Below, one piece after another: positions 1 through 64,000 of a DNA stretch of 64,000 nucleotides (position 1 is the stretch's first letter; the number at the start of each line of letters is the position of its first letter). The stretch spans positions 4,417 to 68,416 of the forward strand of contig CAKPAW010000002.1 of assembly GCA_934133165.1 (NCBI GenBank). Reading direction: 5' to 3'. The stretch comes from an uncultured Clostridia bacterium. Its GTDB lineage: Bacteria; Bacillota; Clostridia; TANB77; CAG-508. Under the pieces are notes generated by a model. It had not been told where the DNA came from, made no database searches, and saw only the letters and a list, made by a program, of their open reading frames with translations. The translations under genes and the position numbers were made by a program.

Positions 1-1619
1 CAAAGCTGACATTGACACCTGTAATTAATTTTAGAGATTTCCACGCAGAAACTTATAATCATGAATTTACAATAAAACAAGAAGAAAAAAATAGAAAATT
101 AAAAGTGGAACTAGATGGACAAGCACAGACACCTATATATATGTATAGTACAGATGGCAAGTATATTACACATCAAAATGATAGTTTTAGAAATATGTTT
201 TATATAGAAGAAGAAGAAAGAGGATTTTCTGCAGAAGAAAATCATGCAATTCCAGGTAGATATGAAATAGAAATTAAACCAAATGAGACCAAAGAAATAA
301 CATTTGTTACATCTTTAGAAGCAAATATAGAAGAAATAGATGGTAAAAAAACAATAAGCAAAGAAATAGTTAGAATAGCAGAGCTTATTTATGAATCAAA
401 TTTAATAGATAAAGCTAAAGAAAATGAAAATACAGAAAATACACAACTAATAAGAAATTTTATAATTTCAGCAGATAATTTTGTAGTGTATCGTCCATCT
501 TTTAGACTTCACACAATTATTGCAGGTTATCCATGGTTTTTAGACTGGGGAAGAGATGCATTAATTTCTTTTGAAGGAATTCTTCTAAAAACCAGAAGGT
601 TTGAAATAGCTAAAGAAGTTTTATTGACAATGATAAGAGATGTAAAATTTGGGTTAGTACCAAATGGCTATTCAGGTTATGATAATCGTCCATTATATAA
701 TAGTGCAGATAGTTCACTTTTATTATTTGAACAAGTAGAAAAATATTTAAATTATACAAATGATGATACATTTGTAAAAGAAAAAATGTATCCAGTATTA
801 GAAAAAATAATAGAGAGTTATGCAGAAGGAATAGATGTAGACGAAAATGACATTTATTTAGATGAAGACGGATTAATTTCTTCAGGAAGTCCAAATATAC
901 AAAATACATGGATGGATGCTAAAATAGGAAGTTATGTAGTAACACCAAGAAATGGAAAAGCAGTAGAAATTAATAGTATGTGGTATAATGCCTTAAAAAT
1001 TATGGAAGAATTAACTTTAAAATTTGAAACTAAGCAAAAGGCAAATAAATATAAAAAAATGTCAGACTTATGTAAGAAATCTTTCATAGAAAAATTCTAC
1101 AACAAAAAGAGAAAATGTTTATATGATGTATTAGGAGATAGTAAAATAAGACCAAATCAATTATTTGCATTAAGCCTTACTTATCCAGTGTTAGATCCAA
1201 AATCAGAGATAGCAAAAGAAATGTTTAATACAGTAACTAAGAAATTATTAAATAACTATGGATTGAAAACATTAGCAAAAGGCGAAGAAAATTATGTAGA
1301 AGTATATGAAGGAGATAGCTTTAGAAGAGACATGAGTTACCACCAAGGAATTACTTGGCCATGGCTTTTAGGAATATACTACAATTCATTTAAGAAAATA
1401 TTAGAAGCAAGCAATAAAACAGAGAAGAAAGAGCTACAAGAAAAATATAACAAGTTTGTACAAAATGTAAAAAATACATTTATAAAAGAATTCAATGAAG
1501 GCAAGACAATAGGAGGAATATCTGAATTATATGATTCAGCAAAACCTTTTGAATCAAAAGGAACAATAAATCAAGCATGGAGTGTAGCAGAAGTATTTAG
1601 AATAATTTTGGAGAATTAG
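1..1619 (+). CDS. glycogen debranching enzyme / amylo-alpha-1,6-glucosidase family protein (5' partial, open to window edge)
   Basis: ORF open to position 1; GDE C-terminal-like motifs 'GYPWFLDWGRDALISFEG', 'NTWMDAKIG', 'ITWPWLLG'. Confidence 0.6.
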   Translation, partial: KLTLTPVINFRDFHAETYNHEFTIKQEEKNRKLKVELDGQAQTPIYMYSTDGKYITHQNDSFRNMFYIEEEERGFSAEENHAIPGRYEIEIKPNETKEITFVTSLEANIEEIDGKKTISKEIVRIAELIYESNLIDKAKENENTENTQLIRNFIISADNFVVYRPSFRLHTIIAGYPWFLDWGRDALISFEGILLKTRRFEIAKEVLLTMIRDVKFGLVPNGYSGYDNRPLYNSADSSLLLFEQVEKYLNYTNDDTFVKEKMYPVLEKIIESYAEGIDVDENDIYLDEDGLISSGSPNIQNTWMDAKIGSYVVTPRNGKAVEINSMWYNALKIMEELTLKFETKQKANKYKKMSDLCKKSFIEKFYNKKRKCLYDVLGDSKIRPNQLFALSLTYPVLDPKSEIAKEMFNTVTKKLLNNYGLKTLAKGEENYVEVYEGDSFRRDMSYHQGITWPWLLGIYYNSFKKILEASNKTEKKELQEKYNKFVQNVKNTFIKEFNEGKTIGGISELYDSAKPFESKGTINQAWSVAEVFRIILEN

Positions 1620-1625
1620 AAAATC

Positions 1626-2648
1626 ATGTTAACCATTGAGAATTTAGAAAAGGATTTAAAAGAAGGAAAACTAAATAGCATTTATCTTTTATATGGGGAA
1701 GAACTATTCCTTTTAGAATCATGCTTAAAAAAAATAAAAAACAATTTTGGTGAAAGAAAAGCAGGAATAAACGAAGTAAAAATAGATGAAACAAATATAA
1801 GCTCAATAATATCAGATATAGAAACACCAGCGTTTGGATATGAAAAAAAATTAATTATTGCAAGAAACACCGGATTATTCAAAAAAGAAGGTAGAAAGAA
1901 AACAGGAATAAACACAGAATTAGTAAATAAAGTTGCTGAATATATAAAAGAAAATATAGAAATAATAAAAGAATCAGTAGTACTTGTTTTTGTGGAAGAA
2001 GAAGCGGAAAAAAATGAACTATATAAAGTAATAGACAATGTAGGAATAGTATGTGAATTTAGCGAATTAAAACCAGTTCAAATTGCTACAAGAATGAAAG
2101 CAATAACAAAAGCATATGGAGTTAGTATAGATGACATTACTATAAAATATTTTATAGAGTGTTGTGGAACCAATATGCAAAGATTAATAAATGAAATAAG
2201 AAAATTAATAGAGTATGCAGGCGCAAATGGAGAAATTACTAAAAAAGATATAGATCTATTATGTATAAAACAATTAGATAGTGTTATATTCGATTTAACA
2301 GATAATTTAGGCAATAAAAAAGTAAGTAAAGCATTAGAAGTATTAAATAATTTAATATATCAAAAAGAGCCCATTCAAAAAATATTAATTACATTATATA
2401 ATCATTTTAAAAAATTATATATTACTAAAATAGCACAAAAAGAAAATAATAATATAGCAGAATGTCTAAATTTAAAACCAAATCAAATGTTTTTAGTAAC
2501 AAAATATAAGACACAGTCAAATTACTTTAGAGAAGAAGAACTAAAAAATATTATAGAAGAATTAATAAATTTAGATTACAACTACAAAATAGGTCAAATA
2601 GATTTAAATGTTGGACTTGAATCTATATTATGCCGTTATTGTTCATAA
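1626..2648 (+). CDS. holA: DNA polymerase III delta subunit
   Basis: 340 aa; N-terminal 'LKEGKLNSIYLLYGEELFLLE' typical of HolA; close-packed after upstream gene. Confidence 0.8.
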   Translation: MLTIENLEKDLKEGKLNSIYLLYGEELFLLESCLKKIKNNFGERKAGINEVKIDETNISSIISDIETPAFGYEKKLIIARNTGLFKKEGRKKTGINTELVNKVAEYIKENIEIIKESVVLVFVEEEAEKNELYKVIDNVGIVCEFSELKPVQIATRMKAITKAYGVSIDDITIKYFIECCGTNMQRLINEIRKLIEYAGANGEITKKDIDLLCIKQLDSVIFDLTDNLGNKKVSKALEVLNNLIYQKEPIQKILITLYNHFKKLYITKIAQKENNNIAECLNLKPNQMFLVTKYKTQSNYFREEELKNIIEELINLDYNYKIGQIDLNVGLESILCRYCS

Positions 2649-2654
2649 ATTAAA

Positions 2655-2712
2655 TTTTAGGGACAGGTCTCAAAATTTAAAAAATTAAATTTTTAAGCCC
2701 GTCCCTAAAATT
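2655..2712 (+). terminator. hairpin terminator after holA (tttagggacagg...cccgtccctaaaattt)
   Basis: inverted repeat 'tagggacagg'/'cccgtcccta' followed by T-rich run; shares the 'gggacag' core with the dispersed mini-repeat. Confidence 0.45.
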
Positions 2713-2764
2713 TACGAATAAAAAAACTCCTTTTTCAAATAATAAGAAAAAGGAGTGATTTTTT

Positions 2765-3700
2765 ATGTACAATTTTAGAACGGATTTAGCAGATGAGAGA
2801 AGAGATTTATATAGAAAAGCTAATAGTATAGAAAATGAAGTTAATGGTGTAGAAACTGAGGTAGAAGATGTAAATGAAAAAATAAAAGTAACAAGAGTAA
2901 AAATTACGAATGAAGAAGGAGAACAAGCAATAGGAAAACCAAAGGGAGATTACATCACTATAGATATAAAGAAAATCAATTTATTAACAGATGAGGAATT
3001 AGAGGAATCTTCAAAAATTTTAGCAGAAGAATTGAAAAAATTAATAGGTGAAAAAATTGAATTTAAAGATGATGTATTAATAGTCGGGTTAGGAAACGAA
3101 GAAGTAACACCAGATGCTTTAGGACCAAATGTGATAAAAAATGTAGAAGTAACAAGGCATATTATAAATTATTTACCACAATATATAGATGAAAATGCGA
3201 GACCTATAAGTGCTATTGCACCAGGAGTTTTAGGAACAACAGGAATAGAAACATTAGAAATAATAAAAGGAGTTGTAGAACATATTAAACCTAAACTTTT
3301 AATAGTAATAGATGCATTAGCATCAAGAAGTATGGAAAGAATAAGTTCTACAATTCAAATATCAAATACAGGAATAGTGCCAGGGGCAGGAGTAGGAAAC
3401 ACTAGAAAAGAAATATCAATAAATACTTTAGGAATTCCTGTAATAGCTATAGGAATTCCAACAGTTGTAGAAACAGCAGTCGTAGTAAATGATGCATTAA
3501 ATATTTTTATAGAAAAATTACAACAAGAAGCAAAATCAAACGACTATTTAAATGAATTAAAAGAAAAAGACAATTATGAGGAGATAAAAGAAGCGTTACT
3601 TCCAAAAGAATTTAATTTTATAGTAACACCAAAGGAAATAGATGAACTTGTATTAAGTATGTCAGAAGTAGTTGCAAAAGGAATAAATATGGCATTATAA
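2765..3700 (+). CDS. gpr: germination (spore) protease GPR
   Basis: 311 aa; 'MYNFRTDLADERRDLY' N-terminus and size match the GPR endopeptidase family; RBS 'aaaaggagtg' upstream. Confidence 0.8.
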   Translation: MYNFRTDLADERRDLYRKANSIENEVNGVETEVEDVNEKIKVTRVKITNEEGEQAIGKPKGDYITIDIKKINLLTDEELEESSKILAEELKKLIGEKIEFKDDVLIVGLGNEEVTPDALGPNVIKNVEVTRHIINYLPQYIDENARPISAIAPGVLGTTGIETLEIIKGVVEHIKPKLLIVIDALASRSMERISSTIQISNTGIVPGAGVGNTRKEISINTLGIPVIAIGIPTVVETAVVVNDALNIFIEKLQQEAKSNDYLNELKEKDNYEEIKEALLPKEFNFIVTPKEIDELVLSMSEVVAKGINMAL

Positions 3701-3737
3701 ACTATATAAAAAATCCAATATAAATTACTATATTGGA

Positions 3738-4421
3738 TTATAATGCAATATGCAAAAAATATAGAATTAGTAGGTGCAAAGGATAGAAAATATAAAAGAA
3801 ATATTTTGCCTTTGGACCTTCTTTTTTATTATAAAATAAAATAAAAATAAGAGATAACGCTGTAAAAATAGCACATTGTATGTAAATATACCATAAAACA
3901 GGAGTAGCAATTATATCAGGCACAAATCTTAAAAAACATAGAACAATGGTAGTAATTGCCATAGGTACTTTTTTATCTTTAAAAAAGTAAAAGCAAAACA
4001 TTAATAAAATACCAAAAGCACCATAATCTACATGTATAAAATAGGCTATAATACTTGTTAAAATAACAAATAAAAATCCTAATGCTTTGTTTTTACATTT
4101 ATCATAAACAAATAAAGCAAGCAAGCCTAAAAATAAAGTAAAAAATATATTAAGAGTAAGTATTTCTTCAGTAAATGTAGATAAAAAAAGCATAAAAGGG
4201 ATTTGAGAAATGCAAGCAAAAATAAATAATTTTAGCATATGCCTTTTAAAATCTTTAGTATAAATATATCCTTGAACAGCTTGAAAAGCAAAAATAGGGA
4301 AGGCAATTCTTCCAATTAAATTACAAAAAGAAAATTTGCCAATAATAGCATCTCCAACATGATCAAATAACATGGTTATAACACCAATAATTTTTAAAAT
4401 AAAACTTGTCATTAAATTCAC
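3738..4421 (-). CDS. TraX-family polytopic membrane protein
   Basis: 227 aa, multiple TM helices; 'ITMLFDHVGDAIIG...IGRIAFPIFAFQAVQG' resembles the TraX family. Confidence 0.45.
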   Translation of the reverse strand: MNLMTSFILKIIGVITMLFDHVGDAIIGKFSFCNLIGRIAFPIFAFQAVQGYIYTKDFKRHMLKLFIFACISQIPFMLFLSTFTEEILTLNIFFTLFLGLLALFVYDKCKNKALGFLFVILTSIIAYFIHVDYGAFGILLMFCFYFFKDKKVPMAITTIVLCFLRFVPDIIATPVLWYIYIQCAIFTALSLIFILFYNKKEGPKAKYFFYIFYPLHLLILYFLHIAL

Positions 4422-4539
4422 CCAAAAACATTATCTAATAAAACAAAATAAAAATCAAGTAAACAAAAAAATATCTTGCATAAAATAATTAATTGATATA
4501 CAATAATTACAGATTTTACAAACGAGGAGGAAGTTTTTT

Positions 4540-5853
4540 ATGTCTAACGTAAAATTAGAACTAAAATACACTAAAATAGATACAAAAGAAATAATGAAAT
4601 ACAAGGAAAAAGTTCAAGAAATACATCAAGAACTACAAGAAAATAAAAACAAAGAAGAGGAATTTTTAGGTTGGTTAGAACATCCAACTAAATATAATAA
4701 AAAAGAATTTGAAAAAATAAAAAAATGCGCTAAAAAAATTAGAGAAGATTCAGAAATATTAGTAGTAATAGGAATAGGTGGCTCTTATTTAGGAGCAAGA
4801 GCAGTAATAGAAAGTTTAACACATACTTTTTATAATTTACTACCAAAAGAAGAAAGAAAATCACCACAAATTTTATATGTAGGAAACAATATTAGTGGTA
4901 AATATCTTGAAGATTTAGTAGAATTGATAGGAAACAGAGATTTATCTGTAAATGTAATATCAAAATCTGGAACAACTACAGAACCAGCTATAGCATTTAG
5001 ATTTTTCCGTGAATTTATGGAAAATAAATATGGAATAAAAGAAGCAAGAAAAAGAATATATGTTACAACAGATAAAGAAAAAGGAGCATTAAAAACACTT
5101 GCAACTAAAGAAGGTTACGAAACATTTATTATTCCAAACAATGTAGGTGGAAGATATTCTGTACTAACACCAGTAGGACTTCTTCCAATCGCAACTGCAG
5201 GAATAGATATAGACAAGTTAATGAGTGGAGCAAGATTTGCTGAAGAAAAATATAACGACGAAAATTTAAAATATAATGATTGCTATAAGTATGCTGTTGC
5301 AAGAAATTTACTATATAAAAATGATAAAAATATAGAAATATTAGTAAGTTACAAACCAAATTTACATTATTTTATAGAATGGTGGAAGCAACTATTTGGA
5401 GAAAGTGAAGGAAAAGACGGAAAAGGAATTTATCCATCTGGAGCAGAGTTTACAACAGACCTACATTCGTTAGGACAATACATACAAGAGGGAAGAAAAA
5501 ATTTATTTGAAACAGTTATAAATGTTGAAAAAGAAGAATCTAACATAAAAATAAATGTGGATGAAGATAATTTAGATGAGATAAATTACTTAGCAGATAA
5601 GACGATGGACTACGTAAATAGAAAAGCAATGGAAGGAACAATAAATGCTCATGTAGAAGGAGATGTGCCAAACATTGTTATAAACATGGAAAAGATAGAT
5701 GAAGAGACAATAGGACACTTAGTTTATTTCTTTGAACTTGCTTGTGCAATGAGCGGAAAAATATTAGGAGTAAATCCATTTAATCAACCTGGAGTAGAAA
5801 AATATAAAACAAATATGTTTAAATTACTTGGAAAACCAGGATATAATAAATAA
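4540..5853 (+). CDS. pgi: glucose-6-phosphate isomerase
   Basis: 437 aa; '[12 protein letters not shown]' and '[19 protein letters not shown]' PGI signatures; RBS 'gaggagg'. Confidence 0.9.
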
Positions 5854-5862
5854 AAAATAAAA

Positions 5863-5900
5863 TAGGATACAGTGTTTTAGTTACTGTGTCCTATTTTTGA
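5863..5900 (+). terminator. rho-independent terminator after pgi
   Basis: 'ataggatacagtg ttttagtt actgtgtcctat' hairpin plus T-run. Confidence 0.6.
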
Positions 5901-6166
5901 AATGTTCCTTTTCGAGTCCAACATTTTAGTGTAAATAAAAAAATAGCTTTCGCTATTTTTTCTGGTGCCAACGAAGTAGTTATCTAGAACTTTTTCGGCT
6001 CTCATAACGATTGATACAAATATCAATCAATTCATTGTCTTTACTTTAACATAAAATTTATAAACTTTCAAGTAATTTTATAAAAATCTTTTATATTCAT
6101 TGATAAAACAATATATTTATGATAGTATTCATCTATATAAATAATAGAGAAAGAGAATAATTTAAA

Positions 6167-7387
6167 ATGGAACAAAATATAAAGAAAATAGAAAGAAGTA
6201 TAAAAATATACCCTATATTTGCATCATTTACAGGAGATTTGATATTTTTTGTACCAATAGATACATTGTTTTTGACATTAGTAAAAGGTCTAAATGCAAG
6301 TCAAATAACAGCAATGACAATGGTAGCTTTAATTGTATGCATATTATCACAAAAAGTAATATTATCTACTGTAAAAAAGATAGGTAATGTTAATTCTTTA
6401 AGATTAGGAACAATCTTATTGTTGATAGCAGCATTTATATTGACATTTGGAAAATCATTTATTTTAATGCTATTGTATAAAACTATTAATGAAATAGCCT
6501 TTATGTTTTTAAATATGGATGAAATTATATTAAAAAGCAACTTAAATGCTGTAAATAGAAAAGCCGATTATTATAAAATAAGAAATAAATCAAAAATAAT
6601 GTATTCAATTATAACATTGCTTACAGCATTAGTAGCTGGAAAATTATTTAATATAAATCGATATTTACCAATGTATTTATCTATTATTGTATATATCTTA
6701 TTACTTGGAATAGCATTTATGTATTATGAAGCTAAAAATGAAGAACAAAAAGAAATTAAATTAAATAATATGAAAATAAAAATAACATCAACTATATTTT
6801 TAGTAATAATATCAAATGCAGTATTTTATTCTATTATAAAAATGGGACAAAACAATAGTAAATTATTTATGCAGTATGACTTTCAGAAATATCTATCTAT
6901 TGAGATGGTAACATACTATATAACAACGATAGTATTTATTTCAAGAATTGCAAGACTTATTGGAAATATAATTTGGGGTAAAATATATTTAAAAATAAAA
7001 GATAAAATGAGTATAGCTCTAACAATTTGTTTATGTTTAGCATTTTTATTACTAATAATAGGACACTATATAAATGTACCATTTATATATAAAGTAATAA
7101 TAATGTCACTAGGATTCTTCTTAATATTAGCAATAAGAGATTCGTTCCAAATATATATTGAAGATGTAGCATTAAACATTACTAATAAAGAAGAACAGCA
7201 GAAAATTATAATAAATATAGAAGTATATAGAAGATTTGGAACACTAATATTAAGTGCAATTTTCACACTAATTTTAATGAAATATGAATTAATAGTAATA
7301 GAATTTATATTATTAGGATTAAGTATCATTGAAATATTTATCAATAAGAAATTATGCAAAAAGATTAAACAATCAGAACTAGCTTGA
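6167..7387 (+). CDS. polytopic membrane protein, MFS-like transporter candidate
   Basis: 406 aa, ~12 hydrophobic segments; no specific family recognised. Confidence 0.4.
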   Translation: MEQNIKKIERSIKIYPIFASFTGDLIFFVPIDTLFLTLVKGLNASQITAMTMVALIVCILSQKVILSTVKKIGNVNSLRLGTILLLIAAFILTFGKSFILMLLYKTINEIAFMFLNMDEIILKSNLNAVNRKADYYKIRNKSKIMYSIITLLTALVAGKLFNINRYLPMYLSIIVYILLLGIAFMYYEAKNEEQKEIKLNNMKIKITSTIFLVIISNAVFYSIIKMGQNNSKLFMQYDFQKYLSIEMVTYYITTIVFISRIARLIGNIIWGKIYLKIKDKMSIALTICLCLAFLLLIIGHYINVPFIYKVIIMSLGFFLILAIRDSFQIYIEDVALNITNKEEQQKIIINIEVYRRFGTLILSAIFTLILMKYELIVIEFILLGLSIIEIFINKKLCKKIKQSELA

Positions 7388-7554
7388 ATGATGTTTTCTC
7401 TTTTAAAGTAACGTTTTATCAAGAATTTTATAAATTGTATGGACAAAATTAAAATACTATTTTTTATAATATCCTTAATGTTATCTTTAACATTAAACGT
7501 TGCATTGATAGCAGTTCTTTATAAGAACTGGGTTGATAAGCAACTACATAAATA

Positions 7555-7598
7555 AAAAGCTCACATCTGTACTTTGCTAGGTAGATGTGAGTTTTCTC
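7555..7598. terminator. bidirectional hairpin terminator (ctcacatct / agatgtgag)
   Basis: perfect 9-bp stem flanked by A-run upstream and T-run downstream. Confidence 0.5.
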
Positions 7599-7855
7599 AA
7601 TATATGTAAGATTAGTTTTTTTAATGTTACCATTGATAAAAGTAGGGGTAACTTTAGCAAATTCACATATAAATTCAAGCTTTTGTTTGAGAGTTTCTTC
7701 AAATTGTAGTTCTTGCTTAATTATCTTCATTTACTTTCAACATCATTTCTTGGATGATTTTAATATTGTTTTTAGACAACAAAAAAATCAACCAGATTTA
7801 TTTTCTGATTGATTTTTGTATCCATCTGTTTTATTAGTTCGAACAGATACGTCAT

Positions 7856-7938
7856 TGGTGCTGATGGTGGGACTCGAACCCACATGGTTTCCCGCTGGAT
7901 TTTGAGTCCAGTGCGTCTGCCAGTTCCGCCACATCAGC
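7856..7938 (-). tRNA. tRNA-Leu (anticodon CAA)
   Basis: reverse complement folds as a cloverleaf: acceptor GCTGATG, anticodon loop CTCAAAA, long variable arm, TTCGAGT T-loop, encoded CCA. Confidence 0.85.
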
Positions 7939-8013
7939 ATATTAATATGAAGTAGATTAATTTGGCTCTACATACTGACGTTGTAACTCACATTTGTTCG
8001 AACAACCTCAGCA

Positions 8014-8040
8014 AGTTCCGCCACATCAGCATATTAATAT
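8014..8040 (-). repeat. duplicated fragment of the tRNA-Leu 5' end plus its upstream flank (27/27 identical to 7922-7948)
   Basis: 'agttccgccacatcagcatattaatat' occurs twice about 65 bp apart. Confidence 0.6.
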
Positions 8041-8199
8041 AAATAAATTTAAGCATATTCATATGATAACAGAAAAAAAAGAATTTATCAAGAAAAAATA
8101 ATAAAAAACATAAAAAATAATGACAGAGCAAAAAAATACGTGTATAATTAAGTAAATTTAAAGAAATATAATAAAAATAAAAAAGAGAGGGAAAATATA

Positions 8200-9297
8200 A
8201 TGATAAAAGATACAAAATATTATGCAAAAATATTAGCTAAAATTGCTATAGCAATATCAGCTTTAATAGGAATATTTTTAACATATAAGCTAGCAATATT
8301 TTATATACCATTTATTATCGCAATGATAATAGCAGCATGTATAGAACCACTAATAAAACTATTAATGAAATTCACAAAAATAAAAAGAAAACCTGCTAGT
8401 ATAATCTCACTTATTTTAGTTTTATTAATTATCGGAGGACTATTAACATTAGGAATAGCAAAAATAGTTTCAGAAGGTTCGGCACTACTTTCTAATTTAA
8501 ATACTTATTTTGATCATATATATAAATTGGGAACAGATTTTATAAATGAAATGAATGAAGGAAGATCAAATATACCACAAGAAGTAGTTGTAGTTATACA
8601 AAATTCACTTACAGGAATAATTGACGTTGTAAAAGGCTGGCTAGTAGGATTCCTAAAAGGTACACTTAATTTTGTAACATCAATACCAGATATGATTACA
8701 TACGGATTTATTACAATACTTGCAATTATATTTATATGTTTTGATAAGGAATACATACCAAATAAAATAAAAAGCCAAATACCAACAAAATGGTTTGAGA
8801 AAATTAGACAAATAATAAATGAAACATGTAGTGTATCTGTAAAATATATAAAAGCAGAAGCAAAATTATCTTTAATTTGCTTTATATGGGTATTAATAGG
8901 ACTAAACATAGTTAATCTTATAGGAATAAAAGTAGAATACTTATTTATTATGACAGTAGTTATAGGATTTGTGGATTTATTACCTATATTTGGTGCTGGT
9001 GCAGTAATGTTACCATGGACAGGATATTTATTAATAACAGGAAATATACCATTAGCAATAGCTGTAACAATAGTTTGGATTATTTGGGCTGTTATAAAAC
9101 AATTAATAGAACCTAAAATGGTAAGCAAAGAAATAGGAATACACCCAATATTTACTTTAATAGGAATGTATACAGGTTTTAAACTAATGGGAGTAATAGG
9201 AATGATATTAGGCCCAATTGTTTTGATAATATTGAAAAATGTATTTAGTGAATTAATTGAAAAAGGAATATTGAAAAGCTTTTTTGAGCTAGACTAA
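8200..9297 (+). CDS. ytvI: AI-2E family transporter (sporulation integral membrane protein YtvI-like)
   Basis: 365 aa polytopic; N-terminus 'YAKILAKIAIAISALIGIFLTYKLAIFYIPFIIAMIIA' typical of the YtvI/PerM family. Confidence 0.7.
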   Translation: MIKDTKYYAKILAKIAIAISALIGIFLTYKLAIFYIPFIIAMIIAACIEPLIKLLMKFTKIKRKPASIISLILVLLIIGGLLTLGIAKIVSEGSALLSNLNTYFDHIYKLGTDFINEMNEGRSNIPQEVVVVIQNSLTGIIDVVKGWLVGFLKGTLNFVTSIPDMITYGFITILAIIFICFDKEYIPNKIKSQIPTKWFEKIRQIINETCSVSVKYIKAEAKLSLICFIWVLIGLNIVNLIGIKVEYLFIMTVVIGFVDLLPIFGAGAVMLPWTGYLLITGNIPLAIAVTIVWIIWAVIKQLIEPKMVSKEIGIHPIFTLIGMYTGFKLMGVIGMILGPIVLIILKNVFSELIEKGILKSFFELD

Positions 9298-9375
9298 TAA
9301 AATATAAAAAGTACGAAAAAAATAAAAATAAATAGGGTATAATAAGTAAAAGAAAATGTAGAAAAAGGTGGAAAA

Positions 9376-10281
9376 ATGTTATATAGTTACGAAACAATAG
9401 ATATAAAACCAAAATTGAATAAGAAAAAAGTAATTTTATTGATATTAATAGTACTAACTATAATAGCTGTGTCTGTTTATGCTGGAATATATTTTTCTAA
9501 AAAAAATAAAGAAAATCAAATAGCAAAAGAACAAGAAGAAATAACTAGAATAAAAATTGAAGAAGAAAACAAAATAAAAGAGGAACAAAGAAAAGAACAA
9601 GAACGTCTAAAAAATTCTGTACCATTTACAGAAGAACAAATAGAGAAAATTGAAAATATATATCATCTTCCAGATGGAAAAAACGCATTTTTGACTTTTG
9701 ATGATGGACCAACACAAAGTGTTACACCGCTTATATTGGATTTGTTAAAACAAGAAAATATAAAAGCTACATTTTTTGTATTAGGAAATAGAGCAAAAGC
9801 AAATCCTGAATTAATAAAAAGAGAGTTTGATGAGGGTCATTATATAGCAAATCATGGATATTCCCACAAATATAGTGCAATTTATCAAAATACACAAACA
9901 GTATTAGATGAATATAATTATACAGAAAGTTGTATTCAAGAAGCATTAGAAAATCCAGATTATCATTCAAGATTATTTAGATTTCCTGGAGGTTCTGTTG
10001 GAGGCTATTATCATAGTATAAAGAAAGAGGCAATAGGCTCTTTAAAAGAGCAAGGAATTGCTTATTTAGACTGGAATAGCTTATCAAAAGACGCAGAAGG
10101 AGCAAAAACAAAAGAGGATTTATTTCAAAATGTGGTAGATACAGTAGGCGAAAAAAAGAATGTTGTTATACTAATGCATGATGCGGCAGACAAAATTTTA
10201 ACGTATGAAACACTGCCAGATGTCATACAATATTTAAGAGATAATGGATATCAATTTAAAACGATATATGATATCTTATAG
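9376..10281 (+). CDS. polysaccharide deacetylase (NodB-homology) family protein with N-terminal TM anchor
   Basis: 'AFLTFDDGP' NodB motif 1, 'HGYSHK', 'LMHD' motifs. Confidence 0.75.
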   Translation: MLYSYETIDIKPKLNKKKVILLILIVLTIIAVSVYAGIYFSKKNKENQIAKEQEEITRIKIEEENKIKEEQRKEQERLKNSVPFTEEQIEKIENIYHLPDGKNAFLTFDDGPTQSVTPLILDLLKQENIKATFFVLGNRAKANPELIKREFDEGHYIANHGYSHKYSAIYQNTQTVLDEYNYTESCIQEALENPDYHSRLFRFPGGSVGGYYHSIKKEAIGSLKEQGIAYLDWNSLSKDAEGAKTKEDLFQNVVDTVGEKKNVVILMHDAADKILTYETLPDVIQYLRDNGYQFKTIYDIL

Positions 10282-10290
10282 GAGGAAAAA

Positions 10291-11157
10291 ATGTTATATG
10301 ATGTAATTATAATAGGAAGCGGACCTGCAGGAATATCAGCAAGTTTATATACAAAAAGGGCAGGCTTAGAAACTCTTATTGTTTCAAAAGGAATTGGAAC
10401 GTTAAATAAGGTTGAAAAAATCGAAAACTATTATGGAACACCCAATATAAGTGGAAAAGCAATCCAAGAAATAGGAGAGAATCAAGCCAAGAACTTAAAT
10501 ATAGAAATAAAAAATGAAGAAGTAATGCAAATAGATTATGGCAAAAACTTTATTGTAAAAACATTAAATTACGAATATGAAGCTAAAACAATTATTATAG
10601 CAACGGGAAGTAATAGAAAAGTAGCAAATATAAAAGGAATAAAAGAATTTGAAGGAAAAGGAGTAAGTTATTGTACTACATGTGATGGATTCTTTTACAA
10701 AGATAAAGATGTTGCAGTATTAGGTAATAAAGAATATGCCATACATGAAGCACAAAATTTATTGCCTATAGCTAAATCTGTAACAATGTTAACAAATGGG
10801 GAACAACCCGTGGAAAAAAGAACAGAAGGTATAGAAATAGAAGAAAATAAAATACGAGAATTTAGAGGAACAAATAGTATAGAAGAAATAGAATTTGAAG
10901 ATAATACTAAAAAGAAGATAGATGGAGTGTTTGTTGCACTTGGAACAGCGTCAAGCAGTGATTTAGCAAGAAAATTAGGAGTTATATTAGATGAGAAAAA
11001 CAATATAAAGGTAGATAACAAAATGGAAACTAATATAAAAGGAGTATATGCTTGTGGAGACTGCACAGGCGGAATTCTTCAAATATCAAAAGCTGTATAT
11101 GAGGGAATGGTTGCAGGAATGTCTGCAATACAATTTATAAAGAATATAAAATCATAA
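10291..11157 (+). CDS. thioredoxin reductase-like flavoprotein (CTTC redox motif; lacks the canonical GGGxxA NADPH motif, possibly ferredoxin-dependent FFTR type)
   Basis: 'IIIGSGPAG' FAD motif, 'CTTCDGFF' redox-active disulfide; second Rossmann motif replaced by 'VAVLGNKEYA'. Confidence 0.65.
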   Translation: MLYDVIIIGSGPAGISASLYTKRAGLETLIVSKGIGTLNKVEKIENYYGTPNISGKAIQEIGENQAKNLNIEIKNEEVMQIDYGKNFIVKTLNYEYEAKTIIIATGSNRKVANIKGIKEFEGKGVSYCTTCDGFFYKDKDVAVLGNKEYAIHEAQNLLPIAKSVTMLTNGEQPVEKRTEGIEIEENKIREFRGTNSIEEIEFEDNTKKKIDGVFVALGTASSSDLARKLGVILDEKNNIKVDNKMETNIKGVYACGDCTGGILQISKAVYEGMVAGMSAIQFIKNIKS

Positions 11158-11241
11158 AAAACTTAACTTTATAAAAATCAAGGTTATAGGTCAAATCCTT
11201 ATTTAAAAACCTAAATAAATTATAAAAGGAATGAAATTGAT

Positions 11242-11544
11242 ATGGAAATAACAAGTGAAAATTTTGAAAAAGAGGTACTAAATTCAGATGTACCAGTGTT
11301 AGTAGATTTTTGGGCAAGTTGGTGTAATCCTTGTAAAATGATGGGACCAGTCGTAGAAGAAGTTGCAAAAGAATTAGAAGGGAAGATAAAAGTATTTAAG
11401 TTGAATGTAGACAATGAAAGAGATTTAGCAATAAAATATAATATTATGAGTATACCTGCATTTTTACTTTTTAAAAATGGAAAAGTAGAAAAACAAACAA
11501 TAGGAATGCAAAGCAAAGAAGAATTAATTAATTTTTTAGGATAG
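11242..11544 (+). CDS. trxA: thioredoxin (active site WCNPC)
   Basis: 100 aa, 'VDFWASWCNPCKMMGP' thioredoxin fold signature. Confidence 0.8.
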   Translation: MEITSENFEKEVLNSDVPVLVDFWASWCNPCKMMGPVVEEVAKELEGKIKVFKLNVDNERDLAIKYNIMSIPAFLLFKNGKVEKQTIGMQSKEELINFLG

Positions 11545-11652
11545 AAAAAAATAATATCAACCGAGAATATGACAACTTTTTAGAAAAAAGTTGTTGCATT
11601 GGCAATGGAATTTTGCCAAAAAAATAAAAAAATAAAAAATTTCAAAAAAGTG

Positions 11653-11681
11653 TTGACAAAAGATAAAAAAGTATGTATAAT
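11653..11681 (+). promoter_or_regulatory. sigma-A type promoter for tRNA-Gly (TTGACA-17-TATAAT)
   Basis: perfect -35 'ttgaca' and -10 'tataat' with 17-bp spacer, ~40 bp upstream of the tRNA. Confidence 0.6.
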
Positions 11682-11720
11682 AAAAATCGTTCGAGAGAGA
11701 ACAAAAATTATTATACATAT

Positions 11721-11794
<74 letters not shown>

Positions 11795-11855
11795 TTATTG
11801 CGAACCCATGTTGATATAAATTAATTTCAATATGGTGTTCTTTTTTAGTTAAAAA

Positions 11856-11890
11856 TACAGCCAGTAGTCACTTGACTACTGGCTGTATCT
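11856..11890 (-). terminator. hairpin terminator downstream of the radical SAM gene (minus strand)
   Basis: 'acagccagtagtca'/'tgactactggctgt' perfect 14-bp stem; T-run on minus strand. Confidence 0.5.
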
Positions 11891-11992
11891 GTGAGATTAA
11901 TTACCGCATATTGATCCTCCACCTTCACAAGCATTCATTCTCTGGTGTCTTACAAAAAATCTCAGCAACCTTTTTCTTATCATAATATAATC

Positions 11993-12850
11993 TCACCACC
12001 TTTCTGTCATAGATCCATCTTCCCAGATAACTCCAAACTTATTTTCAGGAAAAGTTTTAAATATTTTTATAAATGACTTTAAAACATCTTCCCAACTAAC
12101 AGAAATTGTTTCTTCAACAAGAAAGCATGACCTTTTTAAGATAATTGGTGTAGAAAATGTTTCTTCAGGAATATTAATTAATGTTTGACATCCATTAGCA
12201 TATGGACTAGGCATATGAATTCCCATAGCATCTTCAAATGAAACGAAGTACTTTGGAGAGTTTTGTAATTCTCGAAGGAGAATTGAACCAAAGCCCATCT
12301 CATCATAATGATGAATACATGTTAATATATCTTTTCTTGTTGATAAATAAGGTTTAACTAAATTTAAATTAATCCTAATTTTTTCCTTAAAAGGTAATGA
12401 ATTATAAAATTCTTGTCTGTCATATTGTGAATTATTGTGTCTGATACAATCAGCAATTTCTTCATTATAGTGGTGTGCTGATATATTTAAACCATCTACT
12501 AATTCTAGTAAATCAAAGAATGTTGATTTTTGTGCAAAGCACTTGTATGGAACAGAAGTTGTAACATATATCTTTAAATTTGTCAGTCTTTTTACTTGCT
12601 GTACACAATATAAGAGGTCTTCTAAATAAAGACACGGTTCTCCACCTAGAAAAAGAACATCTTCAAATCCATTTTGATGTTCGATAATTGTATTTATTAT
12701 TTTCCGAACATTTGGTGGATTTTTTCCTTTGCATCGATTAGCAAAATCAATACAAAAAGGACAAGCATAGTTACATTCTCCTGTAAAATGAATGTTCATG
12801 CTCTTGTGAATACCATCGCAGTGGTTACATTTTAATCTCATATTTTCCAT
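11993..12850 (-). CDS. radical SAM protein (CxxxCxxC cluster motif, viperin-like motif context)
   Basis: 'NIHFTGECNYACPFC' CX3CX2C motif, 'GGEP' glycine-rich SAM motif, extra N-terminal CxxC; 285 aa ending in Trp. Confidence 0.7.
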   Translation of the reverse strand: MENMRLKCNHCDGIHKSMNIHFTGECNYACPFCIDFANRCKGKNPPNVRKIINTIIEHQNGFEDVLFLGGEPCLYLEDLLYCVQQVKRLTNLKIYVTTSVPYKCFAQKSTFFDLLELVDGLNISAHHYNEEIADCIRHNNSQYDRQEFYNSLPFKEKIRINLNLVKPYLSTRKDILTCIHHYDEMGFGSILLRELQNSPKYFVSFEDAMGIHMPSPYANGCQTLINIPEETFSTPIILKRSCFLVEETISVSWEDVLKSFIKIFKTFPENKFGVIWEDGSMTERW

Positions 12851-13202
12851 CCTTTCAATGTGTAATATTATTGGTATACCAATTTGCTTTTGGAATTATA
12901 AATTAAAATAATATATAAATTATAACATGGTTACATAATATTGTCAACTATTATCATTTCTTTAATTTAATTGACTTTTAATTTATTATTTTTTATTGAT
13001 AAAATATAAATCTTATGTTAAAGTATAAACAATAAATCGAGTTATATAAGATAGATTGAAACAAAGTATGCATTTTTTCGCATACCTGTTTCGTAATCGC
13101 TACATAAAAAGCCGAATAGTTCGACTTTTTTATTTATGGAAATCATTGAAAAAACAAAGCAATATTGATATACTATTAACAAATATTTTAAGAGGTGAAA
13201 AC

Positions 13203-14003
13203 ATGGATATAGAAAAAATAAAAGAATTTTTAATGCAAGAACATATATTAGTTGTGATATTAACAATAGTTATAGCAGTAATAATATTAAAAATAAAAGA
13301 CAAAATCTTTAATAAAGCAATAAAAAAGATAGAAGCAAATAAGAAAATGCATACTAAAAAAGAAATAACATACATAAAACTAACAAAAAATATAATCAAC
13401 TATTTAATAATAATAGTTGCAATTTTATTTATATTACAACTATTTGGAGTTAATGTGAGTTCAATTATAGCAGGATTAGGAGTAGCCTCTGTAATAGCAG
13501 GTTTAGCACTTCAAGATGCATTAAAAGACATAATAATGGGATTTAATATAATAGTAGACAACTATTATTCAGTGGGAGATGTTATAAAAATAGGAGACTT
13601 TGAAGGAAAGGTAATTGAATTAGGAGTAAAAACAACAAAATTACAAGATGTTAATAATGAAAATGTATTAATTATTGCAAACAGAAACATTGGTCAGGCA
13701 CTAAAATCATCAGATGAATTGATAATAGATGTACCAGCTCCATATGAAGAGAAAACAGAGAAAATTGAAAAGATTATTGATGTAATTGTTAATAAAATAA
13801 AAGAAAATGAGAATGTAAAAAAAGTTAAATATGTAGGAATAAATCAATTTGCAGATTCAGCAGTAAATTACAGAATAATTATATGGTGTTCTCCAGAAGT
13901 AAGATTACCAGTAAAAAGATATGCCTTAAGAATGGTAAAAGTAACATTAGATGAAAATAATATTACAATACCATACACTCAAATAGATATACATCAAAAA
14001 TAA
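13203..14003 (+). CDS. small-conductance mechanosensitive channel (MscS family)
   Basis: TM helices followed by MscS beta-domain-like 'GDVIKIGDFEGKVIELGVKTTKLQD...VLIIANRNIG'; RBS 'agaggtg'; longer ORF-track start at 13056 lacks RBS. Confidence 0.7.
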   Translation: MDIEKIKEFLMQEHILVVILTIVIAVIILKIKDKIFNKAIKKIEANKKMHTKKEITYIKLTKNIINYLIIIVAILFILQLFGVNVSSIIAGLGVASVIAGLALQDALKDIIMGFNIIVDNYYSVGDVIKIGDFEGKVIELGVKTTKLQDVNNENVLIIANRNIGQALKSSDELIIDVPAPYEEKTEKIEKIIDVIVNKIKENENVKKVKYVGINQFADSAVNYRIIIWCSPEVRLPVKRYALRMVKVTLDENNITIPYTQIDIHQK

Positions 14004-14067
14004 ATATACTATACTACTTCTGTTCAAGAAGTATAAAGGATTAGAAAAATAAAGTAGGAGAATAAGT

Positions 14068-14604
14068 ATGAAAATATATATAGTAAGACACGGGCAAACG
14101 AATTGCAATAAAGAAAATAAATATAATTGTAGATATGATGAAAATATAAATGAAATTGGAATAAAACAAGCTGAAAATATAAGAGGAAAAATTAAGGAAT
14201 TGAATATAGATTTAATTATATGTTCACCAATGAAAAGAACAAAGCATACATGTAAAATAATAAATGCAAACAATATTCCAGTAATTTATGATGATATACT
14301 TATCGAAAGAGATGGGGGAATATTGACTAATACAATTATTGATGATTATTATTTTAAAGAGTATTATAACTATTATTCAAAAAACATTGTTGAAGGTTTA
14401 GAAACATTGCCAGATTTATTTAAAAGGACTCATTCGTTTTTAAATGAGATAAAAGAAAAATATTATAATAAAAATATTTTACTGGTTACTCATGGAGCAG
14501 TAGCAAGGGCTATGCAATTTTATTTTGAAAAAATGCCAGAAGATGGAATGTTACTAAATGTGAGTGGTCAAAAAAATTGTGAAATAAAGGAGTATGAATT
14601 GTGA
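14068..14604 (+). CDS. histidine phosphatase family protein (phosphoglycerate mutase-like)
   Basis: 'IYIVRHGQTNCN' RHG catalytic motif; 178 aa. Confidence 0.7.
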   Translation: MKIYIVRHGQTNCNKENKYNCRYDENINEIGIKQAENIRGKIKELNIDLIICSPMKRTKHTCKIINANNIPVIYDDILIERDGGILTNTIIDDYYFKEYYNYYSKNIVEGLETLPDLFKRTHSFLNEIKEKYYNKNILLVTHGAVARAMQFYFEKMPEDGMLLNVSGQKNCEIKEYEL

Positions 14605-14875
14605 AATTAACAAGTGAAGAAGCAAAAAAATATTAGAAGAGGAAAGAAAAAAGACAAAAGATGATAGATGGATAGATCACTCAATATCTGTTGGAAATAG
14701 CGCTGGAAGAATTGCTAAAGCATTAGAAGAAAAAGGACATAAAGTAGATGTTGATAAAACAATAACTTTAGGTTATGTGCACGATATAGGAAAATATAAT
14801 GGAGAATCACAAGGGCATGTTATAAGAGGATATAATTTGTATGATTTATTTCCAGAAATAAAAGAAAATTTATAA
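14601..14875 (+). pseudogene. HD-domain protein, frameshifted in an A7 homopolymer (14623-14629)
   Basis: GTG start overlaps the upstream stop; frame 0 gives 'VKLTSEEAKKY*', -1 frame continues 'ILEEERKKTKDDRWIDHSISVGNSAGRIAKAL...GYVHDIGK' (H...HD motifs); one extra A restores a single ORF. Confidence 0.45.
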
Positions 14876-15010
14876 ATAAAATATTAAAAAAGAAAATTAC
14901 CAAAATATCACTGATTATTTGGTAATTTTTCTTTTAATTAAATACCAATTATACTATACTTTAAATAGAAATGATAAATATATCATTATAAGAAAAAGGA
15001 AGGTGATGTT

Positions 15011-15733
15011 ATGGCATTAATAAAATGTCCAGAATGTAACAATCAAATAAGTGACCAAGCAGATAGTTGCCCTAAATGTGGTTATGAATTAAAAAAGAAA
15101 GCAAAAGAGCCAGAGAACAAAGAAGAAAGTAAATCATTTATAAAAAAGGGTAATTTAAAATATTTAATAATAGTATTAGTAATAGCAGTAGGAGCATTTT
15201 TATTTTTCCAACAACCTAATAATAATACAGGAACGGGTACTGGTACTGGAACAGAACAACCAACTACTCCATCAACAAATACTGGATATTCAGTATATAC
15301 TGATGCTTATCTTGGAATATCTTTTGAAATACCAAGTAACTATAAAGTAACTACAGATAAAGAAGGATACATATATGTAGGTCAAAACATAGATAGCAAA
15401 GGAGCATTAATTCCATATATAATTATTGGTAGATATGATAATTTCAATAATGGAGTACAATTTTTAAACAATTTTACAGACTACATGAGAAAGCAATATA
15501 GTGACCTTAAAATTATAATTGATTTAATTTCTGGAGTTATTGGAAATAGAACAGTATATGGACTTGCGTATAGTTATAATGTAGATAATCATTTAATAAT
15601 AGATAACAGATATGCAGTTGTTATAAATAATAAAGTATATATGGTAGGATCTAAAGAAGAAAATACAAATACAACTGAAATTAATAATGTAGTAGAACAT
15701 ATTTTATCTACTTTAACAGAAAGGGGTGCATAA
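15011..15733 (+). CDS. zinc-ribbon domain membrane protein (N-terminal CPxC...CPKC ribbon, one TM helix, extracytoplasmic domain)
   Basis: 'CPECNNQISDQADSCPKCG', hydrophobic helix 'LIIVLVIAVGAFLFF', then a TGTGTGTGT linker. Confidence 0.55.
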   Translation: MALIKCPECNNQISDQADSCPKCGYELKKKAKEPENKEESKSFIKKGNLKYLIIVLVIAVGAFLFFQQPNNNTGTGTGTGTEQPTTPSTNTGYSVYTDAYLGISFEIPSNYKVTTDKEGYIYVGQNIDSKGALIPYIIIGRYDNFNNGVQFLNNFTDYMRKQYSDLKIIIDLISGVIGNRTVYGLAYSYNVDNHLIIDNRYAVVINNKVYMVGSKEENTNTTEINNVVEHILSTLTERGA

Positions 15734-15734
15734 T

Positions 15735-16925
15735 ATGGCATTAATTAAATGTAGTGAATGTGGAGAAAGTATATCATCAAGTGCTAAAATATGCCCACAT
15801 TGTGGTGTAAAAATTAATTTACAAACATGCCCTGAATGTGGTGCGAAATTAAAAGGTGATGAAACTAATTGCCCTGAATGTGGTTATCCAATTAATAAAA
15901 AGAATGCTACAAATATAATAACTGAAAATTTAGACAAAATAACAGGTGCTAAATCAGAAAGCTATGTAAAATTTAAAGATTTATTTAAAAATACTTTCAA
16001 AAAACATACAGAAGAGGAACTAGATGAAGTATTTGTTTGTGGTTCAGACAAAACAACTCCAAAAGTAGAAGATATAAATCCAAAACAAGCAAGTGCATGG
16101 GTATACTTTAAAATATTATTATTTTTCTTAATTGCATATATTCCAACACGTATAGGATTTATAACTTATGGAAATTCAAACTTTTTACCAATTATGATTA
16201 TGTTAGCAGCATTTGCAGTACCAGTAACAATACTTATATTTTTCTTTGAAATTAACTTGTTTAGAAATATACCATTTTATAAAGTAATAAAATATTTCAT
16301 ATTGGGTGGTTCATTATCATTAATTTTAGCAATTTTATATTTCTCATTACAATACTTTGAGACAAATGCTACAACTCAGACTTTCACGGGAGCTTTGATG
16401 ATTGGGTTAATTGAAGAAGCTGCTAAAGCAGTCATAGTTGCAATTTTCTTATTTAAAAGTAAAAAAAGCCAATATATACTAAATGGTTTATTAGTAGGTG
16501 CAGCAGTTGGAGCAGGATTTGCAGCTTTTGAAACAGCAGGATACATTTTAAGATATGGAATGAGTGGTGGTGTACAAACAATGCTAGAAATTATTAAACT
16601 ACGTGGATTTTTAGCACCAGGTGGACACGTTGCTTGGGCAGCAATTGAAGGAGCAGCATTAATGTATGTTAAGGGTTTTGATAAATTAGATAAAAAACAT
16701 ATAAATGATAAAAGATTTTTATTAATTTGTTTAATACCAGTAGTACTACATGGAATTTGGGATATGCCTATTGAACTTCCATATTATTTAGTACAAATTG
16801 CAATGACTATTATTGCTTGGATTGTAATAATATATTTCATAAATCTAGGATTAAAACAAATTGATGAAGCTAAAAAGTTAGAATTGGCTAAAAAAGTAGA
16901 GGAAGATAAAAATGTTATTTTGTAA
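15735..16925 (+). CDS. PrsW-family intramembrane metalloprotease with two N-terminal zinc ribbons
   Basis: 'CSECG...CPHCG' and 'CPECG...CPECG' ribbons; PrsW motifs 'EEAAK', 'FAAFE', 'GGHVAWAAIEG'; RBS 'aaagggg' placed for the ATG at 15735. Confidence 0.6.
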   Translation: MALIKCSECGESISSSAKICPHCGVKINLQTCPECGAKLKGDETNCPECGYPINKKNATNIITENLDKITGAKSESYVKFKDLFKNTFKKHTEEELDEVFVCGSDKTTPKVEDINPKQASAWVYFKILLFFLIAYIPTRIGFITYGNSNFLPIMIMLAAFAVPVTILIFFFEINLFRNIPFYKVIKYFILGGSLSLILAILYFSLQYFETNATTQTFTGALMIGLIEEAAKAVIVAIFLFKSKKSQYILNGLLVGAAVGAGFAAFETAGYILRYGMSGGVQTMLEIIKLRGFLAPGGHVAWAAIEGAALMYVKGFDKLDKKHINDKRFLLICLIPVVLHGIWDMPIELPYYLVQIAMTIIAWIVIIYFINLGLKQIDEAKKLELAKKVEEDKNVIL

Positions 16926-17008
16926 GATATAAAGGAGTATATAAAAAAAGAGGAGATTTAAAAATCTCCTCTTAGTGATATAATACTAATTAGTTACTAT
17001 GATTGCTG

Positions 17009-17149
17009 TTAATTATCGTCATCGATGCTAAAATTAGAATCACAACCGGGTTCGGTACATTCGATTCCACCGCCATCACCGCTTTCAACAGCAAGTCCGC
17101 CACAATCAGGGCAATCAACCAGTTCAAAATCCTCAGGTCCATTCATCAT
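17009..17149 (-). CDS. small Cys-rich zinc-ribbon-like protein (46 aa, MMNGPEDFELVDCPDCGGLAVESGDGGGIECTEPGCDSNFSIDDDN)
   Basis: not in the ORF track; strong RBS 'aaggagga' 8 nt upstream of the ATG on the minus strand; CxxC...CxxxxC spacing. Confidence 0.5.
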   Translation of the reverse strand: MMNGPEDFELVDCPDCGGLAVESGDGGGIECTEPGCDSNFSIDDDN

Positions 17150-17213
17150 AATGCTTTTCCTCCTTGTTTTAAAAAATTATATCACATCGGTTAATTTAGA
17201 GTATTTAACTCAT

Positions 17214-17276
17214 ACAAAAATTATACTACAATTTCTAAATTATGTCAATATCGAAAAATTGTAGTATAATTTTTGT
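17214..17276. repeat. 21-bp perfect inverted repeat with 21-nt loop (acaaaaattatactacaattt ... aaattgtagtataatttttgt)
   Basis: seen directly; sits between the small Cys-rich gene and the 17509 module. Confidence 0.7.
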
Positions 17277-17508
17277 GAGTGATTTTCTACAACGAAAAAT
17301 TAATCAGCAATAATTCATTTTATATCTTCTTATAAAAAATCGAACGAATTTGTTAATGGAGCGGTTAATCTACAGCTTACGAACTTTAACGCTCTCTTTC
17401 TAAAAATATTATATAGTAATTCCTATATTTTTTCAAGGAAGTATGGGAATTTTTTGTATTTTATAGTATAATAAAATCATCTAAAATCTTTTATGAAAGG
17501 AAAATATT

Positions 17509-17673
17509 ATGGAGTGGTTATTAAATAATTTAGAATGGATTGTAGGTAGTGTTATCACTATACTAGGATTAATATTTGGTGTTTCTTTTGTTATCAAGAA
17601 GAACGTTCAGAAATCCGGTAGGAATTCTACAAATATTCAGATTGGAGAAATTAATTATGACAAAAGAAAGTAA
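17509..17673 (+). CDS. small membrane peptide (54 aa; MEWLLNNLEWIVGSVITILGLIFGVSFVIKKNVQKSGRNSTNIQIGEINYDKRK)
   Basis: RBS 'aaagga' 8 nt upstream; one TM helix; C-terminal motif 'KSGRNSTNIQIGEIN' repeated in the N-terminus of the next gene. Confidence 0.45.
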   Translation: MEWLLNNLEWIVGSVITILGLIFGVSFVIKKNVQKSGRNSTNIQIGEINYDKRK

Positions 17674-18697
17674 AATGAAACAAAAATCTGGAAAAGATTC
17701 TACTAATATTCAAATTCAAGAGTTTAATGCTGGATTATCTTATAAAGATGTAAAAGAATTATGTCTTGATTTAATAACCGACAAATTAGATTCTTATAAA
17801 GAAGAAGCTAGTATTGAGGCTAAAAAAAGAGAAGAAAAATTAAGAACTGATTTTATAGTTGAACTTGAAAAAAACAAAATAGATTTAAATGAGTTTAAAA
17901 ATCCATCAATGCAGTTGTGCTATATAGATGCGCAAAAAGGATATATATCTTATGGTGACGATACATCAGAAAAGATACTTCTTGAATTGTTAAAGGATAG
18001 AATATCAGAATCAGATAAAAGCATTTTGCAAATAAGCTTAAATGAAGCTGTTAAAGTAGCACCTTTGTTAATGAAAAAACATTTAAATACATTGTCATTA
18101 TTATTCTTTATAAAAGAAATGAGCATTATGGGAATTAGAACAAGAGCTGAACTAATTGATTTCATTAAAGACGTTGTATTAAAATTTACAAAAGACTCTT
18201 CACTAACGAAAGTTGACTATGAACATTTAGAATATAATAAATGCATCACAAAAATAGAAATATTTAAAAGTGATATTTTTGAAATAATGAGAAGTAAATA
18301 CAAGTATTATTTTTTAAAAGAAATTTCATATGATGATTTTCAACAAAAATATTCTCAATTAACAAAATACATTGGTTCATTAGCGTTTTTTAATGTTGAT
18401 TCTGATAATATGTTAAGATTTAAGGAAGTTGATTCTTTTTTGTCTTATAACGAATTGGATATAATATCATCAGATGATAGAGAAATGTTTAATAAAATGT
18501 TAAAGGATTTAACTATGTCAGATGAAGAGTTTGAGAGAACTATTTTAGATAATAATGACTTGCTATGTCCATTGTTTTATACCTGGAAAGAGGATTTAAT
18601 GTCAAGTTGTAGTTTAACTACTATAGGTAAAGTACTAGCTATGATTAATATAAAAATCGAATTAAAAATTCCAGTTGATATGAGTATTTGGATATAG
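17657..18697 (+). CDS. hypothetical cytoplasmic protein (346 aa) sharing the N-terminal motif with the upstream peptide
   Basis: RBS 'ggagaa'; 'MTKESKMKQKSGKDSTNIQIQEFN...'; no family recognised; overlaps the small ORF by 17 nt in another frame. Confidence 0.5.
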   Translation: MTKESKMKQKSGKDSTNIQIQEFNAGLSYKDVKELCLDLITDKLDSYKEEASIEAKKREEKLRTDFIVELEKNKIDLNEFKNPSMQLCYIDAQKGYISYGDDTSEKILLELLKDRISESDKSILQISLNEAVKVAPLLMKKHLNTLSLLFFIKEMSIMGIRTRAELIDFIKDVVLKFTKDSSLTKVDYEHLEYNKCITKIEIFKSDIFEIMRSKYKYYFLKEISYDDFQQKYSQLTKYIGSLAFFNVDSDNMLRFKEVDSFLSYNELDIISSDDREMFNKMLKDLTMSDEEFERTILDNNDLLCPLFYTWKEDLMSSCSLTTIGKVLAMINIKIELKIPVDMSIWI

Positions 18698-18723
18698 ATA
18701 ATATAAAGATGGGAGTAATAAGT

Positions 18724-19194
18724 ATGATTGAAAAATTAAAAGAAAAATATGTGTTTTTTGATGTCGATGGAACATTGTCTGAATATAGATATAAAGATAG
18801 ATTATATGGTGGTGGATGTTCTGAACTTGGATGTCAATCGCTTGAAGATTTATTGTTTAATGATTTATTTTATAAGGCTAGACCACTTAAAACAATGCAA
18901 AGAATTATAGAAAATTTGGATAGTAATAAAATATTTATTTTAGGTGCAGTTACAACTAATACTGAAATAGATCAAAAATATAAATGGTTATCTGAACATT
19001 ATCCAAATATAAAAAGAGAAAATGTATTTTTTATATGTTCTACATTATTAAAACCAGAAGTTATAATTGAATATTGTAAACACTATAACATTGATATAAA
19101 ACAAACAGCATTTGTAGATGATAGAATTGATGTTTTAAGAAAAGCGGAAACTTTAGGGATAGATTCTTATCACCCTAGTTCTCTTACAGAATAA
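18724..19194 (+). CDS. HAD-superfamily 5'(3')-deoxyribonucleotidase-like protein (NT5C-like)
   Basis: 'VFFDVDGTL' HAD motif I (DxDGT), C-terminal 'FVDDRIDVL' motif; ~156 aa. Confidence 0.5.
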   Translation: MIEKLKEKYVFFDVDGTLSEYRYKDRLYGGGCSELGCQSLEDLLFNDLFYKARPLKTMQRIIENLDSNKIFILGAVTTNTEIDQKYKWLSEHYPNIKRENVFFICSTLLKPEVIIEYCKHYNIDIKQTAFVDDRIDVLRKAETLGIDSYHPSSLTE

Positions 19195-19209
19195 TAAAGG
19201 ATTAAAAAA

Positions 19210-20418
19210 ATGAAGAGATTATTAAAAATTAGTTTTGATTTATCTTTATTATCTTTTATACCAATAATTTCATGGTTTTTATTAGGTATATTAGTTGATA
19301 AAAATTTAATTAATATTTTTACTTTAACTTATCCAATACAATTTATATATTATATTTTAAAATCAGTATTCTCTACTGGTGCTAATATTTGTAAGGAAAA
19401 AGATAAAAATAAAAATGCTGTAATGTCAGGTATGGTTATGGGAACTATCGTTTCGGTTATTATTTTTTCTATACTTTTAATTAATGTAGATAATTATATA
19501 AATTTTATGAATATGGATATTAATACATATAAAGTATTTACTATATATTCCATATTACAATTGTTTATTTGTTTAGAATTTGCAATGATGTTAAATAAAT
19601 TATATTATGAAGAAAACAATACAATAGCAAATAAATATTCCTTAATATTTAATTTATTAAATTTTGGATTATTAATTGGTACATCTTTAATAACCAAAAA
19701 TCAAATTGCTATAATTACTACAACACTAATTCCATTGGCATTATTTACTTTATACATTTATATAAAAAATAGCAATAAATTTAAATTACAATTAAATGTT
19801 TTAAAATGTATTAAATATGATTCAGTAGAATTGTTTAATAATATTGCGTTTTTCTTGATTTTTTTATTTGGTTTAAGTAATGCTCTAGAATATGGTGAAC
19901 AATTTGCAATTGCGCTTACATTTGTGGCTCTTATAACCGATACGCAATGGGATACTGCTGATGCAATAGTTACTGCAGCAACAATTGATATAAGTAAAAA
20001 CGAATTCAACTATAAATATCATAGGAATAATGCTTATAAATTATTAAGTTTATTATTTATAACTAGTTTAATTATGTTTGTTTGTTTATATGGTTTTTAT
20101 GATTTAAATTTTAAAATTACAATGATTTATTTTGGATTTGAAATTATAAATTTCATAATTTATCCTATATACAGAATTAAAACTTGTTATTTACAGTTAG
20201 AATGGTCTGCATTTAAAACAACATCTAATAAAATATGTGCTTCTATTTTAAGAATGATGATGTCTTTATTAAAAACACCATTTTGTACAGGTATAGGACA
20301 AGTATGCTCATCAATATATCAATTTATTTCTGTAAGCATATTTTTTAAATTAAATTATAATGTAGATAAAACAGGAAAAGTAACATCCAAAAAAATCATT
20401 AGTAAAGACAATGCTTAA
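19210..20418 (+). CDS. polytopic membrane protein (flippase/MOP-like?); last 12 nt plus stop lie inside repeat R1
   Basis: 402 aa, ~10-12 TM segments; ends 'KDNA*' exactly like the ABC transporter at 25299. Confidence 0.4.
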   Translation: MKRLLKISFDLSLLSFIPIISWFLLGILVDKNLINIFTLTYPIQFIYYILKSVFSTGANICKEKDKNKNAVMSGMVMGTIVSVIIFSILLINVDNYINFMNMDINTYKVFTIYSILQLFICLEFAMMLNKLYYEENNTIANKYSLIFNLLNFGLLIGTSLITKNQIAIITTTLIPLALFTLYIYIKNSNKFKLQLNVLKCIKYDSVELFNNIAFFLIFLFGLSNALEYGEQFAIALTFVALITDTQWDTADAIVTAATIDISKNEFNYKYHRNNAYKLLSLLFITSLIMFVCLYGFYDLNFKITMIYFGFEIINFIIYPIYRIKTCYLQLEWSAFKTTSNKICASILRMMMSLLKTPFCTGIGQVCSSIYQFISVSIFFKLNYNVDKTGKVTSKKIISKDNA

Positions 20419-20872
20419 TTGGCATTGTCTTTATCATTTTCAATAGGCATATATTTTTTTATGTACTATTTTGTATCTTTAAATATTCAATTTTATTTCC
20501 AATTGCTCTTTCATCTTCAAAATATCCAAGATAGTGAAATCTATTTTTTACTTTAATTAAGCATTCAATATTTTCTTCTAGTGCTTTGGCAATATTCTCT
20601 ATAATATATTCTTCTTTTTTAGATTTTGATTCTTCTTTAAATTTTGGAATTTTAATCTCATATCCTACAATTAAATTTCTAATATATTCAGATTGTGATA
20701 TGTTTAAGTTGGAAGAATTATTTTTTAAAACAAATTTTTCATCATCACTTAAAAATACATTAACTTTATTATTTCTTATTCTCATAAATTTCAAAGCTCC
20801 TTTTTTAAATATTAAGGGTATGGGAATTCCCATAATAGAATTTGTATGGGAGTACAAATTCAGTGCTGGCTA
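20404..20872. repeat. direct repeat R1 (~470 bp; copy of 25285-25757) carrying a MobC-like gene and palindromes
   Basis: starts with 11-bp-stem hairpin AAAGACAATGC-TTAATTG-GCATTGTCTTT; contains 16-bp palindrome TATGGGAATTCCCATA (20819-20834) and hairpin GAATTTGTA(T/C)GGGAGTACAAATTC (20838-20861). Confidence 0.75.
20459..20785 (-). CDS. MobC-family ribbon-helix-helix protein (mobilisation accessory protein-like), copy 1
   Basis: 'MRIRNNKVNVFLSDDEKFVLK...LNISQSEYIRNLIVG' matches the MobC pattern (vRlt.eE...S.SeylR); true start likely MRIRNN (ORF-track start at 20857 reads through the upstream palindrome). Confidence 0.6.
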   Translation of the reverse strand: MRIRNNKVNVFLSDDEKFVLKNNSSNLNISQSEYIRNLIVGYEIKIPKFKEESKSKKEEYIIENIAKALEENIECLIKVKNRFHYLGYFEDERAIGNKIEYLKIQNST

Positions 20873-20878
20873 TACATA

Positions 20879-20902
20879 ATATGTGAGTATGTACTCACAT
20901 AT
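20879..20902. terminator. perfect palindrome ATATGTGAGTA-TG-TACTCACATAT overlapping the tnpV-like stop
   Basis: 11-bp arms; unique to R1 flank. Confidence 0.5.
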
Positions 20903-21257
20903 TTTCATTATAAATTAACTCTTTTAATATAATTTCTTCTGCTATATTTTTATAATTATTCATAAGTTTTGCCCACTCAATAGGGTTATTATCTTTATTT
21001 TTTTCAGTCAGTTTTTCATCACTTTTTATATAATTATGCATTAGAGTATTTAATAAATCTTCCGAATTTTTACTTACTGAAATAAGATAATTAGTAAGTT
21101 CTTCTTTCATTAAAAGTGAAGTATATAGTGCTTTTTTATACTCCTTTAAATATGCTAGTCTCGTTCTTCCATATTTGTTTATATTTCCTTTTTTAGTTTC
21201 TTTTAAAGTTAAATCTGGTAATAAATAATCTCCATGTTTTGTATAAGTTATTTCCAT
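20895..21257 (-). CDS. TnpV-family transposon protein (as in Tn4451-like elements)
   Basis: 120 aa; 'GDYLLPDLTL...YGRTRLAYLKEYKKALYTSLL...WAKLMNN...AEEIILKELIY' matches the TnpV pattern; directly downstream of the serine recombinase. Confidence 0.55.
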   Translation of the reverse strand: MEITYTKHGDYLLPDLTLKETKKGNINKYGRTRLAYLKEYKKALYTSLLMKEELTNYLISVSKNSEDLLNTLMHNYIKSDEKLTEKNKDNNPIEWAKLMNNYKNIAEEIILKELIYNENM

Positions 21258-21284
21258 AATTAAATCATTCCTTTCTTATTTTTA

Positions 21285-23069
21285 TTAAATATTTATAATT
21301 GTTTTTGGTATTAATAGTAGGTTATCTACTATGTTGTTATCTTCAATATATGGGCAGTTTATAATCCCATCTTGATAAAAATGTTGTTTTATTAGTTCCA
21401 TATATAGAAGTAAATCTGCTTCAGAATATTTATTATCTTCATATTTTTTTGTAGAAAATATAAAGTAATCTTGTTCTATTTTTTCTAATTCTTGTTTATT
21501 AATTTGTTCTTTATATTTAATTCCAATTTCATTATTATTTAGAATTTCATTAAGATAATTTAAATATTCTTTATTGCTTTTTGATATAAATTCATCAGTA
21601 AATTTTATATTTTTAATTTCAATATTGTAATTTTTGTCTCTTGTTATTTCTAAACTTGCTATTAATCTTTGTATTAATTCTTTCTTTGTTTTTCTATTTA
21701 GGCTATCCCATAAAAATGAAAATCCAAGTTTATTTTGAAATAGAATATTATTATCATTTTGATAATCACATTCTAATTTTTTAAGTAATTCTACTGTGTA
21801 ATCTTTAAAGTCATCATCTGGATCTAGTTTGTTTTTCTTTTGATTTAGTTTGTATATTTCTTTTTTAATAACTTCATTTTTATAGTTAATTACTTCAACA
21901 TTTAGAGTAGAACTTAAATATAGATCTACTAACTTTTTCTCTTGTTGTTTTAGTTTTTCAATAGCATTATCTATATCCTTTATTTCTTTTGTTTTGGTAG
22001 AATTACATACAATAATTTCATTATCTGCATCATACATATATCTAGTTAATTCATTTAAAATACGTCCCAGTTTTTGTTCTATTTTATCTGAACTATAATG
22101 AAGTCCTTTGTATTTACAATTACTATTTTTACAAGTTAAGTGATAATATACTTTTTCTTTTTCTGTACCACTATTTTTAAATGAATTAGTAGAAGAAAGT
22201 ATTCCACCACAATCAGGACATTTAACAATTGATGTAAATAAATGAATATGTTCTCCGTAGTTTGCGTGCTTATTTTTCTCTAAATTTGCTCTTGTAACAT
22301 TCCAAGTTTGTTCATCAATTATAGGTTCACAATAGTTATTAACTTTTAAAACATCTTGAGGTTTTCTTTTATATTTACCATATTCAAATATTCCAACATA
22401 AATAGTATTAGTTAGTATTTTATAGACTCGGTCACTTCGCCATTTACCTTGTTTTAAGTATGAATTATTATCTTTCATAATACTTGCTATGTTTCTTGTA
22501 GAGTGTCCTTTTTTACATAGTTCAAATATTTCTTTTACAACTTCTGCTTCAATAGGTTCTACTTCTAAATGACAAGTTTCTTTATTTCTAATATAGCCAT
22601 AAGGTGCTTTGCTAGGATGAATACGTTCTAATGCCATTTCTTCCATAGCACGTTTAGTTCTTGCTCCAATCTCTTTTCTTTCTCTTTGACTAAATACTAA
22701 ATTCATCCCAAAAATCATTTCACCATTAGCAGTAGATACATCATAAGGCTCAAGTATTAATTCAATCTTAATATCGTGTTCTTCGCAGTAATTAAGTAAC
22801 CAAAAACCATCATAATTGTTTCTAGTTAATCTATCTACTTTAATAGCAATTAACTTATCAATTTTCTTGGATTTGATATCTTTAAGTAATCTTTGCATTT
22901 CAGGTCTCATTAAATCTTTTCCAGAATGTCCTGCATCATTGGATACATCTACAATATCATAATCATTCTTTTCACAATATTCTTTAATCATTCTAAGTTG
23001 TGAATCAATAGAATAACCATTATCTCTTTGGTCGTCAGTAGATACTCTTACATAAACACCACATCTCAT
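21285..23069 (-). CDS. large serine recombinase (TnpX/TndX-like site-specific recombinase)
   Basis: 594 aa; N-terminal resolvase catalytic domain 'CGVYVRVSTDDQRDNGYSIDSQ' (nucleophile Ser), recombinase domain, Cys-rich zinc-ribbon region 'CPDCGG...C..C'. Confidence 0.85.
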   Translation of the reverse strand: MRCGVYVRVSTDDQRDNGYSIDSQLRMIKEYCEKNDYDIVDVSNDAGHSGKDLMRPEMQRLLKDIKSKKIDKLIAIKVDRLTRNNYDGFWLLNYCEEHDIKIELILEPYDVSTANGEMIFGMNLVFSQRERKEIGARTKRAMEEMALERIHPSKAPYGYIRNKETCHLEVEPIEAEVVKEIFELCKKGHSTRNIASIMKDNNSYLKQGKWRSDRVYKILTNTIYVGIFEYGKYKRKPQDVLKVNNYCEPIIDEQTWNVTRANLEKNKHANYGEHIHLFTSIVKCPDCGGILSSTNSFKNSGTEKEKVYYHLTCKNSNCKYKGLHYSSDKIEQKLGRILNELTRYMYDADNEIIVCNSTKTKEIKDIDNAIEKLKQQEKKLVDLYLSSTLNVEVINYKNEVIKKEIYKLNQKKNKLDPDDDFKDYTVELLKKLECDYQNDNNILFQNKLGFSFLWDSLNRKTKKELIQRLIASLEITRDKNYNIEIKNIKFTDEFISKSNKEYLNYLNEILNNNEIGIKYKEQINKQELEKIEQDYFIFSTKKYEDNKYSEADLLLYMELIKQHFYQDGIINCPYIEDNNIVDNLLLIPKTIINI

Positions 23070-23156
23070 AGTTTTCCTCCTTTCATTAAATTTCGAGAAA
23101 TATTAAAATACCTCTCATATGTTTCCTCACAAATAGGCAAAATGTATAGTCTAAAA

Positions 23157-23435
23157 TTAAAATTTTTTCAAAAATTGTGTAATTTCTTTAATATTATACT
23201 TTTGATTATGCTCTTTAATATAAAAAGTCTTATTTGATATTTCATTAACTTTGTATTCAAGTATTGTAAGAGTAGTAGGATATGTAATTTGGTATTCAGT
23301 AGGTATTACTACTTGTAGATTGGTGTGCAATATAGTTTTAATCTGTCCTAATATAACCTTATATTTAAAGTTTTTTAAGATGTTGGTTAAATCTTTATTA
23401 GGTTTTAGATTTTCAATTACTTTAAATTCAAGCAT
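23157..23435 (-). CDS. hypothetical protein (92 aa) upstream of the recombinase
   Basis: ORF only; no family recognised. Confidence 0.3.
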   Translation of the reverse strand: MLEFKVIENLKPNKDLTNILKNFKYKVILGQIKTILHTNLQVVIPTEYQITYPTTLTILEYKVNEISNKTFYIKEHNQKYNIKEITQFLKKF

Positions 23436-23477
23436 GAAAAAAGTCCTCTTTTCTGTGATAAGAGAACTTTTAAAGTT

Positions 23478-23534
23478 TTATATAAAATAAAAACTTACGA
23501 ACAATTAAGTCCGTAAGTTGATTTCAAATGGAGC
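23478..23534. repeat. 57-bp direct repeat DR1 (copy of 25843-25899, 1 mismatch); contains a terminator hairpin and ends 'tggagc'
   Basis: 'ttatataaaataaaaacttacga(a/g)caattaagtccgtaagttgatttcaaatggagc'. Confidence 0.75.
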
Positions 23535-23697
23535 CTTAACTATACATGTTTACGAAATTAAGACTATAAGATTTGATTAAATCTCTCTGATAGATTTATT
23601 ATATCATTTTATTAGATATTTTCAAGGGAGTATAGAAAAAAATGTCTAAATATAGTATAATTTATTTGCAAGAAAATAATATGTGGAGTAGATTAAG

Positions 23698-25299
23698 ATG
23701 AAAAAAAACAACATTAATTTTATATTTGGATTATTAGACAGGAAAAAAGTTGCTTTATGCTTGTTTATTGAGGCCTTTTTAGATTTTATTTACTACGTTA
23801 TTCCTTATACTTTTGCTCTTTTTTTAACAATGCCTTTTACTATTGAAAAAGCAGTAATTGTTGCTTCGATATTTATTGCTTCTAAATCAGTTAGATGTTT
23901 TGTGTTATATTTAGAGAGAAAAGTTATGGATAATTATTTATATGATTACTCTAATGTTCAATATTTAGAATACTACAAAAAATTAACTAAAGTGCCTGTA
24001 GAAACTTTATCTAAGTACCAAACAGGATATTTAGAGAATATAATAGAAAAGATATCTGAGTTAGTTAAAAAGATTCTTAGTGCAGAATATATAGGAATAT
24101 TATTATCTTTTGGATTTTTCTTTCTTACTGTATTTCAACAATCAAAAATTTTATTTGTAACATCGTTAGTATTAAGTATTTTATGTGTTATGATAAGTGT
24201 ATACATATTAAAAAAATCAAATAAACATGTTGAAGATTTATATGATAAAGAATATGAGTATTCATCTGTATATCAAGACTTTATTAGTAATATTAGAACT
24301 GTTAAAGCATTAAATGATGACAAATATTTTGAAAAAATTATATCAAAAGAAGGAAACGAATGTTATAAAAAACAAAACAAGTATGTTAAATGCTATTCAT
24401 TAGAAGAATTAATAAGAAATATTTTAATAGTGATACCATTTGCATTAGCAATTATAAAGGCAGTTATAGATTTATCTAATGGAATTGATACACTAGGAAT
24501 AATTACATTTTATATATCTATTTATTTAGAAATGGGATTTATATTTGATGAATTATCTGGAACAATTGTTAGTGGATTTGAATTAAAAGCATTAAAGAAA
24601 AAATGTATTCAATTATTTAGTAAATTAGATGAAAGAGAATTATTAACTAATTTTAATAAAATAGAATTATCAAATATAGATTTAAAATATAAAGAATCTA
24701 ATTTTAATATTAAAGTTGATAATATGGTAATAAAAAATAAAGATAAAATTTCAATAACTGGGAAGTCTGGTCAAGGAAAAACATCTATAATCAACTTGAT
24801 TTTAGGAAATATAACTACTTATAAAGGAAATGCTAAAATAGATGAAAATAATATGAGAGATTATAGACTTGACATAGGAGTTGTAAGTCAAGAAATAGAA
24901 TTATTTAATATGACTATAAAAGAAAATTTATGTTTAGATAAGAGTATTTCAGATGAAAAAATAATAAATTATTTAAAAGAATTAGAACTAGATGAAATTC
25001 TAATGTTTGAAGATGGAATATATACCATAGTTGGTGAAAAAGGATTAAAACTTTCAACTGGTCAAAAAAGAAGAATAAATATTTTAAGAAGTTATCTAAT
25101 GGAAAAAGATGTTTATATTTTAGATGAGCCTACATCTAATTTAGATAAACATACTGAAGAAATTGTAGTGGATTTTATATTAAAACACTTTAAAGATAAA
25201 ACATTAATAATTGCTACACATAATGAAAAAATAAATGAAATATGTAATAAGTTTTATCACTTTGATAACCATAAATTATTATTAAAAGACAATGCTTAG
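23698..25299 (+). CDS. ABC transporter, fused permease/ATP-binding (exporter type)
   Basis: 533 aa; 6 N-terminal TM helices; Walker A 'GKSGQGKTS', signature 'LSTGQKRR', Walker B 'VYILDEPTSNLD'; last 12 nt plus stop lie inside repeat R2 ('KDNA*'). Confidence 0.75.
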   Translation: MKKNNINFIFGLLDRKKVALCLFIEAFLDFIYYVIPYTFALFLTMPFTIEKAVIVASIFIASKSVRCFVLYLERKVMDNYLYDYSNVQYLEYYKKLTKVPVETLSKYQTGYLENIIEKISELVKKILSAEYIGILLSFGFFFLTVFQQSKILFVTSLVLSILCVMISVYILKKSNKHVEDLYDKEYEYSSVYQDFISNIRTVKALNDDKYFEKIISKEGNECYKKQNKYVKCYSLEELIRNILIVIPFALAIIKAVIDLSNGIDTLGIITFYISIYLEMGFIFDELSGTIVSGFELKALKKKCIQLFSKLDERELLTNFNKIELSNIDLKYKESNFNIKVDNMVIKNKDKISITGKSGQGKTSIINLILGNITTYKGNAKIDENNMRDYRLDIGVVSQEIELFNMTIKENLCLDKSISDEKIINYLKELELDEILMFEDGIYTIVGEKGLKLSTGQKRRINILRSYLMEKDVYILDEPTSNLDKHTEEIVVDFILKHFKDKTLIIATHNEKINEICNKFYHFDNHKLLLKDNA

Positions 25300-25757
25300 T
25301 TGGCATTGTCTTTATAATTTTCAATATGAGGTATATATTTTTTTAGCGTATTATTTTGTGTATTTAAAAATTCGATTTTAGTTCCAATTGCTTGTTCATC
25401 TTCAAAATATCCAAGATGATGAAATTTATTTTTTACTTTGATTAAGCAATTAATATTTTCTTCTAGTGCTTTAACAATATTTTCTATAATATATTCATCT
25501 TTTTTAGGTTTTTGTTCTTCTTTGACTTCTGGAATTTTAATCTCATATCCTATAATTAAATTTCTAATATATTCAGACTGAGATAAGTTTAATTTTGAAG
25601 AATCTCTTTTTAAAATAAACTTCTCATCATCACTTAAAAATACATTAACTTTATTATTTCTTATTCTCATAATTTGAAATCTCCTTTCTAAAAATTTAAG
25701 GGTATGGGAATTCCCATATACGAATTTGTACGGGAGTACAAATTCAGTGCTGGCTAG
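25285..25757. repeat. direct repeat R2 (~470 bp; copy of 20404-20872)
   Basis: same hairpin (25285-25313), MobC-like gene, palindrome TATGGGAATTCCCATA (25703-25718), hairpin GAATTTGTACGGGAGTACAAATTC (25722-25745). Confidence 0.75.
25296..25670 (-). CDS. MobC-family ribbon-helix-helix protein, copy 2
   Basis: 124 aa 'MRIRNNKVNVFLSDDEKFILKRDSSKLNLSQSEYIRNLIIG...'; ~80% identical to copy 1. Confidence 0.6.
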   Translation of the reverse strand: MRIRNNKVNVFLSDDEKFILKRDSSKLNLSQSEYIRNLIIGYEIKIPEVKEEQKPKKDEYIIENIVKALEENINCLIKVKNKFHHLGYFEDEQAIGTKIEFLNTQNNTLKKYIPHIENYKDNAN

Positions 25758-25842
25758 TCATAGATTTTATTCCCATATTCAAAAAAACAAAAAAAGAGGA
25801 TTAAATTATTTTGATAATTTTTTTGCTCTTTTTGAAGATTAT

Positions 25843-25893
25843 TTATATAAAATAAAAACTTACGAGCAATTAAGTCCGTAAGTTGATTTCAAA

Positions 25894-25899
<6 letters not shown>
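25843..25899. repeat. 57-bp direct repeat DR2 overlapping the last 6 nt of tRNA-Gly and its 3' terminator hairpin
   Basis: see DR1. Confidence 0.75.
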
Positions 25900-25967
<68 letters not shown>

Positions 25968-26296
25968 AAATGTAACTAAACATATTATATAACATATAAA
26001 AGATACTTTCAAGTAAAAAATAACAAAAATGACTTGCCAAAATAAAAAACAAATGGTAAAATGAATAAAAATTTAAAGGGGAGTAGCTTATAAACTACTA
26101 ATCAACACCTCGGCAGAAAATGCATGGTTAGTAACCTTTAAGGTAAGCAAGACTTTTAAAGAAAGGAGTACATGTAAATGTAGTGTTTTCTTTAGGAGTC
26201 TTATTTTTTATATTCTAGAAAAGACTTTTAAGAAGAGATAGAGGATTTTAAGAAAAAATAGACTATTAAACAAAAAAATGGAAAAAATAAAATTAG

Positions 26297-26328
26297 ATGA
26301 CGCAAAAGGAAACGTCCCTTTTGTGCCA
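26297..26328. repeat. mini-repeat copy A (gatgacgcaaaaggaaacgtcccttttgtgcc) in the 5' leader of the Ca-ATPase gene
   Basis: shares 'gatgacgcaaaa-gaaacgtcc' with copy D and 'ggaaacgtccc' with copies B2/E. Confidence 0.65.
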
Positions 26329-26345
26329 AAAAGGAGAAATGAAAA

Positions 26346-29078
26346 ATGGAAGAAAATTGGTTTAACAAAAGTATTGAACAAACAGAAAAAGAGTTAGAAA
26401 CAAATATCAAGAATGGATTAAACAAAGAACAAGTAGAAAAAGCAAGAGAAAAATATGGTTTAAATGAATTAAAAGCAAAGAAAAAGAAAAGTTTAATAAT
26501 TAAATTTTTAGAGCAATTTAAAGATTTCATGATTATAATTTTAATTATTGCAGCAATAATTTCAGGGGCTGTAGGAATTGCACAAGGAGAAGGAATTACA
26601 GATACAATTATAATTTTAATAGTTGTAATAGTAAATGCAATAATAGGTGTAGCACAAGAAAACAAGGCAGAAAAATCTTTAGAGGCTTTACAAAAATTAA
26701 GTTCTCATGCAGCAAAAGTAATAAGAAATGGAAAAATGGAAGTATTACCTTCAAAGGAATTAGTGCCAGGAGATATAGTTGTACTAGATACAGGAGACTA
26801 TGTACCAGCAGATTTAAGAATTTGTGAAGGAGCAAATTTAAAAGCTCAAGAATCTTCTTTAACAGGCGAATCTGTTCCAGTAGAGAAAAATATAGATACT
26901 ATTGAAGAAGAAAAAATAGGAATTGGCGATAGAAGTAATATGCTATTTTCATCTAGTTTAATTACTTATGGCAGAGGAAAAGCAATAGTAGTAGCAACTG
27001 GAATGAATACAGAAGTAGGCAAAATAGCTCAGATAATAACTAACGTAGAAAATACAGATACACCACTTCAAGAAAAATTAAATAAATTAGGAAAAACATT
27101 AGGAATAGTAGCAGTTCTTATATGTATAGTTATTTTTATTATAGGAATAGCTATTGGAAAAGATGCATTAGAAATGTTTATGACGGCCGTAAGCTTAGCA
27201 GTAGCAGCTATACCAGAGGGACTAGCAGCAGTTTCAACAATAGTTTTAGCAATTGGTGTTCAAAGAATGGTAAAGAAAAATGCTATTGTAAAAAAGCTTC
27301 CAGCAGTAGAAACTTTGGGTAGTGCAACAGTCATATGTTCAGACAAAACAGGAACATTAACACAAAACAAAATGACAGTGCAAAAAGTATTTTACGATGA
27401 TATTTTACAAAATGTAGAAAATGCTAAAGTAAATAATAACAATGAAGAATTAAAGAAATTAGTATATATAAGTATGCTTTGCAATGATACAAAAGTAGCT
27501 TCAGACAATACTCTAACAGGAGATCCAACAGAAACAGCATTAGTAGATATGGGATTTGAGTTAGATTTCCAACCAGCTTTATATGAAGAGTATCCAAGAG
27601 TAGAGGAAATACCATTTGACTCAGATAGAAAATTAATGACAACAGTTCACAAGGTCGGAGAAACATATTTTGTTTATACAAAAGGTGGAATAGATGAATT
27701 ACTTGCAAGATGTAAAGTCTACATTTTAGACGGAAAAATAGAAAACAACCTAGAAGAATATAAAGAAACAATAGCTAAAAATAACGAAGCAATGGCACAA
27801 GAGGCTTTAAGAGTACTTGGAATGGCTTATAAAGAAATGAACCATATGCCAACAAAAGAAGAAATGAAAAACATAGAAAATGACTTGACATTTGTTGGAA
27901 TGGTTGGAATGATAGATCCACCAAGAGAAGAAGCAAGAAAAGCAGTAGAAAAATGTAAAACAGCAGGAATAAAAACAGTAATGATTACAGGAGACCATAA
28001 AATAACAGCAATAGCAATAGCAAGGCAATTAGGTATTTTGGAAAATGATGAAGAAGCAATAACAGGTGCAGAACTTGAAGAAATGAGTCAGGAAGAGTTA
28101 GAACAAAATGTTAGAAAATATAGTGTATATGCAAGGGTATCACCAGAACATAAAGTAAGAATAGTAAAAGCGTGGCAAGAAAATGGAGAAATAGTTGCAA
28201 TGACAGGTGATGGTGTAAATGATGCACCAGCGCTAAAAACAGCAGATATTGGCTGTAGTATGGGAATGGTAGGAACAGATGTTGCAAAAGAAGCTTCAGA
28301 TGTAATACTAACAGATGATAACTTTGCAACAGTAGTGTCAGCAGTAGAAGAAGGAAGACGTATATATGACAATATATTAAAAGCAATACAATATTTATTA
28401 TCTAGCAATGTAGGAGAAATTATTGTTTTATTCGTAGCAATATTAATTACACCATGGCTTTCAAGCAAATTTGGAATAGATGTTAGCTTAATAGTTCCAT
28501 TGCTTCCAATTCATATATTATGGATAAATTTAGTAACAGATTCACTTCCAGCTTTAGCATTAGCAGTAGATCCAGCAGAAGAAGATATAATGGAGAGAAA
28601 ACCTTTAAAGAGTGGAAAAGGAATATTTACAAAAGGAATGACATGGAGAGTAATATATCAAGGAATAATGATAGGTATGTTAACACTTGCAGCATTTGTT
28701 ATAGGATTAGCTACACCAGAGGCTGAACTTCCACAAATAGAAGGATTAAGTGTGCAAGAAATAAAAGTAGAAATAGGCCAAACAATGGCATTTACAGTTT
28801 TAGCACTATCAGAACTTGTTCATGTATTTAATGTAAGAAATAACAAAAAATCATTATTAAAAACAAAGGCATTAAGTAATAAATATTTATTATTAGCAAT
28901 TGCAGTGTCAGCAGCACTTATGTTAGTAATACTATTTGTACCATTCTTAAGAGAAGTATTTAGTATACCAGTTTTACCAACAGCTAATATAATTGAAACA
29001 ATAGCACTTGTATTTGCACCACTTGTTATAGTAGAAATATTTAAATTATTAAAAATAAATACAACAAAAGACGAATAA
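26346..29078 (+). CDS. calcium-translocating P-type ATPase (PMCA/SERCA type)
   Basis: 910 aa; 'CSDKTGTLT' phosphorylation motif, 'TGDGVNDAPAL' hinge motif, 10 TM segments. Confidence 0.9.
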   Translation: MEENWFNKSIEQTEKELETNIKNGLNKEQVEKAREKYGLNELKAKKKKSLIIKFLEQFKDFMIIILIIAAIISGAVGIAQGEGITDTIIILIVVIVNAIIGVAQENKAEKSLEALQKLSSHAAKVIRNGKMEVLPSKELVPGDIVVLDTGDYVPADLRICEGANLKAQESSLTGESVPVEKNIDTIEEEKIGIGDRSNMLFSSSLITYGRGKAIVVATGMNTEVGKIAQIITNVENTDTPLQEKLNKLGKTLGIVAVLICIVIFIIGIAIGKDALEMFMTAVSLAVAAIPEGLAAVSTIVLAIGVQRMVKKNAIVKKLPAVETLGSATVICSDKTGTLTQNKMTVQKVFYDDILQNVENAKVNNNNEELKKLVYISMLCNDTKVASDNTLTGDPTETALVDMGFELDFQPALYEEYPRVEEIPFDSDRKLMTTVHKVGETYFVYTKGGIDELLARCKVYILDGKIENNLEEYKETIAKNNEAMAQEALRVLGMAYKEMNHMPTKEEMKNIENDLTFVGMVGMIDPPREEARKAVEKCKTAGIKTVMITGDHKITAIAIARQLGILENDEEAITGAELEEMSQEELEQNVRKYSVYARVSPEHKVRIVKAWQENGEIVAMTGDGVNDAPALKTADIGCSMGMVGTDVAKEASDVILTDDNFATVVSAVEEGRRIYDNILKAIQYLLSSNVGEIIVLFVAILITPWLSSKFGIDVSLIVPLLPIHILWINLVTDSLPALALAVDPAEEDIMERKPLKSGKGIFTKGMTWRVIYQGIMIGMLTLAAFVIGLATPEAELPQIEGLSVQEIKVEIGQTMAFTVLALSELVHVFNVRNNKKSLLKTKALSNKYLLLAIAVSAALMLVILFVPFLREVFSIPVLPTANIIETIALVFAPLVIVEIFKLLKINTTKDE

Positions 29079-29140
29079 GCTTAATACTTACTGCACCAAC
29101 GAAAACACGACGTTTTGTACCATAAAAAAATATCTAAAAT

Positions 29141-29169
29141 TTGACGTTTTAAGAAAAGTATGGTATAAT
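29141..29169 (+). promoter_or_regulatory. sigma-A type promoter (TTGACG-17-TATAAT) upstream of the glucosaminidase-like gene
   Basis: seen directly. Confidence 0.5.
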
Positions 29170-29214
29170 TAAAAACGTGGTGTGAAAAAAACACCAGAAA
29201 GGATGTAGAAAAAA

Positions 29215-29934
29215 ATGAATAATGATACTACATGTGGGCTGAAAATCAAACAAGTTATAGCAACATTAATAATATTAGTAATGACAGCCACAATAGGACA
29301 AATGTTTATTTTTAAACAAGAAAATTTACAAATAGCAGAAGAAACATTAGAAGTAGAAAATACTATAGAAAAAGCAGAAGTAGAAAATAGTTTCGAAAGA
29401 GAAACAGAAGTAACTTCAAGATCATCAGAAGAAAGAATAGTAGAAGAAATAATTGAAAAACAACCACAATATATTTCAATAGAAGAAATAACAATTTCAA
29501 GAGATATGGATTTAACTGAAAGATGTGGAATATCAAAAGAAGATTTTATAAATTTAGTGGAAAATATGAAAGTTGACTATTCAGGATTTTTTGCACAAAA
29601 TGCAGAAACAATATATGATTTATGTGAAGAATACGAAATAAACGAAATATTCTTCTGTGGATTAATTGCAGCAGAATCAGGATGGAATATATCATCTAAC
29701 CATAAAAATACATGTAACTATATAAGCATGATGTCTGGTGGAAAATTAATTAGATACTCAACACCAGAAGAAGGGTTAGAAGCAGCTGCTAAGTTATTAC
29801 ACAATAGATATTTAACAGAAGGTGGATCTTGTTATTATGGAAAAACTTTATCTGCAGTACAAAGAAGATTCTGTCCAAACTCTTCAACATGGGTAGGTTT
29901 AGTTTATGGATGTATGAAACAAGTTGTAAAATAG
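29215..29934 (+). CDS. membrane-anchored cell-wall hydrolase with glucosaminidase-like domain
   Basis: N-terminal TM; 'GLIAAESGWN' resembles the FlgJ/Glucosaminidase 'ESGWG' motif. Confidence 0.5.
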   Translation: MNNDTTCGLKIKQVIATLIILVMTATIGQMFIFKQENLQIAEETLEVENTIEKAEVENSFERETEVTSRSSEERIVEEIIEKQPQYISIEEITISRDMDLTERCGISKEDFINLVENMKVDYSGFFAQNAETIYDLCEEYEINEIFFCGLIAAESGWNISSNHKNTCNYISMMSGGKLIRYSTPEEGLEAAAKLLHNRYLTEGGSCYYGKTLSAVQRRFCPNSSTWVGLVYGCMKQVVK

Positions 29935-29963
29935 AATAATTTACAAAATATGTAAATTAATTA

Positions 29964-29992
29964 TTGACATTGCTAATAAAAGAGTATATAAT
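29964..29992 (+). promoter_or_regulatory. sigma-A type promoter (TTGACA-17-TATAAT) driving the tandem-repeat RNA region
   Basis: perfect hexamers, 17-bp spacer. Confidence 0.55.
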
Positions 29993-30046
29993 GAATATAC
30001 TAATAGAGATAGTAATTTAAACTATCATAGATGTGCTGACATCTTA

Positions 30047-30150
30047 AAAAATCCGAAACACCTGTAAGACGAATGTGCTTACCGTTGGCGGACAACAGAA
30101 AAATCCGAAACACTTGTAAGACGAATGTGCTTACCGTTGACGGACAACAG
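30047..30150 (+). repeat. two tandem 52-nt repeats (aaaaatccgaaacac(c/t)tgtaagacgaatgtgcttaccgttg(g/a)cggacaacag); candidate structured ncRNA or leader
   Basis: 2 mismatches between units; each unit has internal stem 'gtaag...cttac'; followed by a hairpin plus T7 run at ~30164-30207. Confidence 0.7.
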
Positions 30151-30280
30151 AAAAATCAGTAATAAAAATATAGGGCTTATAATTTTTTATAGGCTCTATA
30201 TTTTTTTATTATATTTAAATAAAGAATATAAAAAACAATAGCAATTTATAAAATATATTGCTATAATAAAGGAGGTAAAA

Positions 30281-30598
30281 ATGCAATTAGGTTTATTTCA
30301 AAATATAGTAAATGAAATAAGAAGGATAAATATTAGTGACTTTATAAGTGAAGTCACAGAAAGGCTAGAAAAAATGGAAGAAGAATTAGTAATAGATAGA
30401 TTTGAAGAAAATACTGCAATTTGTGAAGATAGAAAAACAGGCAGAATAATAGAAATTCCAAGAGAAAACATTGAAGAAAATGTAAAAGAGGGAGACGTAA
30501 TAAAAAAAGTAGAAGGAATTTATAAAAAAGATATAGAAAAACAAGAAAAAATAGAAAAAAGAATAGAAGAAAAAATGAATAGAATATGGAAAGATTAA
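30281..30598 (+). CDS. small cytoplasmic protein, DUF3006-like
   Basis: 105 aa, 'LVIDRFEENTAICEDRKTGRIIEIPRENI' resembles DUF3006; this family often precedes ComEC-family MBL genes. Confidence 0.35.
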   Translation: MQLGLFQNIVNEIRRINISDFISEVTERLEKMEEELVIDRFEENTAICEDRKTGRIIEIPRENIEENVKEGDVIKKVEGIYKKDIEKQEKIEKRIEEKMNRIWKD

Positions 30599-30673
30599 AT
30601 ATAAAAATACATAAATTAAAGAAAAATAAAGTGTAAAAAGTTAATAAAAAAACTTGTAATAGGGGGAAAACAA

Positions 30674-31633
30674 GTGGCAAATAGGGGCAAAAAAACTAAA
30701 CGTATAGAATTTATAATAGGGCTTATTATTTTCATATTGATTGCAATATTAAGTGAAAGTGGAATCATACCAATAGGAAAAATCTTTAATAGTGAAAATA
30801 GCGAAGTTTTAGATAGTAACGAAATTTCAAAAAGAGTTACAGCAGAAGAAAGTGAAAATGTAACATTAGAAGGAGAAGACATATTGCAAATACACTTTTT
30901 TGATGTAGGGCAAGCAGATAGCACATTAATAATAAGTGACAATAAAACTATGCTAATAGATGCTGGAACTAATGAAATGGGCTCAAAAGTAGTAGCAAAT
31001 ATAAAAAAACTGGGAATAGAAAAAATAGACTATCTTATAGGAACTCATCCACACGAAGATCATATTGGTGGGTTAGATGATGTAATTAAAAATTTTGAAA
31101 TAGGAACAATATATATGCCTAAAATACAAACGAATACAAAAACTTTTGAAGATGTATTAGATGCAATAACAGAAAAAAACTTGACTGTTACTACTCCAAA
31201 AGAAGGCGATAAATTTGAATTAGGAAAAGCAGAATGTGAAATAATGCTTTGTGGAACTGGAACAAAAGAAGAAAAAGAAAATTTAAATTTATCTTCAATA
31301 GTAACAAAAGTAACATATGGAAAACAAAGCTATTTATTTATGGGTGATAGCGAAAAAGAAAATGAACAATCTAGAACTTGGCCAAAAGTTAATGTACTAA
31401 AAGTAGGACATCATGGTTCAAATACAAGCTCTTCAAAGGAATTTTTAGATCAAGTATTACCACAAATAGCAATAATAAGTGTGGGAAAAGACAATAGTTA
31501 CGGGCATCCAAAACAAGTAATATTAGACAGATTAAATAAAATAGGGGCAGTAATTTATACAACTAAAGATAAAGGAAATATATTAATAGAAAGTGACGGA
31601 AACAATAACAAAGTTTCTTTCTATAGAAGATAA
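30674..31633 (+). CDS. ComEC/Rec2-related MBL-fold metallo-hydrolase with N-terminal TM anchor
   Basis: 'HPHEDHIGG' HxHxDH motif, 'VGHHGS'; GTG start with RBS 'aggggg'. Confidence 0.7.
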   Translation: MANRGKKTKRIEFIIGLIIFILIAILSESGIIPIGKIFNSENSEVLDSNEISKRVTAEESENVTLEGEDILQIHFFDVGQADSTLIISDNKTMLIDAGTNEMGSKVVANIKKLGIEKIDYLIGTHPHEDHIGGLDDVIKNFEIGTIYMPKIQTNTKTFEDVLDAITEKNLTVTTPKEGDKFELGKAECEIMLCGTGTKEEKENLNLSSIVTKVTYGKQSYLFMGDSEKENEQSRTWPKVNVLKVGHHGSNTSSSKEFLDQVLPQIAIISVGKDNSYGHPKQVILDRLNKIGAVIYTTKDKGNILIESDGNNNKVSFYRR

Positions 31634-31689
31634 ATATGGCAGAAATTAGATTTTGTAGCAGTTTGCACTGCGTACAAAATCTTGATTCT
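31634..31689. repeat. intergenic repeat family 2, copy 1 (atatggcagaaattagattttgtagcagtttgcactgcgtacaaaatcttgattct)
   Basis: reverse-complement copy at 55623-55677 (~4 mismatches); internal hairpin tttgtagcagt-ttgc-actgcgtacaaa. Confidence 0.7.
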
Positions 31690-31723
31690 GGTCTTTTACT
31701 AAAATAGAACAGAAAGGCGAAAA

Positions 31724-32488
31724 ATGGACAATAGAAAAATAGGAGTTTTTGATTCTGGAATAGGTGGATTAACAGTATTAAGTAAAATAATAGAGTTGTT
31801 ACCAAACGAAGAATACATATATTATGCAGATACAGAAAATGTACCATACGGAACAAAACCAAAAGAAGAAGTAAAAAAATATGTGAGAAAAGCTGTAGAG
31901 TTCTTGATTTCAAAAGATGTAAAAGCAATTGTAATAGCTTGTAACACAGCAACGAGCATAGCAATAAATGAGTTAAGAAATACATATAACATGCCAATAA
32001 TAGGAATAGAGCCAGCAGTAAAGCCAGCAATAGAAAATAAAGGAAAGAAAAAAGTACTAGTAATGGCAACACCAACAACTATAAGAGAAGAAAAATTACA
32101 TAATTTAATAGAAAAATTTGAGGCTAAAGAATATGTAGATTTAATTCCTATGCCTAAATTGGTGGAATTTGCAGAAAAAAGAGAATTTAAATCAGAAAAA
32201 GTAGAAAAATATATAAAGGAAGAATTAAAAATATATAATTTGGAAAACTATTCTGAACTAGTATTAGGATGTACACATTTTCCATTCTTTAAAGAAACAT
32301 TAACAAAAATATTTCCTAAAGAAACCAAGATTATAGATGGAAGTTTAGGAGTGGCAAATAGATTAAAAAATGTATTAAAAGAGAACAATATGCTAGCAAA
32401 TAATACATTAAAAATTGAATATTATTACTCAGGAAAGTTAGTAAAAGATGACAAAAACTTAAATGAATTATTACAAATGACAAAGTAG
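31724..32488 (+). CDS. murI: glutamate racemase
   Basis: 'IGVFDSGIGGLTV', 'ACNTAT', 'LGCTHFP' motifs. Confidence 0.85.
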   Translation: MDNRKIGVFDSGIGGLTVLSKIIELLPNEEYIYYADTENVPYGTKPKEEVKKYVRKAVEFLISKDVKAIVIACNTATSIAINELRNTYNMPIIGIEPAVKPAIENKGKKKVLVMATPTTIREEKLHNLIEKFEAKEYVDLIPMPKLVEFAEKREFKSEKVEKYIKEELKIYNLENYSELVLGCTHFPFFKETLTKIFPKETKIIDGSLGVANRLKNVLKENNMLANNTLKIEYYYSGKLVKDDKNLNELLQMTK

Positions 32489-32631
32489 CAGTTAGGTACA
32501 ATCCTAATTACTACTTTTTCTCAATTTGAGACAAAGTTTAAAGTGATATTAAGCCAAAGACTATAGTAGTCTTGTTTTTTTTACAAAAATGTAATATAAT
32601 TTGGGTGAAATTTATATAGGGAGAAATTAAC

Positions 32632-35600
32632 GTGGGAAATTTTGTACACTTACATATACATAGTGAATTTAGTTTATTAGATGGAGCAAACAGAATAAAA
32701 GATATACCAGTAATTGCAAAAGAACTTGGAATGGATGCAATTGCTATTACTGACCATGGAGCAATGTTTGGAGTTATAGATTTTTATAAAGCATGTAAAG
32801 CAAACGGAGTAAAACCAATAATAGGTTGTGAAGTATATGTAGCACCACGAACAAGACATGACAAAGATCCTAAATTAGATAGTAAATATAATCATTTAAT
32901 ATTACTTGCAAAAGACATGACAGGTTATAGGAACTTATCAAAATTAGTATCGTTAAGTTATACAGAAGGTTTTTATTATAAACCAAGAATAGATAAAGAA
33001 ATATTAGAAAAATATCATGAAGGATTAGTATGCTCTAGTGCTTGTTTAGCAGGAGAGATAAGCCAAGCAATACTTGCAAATGATATGGAAGAAGCAAAAA
33101 AAGCAGCATTATGGTTTAAAAATTTATTTGGAGAAGATTATTATTTAGAAATACAAAATAATGGTGTGAAAGAGCAAGTATTAGTTAATCAAAAACTAAT
33201 AGAACTTTCAAAAGAATTAAACATACCATTAGTTGCCACAAATGATGCACACTATTCAAGAAGAGAAGACGCATACAATCATGAAGTACTTTTATGTATT
33301 CAAACAGGAAAGAAAATGTCAGACGAAGACAGGATGAGATTTGACACAGACGAGCTTTATATAAAATCACCAGAAGAAATGAGTGATTATTTTTCAAATG
33401 TACCAGAAGCAATAGAAAATACAGTAAAAATAGCAGAAAAATGTAATATTGAATTTGAATTTGGACATACAATTCTGCCAAATTACGATGTACCAGAAGG
33501 ATATGCAACACATTACGACTACATAGAAGACTTAACAAAAAAAGGTTTAATAAAGAGATATGGGACAAAAGGGACAGATTCACCATTAGGGACGTTTCCT
33601 AATGGAGCGGGTGAAGAAAAAAATAAAAAAATAGAGTTACCAAAAGGGACAGATTCACCTTTAAGAAACGTCCCTAATGGTAATGGTAGCTATGAAGAGT
33701 TGCCAGAAGAGATTAGAAAAAGAGCAGAATATGAATTAGGTGTTATTAAGAAAATGGGATATGTAGACTATTTCTTGATAGTATGGGATTATATAAATTA
33801 TGCTAAAACACATGATATTCCAGTAGGACCAGGTCGTGGTTCTGGTGCAGGTTCTATTGTTGCATATGCAATAGGAATAACAGATATAGATCCTATAAAA
33901 TATAATCTACTTTTTGAAAGATTTTTAAATCCTGAAAGAATTAGTATGCCCGATTTTGACGTTGACTTTTGTTATGAAAAAAGAGATAAAGTAATAGAAT
34001 ATGTTTGTAAAAAATACGGTTATGACCATGTATCACAAATTATAACATTTGGTACAATGTCAGCAAGAATGGTAATCCGTGATGTAGCAAGAGTTCTAGA
34101 TGTACCATATGCAGAAGCAGATAAACTTGCTAAAATGATACCAAATGAAATACATATTACAATTAAAAAGGCATTAGAGCAAAATAAAGAGTTAAATACA
34201 CTTTATGAAACAGATACAGAAATTAAGAAACTATTAGATATAGCAATGGCATTAGAAGGAATGCCACGTCAGGCTTCAACACACGCATGTGGAATAGTTA
34301 TAACAAAAGATCCAGTAGATACTTATGTTCCTTTATATGTAAGAGATGGCAATATTTCTACACAATATATAATGACTACACTAGAAGAACTTGGACTTTT
34401 AAAAATGGACTTTTTAGGTTTAAGAACATTAACAGTTATAAAAGATACCATAGATTTAGTAAAAAAAGACAAAGGCATAGATGTAGAATTTGACAAAAAT
34501 ATGAATGACCCTAAAGTCTATAAATTATGGCAAGAGGGAAATTCTGTTGGAATATTCCAGTTTGAATCACAAGGAATGACAAACTTTATGAGAGAGTTAA
34601 AGCCAGATAGCTTAGAAGATATAATAGCAGGGGTGTCACTTTACAGACCTGGACCAATGGATCAAATTCCAAGATACATAGCAAACAAAAAAGACCCTGA
34701 ACATGCAGTATACACACATCCTGCATTAAAGCCAATACTAGAGGTTACTTATGGTTGTATGGTATACCAAGAGCAAGTTATGCAAATAGTAAGAGATTTA
34801 GCAGGATACTCATTAGGTAGAGCAGATTTAGTTCGTCGTGCTATGGGTAAGAAAAAGCTAGATGTAATGGCAAAAGAAAGAGAAATATTTATAAATGGCC
34901 AAGTAGATGAAAATGGTAATGTTGTAGTTCCTGGATGTGTAAGAAACGGAATAGATGAAAAAAGTGCAAATAAAATATTTGATGAAATGGCTGAATTTGC
35001 TAAATATGCCTTCAACAAATCACATGCCGCAGCATATGCAGTCGTATCATATCAAACAGCATATTTAAAAGCATATTATCCAGAAGAATTTATGGCAGCA
35101 ACTTTAAACAGCTTTTTAGGAAACTTGGATAAAGTCCCATATTATATAGAAGAATGTAAAAGACTAAAAATAGACATATTAAAGCCAGACATAAATAAAA
35201 GTGAAACAAAATTTACAGTTGATAATGGCAAAATACGTTTTGGATTAGGGAGTATAAAAAACGTAGGAGTCGCAGCAGTGAATACAGTTGTAGAAGAAAG
35301 ACAAAAAAATGGCAAATACAAGTCATTTACAGATTTCTGTGAAAGAATTCAGGCAGAAGCGGTAAATAAAAAATGTATAGAAAGTTTAATAAAATCTGGA
35401 GCATTTGATGAATTTGAACAAACAAGAAGTACATTAATGGCATCATTTGAAGACATAATAGATGCAATTTCAGATAGTTCAAGAAAAAACATAAAAGGTC
35501 AAGTATCAATGTTTGATTTAGGTGGATTAGGTGGAAGCGAAAGTTCATCTGAAGAAGACGAAAAACAACTTGAAAAATTAAAATATTCATATACAACACT

Positions 35601-36339
35601 TAAAGAATACACAGATAAAGAGCTTTTATCAATGGAAAAAGAAATGCTAGGAATATATATATCAGGACATCCTTTATCAGAATTAAAAGAAATTATTGAA
35701 AAAAATACAAATATAAGCACATTAAAAATAAGAGAAGGATTAGAAGAACTAGCACAAACAGGAAAATTTCCGTACAAAGATGGACAAATAGTAAAGTTCA
35801 TAGGAATAATAAATTCAATAAAGAAAAAGTACACAAAAAATAACAAAATAATGGCTTTTGTTACACTAGAAGATTTGTATGGAAGTATGGAAACAGTAGT
35901 ATTTGAGAATGTATATACACAATCAGCAAATAGTTTAATAGAAGACAATATAGTGCTAGTAGAAGGACGACTAAGCATTAGAGAAGACGAAGAAAGCGTA
36001 AGCATAGTAGCCAGCAAAATACAAAATGTTGACGCAAAAGGGACGTTTCCTAATGCGTCATCTGTCCCTTTTGCTTCATCACTTGCTGGTACAAAAAATG
36101 AAGGATTAAGAAGAATAAATAAGCTAGAAATAGATATTACCAATTTAAGCGAAGAAATGAAAGATAAATTGAGAGGAGCACTTAAATTCTTTGCAGGAGA
36201 CAGAAACAATACAACATTATTTATATTAAATGGAGAAAGCAAATTACCTGCAGGAGGAATTTTCTTAAATGGAAACACTTTAAATGAAATAGAAGAAATA
36301 GTAGGAAAAGAAAATATCTTAACAGAGGATAGTCACTAA
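32632..36339 (+). CDS. dnaE: DNA polymerase III alpha subunit (DnaE type)
   Basis: 1235 aa; PHP domain 'FVHLHIHSEFSLLDGA', polymerase core, OB fold; GTG start with RBS 'agggag'; carries in-frame mini-repeat insertions. Confidence 0.9.
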   Translation: MGNFVHLHIHSEFSLLDGANRIKDIPVIAKELGMDAIAITDHGAMFGVIDFYKACKANGVKPIIGCEVYVAPRTRHDKDPKLDSKYNHLILLAKDMTGYRNLSKLVSLSYTEGFYYKPRIDKEILEKYHEGLVCSSACLAGEISQAILANDMEEAKKAALWFKNLFGEDYYLEIQNNGVKEQVLVNQKLIELSKELNIPLVATNDAHYSRREDAYNHEVLLCIQTGKKMSDEDRMRFDTDELYIKSPEEMSDYFSNVPEAIENTVKIAEKCNIEFEFGHTILPNYDVPEGYATHYDYIEDLTKKGLIKRYGTKGTDSPLGTFPNGAGEEKNKKIELPKGTDSPLRNVPNGNGSYEELPEEIRKRAEYELGVIKKMGYVDYFLIVWDYINYAKTHDIPVGPGRGSGAGSIVAYAIGITDIDPIKYNLLFERFLNPERISMPDFDVDFCYEKRDKVIEYVCKKYGYDHVSQIITFGTMSARMVIRDVARVLDVPYAEADKLAKMIPNEIHITIKKALEQNKELNTLYETDTEIKKLLDIAMALEGMPRQASTHACGIVITKDPVDTYVPLYVRDGNISTQYIMTTLEELGLLKMDFLGLRTLTVIKDTIDLVKKDKGIDVEFDKNMNDPKVYKLWQEGNSVGIFQFESQGMTNFMRELKPDSLEDIIAGVSLYRPGPMDQIPRYIANKKDPEHAVYTHPALKPILEVTYGCMVYQEQVMQIVRDLAGYSLGRADLVRRAMGKKKLDVMAKEREIFINGQVDENGNVVVPGCVRNGIDEKSANKIFDEMAEFAKYAFNKSHAAAYAVVSYQTAYLKAYYPEEFMAATLNSFLGNLDKVPYYIEECKRLKIDILKPDINKSETKFTVDNGKIRFGLGSIKNVGVAAVNTVVEERQKNGKYKSFTDFCERIQAEAVNKKCIESLIKSGAFDEFEQTRSTLMASFEDIIDAISDSSRKNIKGQVSMFDLGGLGGSESSSEEDEKQLEKLKYSYTTLKEYTDKELLSMEKEMLGIYISGHPLSELKEIIEKNTNISTLKIREGLEELAQTGKFPYKDGQIVKFIGIINSIKKKYTKNNKIMAFVTLEDLYGSMETVVFENVYTQSANSLIEDNIVLVEGRLSIREDEESVSIVASKIQNVDAKGTFPNASSVPFASSLAGTKNEGLRRINKLEIDITNLSEEMKDKLRGALKFFAGDRNNTTLFILNGESKLPAGGIFLNGNTLNEIEEIVGKENILTEDSH
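33566..33605 (+). repeat. mini-repeat copy B1 inside dnaE (caaaagggacagattcaccattagggacgtttcctaatgg), in frame, encoding KGTDSPLGTFPNG
   Basis: seen directly; core in 'gggacgtttcc' orientation. Confidence 0.7.
33641..33680 (+). repeat. mini-repeat copy B2 inside dnaE (caaaagggacagattcacctttaagaaacgtccctaatgg), in frame, encoding KGTDSPLRNVPNG
   Basis: core inverted relative to B1 ('gaaacgtccc'). Confidence 0.7.
36031..36075 (+). repeat. mini-repeat copy C inside the dnaE 3' region (gacgcaaaagggacgtttcctaatgcgtcatctgtcccttttgc)
   Basis: 10-bp inverted repeat caaaagggac/gtcccttttg; encodes DAKGTFPNASSVPFAS. Confidence 0.65.
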
Positions 36340-36386
36340 TTAGGAAAATGTCATAGTGTGATATAGTTTAAAAAAATAAAAATTGA

Positions 36387-36433
36387 CACAAAAGGGACAG
36401 ATGACGCAAAATGAAACGTCCATTTTGCGTCAG
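36387..36433 (+). repeat. mini-repeat copy D between dnaE and the HD-CYTH gene (cacaaaagggacagatgacgcaaaatgaaacgtccattttgcgtcag)
   Basis: internal inverted repeat tgacgcaaaatg/cattttgcgtca. Confidence 0.65.
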
Positions 36434-36448
36434 AAAAGGATGTTGAAA

Positions 36449-38653
36449 ATGAATGAAAAATTAGTAATAAATGATGAAATACATGGAGATATTGAATTAG
36501 ATGGAGTGTACAAAGAATTAGTAGAATCAAAAGATTTTCAAAGACTAAAAGACATAATCCAAACTGGTACATCTTACTTAAAATATCCAGATATGAAGTA
36601 TGAAACTAGATTTGACCACAGCATTGGATCTTATTATTTAATTTGTAAAATTATAGAAAGTATAGAAAAAAAGCTAAATGCACAAGGAATAAAAATAAGA
36701 GATGATGAAAAGGAGATTGCTAAAATTGCAATGCTTCTTCATGATGTTGGTCATGGTGCATATTCACATACTTTGGAAAAAATAACAGGGTATTCCCATG
36801 AAAAGAGAAGTATTGATATTGTAAAAGATGAAAATACTGAAATACATCAAATTTTGAAAAAATATTATGGGGAAGAGTTTACAACAAAGGTAGGAAAATT
36901 TTTAGAAAAAGTATATGAATACAAAAAAGAAGATAAAAAACAAAATGGTATTAAAATAAAAAATAATAGAGTAAGTTTGAAAGATTTATTAGCATCTTTT
37001 GTTTCTAATAATATTGATGCAGATAGATTAGATTATTTAGTTAGAGATTCTCAAAAAGCAGGTTACAAGATACTAACAGAAGTTGATAAATTAATAGATA
37101 GTTTTGAATTTGTTTTAGATGTAGATAAAATTATTGTGGCAATACCAGAAGAAAAGAAAATATTTTTAGATATGGCAATATTAGAAAGGTCTAGAAATTA
37201 TAAAGAAATATATTTTTGTGAACCATCTGTAATAGGAGACCATGTTCTAGATTTCTTGTTAGAAGAAATTAGAAATAATAAAGATGAAATACCAAAGGAA
37301 GTAAATCCTATATTGTATAAATTTTTAACTAATAAAAAAGCAGATTTTACAACTGAAGAATATATGCAAATAGTTGAAACTCCAATGAGAGAAACTTTGG
37401 AAAGCATAAGAGACAATTCTACAAATGAAAAGCTAAAAGAATTGTGTGACATAGCAAACTTCACTAAGACATATCAAACATTAAATACAGATAAAAATGA
37501 ACAATATATTCGTTATTTACTACATAAAGCTATTCCAGAAATATCTGAACAAACTGATGGAATTATAGAAGAAACAAGATGTGTAAAGCCATATAAATCA
37601 AACGAACATGAAAATATAAATATTATTACATGTAATGGAATAGAAGATTATAAAGATATAGAGCAAAATTTAATTAAGTTAGAACCATTTTATGTAAGAA
37701 CAGTTGCAGTTAGTAAAGAAATGCTTAGATTAGAATTAGGAATATCTAAAGAAGAATTTAAAGAAAAATATGAAAAAATAGTAGATGAAGTAATTAGTAC
37801 AGTTATAAAATCTAAAGATGAATTTGAACTTAGATATGTTTTAACAAAAGGAATAACATATGGTGAAGAGATAAAAGAAAAAATAGAACAAAAATATGAA
37901 ATAATAGATGAAGCTAAATATATGTCAAAAGATATGTATTATGATAATCCTGAAAATTATGAATTGTTAGAAGGTAAAAAGACTTTAAGAGTAAGAAAAG
38001 GGGCAACATTTCATAAAAGAGAAGAAACATATGGATTTAAAAAGACAAGAGCAACATATAAAACTTACAAAAAAGATGATCAAGATGGTTATACAGTTAG
38101 AAGAAAAGAAGAACAAATAGGTGAAGATGATCAGTTAAGTACATATACAAATTTCTTAAATGAAATGAAAATAAATATAGAAGACTTAAAACCTATGTTA
38201 GAAGTAAATAACTTACGTTATTTGTTTACAGTAAATGTAAATGGAGTATTAGTAGATATATCATTTAATACAGCACATTATATAAATCAAGTACATGAAA
38301 TGTTTGGAACCATTGGAACAATAGAAATTAAACCAAGAGACAATAAAGTATATGATAGACTAAGCTTACTAGAGTTAAGACAATACTTAGAAGAGCAGAT
38401 TCCAGAACTAGAAAAATATTTATCTAACACAAATGTATATGAAATAGGAATGTTAGATACATATGAAAAGTATAAAAAAGGTTATATAATAAGTGAAGAA
38501 GTTAAGGAAGATGAAGAAAATCATAAAGAAGCAACAGAAAAATTAGATGAAATTTTAGAAAAGGCTAAAAATAGAAAAGATTTTGCATGGCTAAATGAAA
38601 TTCCAGAAGTAAAGCAAGAAAATAGACCAACATACCAAGGAGAAGAAATATAA
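36449..38653 (+). CDS. HD-domain (dGTPase/SAMHD1-like) phosphohydrolase fused to a C-terminal CYTH-like (triphosphate tunnel) domain
   Basis: 'RFDHSIGSYYL...LLHDVGHGAYSH' HD motifs; C-terminal 'LRVRKG...YTVRRKEE...GTIEIKPRD' has a CYTH-like charged beta-strand pattern; start at MNEKLVINDEIHG (ORF-track start 36383 would translate repeat copy D). Confidence 0.55.
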   Translation: MNEKLVINDEIHGDIELDGVYKELVESKDFQRLKDIIQTGTSYLKYPDMKYETRFDHSIGSYYLICKIIESIEKKLNAQGIKIRDDEKEIAKIAMLLHDVGHGAYSHTLEKITGYSHEKRSIDIVKDENTEIHQILKKYYGEEFTTKVGKFLEKVYEYKKEDKKQNGIKIKNNRVSLKDLLASFVSNNIDADRLDYLVRDSQKAGYKILTEVDKLIDSFEFVLDVDKIIVAIPEEKKIFLDMAILERSRNYKEIYFCEPSVIGDHVLDFLLEEIRNNKDEIPKEVNPILYKFLTNKKADFTTEEYMQIVETPMRETLESIRDNSTNEKLKELCDIANFTKTYQTLNTDKNEQYIRYLLHKAIPEISEQTDGIIEETRCVKPYKSNEHENINIITCNGIEDYKDIEQNLIKLEPFYVRTVAVSKEMLRLELGISKEEFKEKYEKIVDEVISTVIKSKDEFELRYVLTKGITYGEEIKEKIEQKYEIIDEAKYMSKDMYYDNPENYELLEGKKTLRVRKGATFHKREETYGFKKTRATYKTYKKDDQDGYTVRRKEEQIGEDDQLSTYTNFLNEMKINIEDLKPMLEVNNLRYLFTVNVNGVLVDISFNTAHYINQVHEMFGTIGTIEIKPRDNKVYDRLSLLELRQYLEEQIPELEKYLSNTNVYEIGMLDTYEKYKKGYIISEEVKEDEENHKEATEKLDEILEKAKNRKDFAWLNEIPEVKQENRPTYQGEEI

Positions 38654-39553
38654 ATGAAATATTATATTGACTTAGGGTCAAATGTTATTAAAATTTATAA
38701 ATGTGAAAATGAAAAAATAAGTTTAATAGAAGAAAAAGATATTCTTTTTCAAGAAAATTTTGACGAAGAAGAAGGTATATCAAGAAAAAAATATAGAGAA
38801 TTGATGATGTATTTAAAACAATTGGTAGATAATTATAGTTTAAATAAAGATACATGTAACATATATGCAACAGGAATTTGGAGAAAAATACCAAACGAAC
38901 AATTTGAAACTTTAAAAGCAGATTTTAATGATAAAGGACTTAAATTTAATATTATTTCTAAAGATGAAGAAAAATTTTATTTTGAAAAAGCTGTACAAGG
39001 AATATATGATAGTAAAAGAATTTTAATGGTTAATATAGGTTCAAAACAAACAGAACTGTTAGTATATGACAAAGCTAATATTGTAAACAGAAAAACACTG
39101 AATATAGGAGTCACTGAGATAGTAAACAATTTCCCAACAATAAATGAAAAATCAAATGATTTAAAGAAGGAAGATATTATAAATTATGTATTAGAAGTAA
39201 TAAACAAAGAAAATATAGATTTTTCATGCGATTGTGGTGTGTTTACAGGAGGAGAATTGAGATTTCAAAAACTTGTAAAATATAATTTAGTACCAAATGC
39301 AATGTTTAATGATAATATTCATGAATATATGATATCATTTAAAGATTTTGGAAAAAAGAACAAAGAATTGTTAAATAAAATTAGCCTACAAGATTTGTAT
39401 TTGCTCATGCCAAATAACAAAAGTTGGCTAGAAGGTTCAAAGGCAGCTGCTATTTTAGCAGAAGCAATATTTAAAAAGGCTAATGTAGAATACATAATTC
39501 CTTCAGATTTAAATATTATAAATGGAATAGCAAAACAAGAAAATAGGTATTAA
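38654..39553 (+). CDS. Ppx/GppA-like (ASKHA fold) phosphatase family protein
   Basis: 'YYIDLGSNVIKIY' resembles the Ppx/GppA N-terminal 'IDLGSNS'; start overlaps the upstream stop (ataaATG). Confidence 0.4.
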   Translation: MKYYIDLGSNVIKIYKCENEKISLIEEKDILFQENFDEEEGISRKKYRELMMYLKQLVDNYSLNKDTCNIYATGIWRKIPNEQFETLKADFNDKGLKFNIISKDEEKFYFEKAVQGIYDSKRILMVNIGSKQTELLVYDKANIVNRKTLNIGVTEIVNNFPTINEKSNDLKKEDIINYVLEVINKENIDFSCDCGVFTGGELRFQKLVKYNLVPNAMFNDNIHEYMISFKDFGKKNKELLNKISLQDLYLLMPNNKSWLEGSKAAAILAEAIFKKANVEYIIPSDLNIINGIAKQENRY

Positions 39554-39691
39554 AGAAGATAAAAACAAAAGCTTGATATATATAAAATAAATTATACAAA
39601 ATAAAATTATGCACTAGGACTTGCAATATCTTAAAAATATGATATAATAAACAAGCTAAATATTATGTGTAGCGTGAAAGGATGAAGAAAA

Positions 39692-40975
39692 ATGAGTATG
39701 AAAGTTGAAAAAACAGACAAAAAAAATGAAGTAAAATTAAGCTTTACAATTGAAGCTTCTAAATTTGAAGAAGCAATACAAAAAGTATATGTAAAAAGTG
39801 CAAAATATTTTAATATTCCAGGATTTAGAAAAGGAAAGGCACCATATAAAATAGTTGAAAAACAATATGGAGCACAAATATTCTATGAAGATGCTTTTAA
39901 TGAAATAGCAGGAGAAGTTTATGAAAAAGAATTAACAGATGCTAAAATAGAAGCAGTAAGCAGACCTGAAATAGACATTATCCAAATGGAAAAAGGAAAA
40001 GACTTAATTTTTACAGCAGTAGTACAAACTAAACCAGAAGTAACATTAGGAAAATATAAAGGTATAGAACTTAAAAAAGTAGAGTATAATGTAGAAGAAA
40101 AAGACATAGACCACGAAATAGGACATATGCAAGAAAGAAATGCAAGACTTGTAAATGTTGAAGATAGACCAGTTGAAAAAAATGACACAACAGTTATCGA
40201 TTTCGAAGGTTTTGTAGATGGTGTTGCATTTGAAGGTGGAAAAGCAGAAAATCACGAATTAGTAATAGGAAGTAACACATTTATTCCAGGATTTGAAGAC
40301 CAAATTATTGGTATGAAAATAGGAGAAGAAAAAGACATAAATGTAACATTCCCAGAAGAATACTTCTCTAAAGACTTAGCTGGAAAAGCTGCAGTATTCA
40401 AAGTAAAACTACATGAAATAAAGAAAAAAGAATTACCAGAAGTAGATGATGAATTTGCAAAAGATGTTAGCGAATTTGATACAATCAAAGAATTAAAAGC
40501 TTCTATAAAAGAAAAATTAGAAGAAGAAAATAAAAACAAAGCAAAATATGAAACAGAAGAAGAAGCAATAAAAACAGTATGTGATAATACAGAAATAGAC
40601 ATTCCATCAGGAATGGTAGAAACAGAAACAGACAATATGATAAAAGACATTGAACAAAGATTAATGTATCAAGGATTAAATTTTGCACAATATCTTCAAA
40701 TGATGGGTAAAACAGAAGAAGATATGAGAAAAGAAATGAAAGAACAAGCTGAAAGACAAGTAAAAACAAAACTTGTATTAGGAGCAATAGTTGAAGCAGA
40801 AAAAATAGAAGCAACAGACGAAGAAGTAAAAGCAAAATTAGAAGAAATGGCTACTATGTATGGAAAAGATGCAAAAGACTTAGAAGCAAATGAAAGCTTA
40901 AAAGCATACATTGCAGAATCTGTAAAAACAGAAAAAGCAATTAGTTTCATAGTAGATAACGCAAAAATAAAATAG
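39692..40975 (+). CDS. tig: trigger factor
   Basis: 427 aa; 'NIPGFRKGKAP' ribosome-binding motif, PPIase middle domain. Confidence 0.9.
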   Translation: MSMKVEKTDKKNEVKLSFTIEASKFEEAIQKVYVKSAKYFNIPGFRKGKAPYKIVEKQYGAQIFYEDAFNEIAGEVYEKELTDAKIEAVSRPEIDIIQMEKGKDLIFTAVVQTKPEVTLGKYKGIELKKVEYNVEEKDIDHEIGHMQERNARLVNVEDRPVEKNDTTVIDFEGFVDGVAFEGGKAENHELVIGSNTFIPGFEDQIIGMKIGEEKDINVTFPEEYFSKDLAGKAAVFKVKLHEIKKKELPEVDDEFAKDVSEFDTIKELKASIKEKLEEENKNKAKYETEEEAIKTVCDNTEIDIPSGMVETETDNMIKDIEQRLMYQGLNFAQYLQMMGKTEEDMRKEMKEQAERQVKTKLVLGAIVEAEKIEATDEEVKAKLEEMATMYGKDAKDLEANESLKAYIAESVKTEKAISFIVDNAKIK

Positions 40976-41182
40976 AAAAATAAATGGAGGAAAGTTAGGG
41001 GTAAAATTATTTTTAAAATAAGTAAAGTTTGCCACTAGCTTTTCTTACTTATTTAAACAATTCAGAGGAATAATATTAACCAGTTAATCATTAATTCATA
41101 AGGAAAATACTTTATCCAGGGAAAAAATGAAAGAAGGTTAAAATGTGTGTCCACTGACTTATATAAAAGGAGGAATTTTTAA

Positions 41183-41788
41183 ATGAACGAAAGAAATAGT
41201 TTAGTACCATATGTTATTGAACAAACAGCAAAAGGAGAAAGATCATACGATATTTATTCAAGATTATTAAAAGACAGAATTATATTTTTAGGAGAAGATG
41301 TTAATCCAACATCAGCAAGTTTAGTAATTGCACAATTATTATTCTTAGAATCAGAAGATCCAGATAAAGAAATATCTTTATATATAAATAGCCCAGGAGG
41401 TTCAATTTCAGACGGAATGGGAATAGTAGATACAATGAATTATATTAAATGCCCAGTATCTACAATATGTATTGGTATGGCTGCAAGCATGGGAGCAGTA
41501 TTACTAGCAGCAGGAGAAAAAGGAAGAAGATTTGCTACACCAAATGCAGAAATATTAATTCACCAACCACTAATAGGTGGAAACGGAATTTCAGGACAAA
41601 CAACTGAAATAAAAATTCATGCAGACCATATGATAAAAACAAGAGAAAAATTAAACAAATTCTTAAGTGCAAGAACAGGCCAATCTTTAGAAACAATTGA
41701 AAAAGATACAGAAAGAGATAACTATATGACAGCAGAAGAAGCATTAAAATATGGTTTAATAGATGGAATTATGGAGAAAAGAAGTTAA
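41183..41788 (+). CDS. clpP: ATP-dependent Clp protease proteolytic subunit
   Basis: 'IYINSPGGS', 'GMAASMGA', 'IHQPL' catalytic triad context. Confidence 0.9.
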
Positions 41789-41886
41789 AATAGAGAATTA
41801 ATGTATAACATTAAAAATAAAAATGAGATAAAGAAAAAGAAAGTTTTAAATAAAAAACTTTAAAGGTGAAGAAAAGGGAGAAAAAA

Positions 41887-43200
41887 ATGGCAAAAGGCGA
41901 AAAAAACATAAAATGTTCATTTTGTGGAAAATCACAAGATGCAGTAGAAAGAATAATAGCAGGACCAGGTGTGTTTATTTGCGATGAATGTATAAAAGTT
42001 TGTTCAAATATTTTAGAAGATGAATCTTTTGATGATAAGGAATTTAATTATACATTAAACAATGAAAAAGACAAATTACCAGCACCAGCAGAAATAAAAA
42101 AAGTTTTAGATAGCTATGTAATAGGTCAAGAAGACGCTAAAAAAACACTAGCTGTTGCAGTGTACAACCATTATAAACGTATATATAACCCACAAAAAAA
42201 TGATGATGACGTAGAAATTCAAAAAAGTAATGTTTTATTATTAGGACCAACAGGATGTGGAAAAACACTTCTTGCACAAACACTTGCAAGAATATTAAAA
42301 GTACCATTTGCAATAGCAGATGCTACAACATTAACAGAAGCAGGCTATGTTGGCGAAGATGTAGAAAACATTTTGTTAAAGCTAATTCAAAATGCAGACT
42401 ATGACATAGAAAAAGCAGAAAAAGGAATAGTATATATAGATGAAATAGACAAAATAACAAGAAAATCAGAAAATCCATCTATAACTAGAGATGTAAGTGG
42501 TGAAGGTGTACAACAAGCATTACTTAAAATAGTAGAAGGAACAATAGCATCTGTTCCACCACAAGGAGGAAGAAAGCATCCACACCAAGAGCTTTTACAA
42601 ATAAATACAGAAAATATACTATTTATTTGCGGAGGAGCATTTGAAGGGTTAGACAAAATTATAAATGAGCGTACAGGTAAAAAAGCAATAGGATTTGGAG
42701 CAAATGTTCAAAGTCAAAAAGAAATAGATAAATATAAAATTTATGAACAACTATTACCACAAGACTTATTAAAATTTGGTCTAATACCAGAATTTGTAGG
42801 AAGACTTCCAATAGTTGCAACTTTAAGAGAATTAGACAGAGAAGCACTTATAGATATAGTTACAAAACCAAAAAATGCTTTAGTAAAACAATACAAAAAA
42901 TTATTAGAATTAGACAATGTAGAACTAGAATTTGAAAAAGAAGCATTAGAAGTTATTGTAGATAAAGCAATAGAAAGAAAAACAGGTGCAAGAGGACTTC
43001 GTTCTATAATAGAGGAAATAATGAGAGATATTATGTTTGATATTCCATCAAATCCTAAAATAGAAAAATGCATAATAACAAAGGAAACAGTATTAGAAAA
43101 GAAAGCACCAACACTTATTATAAATGACAAAAAAGAGGTTATAAAAAGTGGGGAAAAGCCACAAAGAAAAAATACAAATAAAAAAATAGAAACAGCATAA
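41887..43200 (+). CDS. clpX: ATP-dependent Clp protease ATP-binding subunit ClpX
   Basis: zinc-binding 'CSFCGK...CDEC', Walker A 'GPTGCGKT'; RBS 'gggag' 8 nt before the ATG at 41887. Confidence 0.9.
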
Positions 43201-43224
43201 AAGGAGTTAAACACTCCTTTTTTT

Positions 43225-43302
43225 CTATATTAGATAAATACGGCGAGCTTAAGATTTCATTATAATTTACATTTGATAGAAAATCTTAAGTTTGCTTTTT
43301 TG
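43225..43302 (+). repeat. terminator-containing repeat family 3, copy 1 (…aaatacggcgagcttaagatttcattataatttacatttgatagaaaatcttaagtttgctttttt)
   Basis: ~80% identical to 58134-58197; conserved loop 'atttgatagaaaatctta'. Confidence 0.65.
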
Positions 43303-43391
43303 TAGTTTAAATTCTATTTAAATTGTAATTTTTTTGACAAGTTATCAAATTTTATTGTATAATGTTTAATATAAAAAGGGGAAAATTAAAT

Positions 43392-44423
43392 ATGAATAAT
43401 GAAATTACAATAAAGGAAATAACTCAAAAAGTAGAAAAATCTTCAACAAATTTTGAAAAAACAAATACAGACTTAAAAAGAAAATATTTATTATGGAATA
43501 TAGAGGCTTTTAATATTGTTGCATCAAAAATAAGTGCTAATAGAGGTACTTTTGGAACAGGATATCCATTTTATGCATTAGACGAAAATTTGGATGGAAA
43601 ATTACCTATTATAGAAGAACAAATTAGGTATAACAGACAATTAGTCAGAAATGGGGAAACTGTTCAAAAGTCTATATGGGAATGTAAAAGATGTTTAGAA
43701 GAAAAATATGCTAATATGCCAGATTTAAAAAGAATTTGTAAACCATGCCCTAATATGTTAGATGAATTAAAACCTAGAAAGATTATAAATAGATTACCGG
43801 ATATTGATATGTGGATAATTTGTGAGGATGGAAAAATAGATGAAGTAGAAGATCAACTACAAAAATTATTAGAATGTTTTAATATGCAACCATCTGATAT
43901 AGATCCTTTTTCAGCAATAGAAAATGTAGAAGAAATATCGAAAGATTTAGAGGAAGGAAGAGTACCTAAAAATTTTCTACCAATGGATGTACACATAATG
44001 GAATATTCTAAAATGGAAGAATTGATAAAGGAAGTTCCAGGAGTATTAAGAATAGCAAAGCAAGAAGAAAAAATTCCATATTTGCCAATACATCCAAAAT
44101 CTTATAGAAAAACTTGGCAATATGATGATGAGGCATACAATTTTATTTATGATTATCTTTCAGCACTTACACCATTCAACTTTGAAAAAGAATTACAAAC
44201 AACTTTAGATGATAGTAAAAGACAAGTAATTAGAGAAAATACAAAAGAAGAATTATTAGACTTTTTACTAAAATCGGCAACTAAAGCAAACTTTAGAAGG
44301 TTTCAGTCATTGGAATTAGAAGAAATTTTCTTAAAAAAAGTTGAAAATTGGGCAAAAACTGGAAGAGATGGGATACAAAAAATAAAAGAAATTTTGGGAG
44401 AAGAATACCAATTAGAAATATAA
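43392..44423 (+). CDS. hypothetical protein with CxxC...CxxC motif
   Basis: 343 aa; 'CKRCLEEKYANMPDLKRICKPCPNM'; no family recognised. Confidence 0.4.
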   Translation: MNNEITIKEITQKVEKSSTNFEKTNTDLKRKYLLWNIEAFNIVASKISANRGTFGTGYPFYALDENLDGKLPIIEEQIRYNRQLVRNGETVQKSIWECKRCLEEKYANMPDLKRICKPCPNMLDELKPRKIINRLPDIDMWIICEDGKIDEVEDQLQKLLECFNMQPSDIDPFSAIENVEEISKDLEEGRVPKNFLPMDVHIMEYSKMEELIKEVPGVLRIAKQEEKIPYLPIHPKSYRKTWQYDDEAYNFIYDYLSALTPFNFEKELQTTLDDSKRQVIRENTKEELLDFLLKSATKANFRRFQSLELEEIFLKKVENWAKTGRDGIQKIKEILGEEYQLEI

Positions 44424-44448
44424 TAAAAACGAGAAAAGGGGAAAATAT

Positions 44449-45342
44449 ATGTCAAAAAAGATAGATTTACATATTCATACAACAATGTCAGATGGATTTT
44501 TAACACCAAAAGAAGTAATAGATGAAGCAAAAAAAAATGGAGTTTATGCAATTTCTATTGCAGATCATGATACAATAGAAGCATACAATGAAGAATTATT
44601 TAATTATGCAAAAAGTAAAAACGTAAAATTAATTAACGCAGTAGAAATATCAACTAAAAGTAAAAAAGCAGGGATTCATGTACTAGGGTATAATTTTGAT
44701 TTAAATGATAAGAAGTTCCAAGAAAGATTATATAAAATAAGAAATGCAAGACATGATTATTTGTATAATGTTGGTAAAAAATTAAATGAGTTAGGTTATA
44801 TTTTAAATGTAGAAGAATTAGACAAAATAGATGCTGTAACAAAGGCACATATTGCACTAGATGTTATAAATAATGAAAGAAATAAAGAATTATTATTAAA
44901 AACATTTAATCATATTCCAAGCAAAGGCGAATTTATAGAAACAATTATGAATGAAAATTGTCCTGCTTATGTAAAAAAGGAATCAGTAACACCAAAAGAA
45001 GCTGCACAAATTATAAGAGAAGCTAATGGGAAAGTTGTATTAGCACATCCAGTAGCATATATTCACGAAGATAATTTAACAGATGAAGATATTTTAGAAA
45101 TAATAAAAGATATGAAACCAGATGGATTAGAAGCAAACTATCTATATGTAGACAGATATGATAATAAAATTAATGAAGTAGAAAAATGGAATAAATTTGC
45201 AAAAGAAAATAATTTATTTGTGACGATAGGCTCTGATTTTCATAACAAAGATGGACTTAGACCAGAAATTGGTTTTGTAAATACTGATTTTATTTTAGAA
45301 GACAAAATAGTTGATGAAATATTAATTAATTTGAATAAATAG
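44449..45342 (+). CDS. PHP-domain metal-dependent phosphoesterase
   Basis: 'KIDLHIHTTMSDG...ISIADHDT' PHP motifs. Confidence 0.6.
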   Translation: MSKKIDLHIHTTMSDGFLTPKEVIDEAKKNGVYAISIADHDTIEAYNEELFNYAKSKNVKLINAVEISTKSKKAGIHVLGYNFDLNDKKFQERLYKIRNARHDYLYNVGKKLNELGYILNVEELDKIDAVTKAHIALDVINNERNKELLLKTFNHIPSKGEFIETIMNENCPAYVKKESVTPKEAAQIIREANGKVVLAHPVAYIHEDNLTDEDILEIIKDMKPDGLEANYLYVDRYDNKINEVEKWNKFAKENNLFVTIGSDFHNKDGLRPEIGFVNTDFILEDKIVDEILINLNK

Positions 45343-45451
45343 AAAGTATTAATATTAATTATTGATGTAGATTTTTAGCATATAAAGCTTTATTTTTGAA
45401 ATAATGTATGCAAAAATCTACATTTGTGTTTAAAATAAGGAAGAGAAGAAA

Positions 45452-46186
45452 ATGAACTATATACTAAAAATAAAAGATGCAGAAATTCCACTTAATATAC
45501 AAAATTATAAGAAAGCTAAAAGTATAAAACTATATTTTAAAGAAGGAATATTAAAAGTAACAAAATCACCTTACGTACCTAAAAGAGAAGTAGATAAATT
45601 AATTAAAAACAATGAAGAAAAAATTTATGAAGAATACAAAAAAATTGAGAAGAAAAAGCGTCTAAATAATGTAAGGTGGAAAACCGGTGATACTATTTTA
45701 TATAAAGGTGAAGAATATAGCATAAATAAGAATTATTATGAAAAAAATAGTGTAAGAATAAATATAAATGAAGAATCAAAAATATTTGAAATACAACTTT
45801 CTCTTGCAATAAAAGAAACCGAAGAAGAGAAAAAGTATATTTTAAATGCAATAAGAAAATTATTTAAAAATAATACAGAAGCAATTTTACAAGAGAGGCT
45901 GCCATACTGGAGTAATATAACTAAAATTAATTATGCAAGTGTTAATGTAAAAGATGCCAAAACAAGATATGGAAGTTGTGTGCCATCTAAAAAGGCACTT
46001 CATTTTAGTAGTAGATTAGTAATGCTTCCAAAAGAGGCTATAGATGCAGTAATTGTACATGAACTATGCCATATTGTTCATCCAAACCATAGCAAAAAAT
46101 TTTATGAATTAATAGAAAAATATATTCCAAATTACAAACAAATAGATAAGTATTTAAAGAAAAATGGCAAACTAATTACCATATAA
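45452..46186 (+). CDS. YgjP/DUF45-family (M48-like) metal-dependent hydrolase
   Basis: 'HELCHIVHPNHSKKFY' HExxH motif context typical of DUF45. Confidence 0.6.
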   Translation: MNYILKIKDAEIPLNIQNYKKAKSIKLYFKEGILKVTKSPYVPKREVDKLIKNNEEKIYEEYKKIEKKKRLNNVRWKTGDTILYKGEEYSINKNYYEKNSVRININEESKIFEIQLSLAIKETEEEKKYILNAIRKLFKNNTEAILQERLPYWSNITKINYASVNVKDAKTRYGSCVPSKKALHFSSRLVMLPKEAIDAVIVHELCHIVHPNHSKKFYELIEKYIPNYKQIDKYLKKNGKLITI

Positions 46187-46214
46187 TAAAAAGTAAATTA
46201 AGTGGAGTTAATAA

Positions 46215-47156
46215 ATGAAAAAAATAGATGAAAAAGAATTACATGAATTATTTGAAAAAATGAGACAAACGGATTTAAAAGCATATGAAGAATTGTATAA
46301 AAAATATTATAATTTGGTACATAATATTGCATTTTCCGTTTTAAAAAATTACGAAAATGCAGAGGATATAGCACAAAATGTGTTTGTTAAAATTGGTAAT
46401 TTAGAACAAGAAAAATTGCCCAAAAATTATGAAGCAAGTTGGCTATATACAGTTACAAAAAATGAATGTATCTCATTTATTAGAAGAAATAAAGAAACTA
46501 GCTCAATAGAAAATAGAATAGAAAACGAAAATGAAAAAAATGAAATAGAAACTGTAATTCAAAATAGTTCATACCAGAATTTATTAGAAAGCTTAGAGCA
46601 AGTAGAAAAACAAATTATATTTCTAAAAATAGAAGCGGGATATTCATTTAAAGAAATTTCAAAATTATTAAAAATGCCTATGGGGACAGTACAATGGAAG
46701 TATTATAAATCTTTAAATTCGCTAAAATTGTTAATTGGTAATTTATCAATGTTTATTCTAGGAACAATTACATGTATATTAAATAAAAAACAAATTAGAA
46801 AAGCAACTATAAATAATACTGAAAAAGCAGAACAAAGGGAAAAAGAAAATGTCACTCAAAATAATAATATGAAAGAAGAAAATCAAAAGAATTATGATAC
46901 TGAACAAGATAGTATAGAAAATAATTCAAAACAAGAAGAAACATCAACAAATATAATATCAGAAAACAATGGACAAGAAGAAATAAAACAAGGAGAGCAA
47001 ACTATAATAGGAACTGAATTAGTAGAAAATAGAATAGTGCCAAGAGATATAATTTTATATGGACTAACAAGCGTATTTTTATTTTTTACAATATTTTTCA
47101 CAATTATTAGTATAAAAAACCAACAAAGCAGAAAGGAAAAAACGTCTAAAAGGTAA
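46215..47156 (+). CDS. sigma-70 family (ECF-like) sigma factor fused to two C-terminal TM helices (membrane-tethered sigma factor)
   Basis: region 2 'DIAQNVFVKI...WLYTVTKNECISFIRR', region 4 'GYSFKEISKLLKMPMGTVQWKYYKSL'; TM helices at ~183-203 and ~285-305 separated by an acidic low-complexity linker. Confidence 0.55.
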   Translation: MKKIDEKELHELFEKMRQTDLKAYEELYKKYYNLVHNIAFSVLKNYENAEDIAQNVFVKIGNLEQEKLPKNYEASWLYTVTKNECISFIRRNKETSSIENRIENENEKNEIETVIQNSSYQNLLESLEQVEKQIIFLKIEAGYSFKEISKLLKMPMGTVQWKYYKSLNSLKLLIGNLSMFILGTITCILNKKQIRKATINNTEKAEQREKENVTQNNNMKEENQKNYDTEQDSIENNSKQEETSTNIISENNGQEEIKQGEQTIIGTELVENRIVPRDIILYGLTSVFLFFTIFFTIISIKNQQSRKEKTSKR

Positions 47157-47177
47157 GAAAGGTAAAGGTGATTACTA

Positions 47178-48086
47178 ATGAATAAAAAGAAAATAGGAAT
47201 TATAATAGGCATTGCAATTTTACTTGTAGTATTAACAATAGGAACTTTATATATTATAGACTTGAATAGAATGAAAAATAATGAACCAGTATTTTTTAGT
47301 ACATGGGGTTTTAAATATAATCCTACTATAAAAGATGTAAAAGAAGACTTAGCAAAGAAAGATACAAATGAACATACTTTTTTAGGAAAAGTTATAAATA
47401 GTATTGGAATTTATGAACAAGTATGTTGGGCAGTAGAAGTACCAGGCGATATTCAGATTACAATAGAACCTTTAGATGGGGAAGAAATTAGGAAAAGTTC
47501 AGATAAAATAGTAACATCTTTAAAAGAATATGATGGAAATAATTACGAAGTAGGAACAATTGTAAAAGTAACATATACAGGAGAAGTATTAGAAACATAT
47601 CCTGCCAGAGTAAATTGCACAAAAATAGAAGAAGTAAAAAATTACACAATAGAAATGTATAAGAAGATTTTAGATGATTTAATAAATCAAGATTCAGTAA
47701 TAAATGAAGATGCAAAATTTATAGCAATAGATTTTACAAAATTTTTAGCATATCATAAAGATAGATATGATGGAAGTTCACAATTAAGAAGTTTATCTCC
47801 AAATGAAAAGAAAGCATTATTAGAGTATTGTAAAAAGTACAATGAAAATGTGATAGAGGCAACAATGGAAGAACTAAAAGAAAAAGGCTATTTTGATCAA
47901 AAAAATCTATATTTACAAGGAATACTAATTACAGCAACAGATATAGAAAAAATAGAATTTGATAAAGCAGTATTAAGCCTTGAAAAATACAGAGGAGGTC
48001 TAGCAGCAGTATTTCCTAAATATGAATTAACTTTAGTAGATAATGACTATTGGGACTTAAAAGTATTATCAATGGCAATTTCATAA
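47178..48086 (+). CDS. membrane-anchored extracytoplasmic protein (hypothetical; candidate partner of the tethered sigma factor)
   Basis: N-terminal signal anchor 'IGIIIGIAILLVVLTIGTLYII'; no family recognised. Confidence 0.35.
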   Translation: MNKKKIGIIIGIAILLVVLTIGTLYIIDLNRMKNNEPVFFSTWGFKYNPTIKDVKEDLAKKDTNEHTFLGKVINSIGIYEQVCWAVEVPGDIQITIEPLDGEEIRKSSDKIVTSLKEYDGNNYEVGTIVKVTYTGEVLETYPARVNCTKIEEVKNYTIEMYKKILDDLINQDSVINEDAKFIAIDFTKFLAYHKDRYDGSSQLRSLSPNEKKALLEYCKKYNENVIEATMEELKEKGYFDQKNLYLQGILITATDIEKIEFDKAVLSLEKYRGGLAAVFPKYELTLVDNDYWDLKVLSMAIS

Positions 48087-48165
48087 AGGATGCTTTATAA
48101 TATTTAAATTAAAACATACAAAACCCTGCCACTTTTTTAGTAGCAGAGTTTTGTATGAATGCAAA

Positions 48166-48546
48166 TTAATACACTTTCAAAGATTTAATAACAATATTGA
48201 GATCTGCGAAAGTTTTCTTAACAAATATGTCAGTTGTATCAATCCATGCATCTTCTCCCATGCTGCCGATTGCCAGAACACAACCGTCATCTCCGAAAAT
48301 AACAGCAACTTTATCGCCATCATAAATATGAGCTTCTTTGAAATTCTCTTTAAGCTGATTGCAGAAAATTTCGCCTTCCTCTTTGGTGTCTCCAACCTTA
48401 ATAAAAGGAAGATTTCTAAAAGAAAAAGTAGAAGTGTCTTCGAACATAATGTCCCAAACATAATAACAATGATGTTCAGAGTAGTACGGAGGCTTTTCTA
48501 AGCCTTTAATCCGAGCTGTTGCAATGTTAACTTCCTGAAAATTCAT
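48166..48546 (-). CDS. hypothetical protein (126 aa) in a locally higher-GC segment
   Basis: strong RBS 'aggagga' on the minus strand; GC visibly ~38-40% vs ~27% background; palindrome TTCGTATAGCTACGAA in its upstream region (48590-48605). Confidence 0.45.
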   Translation of the reverse strand: MNFQEVNIATARIKGLEKPPYYSEHHCYYVWDIMFEDTSTFSFRNLPFIKVGDTKEEGEIFCNQLKENFKEAHIYDGDKVAVIFGDDGCVLAIGSMGEDAWIDTTDIFVKKTFADLNIVIKSLKVY

Positions 48547-48828
48547 ATTAATTCCTCCTAACAATTGTTTTATGAGAATTTAACAACTTGCTATTCTTTT
48601 TATAGTTCGTATAGCTACGAATAATTACAATTATAATTATATCATGATTTACATAATTTTTCAACGAATTTGGCTAATTTATATTATTAAACAAATGTGT
48701 TTTACAAGCTTCTTTTTCTGTATTTAAATTATCTTTCTTTAATTTTTCTAATACTACCTTTCATAAAAGTAGGGTTTATTATAGAAAATTCACATTACTT
48801 GTATCTATAGTTCAAATGGATTTGTTAT

Positions 48829-48903
48829 TGGCTGGGGTACTGTGATTCGAACACAGGAATGTCGGAGTCAGAGTCCGATGCCTTACCGCTTGGCGATACC
48901 CCA
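48829..48903 (-). tRNA. tRNA-Gln (anticodon CUG)
   Basis: reverse complement TGGGGTATCGCCAAGCGGTAAGGCATCGGACTCTGACTCCGACATTCCTGTGTTCGAATCACAGTACCCCAGCCA; U1:A72 typical of tRNA-Gln. Confidence 0.85.
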
Positions 48904-49088
48904 ATAAATATAAAATTAATAGTCACGAATAAATTTACTTACCAGCGACTTAATTTATAATAACACATCAAACAAAAAAGTTCAAGATAAATTGTCTAAT
49001 AACCAAAAGTAAAAATTGAATTTCTAAAATTTTACATTTCTTTTGAATATAATAATACCAAATGTGAATAATATTTCTAAGGAGGTAA

Positions 49089-50363
<1,275 letters not shown>

Positions 50364-50462
50364 AGGACATTTGGGGACGGGTCACTTTTGTCCTTTGTGT
50401 AATTTAGATAGAATAAAATAAAAACATATCAATTTTTATTGATATGTTTTTTATCTATTTAA

Positions 50463-51836
50463 CTATTTTACATCTCTATTTATAATATAGAATCTAATTC
50501 CTAAAGCGATAACGGCAACTAGTGTAATTCCAATAAATATATATAAAGTATTAGTATCACCTGTTTGAGGTATTGTTGTATTTGCTGTAGTTGTATCTTG
50601 TGTTAGTCTAACTTTAGGTGTAACTTTTGATACTAAAGTATTTGTTCCATCATCTGTTTTTATTTCATTTGCAGTAATTTCAACTTTTTCATTAGTATTT
50701 AGTATAACATTAAGAATTTTAGAATCTATGTTATCTTTAACTTTTAATTTATAAGAAACAGTAGCTGTCTCTTTTGGTTCTAATTTATCAATAGTCCAAG
50801 TAATTAAATTATTTTGTAAATCTATAGTTGGTGAAATTGTTCCTTTAGTAGGCTCTGTAACATATGAAAAATCAAAGTTATCTACAATTTCTTGTGGAAA
50901 ATAATCATAAATTTTTAAATCTGTTAAAGTATTTGAAGATGTATCTTCAAAGTTATTTAAAATTGTAGTACAAATTGTTTCTTCAATTTTACTATCAGGA
51001 ATGTAATAGAATTTTCCAACAGTAGGTTCTGCAGTTGTACCAAATATTTCTTCTGCTAGAGCCTTATAAGTAATTCCTGTAGATGGTTCTTCAACATCTG
51101 GAACACCAGTCATAACAGAGAAAATATTAACGCCAGCTTTATCTAATTCTTTTAATTTAGCAATTGTTTTAGTAGCAGTTTCTCCAGAATATGTTAATGT
51201 AGGTCCACCAACAGCAGTATTTGGAACACCATCTGTTAATAAAACAATGTATTTACATTCACAATCTTTTGTAAAGTTTTGATTAGCTATAGTTAATCCA
51301 GCTTCAATGTTTGTTCTAGGTCCGAATTCAGCAACTTTTATAGAATCTATAGTAGATAAAACAGTAGCTTTGTCAGCACTTGGTTTTAATCTTAATTTTG
51401 CATCTGTAAGAGTTCCTTCTTCATCGCCAGTAGAGAAAGTTGTAATACCAATTTTTACATTTTCATTTTCCATAAGTTTTGTTGCTAATGTTTTAGCAGA
51501 GTCTGTTATTACATCAAATCTAGTAGAAGTTCCAACAGCATCTTTCATGCTTAAAGAGTTATCAATAACAAAAGTAATTTCAGTTGGTTTATTGAATATA
51601 GGTTCTGCTGTATTAGTAACTTTTAGTTCAATAGTTAATTCTTTCTTTTCTAAATCATAAGAAGTAATTTTCTTTTCAAATTTAGCTATATCATTAATAT
51701 TAATAGTACAAATATTATTTTCTACAATTTCAAATTTAGCTTTTTCTGAACTGGTAGTTGCAGCTAAACAAGTAGTAGAAATTAATAAAAGTATAGCTAT
51801 TATAGCAAAAATAAATTTTTTCTTTGTCTTTAACAT
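50463..51836 (-). CDS. sortase-anchored surface protein with vWA domain (C-terminal IPQTG sorting signal)
   Basis: signal peptide; MIDAS 'TFVIDNSLSM'; 'IPQTGDTN' + hydrophobic segment + 'NRDVK' tail. Confidence 0.65.
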   Translation of the reverse strand: MLKTKKKFIFAIIAILLLISTTCLAATTSSEKAKFEIVENNICTININDIAKFEKKITSYDLEKKELTIELKVTNTAEPIFNKPTEITFVIDNSLSMKDAVGTSTRFDVITDSAKTLATKLMENENVKIGITTFSTGDEEGTLTDAKLRLKPSADKATVLSTIDSIKVAEFGPRTNIEAGLTIANQNFTKDCECKYIVLLTDGVPNTAVGGPTLTYSGETATKTIAKLKELDKAGVNIFSVMTGVPDVEEPSTGITYKALAEEIFGTTAEPTVGKFYYIPDSKIEETICTTILNNFEDTSSNTLTDLKIYDYFPQEIVDNFDFSYVTEPTKGTISPTIDLQNNLITWTIDKLEPKETATVSYKLKVKDNIDSKILNVILNTNEKVEITANEIKTDDGTNTLVSKVTPKVRLTQDTTTANTTIPQTGDTNTLYIFIGITLVAVIALGIRFYIINRDVK

Positions 51837-52002
51837 AAAATAATCCCTTCCTTTATTATATTATCTATCGTTTATATTATAATATACGATAATATTATTT
51901 TCAACAAAAAAATTAAAATGAAATAAAATTGTAATATTTAGTGGAAAAAAATAAATAAATATGATATTATGTAGAAACAAAAAAATAAGAGGGAAAATAA
52001 TT

Positions 52003-52656
52003 ATGAAAAACATAATAGGAATAGTATTATCTTACGTATTTATAGCTATTATTATAGTAGCAGCAAAATTCTTTGAAAAAGCAGGAAAAGAAGCAAGTAG
52101 AAAATTTATACACATAATGTTATCTAACTGGTGGTTTTTAGCAATGTACTTTTTTGATAATGTTATTTGGGCAAGTATTGTACCACTTAGCTTTGTTATT
52201 ATAAATTATATATCTTACAAAAAAGATTTAATAAAAGTAATGGAACGAGATGCAAAAGAAAAAGATGGATTAGGAACAGTATATTATGCACTTTCATTAT
52301 TTTTAATATCAATATTTACTTTTGGAATTATAAAAAGACCAGAAATAGGACTATGCTCTATTTTAATAATGGGGTATGGAGATGGATTAGCAGCAATTAT
52401 AGGAAGAAGCATAAAAAGTATGCCTTACAAAGTAGGAAAAACAAAGAAAACAATTGCAGGTTCAGCTACAATGCTATTTATATCATTCTTTATAGTAGCA
52501 ATTTTCTTATGTAGTATACAATCACCATTGTGGTTATTAAAATCAATATTATTAGCAGTAAGCGTAACAATATTAGAGGCAGTTTCTGTAAAAGGAACAG
52601 ATAATATAACAGTTCCAATATTTGCCTGTTTGTTACTAACAACTATGGCAATTTAA
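52003..52656 (+). CDS. CTP-transferase/dolichol-kinase-like (CdsA family) membrane protein
   Basis: 'GYGDGLAAIIGRSIKSMPYKVGKTKKTIAGSATM' family motif; RBS 'agaggg'. Confidence 0.45.
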   Translation: MKNIIGIVLSYVFIAIIIVAAKFFEKAGKEASRKFIHIMLSNWWFLAMYFFDNVIWASIVPLSFVIINYISYKKDLIKVMERDAKEKDGLGTVYYALSLFLISIFTFGIIKRPEIGLCSILIMGYGDGLAAIIGRSIKSMPYKVGKTKKTIAGSATMLFISFFIVAIFLCSIQSPLWLLKSILLAVSVTILEAVSVKGTDNITVPIFACLLLTTMAI

Positions 52657-52688
52657 TAAGAGGCAGTTTTATAATGGGGGAATAAAAA

Positions 52689-54545
52689 ATGATGCAGAAA
52701 ATTTTGGATAGAATAGATAATCCAAAAGATACAAAAAGATTAACAGAAAAAGAAAAAATACAACTTGCTGAAGAAATAAGAGAAGAAATGGTAGAAACTG
52801 TTTCAAAAACAGGTGGACATTTAGCTTCAAACTTGGGCGTAGTAGAATTAACTATTGCACTTCATAGTGTGTTTGATTTACCAGAAGACAAAATTGTGTG
52901 GGATGTAGGACATCAAACTTATGTGCATAAAATGTTGACAGGCAGAAGAGAAAAAATGAATACGCTAAGAAGTTTAAATGGTATAGCAGGTTTTCCAAAA
53001 ACAAAAGAATCTATTTATGATGATTTTAATACAGGACATAGCAGTACTTCTATTTCAGCAGCACTTGGAATGGCAAGAGCAAGAGATTTAAATAATAAAG
53101 ACAATCATGTTATAGCAGTTATTGGAGATGGAGCACTAACAGGAGGAATGGCATTAGAAGCACTAGATGATGCAGGAAGTAGTAAGACAAGACTAATAGT
53201 AATTTTAAATGACAATGAGATGAGTATATCTAAAAATGTAGGTGGAATTTCTAGATTTCTAACAAGAATTAGGACAAAGAAATTCTATAAAAAATCTAAT
53301 AATTGTATTAGAAAATTATTAGAAAAAATACCTAAATTTGGTCCATTTGTAATACATATAGCAAGAAGAATAAAATATAGCATAAAACAACTAATGATAC
53401 CCAATATGTTTTTTGAAGACTTAGGATTCAAATATTTAGGACCAGTAGATGGACATGATATAGAAAGGGTAGAGTGGATTTTAAATTTAGCAAAAAAAGA
53501 AAAAGAGCCAGTAGTAGTACATATTATTACTAAAAAGGGAAAAGGCTATAAACCAGCAGAAGAAAATCCAGATTCTTTCCATTCAGTAGGAAGTTTTAAT
53601 AAAGAAACAGGAAAACTTATTAAAACTAAAGAAAAAGATTATTCACAAGTATTTGGAGATAAGCTAGTAGAACTTGCCGAAAAAAATGAAAAAATAGTAG
53701 CAGTTACAGCAGCTATGGCAGATGGAACAGGACTTAAAGAATTTAAGAAAAAATATCCAAAAAGATTTTTTGATGTAGGTATAGCAGAACAACATTCCGT
53801 ATGTATGGCAGCAGGAATGGCAAAGGAAGGTTTTATACCAGTTGTACCAATATATTCATCTTTTTATCAAAGAGCATTTGACCAAGTAATACATGATGTA
53901 TGTATGCAAAACTTACCAGTTGTAATGTGCGTAGATAGAGCAGGCTTAGTAGGGCAAGATGGAGAAACACACCAAGGAATGTTTGACTTGTCATTCTTTA
54001 ATTTAATACCAAACATTACTATAATGGCACCAAAAGATTTTAAAGAATTAGAAGAAATGCTTGAATTTGCAATAAATTTAAAAGCACCAGTTGTTATACG
54101 TTATCCACGTGGTACAGAAAGCAAAAAAATAAAATTTGATAAGCAGGAAAAAATAGAATTAGGAAAATCAGAAATTTTAACACAAGGGGAAGATATAACA
54201 ATAGTGGCAATTGGTAAAATGGTAGCAAAGGCTTTTGAAGTAAAAGAAGAATTAGAAAAAGAAGGAAAAACAGCGGAAGTAATAAATGCTAGATTTTTAA
54301 AGCCATTTGATGAGCAAACTATAATAAATTCTATGAGAAAAACAAAAAATATAATAACTTTAGAAGACAATACAATAATAGGTGGTTTAGCTTCAAAAGT
54401 GGAAGAACTAGTAAGCAAAAATAAAGAAAACAATATACAATTTAAAGCATTTGGATTACCAGACAAATTTATAGAACATGGCAAAGTAGAAGAACTAGAA
54501 GAAATGTATAAACTAGATGCAAAAAGCATAGCAAAGGAAATTTAA
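52689..54545 (+). CDS. dxs: 1-deoxy-D-xylulose-5-phosphate synthase
   Basis: 618 aa; 'GGHLASNLGVVELTIALH', TPP-binding 'GDGALTGGMA'. Confidence 0.9.
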   Translation: MMQKILDRIDNPKDTKRLTEKEKIQLAEEIREEMVETVSKTGGHLASNLGVVELTIALHSVFDLPEDKIVWDVGHQTYVHKMLTGRREKMNTLRSLNGIAGFPKTKESIYDDFNTGHSSTSISAALGMARARDLNNKDNHVIAVIGDGALTGGMALEALDDAGSSKTRLIVILNDNEMSISKNVGGISRFLTRIRTKKFYKKSNNCIRKLLEKIPKFGPFVIHIARRIKYSIKQLMIPNMFFEDLGFKYLGPVDGHDIERVEWILNLAKKEKEPVVVHIITKKGKGYKPAEENPDSFHSVGSFNKETGKLIKTKEKDYSQVFGDKLVELAEKNEKIVAVTAAMADGTGLKEFKKKYPKRFFDVGIAEQHSVCMAAGMAKEGFIPVVPIYSSFYQRAFDQVIHDVCMQNLPVVMCVDRAGLVGQDGETHQGMFDLSFFNLIPNITIMAPKDFKELEEMLEFAINLKAPVVIRYPRGTESKKIKFDKQEKIELGKSEILTQGEDITIVAIGKMVAKAFEVKEELEKEGKTAEVINARFLKPFDEQTIINSMRKTKNIITLEDNTIIGGLASKVEELVSKNKENNIQFKAFGLPDKFIEHGKVEELEEMYKLDAKSIAKEI

Positions 54546-54551
54546 AAAAGT

Positions 54552-55346
54552 ATGGATAGAAATGTTTTAAACAAATACAAAAAAGAAGATGAAAAATTAA
54601 TCTTATCTAAAGTAATGGATAAGATTAATTTTTGTGAGACCAGAAATAAAATACAGGTAACAGATTTTTTTGACTTAGGGCAAAAACAATTAATATATAA
54701 TTTTTTAAACAGTCAAAAGGTCAAAAATTATATATTTTATGGTGGATTTGAAGAAGCAGAACGAGTATTAACAGTATTTTATCCAGAAAAATTAGAAGAT
54801 TTAATACAAAATATAAATTTTAATGAATATATAAAAGTAATTCGTATTACACTTCCAAATGAAAATAAAGGGAAATATGCTCATCAAAATTATTTAGGTG
54901 CATTAATGAAACTAGGGTTAAAGCGAGAAAAAATAGGAGATATATTAGTAGATGAAAATGGTGCAGATATTATAATAAAAGAAGATATATTAAAATTTCT
55001 TATTACAAATCTTCCACAACTCACTAGATTTCAAAAATCAGAAATAGAAGAAATTAAATTAGAAGAATTAAGAAAAGCTGTAATACAAAAGGAGAAAATG
55101 ACAATAACAGTTTCTTCTATGAGAATAGATAATATAGTGGCAGAACTTGCAAAATGCTCTAGAAATAAAGCAAATGAATTATTAGAACAAGAAAGAGTTT
55201 TTGTAAATTATGAAGTAATAACAAAACCTACAAAGCAAATAAAAGAAGATGATAAAATAACTATAAGAGGAAAAGGAAGATTTGAAGTAAAACAAATTTT
55301 AGGAAATACTAGAAAAGGTAGAATAATGGTTGAAATAGAAAAATAA
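54552..55346 (+). CDS. YlmH-like RNA-binding (S4-domain) protein
   Basis: 264 aa; C-terminal S4-like region; family call by N-terminal resemblance only. Confidence 0.4.
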   Translation: MDRNVLNKYKKEDEKLILSKVMDKINFCETRNKIQVTDFFDLGQKQLIYNFLNSQKVKNYIFYGGFEEAERVLTVFYPEKLEDLIQNINFNEYIKVIRITLPNENKGKYAHQNYLGALMKLGLKREKIGDILVDENGADIIIKEDILKFLITNLPQLTRFQKSEIEEIKLEELRKAVIQKEKMTITVSSMRIDNIVAELAKCSRNKANELLEQERVFVNYEVITKPTKQIKEDDKITIRGKGRFEVKQILGNTRKGRIMVEIEK

Positions 55347-55622
55347 GAGAATGTCGAAATTTGTCTTACGATTTTTCTTGATTTTCAGGTAAAATCATGC
55401 TAGTATAAGGTCATGCAATTTATTTGACAATTGCATGACTAATTTTATTTTTTATAAAGCAACTTAGGAAGAGACAGAAATTTTAATTAATAATCTAGTT
55501 TATTTATTTTAAAATTATTTCTAAAAAGATTTAAGATTAAATATTAGGAATTCAAAATTAAAGATTCAAGTTTCAAGTTTCAAATATTAAATTTAAAAAT
55601 CAAAATTAAATCTAAAAAAATA

Positions 55623-55677
55623 GAATCAAGATTTTATACGCAGTGCAAACTGCTACAAAATCTAAATTCTGCCATAT
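55623..55677. repeat. intergenic repeat family 2, copy 2 (inverted orientation relative to 31634-31689)
   Basis: reverse complement 'atatggcagaatttagattttgtagcagtttgcactgcgtataaaatcttgattct'. Confidence 0.7.
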
Positions 55678-55689
55678 TTATCTTCTACA

Positions 55690-55716
55690 GAAAGTTATCA
55701 TACTATGATAACTTTC
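55690..55716. promoter_or_regulatory. 13-bp-arm perfect palindrome GAAAGTTATCATA-C-TATGATAACTTTC (operator-like)
   Basis: seen directly, ~160 bp upstream of the Rpn-family gene. Confidence 0.4.
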
Positions 55717-55877
55717 CTAGAATCTAAAAAATATCCAAGATTACAAAAATAGAATAAAGGAGGGAGGCTAATTTTATAGTATGTTATTGTCAATGAAATT
55801 GTAAATAATTAATAAATATTTACTAAAAAGTATTGTTAAGAACAAATATATTTAGTATAATTAGAAAGGAAAAGCCT

Positions 55878-56786
55878 ATGGCAAATGAAAGACAAGAAGA
55901 ATTACAATTCCAAACAAAAGAGAAAAAATACAATTTAAAAAATGATGTAATATTCCAAACATTCTTTAGTCGTAAAGGAAATGAAGAGTTTCTAATAGAC
56001 TTTTTAAATGCACTATTGAATAAAGATATAAAATCCATAGAGGTACGAGAAGAAGTAAATTTAGAAAGATTAAGCAAAGAAGAAAAAGGTGGAAGACTAG
56101 ACTTACAAGCAAAATTAGAAGATGGAACAATAATATCAATAGAAATGCAACTAAGAAACGAATATAATATAGAAGAAAGAACTACGCTATATAGTGGAAA
56201 GGTAATATCAAGAGAAACTGAAAGAGGAACAGACTACGAAGATATAAATCAAGTAATAATGATAAACATATTAGGGTATAATTTCTTAAAGATAGAAGAT
56301 TACATATCAGAGACAGCAATAGTGTTAGAGAAGCATAGAGACTATGAAGTGCTAACAGGATTAAAGTGGTATTTTATAGAGCTACCAAAGTTTAGAAAGC
56401 AAAATCCAGATATGAATGAAAAAATAAATCAATGGTTAGCATTTATAGATGATTATAATAAGGAGATGATCAAGGTGGCAGAAGAAAAAAATGATAAACT
56501 AAAAAAAGCAAGAATTGAAATGAACTATTTAACAGGAGATGCAGAAGTAAGAAGACTAGCCGAATTAAGAGAGAAATGGGAAATGGATAGAATAAGTGCT
56601 ATTAATCATGCCACAAGAAAAGGAAAAGAAATACGGGGAAAAAATACGGAGAAAGAAAACGGAAGAATAGAAGAAAGAAAAGAAGTAGCAAAAGAAATGA
56701 TAAAAAAAGGTTTGGATATTAATTTGATATGTGAAATTACAAAATTAACAAAAGAAGAAATAATGAAAATAGAAAACGAAAAATAA
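55878..56786 (+). CDS. Rpn-family recombination-promoting nuclease / putative transposase (PD-(D/E)XK, YhgA-like)
   Basis: 'KNDVIFQTFFSRKGNEEFLIDFLNALL...GGRLDLQAKLEDGTIISIEMQ' typical of the family. Confidence 0.6.
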   Translation: MANERQEELQFQTKEKKYNLKNDVIFQTFFSRKGNEEFLIDFLNALLNKDIKSIEVREEVNLERLSKEEKGGRLDLQAKLEDGTIISIEMQLRNEYNIEERTTLYSGKVISRETERGTDYEDINQVIMINILGYNFLKIEDYISETAIVLEKHRDYEVLTGLKWYFIELPKFRKQNPDMNEKINQWLAFIDDYNKEMIKVAEEKNDKLKKARIEMNYLTGDAEVRRLAELREKWEMDRISAINHATRKGKEIRGKNTEKENGRIEERKEVAKEMIKKGLDINLICEITKLTKEEIMKIENEK

Positions 56787-56882
56787 CACATAATGTAAAA
56801 AACAAAAAAATTTGCTCTAAAAATTGACAAAAAATGATATATCAAATATAATGAAAGTATAAAAATAAAAGGAGGAAAAAAT

Positions 56883-57202
56883 ATGGGAATAGCTGATTAA
56901 TTTTAGGAATTATATCACTTATAATAGGATTTATACCATTATGTGGATCAATAGCATTACTTCCAGCAATAATTGGTTTAATCTTAGGAATAGTAGATAC
57001 AGTTCTAAAAAAGAAAAAAGGTGAAAAAATAGCAGTTTCTGTAACTGGTTTAGTATTATCAGCAATAGCAGTTGTTGTAATAATATTCTGGGTGTTTGTA
57101 TTTGGAGCAGTTGCAAGTAATATTGATACTAACAATATAAACGAAACAACAGGAAACTTGTTAACATATTTAAATGAATGGTCTGCTACATACGAATACT
57201 AG
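56883..57202 (+). pseudogene. DUF4190-like small membrane protein, apparent frameshift after codon 5
   Basis: strong RBS 'aaggagga' + ATG gives MGIAD*; the -1 frame continues 'LILGIISLIIGFIPLCGSIALLPAIIGLILGIV...' (two TM helices) without any in-frame ATG. Confidence 0.4.
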
Positions 57203-57617
57203 AATAAATAGGATAACAAAATTTATAAAAAAGAATTATATTTATGTGAATATTACATTTATATTAATTTCCATATATATAATTCTTTTTCCTATTATAC
57301 AAATTCCCATAAAAGCAATTTTTCCTAGATTTAATGAATGTACATATTTAAGAACTACTGGTAAGCCATGTCCATTATGTGGTGGGACAAGGTATATTCA
57401 AAATTTACCAAAAGTATTTGATGATATAACATATCTATTTAATCCTTTTGGAGTAATAATGATATGTATATTTTTAGAGATTATATATAGAACATATAAT
57501 TTAATGACAAGAAAAAAAGAAAAAACAGAAAAATATATAAAAATAGACATAACAATACATTTAATAGAACTAATAGCTTTAGCTCTTTATGAAATAATAT
57601 TTTTGATAAGTAATTAG
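57174..57617 (+). CDS. DUF2752-family membrane protein (CPLCGGTR motif)
   Basis: 'GKPCPLCGGTRYI' signature; start uncertain (ATG 57174 or GTG 57246). Confidence 0.5.
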   Translation: MNGLLHTNTRINRITKFIKKNYIYVNITFILISIYIILFPIIQIPIKAIFPRFNECTYLRTTGKPCPLCGGTRYIQNLPKVFDDITYLFNPFGVIMICIFLEIIYRTYNLMTRKKEKTEKYIKIDITIHLIELIALALYEIIFLISN

Positions 57618-57755
57618 AAAAAGTACTATAAAATTGTTGAAAATAGTGATATTCTGTGTTAAAATATGAAATACAAAAGGTTATAAACCTTTCGGAAAAA
57701 TTTCGGGAGGTAACAAAATGACCTCCTGAAAAAACTATTAATAGGAGGGAAAAAA

Positions 57756-58040
57756 ATGAAGATGTATTTTGATGCAGATGAAGAAGTAAAGGTAAGAAGA
57801 TACGGAAATACTCATTTAGTATCTAAAAACAAATTAGCAGATTTTTTAACAGCAGAGGAGGATGAAGACAATTTAGAATCAAGTACAGCTTCTAGCTTAG
57901 AGAATACTGTTATGTTAGGATATTTGCCATTTATAATGTCAATCACAATGACAAAAGAAAATCCTAATATCATTACATTATCTCCTATTAAAGTTAGAAT
58001 GGAGATAAGCGATAAACTTGCAGAATTTCTTGTATCATAG
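57756..58040 (+). CDS. hypothetical protein (94 aa)
   Basis: RBS 'aggaggg'; no family recognised. Confidence 0.35.
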   Translation: MKMYFDADEEVKVRRYGNTHLVSKNKLADFLTAEEDEDNLESSTASSLENTVMLGYLPFIMSITMTKENPNIITLSPIKVRMEISDKLAEFLVS

Positions 58041-58086
58041 CATAAAAAAGAGAACTTTATTTAGTTAATTATAAGGTTCTCTTTTT

Positions 58087-58133
58087 TATATAGTAGGAAA
58101 TTTCTCCTAGTAGGAGAAATTTCCTACTATATA
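58087..58133. repeat. 47-bp perfect palindrome (tatatagtaggaaatttctccta-g-taggagaaatttcctactatata)
   Basis: 23-bp arms, exact; lies between a hairpin terminator (58061-58087) and repeat family 3 copy 2. Confidence 0.8.
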
Positions 58134-58197
58134 AATATGGCGAGCCTTAGATTTTCTTAAAATTTATATTTGATAGAAAATCTTAGGCTCGTTTTTT
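58134..58197 (+). repeat. terminator-containing repeat family 3, copy 2 (aaatatggcgagccttagattttcttaaaatttatatttgatagaaaatcttaggctcgttttttt)
   Basis: stem cgagccttagattttc/gaaaatcttaggctcg plus T7. Confidence 0.65.
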
Positions 58198-58261
58198 TGT
58201 TGATTTTAAACAAGTAATATGATAAAATACTTAACAATAATAAAAGATTAGGAGAAAAAAA

Positions 58262-60073
58262 TTGGAAGATAGAAAAAAATACATTAGAAATTTTAGTATA
58301 ATTGCACATATAGATCATGGAAAATCAACTTTAGCAGATAGATTAATAGAAATAACAGGCGTTCTTTCAAAACGTGAGATGGAAGCACAAGTGTTAGATA
58401 ATATGGATATAGAAAAAGAACGAGGAATAACTATTAAATCTCAAGCAGTACGTATGAAATACAAAGCTAAAGATGGAAATGAATATGAACTAAATTTAAT
58501 AGACACACCTGGCCACGTAGACTTCAACTATGAAGTGTCTAGAAGTTTAGCAGCATGTGACGGTGCAGTACTTGTAGTAGATGCAAGCCAAGGAGTAGAA
58601 GCTCAAACACTTGCAAATGTATATTTAGCAATAGATAATAACCTAGAAATTTTACCAGTAATAAATAAAATAGATTTACCAAATGCAAGACCAGACGAAG
58701 TAAAAAAAGAAATAGAAGATATTATAGGAATTCCAGCAATGGATGCACCTTGTATTTCAGCAAAATCTGGACTAAATGTAGAAGAAGTTTTAGAAAGAAT
58801 TGTAACAGATTTACCGGCACCTACAGGAGACGAAAATAAAGCTTTAAAATGTCTAATATTTGATTCTTTGTACAATGATTACAAAGGAGCAATAGCATAT
58901 GTTAGAGTAAAAGATGGAACAGTAAAAGTGGGGGACGAAATAATGCTTATGGCAGCTAAAAAGACTTTTACAGTAACAGAGGTAGGACATTTTGAACCAG
59001 GTACATATGAACCATGTGAGTACTTAGAAGCGGGTGAAGTAGGCTATATTGCAGCAAGTATTAAAAACTTATCAGACATTAGAGTTGGTGATACAATAAC
59101 TTTAAAAAATAGTCCAGCAGAAGAACCTCTTCCAGGGTATAAAAAAGTAAATCCTATGGTATATTGTGGGATATATCCAATGGATGGAAGTGATTACGAA
59201 AACTTAAAAGTAGCATTAGAAAAACTAAAATTAAATGATGCAGCATTAGAATACGAAGCAGAAACTTCAAATGCACTTGGTTTTGGATTTAGATGTGGAT
59301 TTTTAGGTTTGCTTCATTTAGAAATAATAGAAGAAAGACTAGAAAGAGAATTTGACTTAAGCTTAATTACTACTTCACCATCAGTTATATACAAAGTTTA
59401 TAAAACAGACGGGACAATGGTGGAACTATATAATCCATCAGATTTACCGGTTCCAAACGAGATATCATATATGGAAGAACCATTTGTTACAGCAGAAATT
59501 TTAACACCAAAAGAATATGTAGGAAATATAATGGAAATTTGCCAAAACAGACGTGGTAATTATATAGATATGAAATATTTGGATGAAAATAGGGTAAACT
59601 TAATATATGAAATGCCATTAAATGAAATTATATATGATTTCTTTGATCAATTAAAATCAAGAACAAAAGGATATGCATCATTTGATTATGAAATAAAAGA
59701 TTATAGACGTTCAGAATTAGTAAAATTAGATATTTGGGTTAATGGTGAAGGAGTAGATGCATTATCATTTATAGTACATAAAGATTCAAGTTATGAACGT
59801 GGTAAGAAGATGATAGAAAAACTAAAAACAGCAATACCAAGACAATTATTTGCAATACCAATTCAAGCAGTAATTGGAGGAAAAATAATAGCAAGAGAAA
59901 CAATTTCTGCAATGAGAAAAGATGTACTAGCTAAATGCTATGGTGGAGATATTACAAGAAAGAAAAAACTATTAGAAAAACAGAAAAAAGGTAAAAAGAA
60001 GATGCGTCAAATAGGAAATGTAGAAATACCACAAGAAGCATTTTTATCAGTGTTGAAATTAGATGAAGAATAA
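58262..60073 (+). CDS. lepA: translation elongation factor 4
   Basis: '[21 protein letters not shown]' G1 motif, 'DTPGHVDF'; TTG start with RBS 'aggag'. Confidence 0.9.
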
Positions 60074-60253
60074 GTTTTATATTGTATAAGTTACCTAAGG
60101 TAAAAAAGAGAAAAAGAGTACTAATAAGTACCCCTTCTCAAGCAATATTTAGTTTTTAGTTGCTGATAAAATTTTGCGTTAGCAAAATGATATACATATA
60201 TAATAACATAAAATTATGTAAAATACAAGAAAGAGAAAGGATTTTGTAGAAAA

Positions 60254-61075
60254 ATGTCAAAAAATGAAAAGTACAATGAACAAAGAATGCAAAAAAAGAA
60301 ACAAAATAACCAAAAGGGACAGATTAACCAAAAGGAAACGTCCCCAAAGGAGCAGGTAGAAGGAAGAAATGCTGTTTTAGAATTACTGGAGTCTGGAAAA
60401 GATATAAATAAAATATACATAGAATCTGGTGAAAAAACTGGATCAATAAATAAAATAATAGCATTAGCAAAAGAAAATAAAGTATTAATAAGCTACATAG
60501 ATAAAAACAAAATGAGGCAAATGGCAATAACAGAAAACTATCAGGGAGTAATAGCAGTTGTACCACCTTATGAATATGTAGAAGTAGAAGATATATTACA
60601 AGAGGCAAAAGACAAAAATGAAGATCCTTTTGTTGTAATATTGGACGGAATAGAAGATATTCATAATTTGGGAGCAATAATAAGAACAGCAGAAACTGCT
60701 GGAGTGCATGGAATAATAATTCCTAAGAGGAGAGCAGCATCTGTAAATGCTACAGTAAATAAAGTGTCTGCAGGGGCTGTAGAACATATGAAAATAGCAA
60801 GAGTAAATAATTTAAATGAAACAATAAAAGAACTAAAAGAATCAGGACTTTGGATTTGTGGTACAGACATGGATACAGAAACTTATTATTATAATCAAGA
60901 TTTAAAAGGGCCACTTGCAATAGTAATTGGAAGTGAGGGCTTTGGAATGAGCAGACTTGTAAAAGAAAATTGTGACTTTATAGTAAAAATTCCTATGAAA
61001 GGTAAAATAACATCTTTAAATGCTTCAGTATCAGCAGGAATAGTTATATATGAAGCAGTAAAACAAAGAAATTAA
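60254..61075 (+). CDS. rlmB: 23S rRNA 2'-O-methyltransferase, TrmH/SpoU family (RlmB-like) with N-terminal basic extension containing mini-repeat copy E
   Basis: SpoU substrate-binding 'EGRNAVLELLESGKDINKIYI', methylase motifs 'ILDGIEDIHNLGAIIRTA', 'GSEGFGMS'. Confidence 0.8.
   Translation: MSKNEKYNEQRMQKKKQNNQKGQINQKETSPKEQVEGRNAVLELLESGKDINKIYIESGEKTGSINKIIALAKENKVLISYIDKNKMRQMAITENYQGVIAVVPPYEYVEVEDILQEAKDKNEDPFVVILDGIEDIHNLGAIIRTAETAGVHGIIIPKRRAASVNATVNKVSAGAVEHMKIARVNNLNETIKELKESGLWICGTDMDTETYYYNQDLKGPLAIVIGSEGFGMSRLVKENCDFIVKIPMKGKITSLNASVSAGIVIYEAVKQRN
60311..60350 (+). repeat. mini-repeat copy E inside the rlmB N-terminal coding region (caaaagggacagattaaccaaaaggaaacgtccccaaagg), encoding KGQINQKETSPKE
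   Basis: seen directly. Confidence 0.65.
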
Positions 61076-61129
61076 ATAATCATGTTTTGTGTTATTAAAA
61101 TCTAATAAAAATCAAAGGAGGAAACAAAA

Positions 61130-62635
61130 ATGCACTATGGAAGAAAAAGAGCAATTATAATTGCAAGTATAATAATTGGAGTACTATTAATATTAGGAAT
61201 AGGGGGAACAATATTATATTTAAAAACAGATATATTTAAGTCAAATCAAAGTTTATTTTTTAAATATATAGAACAAGCAGCAAAAGGAATAGAATATACA
61301 CCAAATGCAAATATGACAAATAATATTAATAGAATAAAAGAAGAACCTTTCACATTAGCGGGAAATTTAAGCTATGAAACAGATGAAAAAAATAATCCTA
61401 CAAAAAATGCATTAAAAAATATGAAGTTTGTAGTAGAAGCAAAAGTAGATAATTCTGCAAAAAAAGCATATGGAATAGGAACATTAAAAAGCAATAATCA
61501 AGACTTATTTAAATTAGAATATGCAAATACAGATAATATATATGCTCTAAAATCAGATGAAGTAGTAACAGCATTTATTGGAGTAGAAAATCAAAATTTA
61601 AAAGTTTTAGCTCAAAAATTAGGAATAACAAATACAAGTAATATTCCAAATAGTGTAGCACCAATACTTAATTTATGTGAAACATTAAATTTAACAGAAG
61701 ATGAAAAATCACATATATATGAAACATATATGCCAGTATTAGAACAAAATATAGAAAAAAGTAATTTTACAAAAAATAAAGATATTGCAATAAGCAGAGA
61801 TGGAGTAGTTTATAATACTACAGGATATCGTTTAGAATTAAGTGCCTCTGAACTAAAACAAATAGAAATAAAACTATTACAAGCATTAAAAGAAGATAGC
61901 ATAACATTAAACTTAATAACAACCAAAGCTAAAACATTTAATTTAGAGGAAAAATATACTCAAATAAATACTTTGGTTCAAGAAATAGATAGTTTAATAA
62001 ATAAAATAAATAAAGAAAGTACAAATTCACAAGACGGAATAATCATTACTGTCTATGTAGAAAATGGAAAAGTAGTAACAACAGAAATAATATATAAAAA
62101 TGAAGTTAAATATACTATTTATGGTCAAAAAGAAAACAATGCAAATAGTTACTATATATTAATAGAAAATTTGAGTACCACAGAGGAATATAACAAAATA
62201 GAGATAAAAACTGAAGAAACTAGTAGCAACAATTCATCAACTTTAAGTGTATTAATTAATATAAATAATAAAAAAGGAATAGAAGTTTATTTAGAAAATG
62301 CAAATGATAATGAAGAAGATACTTTTAAAACAAATTGTGAAGTAACTATTAATGAAGAAGATAATAAAAATTCTATATTAAGCTATGAACAAGAAATAGC
62401 CTTCAAAGAAAGTATTACAGATATAGTAAAAATAGATAGAAATAATTGTGCAGTATTGAATGACTATCCAACAGAACAACTACAAGTATTAGTAAAAAGC
62501 TTAGTACAAAGAGTACAAGAACTTATAAATCAAAAGGCACAAGCTGTTGGAATTCCACTAAATATTAATGTACAAGGAAATGCAGATACAACTGATAGTA
62601 CTGAGAATAGTGTGGATAATAATACACAAGAATAA
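61130..62635 (+). CDS. membrane-anchored hypothetical protein (501 aa)
   Basis: N-terminal TM 'AIIIASIIIGVLLILGIGGTILYL'; Asn/Lys-rich; no family recognised. Confidence 0.4.
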   Translation: MHYGRKRAIIIASIIIGVLLILGIGGTILYLKTDIFKSNQSLFFKYIEQAAKGIEYTPNANMTNNINRIKEEPFTLAGNLSYETDEKNNPTKNALKNMKFVVEAKVDNSAKKAYGIGTLKSNNQDLFKLEYANTDNIYALKSDEVVTAFIGVENQNLKVLAQKLGITNTSNIPNSVAPILNLCETLNLTEDEKSHIYETYMPVLEQNIEKSNFTKNKDIAISRDGVVYNTTGYRLELSASELKQIEIKLLQALKEDSITLNLITTKAKTFNLEEKYTQINTLVQEIDSLINKINKESTNSQDGIIITVYVENGKVVTTEIIYKNEVKYTIYGQKENNANSYYILIENLSTTEEYNKIEIKTEETSSNNSSTLSVLININNKKGIEVYLENANDNEEDTFKTNCEVTINEEDNKNSILSYEQEIAFKESITDIVKIDRNNCAVLNDYPTEQLQVLVKSLVQRVQELINQKAQAVGIPLNINVQGNADTTDSTENSVDNNTQE

Positions 62636-62693
62636 TATTTAATTTATATCATTAAAATTATAACAAAACGAATTGTAAAATTCACAAAAAATA

Positions 62694-62721
62694 TTGACGA
62701 AATCTAAAAAAGTAGTATAAT
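62694..62721 (+). promoter_or_regulatory. promoter (TTGACG-16-TATAAT) for the thrS T-box leader
   Basis: seen directly. Confidence 0.5.
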
Positions 62722-62729
62722 AGAAATAT

Positions 62730-62968
62730 AGTAAAAATAAAAACAAAAATGAGACAAAGTAAAATTAAGGTTGCTTAAAGAGAATACTTGTCACCGGCTG
62801 AAAGCAAGTAAAAGTAAACAAATTTGAAAAACTACCTCATTAGTTGCTAGTAAAAAGCTAGACGTATTTACCTGCGTTAAAGGAGTAAATTAAGTAAAAA
62901 ATAGGATGGAACCGTGTAAAAAGCACTCCTAGGTATATGTAAAAATATATCTAGAGAGTGCTTTTTTT
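62730..62968 (+). promoter_or_regulatory. T-box riboswitch leader (Thr ACC specifier candidate) with terminator
   Basis: T-box sequence 'aataggatggaaccgtg'; 'aactacctcat' provides an ACC specifier; terminator 'aaagcactcct...agagtgcttttttt'. Confidence 0.7.
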
Positions 62969-63038
62969 GTATTTTTTGCACATAAAAAATTGCAGACAAA
63001 TATAAAATTAGGTTACCAACCAAAAGGGGGAATATAAA

Positions 63039-64000
63039 ATGTTTAAAATTAAATTAGACGGAGGAAAAACAATGGAAGTAGAAGAAAGTATGTATTGGCA
63101 TACAACAGCTCATATTTTAGCACAAGCTGTTAAAAGATTATTTCCAAATTACAAATTAACAATAGGTCCAGCAATAGAAAATGGATTCTATTATGATTTT
63201 GATGTAGAAAAACCATTTACAGAAGATGATATATCTGCATTAGAAGAAGAAATGAAAAAAATAATTAAAGAAGATTTAACTATTGAAAGATTCGAACTTC
63301 CAAGAAAAGAAGCTATTAAATTAATGGAAGAAAGAGAAGAACCATACAAAGTAGAATTAATTAGAGATTTACCAGAAGGAGAAGTAATATCATTTTATAA
63401 ACAAGGTGAATTTGTTGACCTTTGCCGTGGTCCACATTTACCTTCAACAGGAAAAGTTAAAGCAATAAAATTAACTTCAATGTCTTCAAGCTATTGGAGA
63501 GGAGATGCTAATAACCAAACATTACAAAGAGTTTATGGAATTTCTTTCCCAAAGGCATCTGAACTTGAAGAATATTTAACAAAATTAGAAGAAGCAAAAC
63601 AAAGAGACCATAGAAAACTAGGTAAAGAACTAGGAATTTTTATGACTCATGACTTAGTAGGAAAAGGACTTCCAATGTACTTACCAAATGGTTGCATGGT
63701 ATGGGATTTATTAGAAAATTATATTAAAGGAAAAGAAAGAAAATTAGGCTATAAGCATGTTTTAACTCCACCACTAGCAAGCGTAGATTTATATAAAACA
63801 TCAGGACACTGGGAACATTACAAAGATAGTATGTTTCCTAAGATGGAAGTTGAAGGAGAAGAATTTGTACTTCGTCCAATGAACTGCCCACATCATATGA
63901 TGATATATGCAAACAGTATACATTCATACAAAGATTTACCAATTAGAATTGGTGAAATTGCAAGAGATTGTAGATATGAAGCAAGCGGAACATTAAAAGG
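63039..64000 (+). CDS. thrS: threonyl-tRNA synthetase (3' partial, runs off window)
   Basis: 'HTTAHILAQAVKRLFPNYKLTIGPAIENGFYYDFD' TGS/second-additional domain; RBS 'aaggggg'. Confidence 0.85.
   Translation, partial: MFKIKLDGGKTMEVEESMYWHTTAHILAQAVKRLFPNYKLTIGPAIENGFYYDFDVEKPFTEDDISALEEEMKKIIKEDLTIERFELPRKEAIKLMEEREEPYKVELIRDLPEGEVISFYKQGEFVDLCRGPHLPSTGKVKAIKLTSMSSSYWRGDANNQTLQRVYGISFPKASELEEYLTKLEEAKQRDHRKLGKELGIFMTHDLVGKGLPMYLPNGCMVWDLLENYIKGKERKLGYKHVLTPPLASVDLYKTSGHWEHYKDSMFPKMEVEGEEFVLRPMNCPHHMMIYANSIHSYKDLPIRIGEIARDCRYEASGTLK

Follow-up and report, generated by a model that had tools for sequence, protein, structure and literature searches.

A radical SAM enzyme gene paired with a small cysteine-containing peptide gene, found mostly in bacteriophages

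Much new chemistry, and many bioactive molecules, can be found among peptides modified by radical SAM enzymes. In sactipeptide and ranthipeptide systems, the maturase (CteB, AlbA, PapB, the SCIFF maturase) is encoded beside a short precursor in which conserved cysteines are the residues that react; the maturase spans about 450 residues, and carries an N-terminal RRE and a seven-Cys SPASM domain. Other families offer further points of comparison. In its C-terminal part, MoaA (GTP 3',8-cyclase) binds an auxiliary [4Fe-4S] cluster through three Cys ligands, leaving one iron open. Viperins display a signature around the radical SAM cluster: N-hydrophobic-H-x4-C-x3-C-x2-C-F. Borosin methyltransferases (e.g. 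OphMA) bear their own core peptide as a C-terminal fusion. HxsC is a radical SAM maturase, similar in size to the enzyme described here, that modifies a protein with short repeated His-containing motifs (PMC13128918).

The locus considered here lies in a 64,000-nucleotide stretch of DNA (the window) from an uncultured Clostridia bacterium. It is a two-gene cassette read as one transcription unit: promoter; radical SAM enzyme gene; tiny peptide gene; and terminator. This enzyme-peptide pair is undescribed, no account of the family having been found in the literature, and it occurs mostly in bacteriophages. Discovery pipelines rely on SPASM and RRE signatures; these are absent here, and the enzyme family has therefore gone unnoticed.

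The ORF at 11993..12850 (minus strand) is a genuine radical SAM enzyme gene, and its conservation is evident from 782 homologues in a 5.8-billion-protein set and 900 cluster representatives. Several features listed in the earlier note are indeed present: a length of 285 aa; the CX3CX2C motif, in NIHFTGECNYACPFC; the GGEP SAM motif at residues 69-72; and a terminal Trp. The cluster residues C26, C30, and C33 are invariant, as is GGEP. The protein scores above the gathering threshold of the Pfam Radical_SAM model (PF04055; 34.0 versus 29.5 bits), and in its AlphaFold2 model (pLDDT 90.1) the core is a partial TIM barrel, matching those of radical SAM structures, with only 15 residues ahead of β1. 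The barrel lining includes conserved basic residues (positions 21, 145, 157, 159, 166, 239, 240, and 258). These could accommodate a phosphorylated (nucleotide) substrate as well, a point against reading the enzyme as a peptide maturase. The true start is likely the ATG at 12841 (Met4), giving 282 aa, since a Shine-Dalgarno sequence (GAAAGGA, 12850-12856) lies 8 nt 5' of this codon and a 98% identical homologue (P0001) is itself 282 aa long.

A sigma-70-type promoter is predicted at 12919..12947 (minus strand), ~70 nt 5' of the enzyme start codon, solely from a 12/12 consensus match: TTGACA, a 17-nt spacer, and TATAAT, together with a TG extension. RNA folding predicts an intrinsic terminator at 11846..11890 (minus strand), comprising a 17-bp hairpin (about 11853-11890) and then a U-run; the fold energy is -27.8 kcal/mol (z-score -8.6), and 0 of 200 shuffled sequences were as stable. 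Within this promoter-terminator unit lies a conserved 28-codon ORF at 11897..11983 (minus strand), so that the enzyme gene is not monocistronic or stand-alone as first supposed. The predicted precursor peptide, MIRKRLLRFFVRHQRMNACEGGGSICGN (28 aa), consists of a basic leader, MIRKRLLRFFVR, and a core with two Cys. Its ORF begins 10 nt past the enzyme stop codon, and the enzyme's last codons make its Shine-Dalgarno-like sequence, AGGTGGTGA (11993-12001).

The peptide ORF is coding, to judge from substitution patterns. Codon differences among the peptides include 28 synonymous and 14 non-synonymous changes, and comparison of the window with a 98% identical relative (L076, whose peptide is MIRKRLLRFFVRHQRMNACDGGGSICGND) agrees: the 11897-11983 frame contains two synonymous changes, an E to D replacement, and one inserted codon. 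An alternative downstream ORF, MVRLYYDKKKVAEIFCKTPENECL (offset -7), was rejected; the L076 differences are non-synonymous in its frame, and it is unlike the family leader.

A tRNA-Gly(tcc) gene (11721-11794, plus strand) adjoins the cassette, in keeping with the tRNA already noticed beside the enzyme gene. The adjacent genes (thioredoxin, thioredoxin reductase, MscS, and histidine phosphatase) are housekeeping genes and do not make up a defence island. The idea that two tRNA-Gly genes bracket a cassette-bearing element was dropped; the genes are only 77% complementary, and repeats define elements elsewhere.

Larger neighbours of the related loci gave no indication of a partner. All-against-all clustering of 1,630 flanking ORFs revealed no shared protein-coding neighbour; no Pfam family appeared more than twice among 150 immediate flanking proteins from 49 lineages; and no conserved protease, exporter, or immunity gene was found near the enzyme-peptide pairs. 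(Two suggestive contexts proved lineage-specific and were discarded as functional links: Thg1, reverse transcriptase, and an AcrVA2-like gene in locus L004; and an amidoligase, GATase, and GGACT cluster in loci L009-L012.) As the larger neighbours showed no enrichment, ORFs of fewer than 50 codons were examined.

This survey covered about 75 related loci, and counted small same-strand ORFs starting -60 to +110 nt from the stop codon, with at least two Cys and an HC or CH motif in the tail. Such an ORF stands behind 64 of 73 family genes, versus 17 of 896 other genes (1.9%) in the same loci. The seeming exceptions are gene-calling artefacts or fusions. The fusions join the motif tail to the enzyme past its C-terminal GW, and are found in at least nine 50%-cluster representatives (P0265, P0247, P0245, P0172, P0125, P0227, P0229, P0246, and P0255) and also in locus L073. 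Pairing persists at low identity. A clade of 38% identity has the peptide MKKLITKLARAISRSRGCHEIETGCH, and in Lak megaphages the enzyme gene (about 35% identity at the protein level) precedes an ORF of 160-170 aa ending in ...GGC-x10-12-GGC.

The 52 distinct peptides share a conserved leader, basic and amphipathic (consensus M-Y/F/W-T-K-L-L-R-K-I-V), followed by a hypervariable core. The core holds two, sometimes four, GHC or CH motifs at a spacing of 4-16 residues; two Cys are present in 43 peptides, and four in 5. In 44 of the 52 the last Cys is the penultimate residue; the final residue varies (Y, S, G, D, N, F, E, H, or K). At E values up to 10 the peptides match no NCBIfam model, so analogy is the sole guide to what they do. 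The window peptide lacks both His residues (NAC...SIC) and has two residues after its last Cys, which indicates that the common motif is not strictly required. The missing His and the non-penultimate Cys are also a point against the maturase reading.

Three additional cysteines, C11, C221, and C242, are conserved almost without exception: each is found in 96-98 of the 98 members compared, a diverse set at 22-47% identity. The earlier note remarked on an extra N-terminal CNHC pair; the sequence is there, but as a pair it is not conserved, position 11 being Cys in 96 of 98 members and position 8 in only 18. C221 and C242 are the only two conserved cysteines of the C-terminal region. In the AlphaFold2 model they flank a predicted β-hairpin that is followed by a helix (C221; β 222-225; β 236-239; C242; helix 253-263), an arrangement resembling a twitch hairpin. 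A domain profile of the C-terminal 90 aa (from about residue 196 to 285) has no match in the PDB or Pfam, and the domain appears to be novel. Pfam and NCBIfam searches likewise gave no SPASM, Fer4 C-terminal, PqqD, or RRE match. That neither a PqqD-like RRE nor a SPASM motif was detected is a further point against the maturase reading; peptide recognition would need a new mode.

The enzyme family as a whole is claimed by no existing profile, and neither its C-terminal domain nor the peptide is covered by an NCBIfam, Pfam, or PHROG model. A PHROGs search returned generic radical SAM matches only, and a fold search of BFVD brought up no viral structure that was close, TM values reaching 0.61 at most. 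Relatives are named in databases only as "radical SAM protein", "organic radical activating enzyme", or "hypothetical protein". The fallback offered in the earlier note, an uncharacterised radical SAM family, proves correct. Foldseek places the enzyme model among known structures: after viperin (5vsl, E 3.8e-9) comes CteB (5why/5wgg, E 1.8e-8), and the top matches also include SuiB, EpeE (peptide-modifying enzymes with auxiliary clusters, as is CteB), and MoaA. Over 69 members, NCBIfam matches are led by the peptide maturase HxsC, in 62, and include MoaA in 51, PapB in 13, and PqqE, weakly, in 12.

How does the cassette compare with the systems outlined above? Like the sactipeptide and ranthipeptide maturases, the enzyme is encoded next to a short Cys peptide with a leader and a core, and it has a candidate open-site auxiliary cluster. 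Unlike those maturases, it has about 285 rather than about 450 residues, and neither an N-terminal RRE nor a seven-Cys SPASM domain. Its extra cysteines are split between the N-terminus (C11) and the C-terminal domain (C221 and C242), and the genes, mostly phage-borne, have no accompanying protease, ABC exporter, or immunity gene.

MoaA is a remote homologue (hhalign probability 97.2%, E 3e-11, columns 17-195; Foldseek TM 0.60 over about 306 columns). The enzyme nevertheless does not belong to that family: the best MoaA score of the window protein is 27.6 bits against 231; the C-terminal region is unaligned, with its own Cys pattern and sequence; and thioredoxin and MscS, rather than moa genes, adjoin it. 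Only residues 19-89, around the N-terminal cluster, resemble HxsC (20.5 bits versus a cut-off of 267.9). No HxsA, HxsB, or HxsD neighbours occur in the window or the related loci; the peptide motif is Cys-based (GHC or CH), not HxS; and HXS is a proteobacterial defence system, whereas the present family is mostly from phages. The fusions, with their motif tail joined to the C-terminus of the modifying enzyme, recall the borosins, although enzyme class and chemistry are wholly different and the two-gene form is the commonest here.

The favoured reading, with reasonable confidence, is a minimal RiPP-type maturation system in which the enzyme modifies its co-encoded peptide post-translationally. 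The products are probably Cys-derived crosslinks. The basic amphipathic leader would dock on the enzyme, probably on the novel C-terminal domain. The N-terminal CX3CX2C [4Fe-4S] cluster would cleave SAM to generate the 5'-deoxyadenosyl radical. C11, C221, and C242 may form a second metal site, probably a [4Fe-4S] cluster of the kind found in MoaA or the sactisynthase CteB, with one iron left open; this site would hold the thiolate of a core Cys. A hydrogen would then be abstracted from a nearby carbon and a C-S bond formed, creating a thioether-type crosslink: one for each Cys, and so two in the window peptide. The last Cys is nearly always penultimate whatever the final residue, which suggests that recognition by the enzyme depends in part on the free C-terminus, or on an acidic neighbour of the first Cys (C-D or C-E). 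Because protease, exporter, and immunity genes are missing and most copies are phage-borne, the product probably works within the infected cell or is set free when the cell lyses. On this reading the chromosomal copy, in a low-GC bacterium, would be a laterally exchanged version driven by a strong promoter of its own.

Might the peptide instead be a working part of the enzyme? In that case it would be a partner or cofactor-bearing subunit that, for instance, binds metal or Fe-S through its His-Cys motifs or delivers electrons or sulfur, and the substrate would be something else, such as a nucleotide, a nucleic acid, or a host protein. His-Cys motifs are typical metal ligands, and fusion to the enzyme C-terminus would be equally expected of a subunit. 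The basic barrel residues, together with kinship to the NTP-using viperin and MoaA, fit a phosphorylated substrate, and the lack of a RiPP recognition element, protease, or exporter accords with this reading. The peptides themselves make this arrangement unlikely: a conserved leader, a hypervariable core, and variation in motif number, motif spacing, and final residue are hallmarks of RiPP precursors, not of structural subunits. The window peptide, moreover, has no His ligands, and the Lak phages have the motif as the end of a protein of 170 aa.

The position of the motif raises a different idea, that the peptide is raw material for a small molecule, for instance a redox cofactor or metallophore, much as MftA and MftC make mycofactocin or PqqA and PqqE make PQQ. 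Once processed, the C-terminal Cys-X would be cut out by host peptidases. The reactive motif lies at the very end of the peptides, most of which have the last Cys in the penultimate position, and this recalls the C-terminal Val-Tyr of MftA; the minimal cassette without an exporter and the weak PqqE matches (12 of 69 members) are also compatible. Nevertheless, an MftB- or PqqD-like chaperone, peptidase, or tailoring gene is not conserved nearby. The final residue is not conserved, which would be unusual for a cofactor precursor, and versions with four motifs or 170 aa exist. A small-molecule product is accordingly quite improbable.

The earlier note had emphasized viperin, and the kinship is real. 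Viperins are the nearest solved structures by sequence (E 4e-7 for the single-sequence search and 6e-9 for the profile search, as against 5e-3 for the next family), besides giving the best Foldseek match. They share (RSAD2 and pVip; NF038283 and TIGR04278; PDB 5VSL, 6Q2P, and 9DFW) the core (βα)6 fold, a similar length, the terminal Trp, a (N/D)-hydrophobic-(H/R/K)-F-T-x-x-C stretch ahead of the cluster, and an "x-N" residue in β5. When profiles were compared, homology extended through the N-terminal two thirds only, and the family cut-offs were missed: NF038283 scored 39.8 bits against 180, and TIGR04278 32.5 against 450, both over the N-terminal part. The PADLOC pVip model gave 41 bits over residues 18-182 only, and hhalign to the viperin alignment gave 98.7% probability over columns 16-189 only.

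Around the cluster motif the likeness to viperin is genuine, but the full signature is missing: the window protein has N-I-H...C-I-D, and after the third Cys the family has I-(E/D) rather than F-H. Moreover, NIH is peculiar to the window sequence; the family has D (56) or N (15) at the first position, V or I at the second, and R (44), K (18), or H (16) at the third. Roles of viperin residues were taken from a viperin alignment (A3) and a published study (bioRxiv 10.1101/2023.09.13.557418). FCFHT (invariant in A3), KINF, SCDSF/IGRG, RWKxFQ, and SYLILDE have no counterpart in the family, being not conserved or not alignable. In HMMER and hhalign alignments, the nucleotide-binding positions of viperin fall on D64 and L66 (KINF), S124-x-Q-H (SCDSF), an unconserved stretch (IGRG), and R159, N161, and N163 (KFKLN); of these, the family retains just the serine and the last asparagine. 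Since the profile alignment stops at column 189, the viperin C-terminal extension (RWKxFQ, SYLILDE, and the β8 nucleobase loop, i.e., the Lys319/Cys314 region; bioRxiv 10.1101/2023.09.13.557418) is unmatched. The family thus lacks this extension, the β8 loop, and the triphosphate-binding Lys/Arg motifs. What the earlier note itself had named as contrary evidence, a peptide-modifying enzyme without viperin substrate residues, is instead favoured by the gene context and by the residues compared.

A prokaryotic viperin, dehydrating CTP, UTP, or GTP to 3'-deoxy-3',4'-didehydro nucleotides that end phage RNA chains in anti-phage defence, is therefore highly improbable, despite top matches for the window protein in PDB sequence, Foldseek, NCBIfam, and PADLOC searches, its N-I-H-F-T, and an N163 that aligns with the KFKLN asparagine: scores lie 4 to 14 times under the family cut-offs; homology is of the same order as that to MoaA; HxsC and MoaA models match the 69 members about as often as viperin models do; the C-terminal domain is unrelated to that of viperin; three extra invariant Cys and an obligate Cys-peptide partner, free or fused, have no place in viperin biology; and carriage is mainly by phages rather than in defence islands. 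A viperin-like cluster motif and a weak pVip HMM match are thus insufficient to call a defence gene.

To return to peptide maturation, a broader proposal may be entertained more tentatively. The family could be a new, mainly phage-invented RiPP class, in which a 285-aa maturase with a new peptide-binding and auxiliary-cluster C-terminal domain crosslinks or otherwise transforms a two-Cys "GHC...GHC-x" core; diverse large phages, Lak included, would use the product in the infected cell, and the window copy would be a bacterial acquisition. If so, the product could serve in taking over the host, in countering its defences, in metal handling, or in competition between phages. The cassette consists of two small genes, and is therefore directly testable.

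A single-sequence scan of the 185,579-species prokaryotic genome set gave no match, a plasmid collection gave none either, and a profile scan of the 185,579 genomes found 11 loci only. The dominance of phages suggests that post-translationally modified peptides are used in infection, an almost unexplored aspect of phage biology. Most family members reside on phage contigs, and the carriers span about 50-kb phages to the 540-kb Lak megaphages.

The open reading frame at 11993..12850 (minus strand, 285 aa) lies where the earlier note placed it, and the motifs described there are all present in the protein: NIHFTGECNYACPFC, GGEP, the N-terminal CNHC, and the terminal Trp. So is the tRNA neighbour, tRNA-Gly(tcc) at 11721-11794. 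The true start is probably the second ATG, at 12841, given the GAAAGGA 8 nt upstream and the 282-aa length of P0001, a 98%-identical homologue. The surrounding DNA is bacterial chromosome (~26% G+C; DnaE, HolA, trigger factor, and PGI are encoded), and the gene's neighbours specify thioredoxin, thioredoxin reductase, MscS, and a histidine phosphatase. The protein exceeds the Pfam Radical_SAM threshold (34 bits versus 29.5) and has 782 homologues (E up to 1e-3) in a set of 5.8 billion proteins; a profile search returned 900 cluster representatives, 250 at E up to 1e-10. The family is large and conserved.

Flanking genes compared across related loci include no conserved protein-coding neighbour. 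A scan for very small ORFs found that a tiny same-strand ORF almost always follows the enzyme gene, often overlapping it. Its product joins a conserved basic leader to a core that carries two GHC motifs, for example MYTKILRKLVRMSRQMAGHCDGDGGSGGHTGHCY. Of 73 family genes, 64 have such an ORF behind them, versus 17 of 896 other genes (1.9%) at the same loci; apparent exceptions to the pairing are calling artefacts or fusions. Among 52 distinct peptides, the core contains two Cys in 43 and four in 5, spaced mostly 4-16 residues apart, and the last Cys is the penultimate residue in 44. The two Cys are the sole invariant positions in the peptide alignment. Codon differences between the ORFs of close relatives are 28 synonymous and 14 non-synonymous. 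No NCBIfam model matches the peptides, and a peptide-profile search of a big protein database returned 145 clusters, all unnamed or "hypothetical" (one labelled Caudoviricetes).

The enzyme gene had been called stand-alone and monocistronic, a description overturned by the conserved peptide ORF that follows it inside one promoter-terminator span. This ORF (11897-11983, minus strand) encodes MIRKRLLRFFVRHQRMNACEGGGSICGN and begins 10 nt past the enzyme stop, preceded by AGGTGGTGA, which is built from the enzyme's last codons. The predicted promoter of the pair (12947-12919) is a perfect TTGACA-17-TGnTATAAT; the terminator (11853-11890) is a 17-bp hairpin (-27.8 kcal/mol, z -8.6). This hairpin sits between the convergent tRNA-Gly (plus strand) and cassette (minus strand), and may terminate transcription both ways. 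The 98%-identical relative encodes MIRKRLLRFFVRHQRMNACDGGGSICGND; between the two ORFs, two codons differ synonymously, one substitution is E to D, and one codon is inserted. The same leader, with GHC/NHC/SHC versions of the peptide, occurs in relatives at 69% and 66% identity. At 11993-12001, and at the gene 3' ends of loci L001-L071, the conserved C-terminal (K/E)-G-W codons (AAA/GAA GGN TGG) double as a Shine-Dalgarno-like sequence. Part of the terminal Trp's conservation may therefore be due to translational coupling with the downstream or overlapping peptide ORF, not to enzyme function.

Enzyme-peptide pairing persists in distant relatives. The peptide of a 38%-identity clade is MKKLITKLARAISRSRGCHEIETGCH, and the downstream ORF of Lak phages (160-170 aa) ends in ...GGC-x10-12-GGC. 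The Lak partner ORF (locus L013, 6880-7400; loci L078 and L079), read with code 15, is not a ~30-aa peptide, and the Lak-A2 version appears frameshifted relative to Lak-C1. In at least nine cluster representatives and one Patescibacteria locus, a tail of 16-62 aa, bearing two or three CH/HC motifs, is fused after the enzyme's C-terminal GW. The representative P0170 (695 aa) has an N-terminal extension of ~390 aa holding another radical SAM domain (residues 125-283), which is divergent and has a CxxxCxxC of its own; the protein is possibly a two-enzyme fusion.

Across 98 diverse members, which share 22-47% identity with the window protein, the residues conserved in at least 80% are N9, C11, T23, the cluster cysteines, GGEP, L74, T98, S124, L164, G186, E194, G220-C221, C242, G279, and W285. 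Most striking among them are three extra cysteines: C11, C221, and C242. Thus only half of the CNHC pair, singled out in the earlier note, is a family feature: C11 is conserved, but position 8 is Cys in only 18 of 98. In the AlphaFold2 model, C221 and C242 flank a predicted β-hairpin, followed by a helix, in an arrangement like that of the twitch domains in which an auxiliary [4Fe-4S] cluster is bound. In MoaA and CteB, three Cys ligands leave an open iron, which in CteB is bound by the substrate Cys. By analogy, a candidate cluster on the three extra cysteines would also have one iron open.

The evidence best supports a minimal, RiPP-type cassette for radical-SAM peptide maturation. The peptide would be bound by the enzyme, guided by its leader; SAM cleavage would follow; and a Cys-centred crosslink would then form, helped by the putative second cluster. 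The place of the last Cys beside the C-terminus is conserved (the final residue is variable), and an acidic residue follows the first Cys in many cores. These features suggest, only as a lead, carboxylate-directed chemistry of the kind described for PapB (PMC12373016). Related loci have no protease, exporter, or immunity gene beside the cassette, which together with phage carriage suggests a product that is intracellular or released at lysis. The strongest rival interpretation keeps the peptide as a metal-binding partner, not a substrate, and makes a nucleotide the true substrate. Next comes a peptide-derived cofactor.

Least likely is a viperin-like function, the earlier note's proposal: the resemblance is genuine, viperins being the closest solved proteins by sequence, but family membership fails wherever tested. 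Among solved structures, viperins match at E 4e-7 (single sequence) or 6e-9 (family profile), and the next family, lysine 2,3-aminomutase, at 5e-3. The top NCBIfam and PADLOC matches are viperin models. The NCBIfam scores, however, lie below the curated cut-offs (NF038283, 39.8 versus 180 bits; TIGR04278, 32.5 versus 450 bits) and cover the N-terminal part only. By hhalign, an alignment of 69 family members matches an alignment of 25 viperins with 98.7% probability, confined to columns 16-189, and E. coli MoaA alone with 97.2% (columns 17-195). The models matched most often among the 69 are HxsC (62), prokaryotic viperin (60), MoaA (51), and TatD-linked radical SAM (47); the window protein's own scores all fall far under cut-off. 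The family shows no conserved equivalents of the viperin-invariant FCFHT, K/N of KINF, SCDSF, IGRG, RWKxFQ, and SYLILDE, and the viperin-like NIH reads D/N, V/I, and R/K/H in the wider family. The confident AlphaFold2 model (pLDDT 90.1) matches viperin only over a ~215-residue core (TM 0.54-0.60); CteB, MoaA, BlsE, EpeE, and SuiB are nearly as good matches, and the final 90 residues have no match in PDB or Pfam. With viperin membership failing on all testable points, the family is not a viperin but a separate branch in the viperin/MoaA/peptide-maturase neighbourhood.

All 15 Lak megaphage genomes carry full-length enzyme homologues (~35% identity); tblastn found none in any other GenBank phage, nor in any plasmid. 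An IMG/VR profile scan found 49 viral loci, many on 100-285 kb contigs. Metagenomic contigs with close homologues look phage-like, with small ORFs all in one direction, and genes flanking or near the family gene there encode TerL, minor capsid protein, gp25, Mu F, Rha, ANT, DUF551, T4 Y07B, AcrVA2-like, Thg1, and primase-helicase proteins. On one 149-kb contig (L004/L005, 1759-13959), ThiF-like, reverse transcriptase, AcrVA2-like, and IS605 OrfB/Cas12f-like TnpB genes lie around or near the cassette, and a Thg1-like gene directly follows it. In one phage lineage (L009-L012, ~8976-16588), the cassette lies just upstream of GGACT, Peptidase_C26, COOH-NH2 ligase, Amidoligase_2, and GATase_6/7 genes, with a primase-helicase gene after them. 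This run is a peptide-ligation or gamma-glutamyl-type module; confined to one lineage, it was dropped as a cassette component.

A prokaryotic profile scan (185,579 species, one genome each) yielded just 11 loci, every one of them in a MAG. The window's own clade (L003, L063, L064, and L075; 59-69% identity) occupies ordinary chromosomal settings, different each time: aspartokinase/Rho, Tex/ABC-F, alcohol dehydrogenase, and Asp/Glu racemase. At L063, a Clostridia MAG locus and the closest genome-derived relative (65% identity), a truncated second radical SAM ORF (26-892) at the contig end lies directly upstream of the cassette.

A radical SAM enzyme with a Cys precursor is an already known kind of system. 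Full-text literature searches found no description of this enzyme family, and no curated model was found for enzyme or peptide. Several features look new: an architecture without RRE (RiPP recognition element) and SPASM; a Cys triad that is split; the C-terminal domain; repeated fusion of enzyme and core; and a distribution mainly in phages and megaphages. The enzyme-peptide system is directly testable.

Elsewhere in the window, a second tRNA-Gly(tcc) (25894-25967, minus strand) accompanies signs of nested mobile DNA (20404-25974). A 58-nt direct repeat (23477-23534 and 25842-25899, 98% identical) abuts this tRNA gene; a ~475-nt direct repeat (20404-20878 and 25285-25762) is 87% identical; and the region also holds genes for a large serine recombinase (21285-23069, minus strand) and an ABC transporter (23698-25299). 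The radical SAM cassette lies outside both repeat pairs. At 15011-16925, two adjacent genes encode proteins that begin with almost the same zinc ribbon (MALIKCPECN... versus MALIKCSECG...; repeat D10); in the second, it is joined to a PrsW-family intramembrane protease domain.

Follow-up and report, generated by a model that had tools for sequence, protein, structure and literature searches.

Does a 54-aa membrane peptide that shares a short motif with the 346-aa protein encoded by the overlapping gene downstream form a functional system with that protein, and what might such a system do? The question is raised by a locus in the 64,000-nucleotide stretch of DNA analysed here (the window), for which the original prediction, made from the sequence alone, had proposed an uncharacterised module of three genes: the peptide, the 346-aa protein and a following nucleotidase-like gene of the HAD superfamily. 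At the level of open reading frames (ORFs) the transmembrane (TM) peptide and its overlapping, other-frame neighbour were confirmed, with motif copies identical at 12 of 16 residues and at 36 of 48 nucleotides (75%). In our estimate, the probability that the two proteins constitute a functional module coupled through this motif is about 0.9.

Gene content and boundaries of the locus

Table 1. Features of the locus, in window coordinates.
Feature	Position	Strand	Remarks
Conserved leader with hairpin (GGAGCGGTTAA...TTAACGCTCTC)	17355..17449	+	Left edge of the block common to other contigs
54-aa membrane peptide gene	17509..17673	+	ORF; Shine-Dalgarno-like AAAGGAAAA 7 nt upstream
Peptide-side motif copy QKSGRNSTNIQIGEINYD, core IQIG	17608..17661	+	
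346-aa LPO_1073/Vpar_1526 family gene	17657..18697	+	NF045477 match; overlaps the peptide gene by 17 nt
Partner-side motif copy QKSGKDSTNIQIQEFNAG	17681..17734	+	In the disordered N-terminal tail of the 346-aa protein
HAD-superfamily phosphatase gene, 156 aa, DVDGT	18724..19194	+	Neighbour, outside the pair
402-aa multi-pass membrane protein gene	19210..20418	+	Goes with the HAD gene, outside the pair
Terminator-like hairpin, 14-bp stem	20402..20434	+	Closes the four-gene transcription unit
3-kb insertion ('mobile module'): NikA-like, TnpV, large serine recombinase	20437..23420	-	Separate insertion

The peptide gene encodes MEWLLNNLEWIVGSVITILGLIFGVSFVIKKNVQKSGRNSTNIQIGEINYDKRK, and the product of the 346-aa gene, read in a different frame, begins with MTKESKMKQKSGKDSTNIQIQEFN. 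The latter gene is preceded by GGAGAA, located 9 nt 5′ of its ATG within the motif codons of the peptide. Upstream of both, the leader (Table 1) occurs once in the window, and its left boundary was placed by blastn at 17350-17355 (L001-L006 and L010). No terminator-like site other than the hairpin closing the transcription unit was detected on the forward strand between 17509 and 20434, and a structured-RNA scan of positions 16800-20900 returned nothing but a sub-threshold chance match to a miRNA. The 3-kb insertion that follows is missing in L003 and L006, where homology ends at 20436 and restarts at 23421. Its NikA-like and TnpV proteins have Pfam matches, and the recombinase was assigned from the Resolvase and Recombinase families of its homologue in L001/L002. 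The pair is here situated within a variable, mobile region, which had no megablast match in plasmid or phage collections.

According to the original prediction, the HAD gene was the third member of the module, a reading under which the peptide, the 346-aa protein and a 5′-nucleotidase would make up a nucleotide-depleting defence system. The tight same-strand spacing of the genes, the single terminator after the fourth gene and the conservation of the block in near-identical copies in at least three contexts agree with such a module. Comparative data, on which we reject it as having almost no chance of being correct, point the other way. Only in L001-L006, whose DNA matches that of the window at 99.5% identity, is the pair joined by the HAD and 402-aa genes; homologues of both are missing from all 75 other loci. 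In L088-L094, the HAD and 402-aa genes occur without the pair, the 402-aa gene always following the HAD gene; in L088, the leader known from the window lies directly 5′ of the HAD gene, and relative to L088 the pair is a 1.25-kb indel in DNA comparison, located between the leader of the HAD operon and the HAD gene. At loci of 65-74% identity the pair and the 17-nt overlap are kept and the other neighbours differ, the downstream genes encoding either a TPM-phosphatase or a DNA-alkylation-repair protein together with a 144-aa protein that has no Pfam match. Taken together, locus comparison shows the HAD and 402-aa genes to be a separate two-gene module, unrelated to the pair, and indicates that the pair forms a two-gene cassette in its own right, at about 17453-18703.

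The HAD protein is a putative nucleotidase. The gene closely follows the pair and has the expected DxDGT motif (FFDVDGTL); its score for NT5C, the 5′(3′)-deoxyribonucleotidase family (PF06941, 21.7 bits), by contrast, falls below the Pfam cut-off of 24.8, and its matches to the HAD superfamily are likewise weak and sub-threshold. PF06941 is precomputed for some homologues that are 84-87% identical, and the PHROG family of 5′-3′ deoxyribonucleotidases is matched with an E-value of 9e-4. For the 402-aa protein, no match was obtained in Pfam, NCBIfam, PADLOC or PHROG.

The two proteins and their shared motif across genomes

The 346-aa protein, which the original prediction had left without a recognisable family, is a full-length member of the curated but uncharacterised LPO_1073/Vpar_1526 family (NF045477; PF28206). 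It matches the NCBIfam profile NF045477 with 200.5 bits (cut-off 45; E-value = 3.5e-59), residues 26-346 being aligned with profile positions 1-257 of 257. Pfam PF28206 is precomputed on all of its close homologues; no domain was matched in a direct Pfam scan of the protein itself. Clustering at 50% identity gives 1428 family clusters at E ≤ 1e-3, most of them of ~350 aa, with alignments beginning near query residue ~5. The protein also matches phrog_19542, a PHROG of unknown function (E-value = 1e-12), and no PADLOC model; among 99 family members, 14 weakly match the PADLOC model PDC-S47 (E ≥ 1.5e-5). Its AF2 model is confident and mostly alpha-helical (pLDDT 90, pTM 0.85), with residues 1-28 in coil, and no structural relative of the fold was detected in PDB or BFVD. 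The protein likewise shows neither an NLR/STAND NTPase nor any other sensor domain known to oligomerise, and designating it a sensor is therefore a conjecture. The N-terminal extensions of P0101 and P0144, which by eye had been taken for HNH nucleases and hence for an effector swap, have no Pfam match, and this argument was dropped.

The peptide was predicted to be a TM helix followed by a duplicate of the N-terminus of its neighbour, and this description proved accurate. It consists of a short N-terminal helix and a TM helix (residues 2-30), a basic linker, the motif and a charged tail. In the AF2 monomer model, helix 2-30 has a pLDDT of 92-94 and the tail (residues 31-54) a pLDDT of 53-61, the motif-bearing tails of both proteins being low-pLDDT coil. 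Apart from the N-terminal and TM helices, no Bell/HeLo-like domain is apparent in the peptide, and neither the window peptide nor the 68 peptides of the loci described below match a Pfam family. Its homologues form 1513 clusters, and the best 120 of these 1513 are 57-82 aa long and have no Pfam domain.

To examine the association of the two genes, we retrieved loci using a 17-sequence sub-alignment of the family. At all 68 diverse loci, a TM peptide of 54-106 aa is encoded just upstream of the family gene, abutting or overlapping it, and has the same helix-plus-motif arrangement. These loci come from Pseudomonadota, Acidobacteriota, Cyanobacteria, Patescibacteria, Streptomyces, Bacillota and a Methanolobus archaeon. 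Reverse look-up starting from the Aeromonas and Vibrio peptides returned Vpar_1526 genes. This shows that pairing is essentially universal for the LPO_1073/Vpar_1526 family and bears out the peptide and its neighbour as a conserved functional pair; conservation at 68 of 68 loci, together with the 1513 homologous clusters, also rules out that the peptide ORF is an artefact. A literature search found nothing on LPO_1073 and mentioned Vpar_1526 solely in a proteomics table; a TM-peptide partner, a shared motif or a function of the family was found nowhere described, and the NF045477/PF28206 entry covers the protein alone.

The existence of fused homologues raises the possibility that the two ORFs are in fact a single gene, expressed by programmed ribosomal frameshifting or recently split, with no role for the peptide itself. 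The two ORFs are in the same relative frame at 58 of the 68 loci, and in the window the partner frame is open upstream of its ATG, from 17576. The relative frames are nevertheless distributed as 58/7/3, the last three loci having peptide and partner in the same frame with a stop codon between them, and thus ten loci depart from the common arrangement. In addition, the partner frame is open just 2-4 codons upstream in many loci, the peptide stop precedes the partner start by up to 27 nt in some, and no conserved slippery sequence was seen, all of which makes programmed frameshifting unlikely. The partner has its own ribosome-binding site (GGAGAA, see above), and the peptide is annotated as a separate gene of ~60 aa in many genomes. 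Nor can the split be recent, given how stable the arrangement is from phylum to phylum. The single-gene explanation is therefore very improbable.

The shared motif is about 18 residues long (consensus QKSGDNSTNIQAGGDVNI), lies in the C-terminal tail of the peptide and opens the partner protein. Its partner-side counterpart is the N-terminal family consensus Q.Q..GD.STN.QA, present in 84 of 99 diverse family members. Relative to the remainder (body) of the family proteins, it is enriched in Q (2.7-fold), N (1.9-fold), G (3.5-fold), V (1.7-fold) and I (1.3-fold), and depleted in K (0.63-fold), L (0.14-fold) and P (about 0). On the peptide side, the core is [G/N]-phi-Q-phi-G in 54 of 68 sequences and strictly G-phi-Q-phi-G in 24, compared with phi-Q-phi-G in only 20 of 67 on the partner side, where the final G of the core is usually missing. 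A six-frame regular-expression scan revealed no third copy in the window.

Local alignments of peptide tails with partner N-termini score 51 on average, versus 22 ± 4.8 for shuffled peptide tails. Motif sharing between peptide and partner is not due to chance, as the same arrangement recurs in all 68 related loci from many phyla. Nor does it result from a recent DNA duplication, gene conversion or a nucleotide repeat. The window copies, with their 75% DNA identity, use different codons at 6 of the 12 identical residues, and across 67 loci the codon is shared at 39% of the same-residue positions (n = 563), versus 45% expected from codon usage. The codons of the two copies have thus not been homogenised, which indicates that selection acts on the protein. 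Consistent with this, motif identity averages 8.3/18 (46%) between cognate copies and 6.3/18 between non-cognate ones, a comparison not corrected for phylogeny. The excess holds within both motif subtypes by permutation (p ≤ 1e-4 and p ≤ 7e-4), and the subtypes of peptide and partner match (35/4/0/28; Fisher 6e-15), these tests likewise being uncorrected for phylogeny. At the level of sequence comparison, the two copies are shown to co-evolve as proteins.

In some homologues, TM region, motif and domain are joined in one polypeptide, either with one motif (P0029, P0092 and P0096) or with two tandem copies (P0161, P0159 and P0069). These fusions also bear on the suggestion that a third party reads the motif, with both proteins being its substrates: as a site of proteolytic cleavage or processing, which is the alternative raised with the original prediction, as a site of modification, or as a tag for targeting. 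The motif does lie in exposed, disordered tails, and its invariant Q and conserved S/T/N residues could serve as recognition or modification sites. Yet the tandem copies kept in fusions suit direct contact better, and lineage-specific co-variation of the copies would be unexpected for a common host enzyme. Furthermore, no third gene is conserved beside the pair: the 120 and 117 flanking ORFs contain 107 and 99 different Pfam families, respectively, with no more than 3-4 members per family. We regard recognition by a third party as improbable.

Resemblance to known signalling and defence systems

Among the closest parallels to the pair is Bab/Agp (BASS11) of E. coli ECOR25, an abortive-infection system with an amyloid-forming motif, in which the larger protein activates the small membrane-targeting one upon phage infection (bioRxiv 10.1101/2024.11.07.622273). 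In both cases, the product of the first gene is small, has a hydrophobic helix at its N-terminus and carries a motif of ~20 residues at its C-terminus, and the second, adjacent gene encodes a larger protein with the same motif at its N-terminus. The components themselves differ. The small protein, a TM helix plus tail of 54 aa here, has 109 aa and a helical 'Babybell' domain in Bab/Agp. In place of TPR-GreA/B-C-PIN, the large protein here has an LPO_1073/Vpar_1526 domain of unknown fold. The motif sequence is also different, and the pair described here is known from sequence comparison and models.

Similar parallels exist with the Bell/NLR systems BASS1-10, above all with the RHIM-like BASS3; in these systems the motif is C-terminal in the effector and N-terminal in the receptor, encoded by adjacent, often overlapping ORFs, with a pair identity of 43-56% (bioRxiv 10.1101/2020.01.06.895854). 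BASS motifs have about 20-25 residues and are enriched in Q/N/G/V/I and depleted in K/P/L, and G-phi-Q-phi-G is a signature common to RHIM, PP and BASS3 (Dyrka et al., bioRxiv 10.1101/2020.01.06.895854). Several features of these amyloid pairs (BASS/FASS) recur in our pair, namely the gene layout and motif placement, the composition bias, the cognate identity of 46% with co-variation, the central phi-Q-phi-G core and the 'all-in-one' fused architectures. An NLR/STAND or known oligomerising receptor, in contrast, was not found in Pfam, PDB and BFVD searches. Bell/NLR receptors are NB-ARC/NACHT NTPases and their effectors Bell, TIR or CHAT, whereas in the present pair no NLR was found and no Bell domain is apparent. 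Moreover, Bell/NLR systems have been reported mainly in multicellular Actinobacteria and Cyanobacteria, while the present pair occurs in unicellular bacteria, Patescibacteria and an archaeon.

The core of the motif also recalls the RHIM of RIPK1 and RIPK3, which form the hetero-amyloid of the necrosome. The RHIM core tetrad I/V-Q-I/V/L-G is present in the window peptide as IQIG, the same as in RIPK1, and the peptide segment NSTNIQIGEINY is identical at 9 of 14 positions to NSTGIQIGAYNY of RIPK1 (RHIM segment IYNSTGIQIGAYNY; sequence checked in PDB 9hr6 and 8z93). Profile searches did not support homology. The motif profile A5 failed to retrieve RIPK1/RIPK3 among PDB sequences at E ≤ 10, the window peptide did not match Pfam RHIM (PF12721) at E ≤ 0.1, and RHIM is absent from the 25 Pfam families most matched by the 68 peptides at E ≤ 1. 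The domain context of the pair is wholly different as well. We thus consider the resemblance a short-motif similarity, noticed after the fact.

A further, possible link to defence comes from PDC-M43, a PADLOC phage-defence candidate obtained by guilt-by-embedding (bioRxiv 10.1101/2024.01.29.577857). In 34 of the 68 peptides, the TM helix together with the motif is matched by positions 1-48 of the PDC-M43A profile (best E-value = 4.9e-10, PADLOC-DB v2.0.0), the window peptide being matched with an E-value of 0.0027. PDC-M43A, in contrast to the peptides, is a profile of 203 positions describing a larger protein. In the literature search, PDC-M43 was found only by its family identifiers.

Possible mode of action

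Best read, the pair would be a sensor/membrane-effector module that may work in the manner of Bab/Agp or Bell/NLR amyloid signalling. It would consist of a small peptide in the membrane and a cytosolic protein with the LPO_1073/Vpar_1526 domain, coupled via the shared Q/N/G-rich motif. The two tails would bind homotypically by stacking of beta-strands, in the way of RHIM and BASS amyloid motifs. The LPO_1073 domain would have a sensing or regulatory role, and the TM peptide would be the executor that acts on the membrane. Upon a trigger, most plausibly phage infection, the N-terminal motifs of the partner would assemble and template or cluster the peptide tails, so that the TM helices gather, damage the membrane and abort the infection. 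Reports on Bab/Agp of E. coli and on fungal HET-S/NWD2 describe such a mechanism. As a complete amyloid-type cell-death and defence mechanism, we place it somewhat below even odds.

Such a module would probably act in defence. The conflict role envisaged in the original prediction gains plausibility from the mobile and defence-gene neighbours, from the PADLOC candidate model matched by the peptide and from the Bab/Agp precedent. At some loci the neighbours include PLD-helicase, AbiLi, MADS, CBASS and R-M genes as well as integrases, and in L007 the pair adjoins AbiTii. Housekeeping genes are the neighbours at many loci.

Those housekeeping neighbours are compatible with a simpler alternative, in which the motif is a static membrane anchor: the two tails would form a non-amyloid beta-zipper or hairpin that permanently tethers the LPO_1073 protein, possibly for a purpose other than defence, with neither a switch nor cell death. 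The fused TM-motif-domain proteins agree with it, as their existence implies that membrane attachment of the domain is evidently the functional state. In the proteomics table, Vpar_1526 appears in the whole-cell, the outer-membrane and the surface fraction of V. parvula cells that had not been challenged; constitutive association with the membrane fits this no less well than an induced switch does. The frequent lack of the RHIM-type G in the partner-side motif and the absence of a statistical RHIM match are also in line with an anchor. Nonetheless, a permanent tether leaves the amyloid-motif composition bias and the phi-Q-phi-G core unexplained, and it does not account for the retention of one or both motif copies in fusions, where a tether is redundant. 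Cassette-like mobility and the match to a PADLOC candidate likewise indicate a role in conflict. On balance, we find a static anchor rather unlikely, and more so the other alternatives considered above.

Amyloid signalling from a sensor to a membrane executioner is known from mammals (RHIM), fungi (HET-S/NWD2), the Bell/NLR systems of filamentous bacteria and, lately, Bab/Agp of E. coli. If the pair works likewise, a function could be assigned to a large 'hypothetical' family and to a peptide family of 1513 clusters that has neither a Pfam domain nor an informative name. Amyloid signalling would then require neither an NLR nor a Bell/HeLo domain, and the pair, with its 54 + 346 residues, would be the smallest known system for dissecting a death signal carried by a 20-residue tail. 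Should the amyloid reading prove wrong, a clean, testable protein-protein interface is still defined by the strictness of the pairing, the co-variation of the tails and the naturally fused proteins.

More tentatively, the pair might represent a very widespread minimal amyloid cell-death system of prokaryotes, in which a ~60-residue effector made of a helix and a RHIM-like tail is combined with a non-NLR sensor of unseen fold. This broader proposal, which we hold to be doubtful, draws on the 1428 clusters at 50% identity, spanning bacteria and at least one archaeon. Were it true, unicellular prokaryotes would commonly use RHIM-type phi-Q-phi-G signalling, from which BASS3, PP and RHIM might have descended.

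Comparison of the C-terminal and N-terminal motifs of adjacent genes can find such pairs outside the NLR world. In L007, a tail motif (KVTIGDNNDIKNSNIG and KVEIGNNNKINNSNIG) is common to a soluble Abi-type protein with an AbiTii domain and a TM peptide that overlaps it, much as in the pair described here. The order is mirrored, however: the large protein carries the motif C-terminally and the peptide carries it N-terminally, and both the motif and the domain are different.

A conserved two-gene cassette independent of its downstream genes

In the window, a 54-aa peptide with a transmembrane (TM) helix (MEWLLNNLEWIVGSVITILGLIFGVSFVIKKNVQKSGRNSTNIQIGEINYDKRK) and a 346-aa partner protein (start, MTKESKMKQKSGKDSTNIQIQEFN) are encoded in different frames by ORFs overlapping by 17 nt. 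A Shine-Dalgarno-like AAAGGAAAA sits 7 nt 5' of the peptide gene, while that of the partner gene, GGAGAA, lies 9 nt upstream of it, within the 'IGE' codons of the peptide. The motif copies shared by the two products are identical at 12 of 16 residues and 36 of 48 nucleotides, with different codons at half of the identical residues, and a six-frame scan of the 64-kb window, which is very A+T-rich (26.8% G+C), revealed no further copy. The original prediction thus described the peptide, the overlapping gene, their common motif and the HAD-type gene close behind them correctly.

Features in and around the peptide–partner pair (window coordinates)
Feature	Position	Strand	Remarks
Two zinc-ribbon membrane protein genes	15011-16925		upstream of the pair
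Terminator-like hairpin	16973-16948		3' of the 46-aa ORF
46-aa ORF	17009-17149	-	zinc-ribbon-like, CxxC...CxxxxC
Sigma-70 promoter consensus	17248-17220		perfect, 12/12; 5' of the 46-aa ORF
Leader	17355-17449		conserved, with hairpin GGAGCGGTTAA...TTAACGCTCTC; left edge of shared block
54-aa peptide ORF	17509-17673	+
Motif copies, peptide side / partner side	starts 17608 / 17681	+	
346-aa protein ORF	17657-18697	+
HAD-type gene	18724-19194	+	DVDGT
402-aa multi-pass membrane protein gene	19210-20418	+	after the HAD-type gene
Terminator-like hairpin	20402-20434	+	sole plus-strand one in the four-gene stretch
NikA-like, TnpV and large serine recombinase genes	20437-23420		separate 3-kb insertion; absent from loci L003 and L006

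The HAD gene had also been proposed as the third member of the module, encoding an NT5C-like nucleotidase. The DVDGT motif is present, but the match to NT5C is borderline, with 21.7 bits falling under the cut-off of 24.8. Using phmmer, we found homologues of the HAD and 402-aa proteins beside the pair only in six near-identical loci (L001-L006, 99.5% DNA identity to the window) and in none of the 75 other loci. In two more distant loci the pair is followed by a TPM-phosphatase gene (L007) or by genes for a 144-aa protein without Pfam match and a DNA-alkylation-repair protein (L010). Among the ORFs flanking the pair in 68 loci (120 upstream, 117 downstream), 107 and 99 Pfam families were detected, respectively, each in at most 3-4 ORFs, so there is no conserved third gene. 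Close relatives found by word-indexed search comprise 490 clusters for the HAD protein versus 19 for the 346-aa protein. In loci with HAD relatives (L088-L094), a gene for a 402/405-aa protein follows, with no pair upstream. By blastn, L088 shares with the window the leader (17356-17449) and then 18693-20432, so that the window differs by a 1.25-kb segment corresponding exactly to the pair. L007 shares only 17453-18703. Since in L088 the leader immediately precedes the HAD gene, the pair (17453-18703) behaves like an insertion/deletion cassette of 1.25 kb inside the HAD operon leader. The pair is a conserved, mobile two-gene cassette, independent of the HAD/402-aa module.

Other parts of the neighbourhood vary as well. 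In L003 and L006 homology to the window resumes at 23421, past the 3-kb insertion, and L001 and L002 carry a 77%-identical variant of it at the same site beside the terminator. Upstream, the second zinc-ribbon membrane protein is a PrsW-family intramembrane protease (E = 2.6e-28), and the interval between its gene and the pair is a variable spot, where L006 carries an additional 9 kb with genes for Y1 transposase, AraC, nitroreductase, glycosyltransferase and EamA. The 46-aa ORF with its promoter consensus and hairpin (16948-17248) reads as a compact transcription unit just upstream of the pair, in a patch that by eye looks locally G+C-rich.

A small TM peptide as obligatory partner of the LPO_1073/Vpar_1526 family

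The 346-aa protein, at first thought to have no recognisable family, matches NCBIfam NF045477 (LPO_1073/Vpar_1526 family protein) over residues 26-346 (E = 3.5e-59; 200.5 bits, the cut-off being 45). Its close homologues carry a precomputed assignment to PF28206 (Vpar_1526), which postdates the Pfam release used for scanning. A phmmer search run exhaustively against 1.84 billion cluster representatives retrieved 1428 clusters at E<=1e-3 (730 at E<=1e-10), mostly ~350 aa long and aligning from query residue ~5. The alignment of 99 diverse members has the N-terminal consensus Q.Q..GD.STN.QA, and the motif is present in 84 of them, so the 'KSGxxSTNIQ' string characterises the family and is not particular to this locus. 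The sole mention of the family that we found in the literature is a proteomics table of Veillonella parvula, which lists Vpar_1526 for the whole-cell, outer-membrane and surface-exposed fractions. The 346-aa protein also matches a PHROG without known function (E = 1e-12).

In L007 and L010 (65-74% identity) a 54-55-aa peptide and the 17-nt overlap are kept amid neighbours that are otherwise all different. When one genome per species was scanned with a profile, 69 loci were obtained, belonging to Pseudomonadota, Acidobacteriota, Cyanobacteria, Patescibacteria/Gracilibacteria, Actinomycetota (Streptomyces, Bifidobacterium), Bacillota, Bacteroidota, Verrucomicrobiota, Nitrospira, Synergistaceae and one Methanolobus archaeon. 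Together with the window, L007 and L010, 65 of these made up 68 analysable loci. In all 68 loci a plus-strand ORF of 54-106 aa adjoins the family gene, its end falling within -27 to +25 nt of where the tblastn match to the family protein begins. The upper bound leaves out the over-extended 132-aa ORF call of L080, and the longest of the other ORFs probably contain over-extended N-termini too. All encode one or two TM helices, then the motif and a charged tail. Subtype A has one helix (M-D/E-W-L-I-x-N-K-E-W-L-F-S-G-I-G...; motif QKSGDNSTNIQ-A/V/I-GG), and subtype B two helices that form a hairpin (...AWVVSDPGFEPALAV...; motif QHQSVSKSSIGVQAGGDVSIG). A subtype-A profile (38 peptides) retrieved 1513 clusters at E<=1e-3; among the 120 best, lengths are 57-82 aa throughout, Pfam domains are absent, and the few informative source names all read 'hypothetical protein'. 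Reverse look-ups from one Aeromonas and one Vibrio peptide both led to an adjoining Vpar_1526 gene. The peptide is thus the obligatory small TM partner of a large uncharacterised family. In one Aeromonas hydrophila assembly (L082:4149-5281) the Vpar_1526 gene is broken up into ORFs of 216 and 147 aa next to an intact peptide gene, which indicates that the partner is pseudogenised in some strains.

The relative frame of the two ORFs is identical in 58 of the 68 loci and deviates in ten, three of which have both ORFs in the same frame with a stop codon between them. Because frames vary among loci and, in many, the partner frame is open just 2-4 codons upstream, programmed frameshifting is unlikely.

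Co-evolving motif copies and natural fusions

Peptide tails align locally with cognate partner N-termini with a mean score of 51; non-cognate pairs reach 37 and shuffled peptide tails 22 +/- 4.8. In an 18-column register, identity is 8.3/18 (46%) for cognate versus 6.3/18 for non-cognate pairs, a difference also seen within subtype A (8.05 versus 6.95, permutation p<=1e-4) and subtype B (8.73 versus 7.84, p<=7e-4); subtypes of peptide and partner match near-perfectly (35/4/0/28, Fisher 6e-15). Idiosyncratic residues recur in both copies of a locus, for example NYQ (Streptomyces, L050/L053), IQS-RDT (L074/L077) and QIV (L071). All these comparisons are uncorrected for phylogeny. At 563 positions with identical residues, codons are identical in 39%, versus 45% expected from codon usage, so there is no DNA-level homogenisation and it is selection on the proteins that maintains the similarity.

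Both copies lie in tails predicted to be disordered in monomer models. Compared with the family protein bodies, the 18-mers contain more Q (x2.7), N (x1.9), G (x3.5), V (x1.7) and I (x1.3) but less K (x0.63), L (x0.14) and P (about 0), a bias like that reported for bacterial amyloid signalling sequences (bioRxiv 10.1101/2020.01.06.895854). The common motif is thus Q/N/G-rich and co-evolving, in addition to its modelled disorder. The same study describes G-phi-Q-phi-G as a signature common to RHIM, fungal PP and bacterial BASS3. The core [G/N]-phi-Q-phi-G occurs in 54 of 68 peptides, in its strict G-phi-Q-phi-G form in the 24 subtype-B peptides, and on the partner side phi-Q-phi is kept in 53 of 67 proteins, phi-Q-phi-G in only 20. 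The window peptide (GRNSTNIQIGEINY) and RIPK1 (IYNSTGIQIGAYNY, confirmed in PDB entries) are identical at 9 of 14 positions, and all other 14-mers of the six-frame-translated window stay below 8/14. This likeness was noticed after the fact; the motif profile did not retrieve RIPK1/3 from PDB sequences, nor was the Pfam RHIM model among the matches of the 68 peptides. RHIM homology of the motif has no statistical support by these comparisons, and membership of the pair in the RHIM or BASS families is not established.

Fusions of the TM region to the domain occur in certain family members (390-436 aa), with a single motif copy between them (P0029, P0092, P0096) or both copies in tandem (P0161, P0159, P0069); the tandem arrangement recalls the two pseudorepeats of HET-s. 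These fusions serve as Rosetta-stone evidence for joint action of peptide and partner, with the domain at the membrane. Some of the tandem forms could be frameshift errors of metagenome assemblies. Two members (P0101, P0144) have Cys/His-rich N-terminal extensions of about 125-145 residues where the TM peptide would be; by eye these suggested an HNH nuclease, a reading rejected as Pfam gave no match.

Proposed mode of action and possible defence context

In the fungal HET-S/NWD2 system, the Bell/NLR pairs of bacteria and Bab/Agp of E. coli, an effector that targets the membrane and a sensor are encoded by two neighbouring genes, which often overlap, and the same ~20-residue motif is found at the C-terminus of the effector and the N-terminus of the sensor. 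Sensor activation nucleates a cross-beta fold that templates the effector tail, leading to membrane damage, and Bab/Agp confers motif-dependent abortive-infection resistance to phage T5 (bioRxiv 10.1101/2024.11.07.622273). Our pair resembles these systems in layout, motif position, length and composition, pair identity and fused forms. The differences are nevertheless substantial: neither an NLR or TPR domain nor any other known sensor domain is present in the pair, the peptide is a bare TM helix without a Bell/HeLo domain, and the distribution is broad, including unicellular prokaryotes. We infer that the two genes form an effector/sensor pair of the amyloid-signalling type, in which the sensor domain is new and the effector minimal. 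Direct homotypic contact between the two tails is likely; that this contact is of the cross-beta type, and that tail assembly would lead to an abortive-infection-like attack on the membrane, is plausible. The main rival explanation is a constitutive membrane tether without a switch.

The genomic context is suggestive of the suspected defence role but does not demonstrate it. No PADLOC model was found for the 346-aa protein; 14 of 99 family members weakly match the candidate PDC-S47, and half of the peptides (34 of 68) match PDC-M43A over its N-terminal 48 positions (best E = 4.9e-10); this is a PADLOC candidate derived by 'guilt-by-embedding' inside known defence systems (bioRxiv 10.1101/2024.01.29.577857). 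Among the flanking genes are those for PLD-helicase, AbiLi, GajA/PtuA/AriA-like ATPases, MADS components, a CBASS cyclase with a 2TM effector, several R-M enzymes, nSTAND3, Fic, HipA and integrases, an AbiTii gene adjoins the pair in L007, and the window pair lies in a variable interval beside the serine-recombinase element; against this, many neighbours in the 68 loci are housekeeping genes.

The AbiTii-domain protein of L007 (222 aa; L007:2950-3778) ends in ...KVTIGDNNDIKNSNIGEENES, and the next ORF, which overlaps its gene, encodes a 56-aa peptide that starts with MKVEIGNNNKINNSNIGKNN and has a TM helix at its end. These two genes, directly adjoining the LPO_1073 pair, follow the same logic of tail motif and TM peptide, but with a different motif and in mirrored order.

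Follow-up and report, generated by a model that had tools for sequence, protein, structure and literature searches.

The window, a 64,000-nucleotide stretch of DNA from an uncultured Clostridia bacterium (GCA_934133165.1, contig CAKPAW010000002.1, positions 4,417 to 68,416), carries a tRNA-Gly(tcc) gene at 25894-25967 on the minus strand (ARAGORN; Rfam tRNA, 61.7 bits). A repeat search of the window placed the two copies of a 58-nt direct repeat at 23477-23534 (DR1) and 25842-25899 (DR2), with 98% identity and a sole mismatch (A at 23501 vs. G at 25866), in line with a sequence-only reading of the same DNA that had described two 57-bp copies 1 nt apart. A 45-nt part of the repeat occurs in two places only in the window when 3 mismatches are allowed (0 of 100 shuffles matched), and a short-word BLAST of the window gave no third copy of the 57-mer, even degenerate, above noise. 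As that reading had also stated, the repeat covers the end of the tRNA gene: ARAGORN and Rfam placement confirm that DR2 overlaps it by exactly the last 6 nt, GCTCCA (25894-25899). This hexamer is the only tRNA-derived part of the repeat, and the remaining 51 nt are borne by the element. Both copies fold as a hairpin followed by a U-run, at -15.5 kcal/mol for DR1 (z -5.2), which is also detected by the terminator scan, and at -10.8 kcal/mol for DR2 (z -3.2); the terminator previously read from the letters is recovered by folding. The same hairpin with U-run, part of what we denote the P' arm, is conserved across three sequence-divergent variants. No Rfam family matches the 57-mer or the junctions.

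The tRNA-proximal unit, E_A (23535-25899, 2.4 kb), holds an ABC exporter gene and a NikA-like gene, and no recombinase. DR2 forms its tRNA-proximal end (P' arm, 25842-25899, minus strand) and consists of the GCTCCA core, the arm TTTGAAATCAACTTACGGAC and the terminator hairpin at about 25857-25884 with its T-run. Next to it, at 25763-25841 (minus strand), a linker that contains another hairpin-like sequence (AAAAAGAG...CCTCTTTTT) takes the place held by orf92, the large serine recombinase (LSR) gene and tnpV in complete elements; among the matches listed, 31 of 124 57-mers are followed by such a linker-type, LSR-less continuation. Next comes an inverted-repeat-rich region at 25671-25762 (minus strand), with TATGGGAATTCCCATA at 25695-25710 and GAATTTGTAC-GGGA-GTACAAATTC at 25714-25737. 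Its repeat structure suggests an oriT, and a second copy lies at 20787-20878. The adjoining ribbon-helix-helix gene (25296-25670, minus strand, 124 aa), previously termed MobC-like, is NikA-like (Pfam PF21983, 3.7e-9; NCBIfam MbpA at 9.6e-5, under its cut-off). Between it and the convergent ABC gene lies a hairpin terminator (25285-25313; terminator scan and repeat search), at which a second strain rejoins the window. The cargo is a fused TMD-NBD ABC exporter of 533 aa (23698-25299, plus strand; Pfam ABC_membrane and ABC_tran). An identical protein is encoded on 14 contigs, several times within complete LSR elements, and another host species carries the ABC module, 98.7% identical in DNA, inside a complete element with NikA, TnpV and LSR. 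At the far end of E_A (23535-23697, minus strand), the P arm cttaatttcgtaaacatgtatagttaag occupies 23535-23562 as read on the minus strand, and the promoter scan returned divergent promoter-like sites (23625 to 23598, minus; 23633-23661, plus) that do not rise above chance. In 8 further genomes, an arm of this family directly adjoins the 57-mer. As in a cis-mobilisable element (CIME), both att arms are kept in E_A while an integrase of its own is absent.

The second unit, E_B (17363-23534, 6.2 kb), contains orf92, an LSR gene, tnpV, a NikA-like gene and cargo. DR1 is its tRNA-proximal end (P' arm and terminator, 23477-23534, minus strand), as delimited by repeat search, folding and the second strain. 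It is followed on the minus strand by orf92 (23157-23435), a small, very conserved gene that always lies ahead of the recombinase; its product has no match in Pfam, NCBIfam, PHROGs or PADLOC, and its AlphaFold model is unusable (mean pLDDT 42.9). The LSR of 594 aa (21285-23069, minus strand) matches Pfam Resolvase (PF00239, 6.7e-32), Pfam Recombinase (PF07508, 2.2e-19) and a PHROG integrase (1.4e-99), and its catalytic domain resembles that of the TP901-1 integrase (5.5e-19). The serine motif YVRVSTDDQ is intact at residues 6-14, and a zinc ribbon is indicated by four Cys (CPDC...C...C), although Zn_ribbon_recom scores 20.1 bits, under the 25.3 cut-off. A TnpV homologue (20895-21257, minus strand; Pfam PF14198, 1.1e-31) is followed by a module of oriT-like region, NikA-like gene (20459-20785) and terminator at 20402-20878 (minus strand), 87-97% identical to 25285-25762. 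The corresponding repeat of about 475 bp (20404-20878 vs. 25285-25762) was absent from the sequence-only reading. The cargo of E_B at 17509-20418 on the plus strand comprises a 54-aa ORF and genes for an LPO_1073/Vpar_1526-family protein, a HAD-like protein and a 402-aa protein without family match. At the far end of E_B (17363-17436, minus strand), the P arm gttaaagttcgtaagctgtagattaacc covers 17363-17396 as read on the minus strand, and the promoter scan marks a promoter-like site from 17436 to 17408 that points outwards; in this AT-rich sequence such sites are no more frequent than chance (73 found vs. 82.6 expected). With its LSR, NikA-like gene and inverted-repeat-rich region with a putative oriT, E_B may be an integrative mobilisable element (IME); family searches of the ORFs gave no relaxase gene in E_A or E_B.

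The array ends at 17357-17362 (minus strand) with a GCTCCA that is attributed to the displaced original tRNA 3' end, beyond which the host flank extends leftwards; P arm, GCTCCA and host flank are all present at 17357-17396. This third GCTCCA junction was likewise missing from the sequence-only reading. Another addition to that description is a further member of the family, located at the window's second tRNA-Gly(tcc) gene (11721-11794). It spans 11789-13104 on the plus strand and consists of GCTCCA, a variant P' hairpin and cargo, a viperin-like radical SAM gene (11993-12850, minus strand), with a P arm at 13073-13098 and then GCTACA. The GCTACA relic favours a crossover 5' of CCA, but it was seen only once and might have arisen by mutation after insertion. 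A tRNA-Gln gene at 48829-48903 has no family-type flank.

A second strain, with flanks 99.7-99.8% identical to the window, is colinear with it to exactly 23534 and then continues into other elements. At the tRNA it carries SMODS and three other genes in the same frame instead of the ABC gene, so that the variable presence suggested for the 2.3-kb unit is indeed seen between strains. The match between the two sequences resumes at 25277, in the cargo terminator, and not at an att junction; homologous recombination between modules therefore also shapes the arrays. The unoccupied tRNA-Gly site that was to be sought in related strains did not appear, nor did an excised circle: both strains on record are occupied, and the predicted empty junction had 0 matches in two metagenome scans. 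When 19000-26000 was compared with a plasmid database in distant mode, the matches were confined to fragments of tRNA and ABC genes, and none came from a related plasmid.

To place the repeat in a wider context, a 24-nt part of it was scanned as an exact match against species-representative gut genomes, where it occurs in at least 119 stretches. Conservation starts exactly at the G of GCTCCA in every match listed. Among 121 listed junctions, the left neighbour is the end of a tRNA-Gly gene (tcc 43, gcc 11, ccc 4) or of a tRNA-Thr gene (cgt 6, ggt 4), and 53 junctions have no tRNA on the left and show about eight recurrent arm families, to one of which the window sequence on the left of DR1 belongs. 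The sequence-only reading had allowed that the 57-mer might prove to be a common repeat at many loci lacking a tRNA. Such loci are literally numerous, but they are junctions between elements of the same family. Where a recombinase follows the 57-mer, orf92 starts at a median of 98 nt downstream and the LSR gene at a median of 580 nt, both in tRNA orientation. The neighbouring serine recombinase is the likely acting enzyme, as had been suggested. Recombinase-less units are common in other arrays of the family, unit sizes range from 1.3 to 6 kb, and public data hold at least 910 recombinase clusters and at least 2,477 orf92 clusters. The hosts are mostly uncultured gut bacteria. In the cultured Amedibacillus sp. 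YH-ame10 one 4.16-kb element sits at tRNA-Gly in the order tRNA-Gly, P', orf94, LSR, TnpV, NikA, two cargo genes, P arm, GCTCCAT and native terminator, with a flanking direct repeat of only 7 bp (GCTCCAT). A literature search gave no description of this tRNA-Gly/tRNA-Thr element family; apparently, a very common group of serine-recombinase elements that stack cargo genes at tRNA genes in gut bacteria has gone undescribed.

The recombination site was further analysed by comparing junctions with their own reverse complement. Junctions of the type P(f)-GCTCCA-P' show 14.2 of 24 matches about the C-T dinucleotide, whereas other centres reach at most 7.7. Junctions with a tRNA have their best centre shifted by 2, which brings the T-loop motif 4 bp closer to the centre. 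A quasi-palindrome of about 40-50 bp around a non-palindromic dinucleotide, with few base pairs shared, is what is expected of an LSR att site, and crossover is predicted to occur at C-T of GCTCCA. In elements that lack a recombinase, the P arms show only weak symmetry with P' (9.1/24), and the TCGTAA motif of E_A is 1 bp out of register. Consequently, E_A may recombine poorly or have become a fixed remnant.

Taken together, the region 17357-25899 very probably consists of two site-specific integrative elements of the same family that stand in tandem at the 3' end of tRNA-Gly(tcc). In tRNA direction, each element begins with GCTCCA and the conserved P' arm, whose outer part doubles as the 5' half of the terminator hairpin, and ends with the P arm. 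E_B is best understood as the autonomous member (P', orf92, LSR, TnpV, oriT-like region, NikA-like gene, oppositely transcribed cargo, P), and E_A as the same frame without orf92, recombinase and TnpV, its cargo being the ABC exporter. For integration, the recombinase would pair the P-GCTCCA-P' site of the circular element with the T-arm and acceptor end of the tRNA gene and exchange strands at the C-T dinucleotide, tRNA positions 72-73, whereby the CCA end and terminator of the tRNA would be swapped for the element copies. As the element supplies its own CCA end and terminator, the tRNA would stay intact. Later arrivals would enter at a resident tRNA-GCTCCA-P' or P-GCTCCA-B' junction, and arrays would thereby build up. 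For its movement, E_A would depend on a recombinase supplied in trans by E_B or a relative: recombination of DR2 with DR1 is predicted to release it as a 2,365-bp circle, exactly the 2.3-kb unit. The predicted junctions read ...CCCGCCATCCGCT|CCATTAACAAATTCG for the empty site, ...gtatagttaagGCT|CCATTTGAAATCAAC for the E_A circle, and ...gtagattaaccGCT|CCATTTGAAATC for the E_B circle. Transfer between cells might proceed by conjugative mobilisation via the NikA-like protein and the oriT-like region, with a relaxase from another element; this step is conjectural since neither element encodes a relaxase.

A rival model built on the sequence-only reading takes the 2.3 kb between the repeats as one island, integrated by a tyrosine-type mechanism, with the 57-mers as attL and attR around a tRNA-copied core and the integrase lost. 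Islands of this kind are usually recognised by direct repeats at the 3' end of a tRNA, and an integrase is indeed missing between the repeats. Site-specific insertion at the tRNA-Gly 3' end can be retained from this reading, but not the shared tRNA-derived core: tRNA sequence accounts for 6 of 57 nt, and the same 57-mer stands beside five tRNA isoacceptors and about eight non-tRNA arms, the ends of unrelated elements. Moreover, a serine recombinase follows the 57-mer at a fixed distance, the single-copy relative has a repeat of only 7 bp, and no tyrosine recombinase or phage-integrase family match was found among the ORFs anywhere in 9-32 kb. We therefore regard a tyrosine-type island as highly improbable. 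Even less credible is a generic dispersed intergenic repeat or common terminator of REP- or MITE-like character without a role in recombination. The 57-mer is very abundant, folds as a terminator and lacks an adjoining tRNA in nearly half of the listed copies; still, every match listed has GCTCCA as its 5' boundary and, on its left, either the end of a tRNA-Gly or tRNA-Thr gene or a family arm. In addition, the strains part precisely at the edge of the 57-mer, it forms with the P(f) arm the quasi-palindrome centred on C-T, and no Rfam family matches it.

Somewhat more probable, yet still unlikely, is an origin by local duplication or homologous recombination between two modules of NikA and 57-mer, which would leave E_A as a fixed, immobile deletion remnant. 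E_A looks as if orf92, LSR and TnpV had been removed from a complete element with ABC cargo, NikA modules are repeated, and the breakpoint of the second strain at 25277 falls inside an element. Conversely, the NikA modules are only 88% identical vs. 98% for the 57-mers, which argues against a recent duplication, and the LSR-less continuation is a widespread subtype, with recombinase-less units recurring in other arrays. Assignment to known classes was considered separately. An integron was rejected as there is no IntI, and a phage satellite as there are no phage genes. Membership of Tn4451 was dismissed for want of a TnpZ (MobV) relaxase and GA ends and in view of the specific tRNA targets. 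An SCC element is not supported by the scores (CcrB 153.8 bits and CcrC 107.8 bits vs. cut-offs of 900) or by the target, which is not rlmH (orfX).

Beyond the tandem array itself, the family might represent integron-like gene capture driven by an LSR, in which a trans-acting recombinase stacks short units with their own promoters at tRNA-Gly and tRNA-Thr genes, each unit regenerating the tRNA CCA end and terminator. Many units would contain just one or two genes, none of them for mobility; we put this reading forward tentatively and think it somewhat less probable than its contrary. If true, it would constitute a major undescribed exchange route in uncultured low-GC gut bacteria, by which defence (viperin-like, SMODS, deaminase), transport and metabolic genes would be exchanged. 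Mobilisable elements with serine recombinases have been described as inserting inside genes with very short repeats, tRNA 3' ends being usually the territory of tyrosine integrases (PMC5704250). The present family departs from this pattern, as its serine recombinase would enter at tRNA positions 72-73 and bring its own CCA end and terminator. The resulting variable arrays of small cargo units, defence genes among them, could account for strain-level differences in gene content at tRNA loci. In addition, the att site of about 48 bp with its predicted C-T crossover is testable and could serve the engineering of low-GC gut bacteria.

The closest analogues are SCCmec and the ssrA islands of Dehalococcoides. 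In SCCmec and other SCC elements (CcrAB or CcrC), an LSR directs integration into the very 3' terminus of a conserved gene, which is restored by element sequence, and composite tandem arrays hold recombinase-less cassettes between repeated integration-site sequences. SCC elements target rlmH and measure 20-60 kb. The best NCBIfam match of the LSR described here is CcrB (6.5e-45), yet at 154 bits against a cut-off of 900 it is not a Ccr orthologue; unlike SCC, there is no CcrA partner and the target is a tRNA gene. The ssrA islands (McMurdie et al. 2011, PMC3146451) share integration in the 3' part of a tRNA-like gene, an LSR (there of the CcrB family) beside the proximal att end, tandem arrangement with direct repeats between and extra conserved flanking sequence, and recombinase-less units, there read as cis-mobilisable. 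They differ in their tmRNA T-loop target, 20-bp repeat, larger size, second small serine recombinase DsiA and other module genes, whereas the present elements use tRNA-Gly/tRNA-Thr positions 72-73, one recombinase with orf92 and TnpV, and 1.3-6 kb of DNA. Tn4451/Tn4453 are likewise small and mobilisable, with the LSR gene at the element end followed by tnpV, and the LSR of E_B resembles TnpX only weakly (4.4e-7 across the catalytic domain). In these transposons tnpX is expressed from a promoter at the circle junction, which the possible outward promoter across the joined ends recalls. Tn4451 has GA ends, low target specificity and a MobV relaxase, TnpZ (PMC5704250), in contrast to the specific tRNA end and sole NikA-like accessory gene found here. 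Finally, tyrosine-integrase tRNA islands and tycheposons also insert at tRNA 3' ends with the gene restored and form tandem cargo arrays in which some elements lack an integrase. Almost all of these rely on tyrosine recombinases and a tRNA-derived core of at least 15 nt, whereas the family at this locus pairs a serine recombinase with 6-8 nt of shared sequence.

A repeat search of the window revealed a 58-nt direct repeat with a single mismatch, at 23477-23534 (DR1) and 25842-25899 (DR2); a 45-nt piece of it had no further window match at up to three mismatches, and none in 100 shuffles. A tRNA-Gly(tcc) gene occupies 25894-25967 on the minus strand (Rfam, 61.7 bits), and DR2 therefore shares exactly the final six tRNA bases, GCTCCA. 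Folding gave a hairpin with U-run for both copies (−15.5 and −10.8 kcal/mol for DR1 and DR2). The near-identical repeat at a tRNA-Gly 3′ end described in the sequence-only reading is thus recovered, GCTCCA overlap included.

The origin of the repeat, hereafter the 57-mer, was addressed by comparison across bacterial genomes, one per species. A 24-nt piece, CCGTAAGTTGATTTCAAATGGAGC, has at least 119 exact matches, and those listed come almost all from low-GC gut genomes of uncultured bacteria that bear the labels Bacilli, Clostridia, Tenericutes or “CAG”. In the tRNA direction the conserved block reads GCTCCATTTGAAATCAACTTACGGACTTAA(AA/TT)GTTCGT(G/A)AGTTTTTATTTTATATAAA, and alignment of the listed matches places its first conserved base exactly at the G of GCTCCA. 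To the left, the listed matches carry the 3′ part of tRNA-Gly (tcc 43, gcc 11, ccc 4) or tRNA-Thr (cgt 6, ggt 4), while 53 show no tRNA and sort into about eight recurrent families. In the window, DR1 adjoins a member of one such family, ...ttcg(c/t)a(t/a)ac(g/a)tgtatagttaag (23535-23562). On the right, a ribosome-binding site and a small ORF (orf92) followed by a large serine recombinase (LSR) gene are found in 56 of the 124 listed matches, and a hairpin followed by an oriT-like region and a NikA gene in 31, as after DR2. In copies with the LSR, the median distance from the 57-mer downstream to the start of orf92 is 98 nt and to that of the LSR 580 nt, both genes lying in the tRNA's orientation; of the listed copies followed by 2.6 kb or more of sequence, 12/54 have the LSR. 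Judged from these alignments, the 57-mer is a property of the element, not of the tRNA. The earlier proposal of repeats sharing a tRNA-derived core has to be abandoned, as conservation begins at the G of GCTCCA beside differing left flanks.

The far end of the array was located by searching for known arm families that no 57-mer follows. Such an arm, ...gttaaagttcgtaagctgtagattaacc, lies at 17363-17396 (minus strand) and is followed by a displaced tRNA end, GCTCCA (17362-17357, minus strand), and then by host flank. Counting from this end of the tRNA, tRNA-Gly is followed by element E_A, element E_B, displaced GCTCCA and host DNA. E_A (2,365 bp, 25899 down to 23535) comprises the tRNA-proximal arm P′ with terminator, a linker, the oriT-like region, NikA, an ABC exporter in opposite orientation, a promoter region and the far-end arm P. 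E_B (6,172 bp, 23534 down to 17363) comprises P′ with terminator, orf92, LSR, TnpV, the oriT-like region, NikA, four cargo genes in opposite orientation, and P. It follows that the two 57-mers are equivalent ends of neighbouring elements rather than, as first read, the two ends of one. Site-specific integration at the tRNA, a serine recombinase and a variable unit survive from that reading; the nature of the repeat and the limits of the element do not. Just beyond the array, at 17005-17248, a 46-aa cysteine-rich ORF on the minus strand was noted together with a sigma-70-like promoter upstream of it (17248→17220, perfect 12/12 match).

Pfam and NCBIfam profiles identified Resolvase and Recombinase domains in the 594-aa LSR (21285-23069, minus strand), with a weak zinc-ribbon match; its YVRVSTDDQ motif is intact and four zinc-ribbon cysteines are present. 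The same searches assigned TnpV (20895-21257, minus), the NikA-like ribbon-helix-helix genes of E_B (20459-20785, minus) and E_A (25296-25670, minus) and the fused ABC exporter (23698-25299, plus), and found no tyrosine recombinase among the ORFs of the region. The 92-aa orf92 (23157-23435, minus) had no Pfam or NCBIfam match, and its AlphaFold model (pLDDT 42.9) was too low in confidence for use. Public data contain 2,477 clusters of orf92, whose codon differences, 121 synonymous against 163 non-synonymous, fit a coding sequence. With its best 120 matches at least 88% identical, compared to at least 74% for those of the LSR downstream, orf92 is by this measure the more conserved of the two. 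A second repeat of about 475 bp, absent from the sequence-only reading (20404-20878 vs 25285-25762, 87-97% identical), contains a hairpin terminator, the NikA-like gene and the oriT-like region, which is rich in inverted repeats, among them the palindrome TATGGGAATTCCCATA (25695-25710) and the stem GAATTTGTAC/GTACAAATTC (25714-25737). Separately, a BLAST comparison of locus and window returned an 82-nt inverted repeat, 92.7% identical, at about 31617-31698 and 55613-55694.

A second strain of the species (sample ERZ27287532, loci L121 and L123; units at L121 6095-9554 and L123 10791-13810), with flanks 99.7-99.8% identical, is colinear on the left to exactly 23534, the final base of DR1, and diverges beyond it into a 3-kb unit with a variant P′, a truncated resolvase and a dCMP/MafB19-type deaminase. 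Its tRNA-proximal unit retains the module of NikA, oriT-like region and 57-mer, with SMODS, DUF5680 and two other genes in place of the ABC exporter, and the cargo of this strain has a defence-like look; the variable presence suspected for the 2.3-kb unit is thereby borne out. The SMODS cargo lies behind a P arm that is 88% identical. The match to the window resumes at the cargo terminator (25277), which is not an att junction; modules are therefore exchanged by homologous recombination as well.

Related units were found elsewhere. Amedibacillus sp. YH-ame10, a cultured isolate whose LSR shares 79% identity with that of the window, has a single 4.16-kb element in the order tRNA-Gly(tcc), GCTCCATTTGAAGACAACTTACGAACC..., orf94, LSR, TnpV, NikA, two cargo genes, arm ...agttcgtaacttgtagcttaact, GCTCCAT and native terminator; its flanking direct repeat is just 7 bp. 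Many samples contain identical copies of the ABC protein, on 14 contigs in all. In locus L127, from a different host (TrxB region 67% identical), the ABC module (98.7% identical DNA) sits inside an element that is complete, having NikA, TnpV and LSR, and E_A therefore looks like an LSR-less version of a circulating element. Past the far end of that element, L127 5782-5835 holds GCTCCATTTGAGAACAATTTACGAACTATATGATATCGTAAGTTG and a T-run, about 70% identical to the P′ arm by eye and either a decayed older element or native tRNA flank ancestral to P′. In locus L055, three 57-mers within 4 kb bound units of 2.1 kb (histidine phosphatase and GDPD) and 1.6 kb (MFS transporter), both without LSR and NikA. 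The window itself has a third family member of 1.3 kb at its other tRNA-Gly(tcc) (11721-11794; region to 13104), carrying a viperin-like radical SAM gene (11993-12850, minus; PADLOC pVip, 3.7e-11) between a variant P′ hairpin and a family-type P arm (13073-13098) that is followed by GCTACA and a terminator. At the larger end, locus L125 (9360-21791) has a >12-kb element at tRNA-Gly, headed by an LSR with 78% identity to that of the window and encoding a 1,521-aa FtsK/SpoIIIE protein. The small elements may have in it a conjugative relative or a helper.

Both LSR elements showing both ends (E_B and YH-ame10) have an “f”-type P arm with GTTCGTAAG, the reverse complement of CTTACG(G/A)AC in P′. 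When every centre was scored for reverse-complement symmetry, the C-T of GCTCCA reached 14.2/24 and other centres at most 7.7, with the motif at positions 15-23 on both sides. The P(f)-GCTCCA-P′ layout is the one that a serine-integrase attP, built around a non-palindromic dinucleotide, would be expected to have. At tRNA junctions the best centre is moved by 2, and the T-loop motif GTTCGATTC thus lies 4 bp closer to the centre than the attP motif; the half-site model of Rutherford et al. from 2013 reportedly expects such a spacing difference between attB and attP. Symmetry and spacing together place the predicted strand exchange at tRNA positions 72-73, whereby the element would donate CCA and terminator to the tRNA. 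The GCTACA relic at 13099, a single case, fits a crossover 5′ of CCA. Retention of the P′ hairpin and U-run in three sequence-divergent variants is consistent with a tRNA terminator. The bases that form the hairpin's 5′ half also make up the outer half of P′. Arrays would grow because junctions of a resident element stay usable as targets. E_A would be moved in trans, and the NikA-like protein and oriT-like region would permit mobilisation via a relaxase encoded elsewhere, for which the FtsK/SpoIIIE element could be a helper. P arms of recombinase-less elements show only weak symmetry with P′ (9.1/24) and belong to unrelated families, all of which a single LSR clade would have to use. Neither an excised circle nor an empty site was found: both strains on record are occupied, and metagenome scans for the empty junction gave 0 matches.

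A 2017 review of mobilisable elements describes serine-recombinase elements as entering genes internally with very short repeats, and tRNA 3′ ends as targets of tyrosine integrases (PMC5704250). No description of the present family was found in the literature searched, and it is abundant and apparently undescribed. Among described systems the nearest are the Dehalococcoides ssrA islands (PMC3146451), SCCmec, whose CcrB is the top NCBIfam match of the window LSR at a score far under cut-off, and Tn4451, with which the family has TnpV in common but not the ends, specificity or relaxase. The window array is a variant of a known arrangement, in which serine-recombinase islands stand in tandem at a tRNA-type gene.

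Follow-up and report, generated by a model that had tools for sequence, protein, structure and literature searches.

A structured tandem-repeat RNA linked to PBECR4 proteins is a probable orphan antitoxin of a type III-like family

What does a promoter-driven tandem repeat do when it lies just upstream of a DUF3006/MBL-fold/racemase cluster in an uncultured Clostridia bacterium? We analyzed the 64,000-nt stretch of DNA around it (referred to here as the window). The initial annotation of this locus described a perfect promoter, two 52-nt units with 2 mismatches, an internal stem in each unit and a hairpin followed by a run of seven T residues, and all of these elements are found where they had been placed (Table 1). 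Its view that they make up a discrete non-coding RNA gene of structured repeated units, driven by a promoter and ended by a terminator, is borne out. Positions 29964-30207 are an intact-looking gene for a structured small RNA of ~200 nt, whose transcription probably starts at ~29999. Tandem Repeats Finder reports a period of 52 with 2.1 copies, 96% matches and zero indels at 30047-30157, and the two units differ at 2 sites (30062 C vs 30114 T; 30088 G vs 30140 A), with the internal stem GUAAG/CUUAC present in both (30064-30082 and 30116-30134). A 47-nt pattern of the unit matches twice in the window, compared with 0.00 expected from 100 shuffles, and the predicted 218-nt transcript has a folding z-score of -5.0 relative to shuffled sequences. 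Perfect TTGACA-17-TATAAT sites number 5 in the 64-kb window vs 0.05 expected, and a terminator scan of a 2-kb region found 3 sites vs 0.4 expected. A covariance-model search with model R1 found no second copy of the RNA in the 64-kb window. On the upstream side, the gene labeled as a glucosaminidase carries that name on the basis of a Pfam match below threshold (20.9 bits vs a cut-off of 30.2).

Table 1. Positions of the RNA gene, its structural elements and the adjoining features in the window
Feature	Position	Strand	Description	Basis
Sigma-70 promoter	29964-29992	+	-35 TTGACA (29964-29969), 17-nt spacer, -10 TATAAT (29987-29992)	12/12 consensus match
Leader hairpin 1	30008-30026	+	GAUAGU-AAUUUAA-ACUAUC	Minimum-free-energy fold prediction
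Leader hairpin 2 (S1_0)	30030-30043	+	Stem GAUG/CAUC; loop bears c' = CUGA (30036-30039), which pairs with 3' strand c	Covariation
Covariance-model match	30025-30168	+	Hairpin 2 to the 3' strand	cmsearch, model R1: 129.7 bits, E = 7.8e-23
Unit 1	30044-30103	+		Tandem Repeats Finder; pair counts on alignments A3 and A4
Unit 1, A-rich linker 0	30044-30051
Unit 1, strand a	30052-30055		UCCG
Unit 1, hairpin H_A	30064-30082
Unit 1, pseudoknot stem S1_1	30084-30087 with 30093-30096		GUUG/CAAC; loop is G plus b (CGGA, 30089-30092)
Unit 1, A-rich linker 1	30097-30103		AGAAAAA
Unit 2	30104-30159	+
Unit 2, strand b'	30104-30107		UCCG; pairs with b
Unit 2, hairpin H_B	30116-30134
Unit 2, stem S1_2	30136-30139 with 30145-30148		GUUG/CAAC; loop is A30140 plus a' (CGGA, 30141-30144); a' pairs with a
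Unit 2, linker 2	30149-30155		AGAAAAA
Unit 2, strand c	30156-30159		UCAG; pairs with c'
Intrinsic terminator	30164-30207	+	Long A/U-flanked stem around GGGCUUAUAA-UUUU-UUAUAGGCUC, then T7 run (30201-30207)	19-pair stem 30164-30205
Deletion scar and PBECR4 remnant	30221-30251	+	Junction ~30221-30225; last 26 nt of the PBECR4 ORF with its stop codon (ATATAAAAAACAATAGCAATTTATAA) at 30226-30251	Alignment A1
DUF3006 gene	30281-30598	+	First gene of the DUF3006/MBL-fold/racemase cluster; outside the module	Pfam PF11213

The RNA is widespread, with covariance-model matches at ~150 loci in gut Clostridia, Erysipelotrichia and phages. Among the other hits, 8 of the 16 viral pattern-scan matches and a few metagenome matches have no covariance-model support and are chance matches. 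Its fold consists of two local stems and three pseudoknot helices between loops and strands, bridged by invariant A-rich linkers. In alignment A4, which comprises 75 distinct sequences and was built by a model given no pseudoknots, pairing is seen in 99.1% of the 1,684 cells, compared with 23-55% when the partners are slid by 1-3 columns. The initial annotation had asked for compensatory changes in relatives. These occur in 14 of the 24 pairs (150 cells), a level reached by 0 of 500 shuffles, and a MAFFT alignment (A3) agrees with A4 on both pairing and covariation. Of the individual helices, c'-c (98.9% of cells paired) and b-b' (97.9%) have compensatory changes in 4 of their 4 pairs each, and a-a' (98.5%) in 2 of 4. 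The S1_0 stem also covaries, its closing pair being GC, AU, CG or UA. H_A is formed in every family member with differing stems, and both H_A and H_B act like structural stems with covarying pairs and similar loop lengths. By eye, leader hairpin 1 varies in sequence, and relatives have other stems such as GAUGGG/CCCAUC and GAUAGA/UCUAUC. The promoter recurs across the family: among 82 distinct upstream regions, 36 match the consensus at 12/12 positions and 64 at 10/12 or better, vs 9 of 82 after shuffling.

Each unit starts with a strand, which is followed by a variable hairpin and then by a 4-bp stem that is invariant; the loop of this stem pairs with a strand beyond an invariant A-rich linker. 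The b-b' helix is a local H-type pseudoknot and the a-a' and c'-c helices are reciprocal long-range pseudoknots, and the three together close the RNA into a single compact fold. The two units had been taken for independent aptamer-like elements; they instead interlock into one fold via three long-range pseudoknot helices. An earlier model, in which a 4-bp helix closes each unit (UCCG with CGGA within the unit), fits the clade of the window and one change in locus L004. It was rejected because unit 1 ends in CAAG or CAGG while unit 2 begins with CUUG or CCUG at some loci, and it was replaced by the loop-to-strand model, which the pair counts in A3 and A4 support. In most of the family the units are ~76% identical (median) and have orthogonal pairing codes. 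Both units share a single code, UCCG/CGGA, in the clade of the window, and thus the repeat looks like a clean tandem array and the copy number can vary from 1 to 3, as is seen in relatives. The A-rich linkers could be purely structural, making A-minor contacts, instead of being cleavage sites.

We found no earlier family to which this RNA belongs. The Rfam search suggested by the initial annotation was run, and neither the window nor nine canonical loci matched any family in Rfam 15 at gathering or permissive thresholds, which gave noise only; the best match over the RNA region was Aar, on the opposite strand, at 20.5 bits vs a gathering score of 60 (E = 0.85). The loop 4-mers are diverse across the family (CGGA, CAGG, GGAG, CGGG, CUGG, CAAG, UGGG, AGAG and others). 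A sponge of the CsrA/CsrB/RsmZ type was rejected, as the loop GGA is not conserved and the loops covary with the partner strand, and readings as an ANTAR dual hairpin or a mini-ykkC-like element were dropped since their loop motifs are likewise unconserved and covary with partner strands. Judged from sequence comparison, this is a structured-RNA family without earlier description.

The RNA is linked to one protein family. In 108 loci found by the RNA pattern, a PBECR4 gene follows 46-250 nt further downstream in the same orientation. When approached from the protein side, by a protein search reaching down to ~33% identity, the RNA lies 55-70 nt upstream of 15 of 15 PBECR4 genes, one of whose loci is cut by a contig end. 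The contexts of these 15 loci are unrelated (SMC/Tex, RepA_N, RtcB/SpoVA, ferritin/integrase, a prophage end), and among the loci surveyed we found no PBECR4 gene that lacks the RNA. In relatives, a terminator at the corresponding position separates the RNA from PBECR4, with compensatory changes in its stem. Its sequence is not conserved, its hairpin has a median stability of -19.6 kcal/mol, and a median of 26 nt lies between its T-run and the PBECR4 start codon. A crude scan detected it in 38 of 54 intact loci, and the remaining loci are not to be read as lacking one. The whole module is also carried by the Erysipelothrix phage phi1605 (MF172979.1), a prophage of an isolate, where the PBECR4 ORF starts near 84721, and a plasmid collection gave zero PBECR4 matches.

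The downstream protein, of ~210 aa, is PBECR4 (Pfam PF18813, E = 6.5e-33), a predicted BECR-fold RNase. PBECR domains are predicted to be metal-independent endoRNases (Iyer et al. 2017, PMC5512222), and they have been described with a His in a helix together with Thr/Ser; according to the original description they may target specific RNAs (PMC5512222). In the present family H50, T52, K94, K151 and Y177 are invariant and E40, D153 and R155 nearly so. These conserved residues fit the description, and the protein looks like an enzyme. Its AlphaFold model is confident (pLDDT 88.6). A Pfam search at E up to 1 returned PF18813 alone and no Abi_2, while phmmer and profile searches of PDB sequences gave 0 matches at E up to 10 and Foldseek found nothing better than E = 0.11 in the PDB. 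In BFVD, two unnamed phage proteins share the fold (TM 0.69). No PADLOC defence model matched, PHROGs and NCBIfam gave nothing useful, and solo PBECR4 proteins are unannotated and nameless in public sources, the literature search having returned only an unrelated mention. The family comprises ~2,180 homologues and 1,259 clusters at 50% identity (E ≤ 1e-10), and at least 580 clusters at 50% identity are from gut Bacillota and their phages.

In the window the PBECR4 gene is gone. Compared with the related loci L011 and L002, which have a 99% identical cassette, ~625 bp are missing, and both flanks are near-identical (alignment A1). The gene order in L011 is RNA, PBECR4, DUF3006, MBL, racemase, and a tblastn search of the whole window detected no PBECR4 (best E = 0.99) beyond the remnant listed in Table 1. 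Thus, DUF3006 adjoins the RNA because the deletion removed PBECR4 from between them. The idea that the repeat is an attenuator or leader of the DUF3006/ComEC-like operon falls with this observation, since relatives have PBECR4 in that position. A complete toxin-antitoxin locus has both genes, and the window has only the RNA gene. Loss of the protein is frequent: of the 111 distinct loci with the RNA, 62 have an intact toxin, 29 have one that is frameshifted or truncated, and 20 have none. Such asymmetric decay, in which the toxin is lost and the RNA kept, is as expected for toxin-antitoxin loci. RNA preservation does not differ between loci with an intact toxin and those with a dead or absent one, either in broken pairs or in deviations at conserved positions (Fisher p = 0.56-0.83), in a test that is biased because the loci were found via conserved RNA motifs. 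Relaxed selection on orphan RNAs was therefore dropped as an explanation, there being no excess of such changes beside broken or absent toxins. Equal preservation would also fit a function of the RNA that is independent of the adjacent toxin. The window itself has A at position 30140, a site that is G in 73 of 74 family members (98% conserved); since loci with broken or absent toxins show no excess of deviations, this one is only anecdotal.

We suggest that the RNA and PBECR4 probably form a new type III-like toxin-antitoxin family and that the RNA in the window is, by the same reading of the sequences, probably its orphan antitoxin. The ancestral module consists of a strong constitutive promoter, the RNA, an intrinsic terminator, ~26 nt with a ribosome-binding site, and the PBECR4 ORF. 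From this order we propose that the RNA would be made in excess and the nuclease only by read-through of the terminator. The RNA would bind and neutralise the RNase, as in a type III-like toxin-antitoxin or abortive-infection system, and the toxin would be freed when the supply of RNA is lost, for instance because a phage shuts off transcription or because the element disappears. In this scheme PBECR4 would be toxic and would be neutralised by direct binding of the RNA, which might also be processed, and the module might serve in phage defence. The strict co-occurrence in 15 of 15 loci and the asymmetric decay are indirect evidence for toxicity and neutralisation. The initial annotation came closest to this with its suggestion of a protein-binding decoy RNA; the best-supported reading is an RNA antitoxin for an RNase. 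The orphan in the window may be vestigial, or it may be kept as protection against incoming PBECR4 modules.

Could the RNA act instead only in cis? As a riboswitch, or as an attenuator that senses a protein or an RNA, it would govern read-through into PBECR4 and have no inhibitor role, which we consider unlikely. The arrangement is suggestive of such a leader, since in every case the RNA precedes the ORF in the same orientation with only the terminator between them, and so is the compact, highly conserved pseudoknotted fold, whose invariant unpaired positions recall an aptamer; moreover, RCd22 of C. difficile also lowers abiF expression transcriptionally (bioRxiv 10.1101/2025.04.15.648962). 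However, the terminator is a separate and very stable hairpin of unconserved sequence that starts 4-10 nt past strand c, and by eye the RNA domain shows no conserved alternative pairing with it. Together with the lack of an Rfam match, these observations also speak against the tandem riboswitch that had been offered for the two units. The RNA, its promoter and its terminator persist unchanged in the 49 of 111 loci that have no functional gene to regulate, and a promoter so near the consensus points to abundant RNA as the product itself. A partnership of another kind, with the RNA as cofactor, scaffold, specificity determinant or dedicated substrate of PBECR4, is in our judgment quite unlikely, even though the co-occurrence in 15 of 15 loci demonstrates functional coupling and not its sign. 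The variable H_A and H_B could carry specificity, in keeping with the suggested targeting of specific RNAs by PBECR domains (PMC5512222), but they look like structural stems. The placement of the terminator would give a large excess of RNA, which is the logic of antitoxin to toxin, and the protein is often lost while the RNA is kept, never the reverse, as would be expected of an antidote and not of a cofactor.

We regard as very unlikely an independent cellular role of the RNA in trans, for instance as a base-pairing regulator or a sponge for another protein, with PBECR4 merely tending to adjoin it. In favor of such a role, orphan RNAs are conserved as well as those next to a toxin, and the copy in the window retains a perfect promoter and a terminator. 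Against this, the RNA and PBECR4 stay paired across unrelated genomic settings, in prophages and on phage contigs, down to a protein identity of ~33%; the window has a single copy; and a CsrA-type sponge is excluded by loops such as CAGG, GGAG, CUGG, CAAG and UGGG, which covary with their partner. The chance that the repeat is a local duplication by accident, or non-functional, is close to nil. It has in its favor the near-identity of the two units in the window and nothing else. The 24-nt core of the repeat is identical in the genomes of 12 other species, which rules out a chance duplication, and the ~150 covariance-model matches and the strong covariation argue in the same direction. The initial annotation would have given up its reading had the repeat been absent or unconserved in close relatives, and the repeat is decisively conserved. 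We favor the type III-like module over these alternatives.

If this is true, a BECR-fold RNase with a dedicated RNA adds a structurally unrelated class of toxin to the type III systems, and solo PBECR4 proteins are assigned both a role and an immunity factor. The chances are slightly better than even that the modules constitute a widespread, unrecognised type III-like or abortive-infection family, with a solo PBECR4 toxin of no solved structure, a single-chain antitoxin RNA of ~150 nt that three covarying pseudoknots lock into a closed, pseudo-two-fold shape, common orphan RNAs and possibly immunity against incoming modules. The module is common in gut bacteria of humans and animals and in the phages of these bacteria, and the isolate prophage phi1605, with the whole module, makes the hypothesis directly testable. 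For structural work the RNA makes a good target: it packs three pseudoknots into a compact molecule, with reciprocal "swapped" helices between loops and strands and with invariant linkers rich in A. Its gene is currently invisible to annotation pipelines, and it marks PBECR4 cassettes and their scars.

Type III systems are sorted by toxin homology into toxIN, cptIN and tenpIN, to which AvcID and AbiF are added (PMC12283969). The operational criteria of Blower et al. 2012, in the portion quoted in PMC12283969, include tandem direct repeats between a promoter and a terminator, and a Rho-independent terminator directly before the toxin gene. The window has the former, with 2.1 copies of 52 nt; relatives have the latter, and the window keeps its terminator with the toxin deleted. 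A close layout is that of CptIN, in which a promoter, ~2 tandem RNA repeats of 40-50 nt and a Rho-independent terminator precede an endoRNase toxin in Eubacterium rectale and Coprococcus (PMC12283969; PMC4627078), and the CptI RNA folds as an H-type pseudoknot in which an A-stretch contacts the neighboring stem (PMC12283969). The present module shares this layout, the occurrence in gut Firmicutes and an H-type pseudoknot with an A-stretch, and the comparison suggests that a two-unit RNA could form a 2:2 complex. It differs in its units, which are as a rule not identical and which three covarying helices tie to each other, to the leader hairpin and to the 3' strand, and in its protein, since Pfam, PDB-sequence and Foldseek searches matched PBECR4 to none of CptN, ToxN and AbiQ. 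ToxIN and TenpIN have the same genetic architecture, an expected antitoxin excess based on the terminator and a pseudoknotted repeat RNA, and they too are found on phages, prophages and chromosomes; TenpI repeats can be non-identical and have a conserved A-stretch (PMC12283969). By toxin homology (PMC12283969), however, the module falls outside ToxIN, CptIN and TenpIN, since PBECR4 is unrelated to ToxN/AbiQ, CptN and TenpN. ToxI has 5.5 repeats of 36 nt and is cleaved by ToxN, whereas the present RNA has no ToxI-like Rfam match; canonical type III RNAs are arrays of identical repeats that are cut to monomers, whereas the present one is a single-chain fold.

AbiF/RCd22 of Clostridioides difficile offers another comparison. 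[quoted passage not shown] Both systems place a structured non-coding RNA with two motifs upstream of a toxin on a prophage in Clostridia. The module lies outside this group as well: Abi_2 is HEPN-like whereas PBECR4 has a BECR fold, and the abiF motif of Rfam matched neither the window nor the nine canonical loci in cmscan at permissive thresholds. PBECR domains also occur in the polyvalent proteins of phages and conjugative elements, where they have been described as injected offensive effectors, with no immunity factor or RNA partner reported (PMC5512222). The partner protein described here is a solo member of the same family, PF18813, and unlike those proteins it is paired with an RNA of its own in a cassette that resembles a toxin-antitoxin locus.

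The perfect promoter that the initial annotation placed before the RNA is there (consensus score 12/12), as are the tandem repeat (52-nt period, 2.1 copies, 96% matches) and the terminator, a 19-pair hairpin followed by a T7 run. The claim that the region encodes nothing obvious also stands, since no ORF of any weight overlaps the RNA, and two mechanical ORFs over the RNA and terminator are very likely spurious. A 47-nt unit pattern has 2 matches in the window against 0.00 expected, and the fold of the 218-nt transcript has a z-score of -5.0. Units 1 and 2 differ at two positions (30062 C/30114 T and 30088 G/30140 A). The window has five perfect TTGACA-N17-TATAAT promoters versus 0.05 expected, and one of them is just upstream of a tRNA. 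The Rfam covariance-model search proposed at the outset returned no known family. The window RNA had no match in Rfam 15 at gathering thresholds, a permissive scan gave only noise (best 20.5 bits versus a gathering score of 60, on the opposite strand), and nothing relevant matched nine canonical family members.

Coordinates of features in the window and in compared loci
Feature	Sequence	Position	Strand	Remark
Promoter of the RNA	window	29964-29992		TTGACA-17-TATAAT
Structured RNA	window	30025-30168		covariance-model match
Tandem repeat	window	30047-30157
Terminator hairpin	window	30164-30205
PBECR4 ORF remnant	window	30226-30251		includes stop codon; DUF3006 gene next
Upstream ORF	window	29215-29934	+
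Mechanical ORF	window	30000-30113	-	37 aa
Mechanical ORF	window	30125-30241	+	38 aa
Other perfect promoter	window	11653-11681		upstream of tRNA
tRNA	window	11721-11791
Other perfect promoter	window	12919-12947	-
Other perfect promoter	window	17220-17248	-
Other perfect promoter	window	56824-56852
RtcB RNA ligase gene	L015	3294-4502	-	convergent to PBECR4
RNA, promoter and terminator	L161 (phi1605, MF172979.1)	2280-2555		all unannotated
Second RNA copy	L104	2122-2230	-	60.6 bits
Main RNA copy	L104	1591-1732

A chance duplication is excluded, as 12 other species-level genomes, from uncultured gut Clostridia, Clostridiaceae and Lachnospiraceae, share an identical 24-nt unit core, in 1, 2 or 3 copies with a period of 52 nt. 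The promoter, two leader hairpins, units and terminator are conserved in relatives, and there the terminator is followed by an ORF of ~209 aa that the window does not have. In L011, a locus from another genome, the order is RNA, ~209-aa ORF, DUF3006, MBL-fold protein and Glu racemase, which is the window neighbourhood plus one extra gene. Over its full length the ORF matches Pfam PF18813 (E = 6.5e-33), named PBECR4, "phage-Barnase-EndoU-ColicinE5/D-RelE like nuclease 4". By tblastn, PBECR4 is downstream of the RNA in 10/10 loci with a readable downstream side, among the 12 (protein identity 53% to 99%); it is frameshifted in L007 and was not found in the 64-kb window (best E = 0.99). Alignment of the window with L011 and a further locus, L002, identifies a clean deletion of ~625 bp, at which the window keeps the terminator with ~14 nt beyond it, followed by 26 nt from the 3' end of the PBECR4 ORF. 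Because this deletion removed PBECR4, the adjacency of the RNA to the DUF3006/MBL operon is secondary, and the idea of a leader for that operon fails. On the other side, the ORF called a glucosaminidase exists, but its label is a sub-threshold Pfam match (20.9 bits versus a cut-off of 30.2, E = 5.9e-4); an mTERF match is equally weak. The upstream neighbour of the module varies among close relatives, being an ABC-2-type permease in L011 and the window's own ORF in L002.

PBECR4 and the RNA occur together well beyond these relatives. HMM-based searches gave 75 standalone PBECR4 homologues, each of ~200 aa, and an exhaustive profile search gave 2,180, 1,259 and 580 clusters at 50% identity (E <= 1e-3, 1e-10 and 1e-30, respectively); the homologues had no name in any source, and no PHROG or PADLOC model matched. 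For 15 genes picked by protein alone, the surrounding DNA was then fetched: four loci at 37-44% identity (L013-L016), four of the most distant (L157-L160), four IMG/VR viral loci, one isolate phage (Erysipelothrix phage phi1605) and two further loci reached from the most divergent member. The same RNA is upstream in 15/15 (a contig end truncates one of these loci), with 55-70 nt between its end and the start codon, in unrelated genomic contexts (SMC/Tex, RepA_N, RtcB/SpoVA, ferritin/integrase, UPF0182, and a prophage end beside a recombinase). A DNA-pattern scan found the RNA in 8 viral contigs and, among the metagenome matches listed, in more than 100 contigs; at least 108 of the RNA loci found by pattern have PBECR4 on the same strand, 46-250 nt downstream.

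Individual loci add some observations. In L015, and there only, an RtcB gene lies directly downstream of PBECR4. RtcB repairs 2',3'-cyclic-phosphate ends, the kind made by metal-independent RNases. In phi1605 the module is near the prophage end, between genes for a type III restriction res subunit and a site-specific recombinase. For its "hypothetical protein", the annotated start (locus 2555) probably lies too far downstream, and an ATG at ~2487, after GAGAGG, gives an N-terminus matching the PBECR4 family. L104 carries a second, shorter RNA copy ~390 nt upstream of the main one.

By comparing diverged family members, we derived five parts of a unit: a 4-nt strand (YCNG), joining bases of GAAAY type, an inner hairpin (H_A or H_B) variable in sequence and length, an invariant 4-bp stem, S1 (GUYG/CRAC), with a 5-nt loop of G plus 4 nt, and a nearly invariant A-rich linker (AGAAAAA). 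Unit 2 opens with a strand complementary to the S1 loop of unit 1, and the two form a classical H-type pseudoknot (b-b'); the S1 loop of unit 2 in turn pairs with the opening strand of unit 1 (a-a'). Leader hairpin 2 resembles an S1 stem and is likewise followed by an A-rich linker; its loop pairs with the 4 nt after the last linker (c'-c). With 30 diverse sequences aligned by MAFFT, the paired share of cells is 98.9% versus 27-53% with the partners slid, and 12/24 pairs have compensatory changes, a level reached by 0/500 shuffles. A covariance model built on three local stems only, leaving out any pseudoknot, gave one match in the window (129.7 bits, E = 7.8e-23), 146 across the loci, and 0 in loci previously judged chance pattern matches. 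The alignment it produced, with 75 distinct sequences, shows pairing in 99.1% of 1,684 cells (23-55% slid), and compensatory changes, which the initial annotation had named as a check, are present in 14/24 pairs over 150 cells (c'-c 4/4, b-b' 4/4, a-a' 2/4). Each predicted pseudoknot helix is supported on these comparative grounds. The most distant members have new pair types in every helix, and every member forms H_A and H_B, with differing stems.

Across the family, units 1 and 2 have a median identity of 76% and their pairing codes usually differ, with strand a equal to b' in only 9/66 sequences. The window's clade has UCCG/CGGA as the code of both units, which are 94-100% identical to each other. 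Units can thus be gained or lost while the fold still closes, and this accounts for the copy numbers of 1, 2 or 3. At the position preceding the S1 loop, 143/146 sites have the conserved G. At window position 30140, which precedes the loop strand of unit 2, the window has A where 73/74 family members have G, and it is the sole exception there; this might reflect early decay once the toxin was lost, though orphan RNAs as a group are not more degraded.

PBECR domains were defined as predicted endoRNases that need no metal and have a Thr/Ser plus a His located in a helix, and solo versions were noted in phages with no partner RNA reported (Iyer et al., PMC5512222). In a 51-sequence alignment of PBECR4, H50, T52, G53, K94, K151 and Y177 are invariant and E40, T123, T148, D153 and R155 nearly so. 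The AlphaFold2 model is confident (pLDDT 88.6, pTM 0.85); neither its fold (best E = 0.11) nor sequence or profile searches gave a significant PDB match, and two unnamed phage proteins have the PBECR4 fold (TM 0.69). Among the 111 distinct RNA loci for which enough downstream sequence was available, 62 have an intact PBECR4, 29 a frameshifted or truncated one and 20 none. As 49 of the 111 lack an intact toxin, the window is one of many orphans. Ten loci of one lineage (L033, L040, L067, L086, L090, L103, L125, L129, L132 and L138) share the same truncated PBECR4 (HMM positions 2-105) beside an identical RNA; the gene is either a pseudogene that became fixed in a common gut species or a shorter variant that still functions. 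At ~206 nt beyond the RNA, L072 and L135 have only a short N-terminal stretch resembling PBECR4 (MAKYNKKTALKVIRV...), ahead of a 393-aa ORF with an HNH-like start; an insertion may have disrupted the toxin gene here. In the phage-like contigs L019, L035 and L069, which have neither PBECR4 nor an obvious terminator of the usual kind, an uncharacterised ORF of 494-514 aa follows ~160-175 nt after the orphan RNA.

A near-consensus promoter lies ~29 nt upstream of the modelled RNA domain; of 82 distinct upstream regions, 36 score 12/12 and 64 score 10/12 or more, versus 9/82 shuffled. A crude scan placed a stable hairpin with a T-run (median -19.6 kcal/mol) between RNA and toxin in 38 of 54 distinct intact loci, and the median distance from T-run to start codon, 26 nt, suggests little room for a separate toxin promoter. 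The RNA might be a cis-regulatory leader for PBECR4, which we consider unlikely; the RNA also stands at loci from which the gene is gone. Orphan RNAs have no detectable excess of degradation (p = 0.56-0.83, in a test biased by the discovery of loci through conserved RNA motifs), and this is a caveat for the antitoxin model. A functional but non-inhibitory partnership of RNA and PBECR4 is slightly less likely, and an independent small RNA, set beside the 15 protein-first loci, is very improbable. We favor the antitoxin model, in which the window RNA would be an orphan antitoxin left after deletion of the toxin gene.

The operational criteria for type III toxin-antitoxin systems are a terminator before the toxin gene and tandem repeats under a promoter upstream (PMC12283969), and the RNA-PBECR4 module has both. 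In the literature searched, neither PBECR nor BECR proteins were linked to RNA antitoxins. Membership of toxIN, cptIN or tenpIN, families defined by toxin homology, was rejected, as was the AbiF/RCd22 system. Since the module combines the operational features with a CptI-like RNA design, and fits none of these systems, we read it as a new type III-like family, with toxicity, binding, neutralisation and processing all predicted; the design common to CptI and the present RNA is an H-type pseudoknot with an A-stretch.
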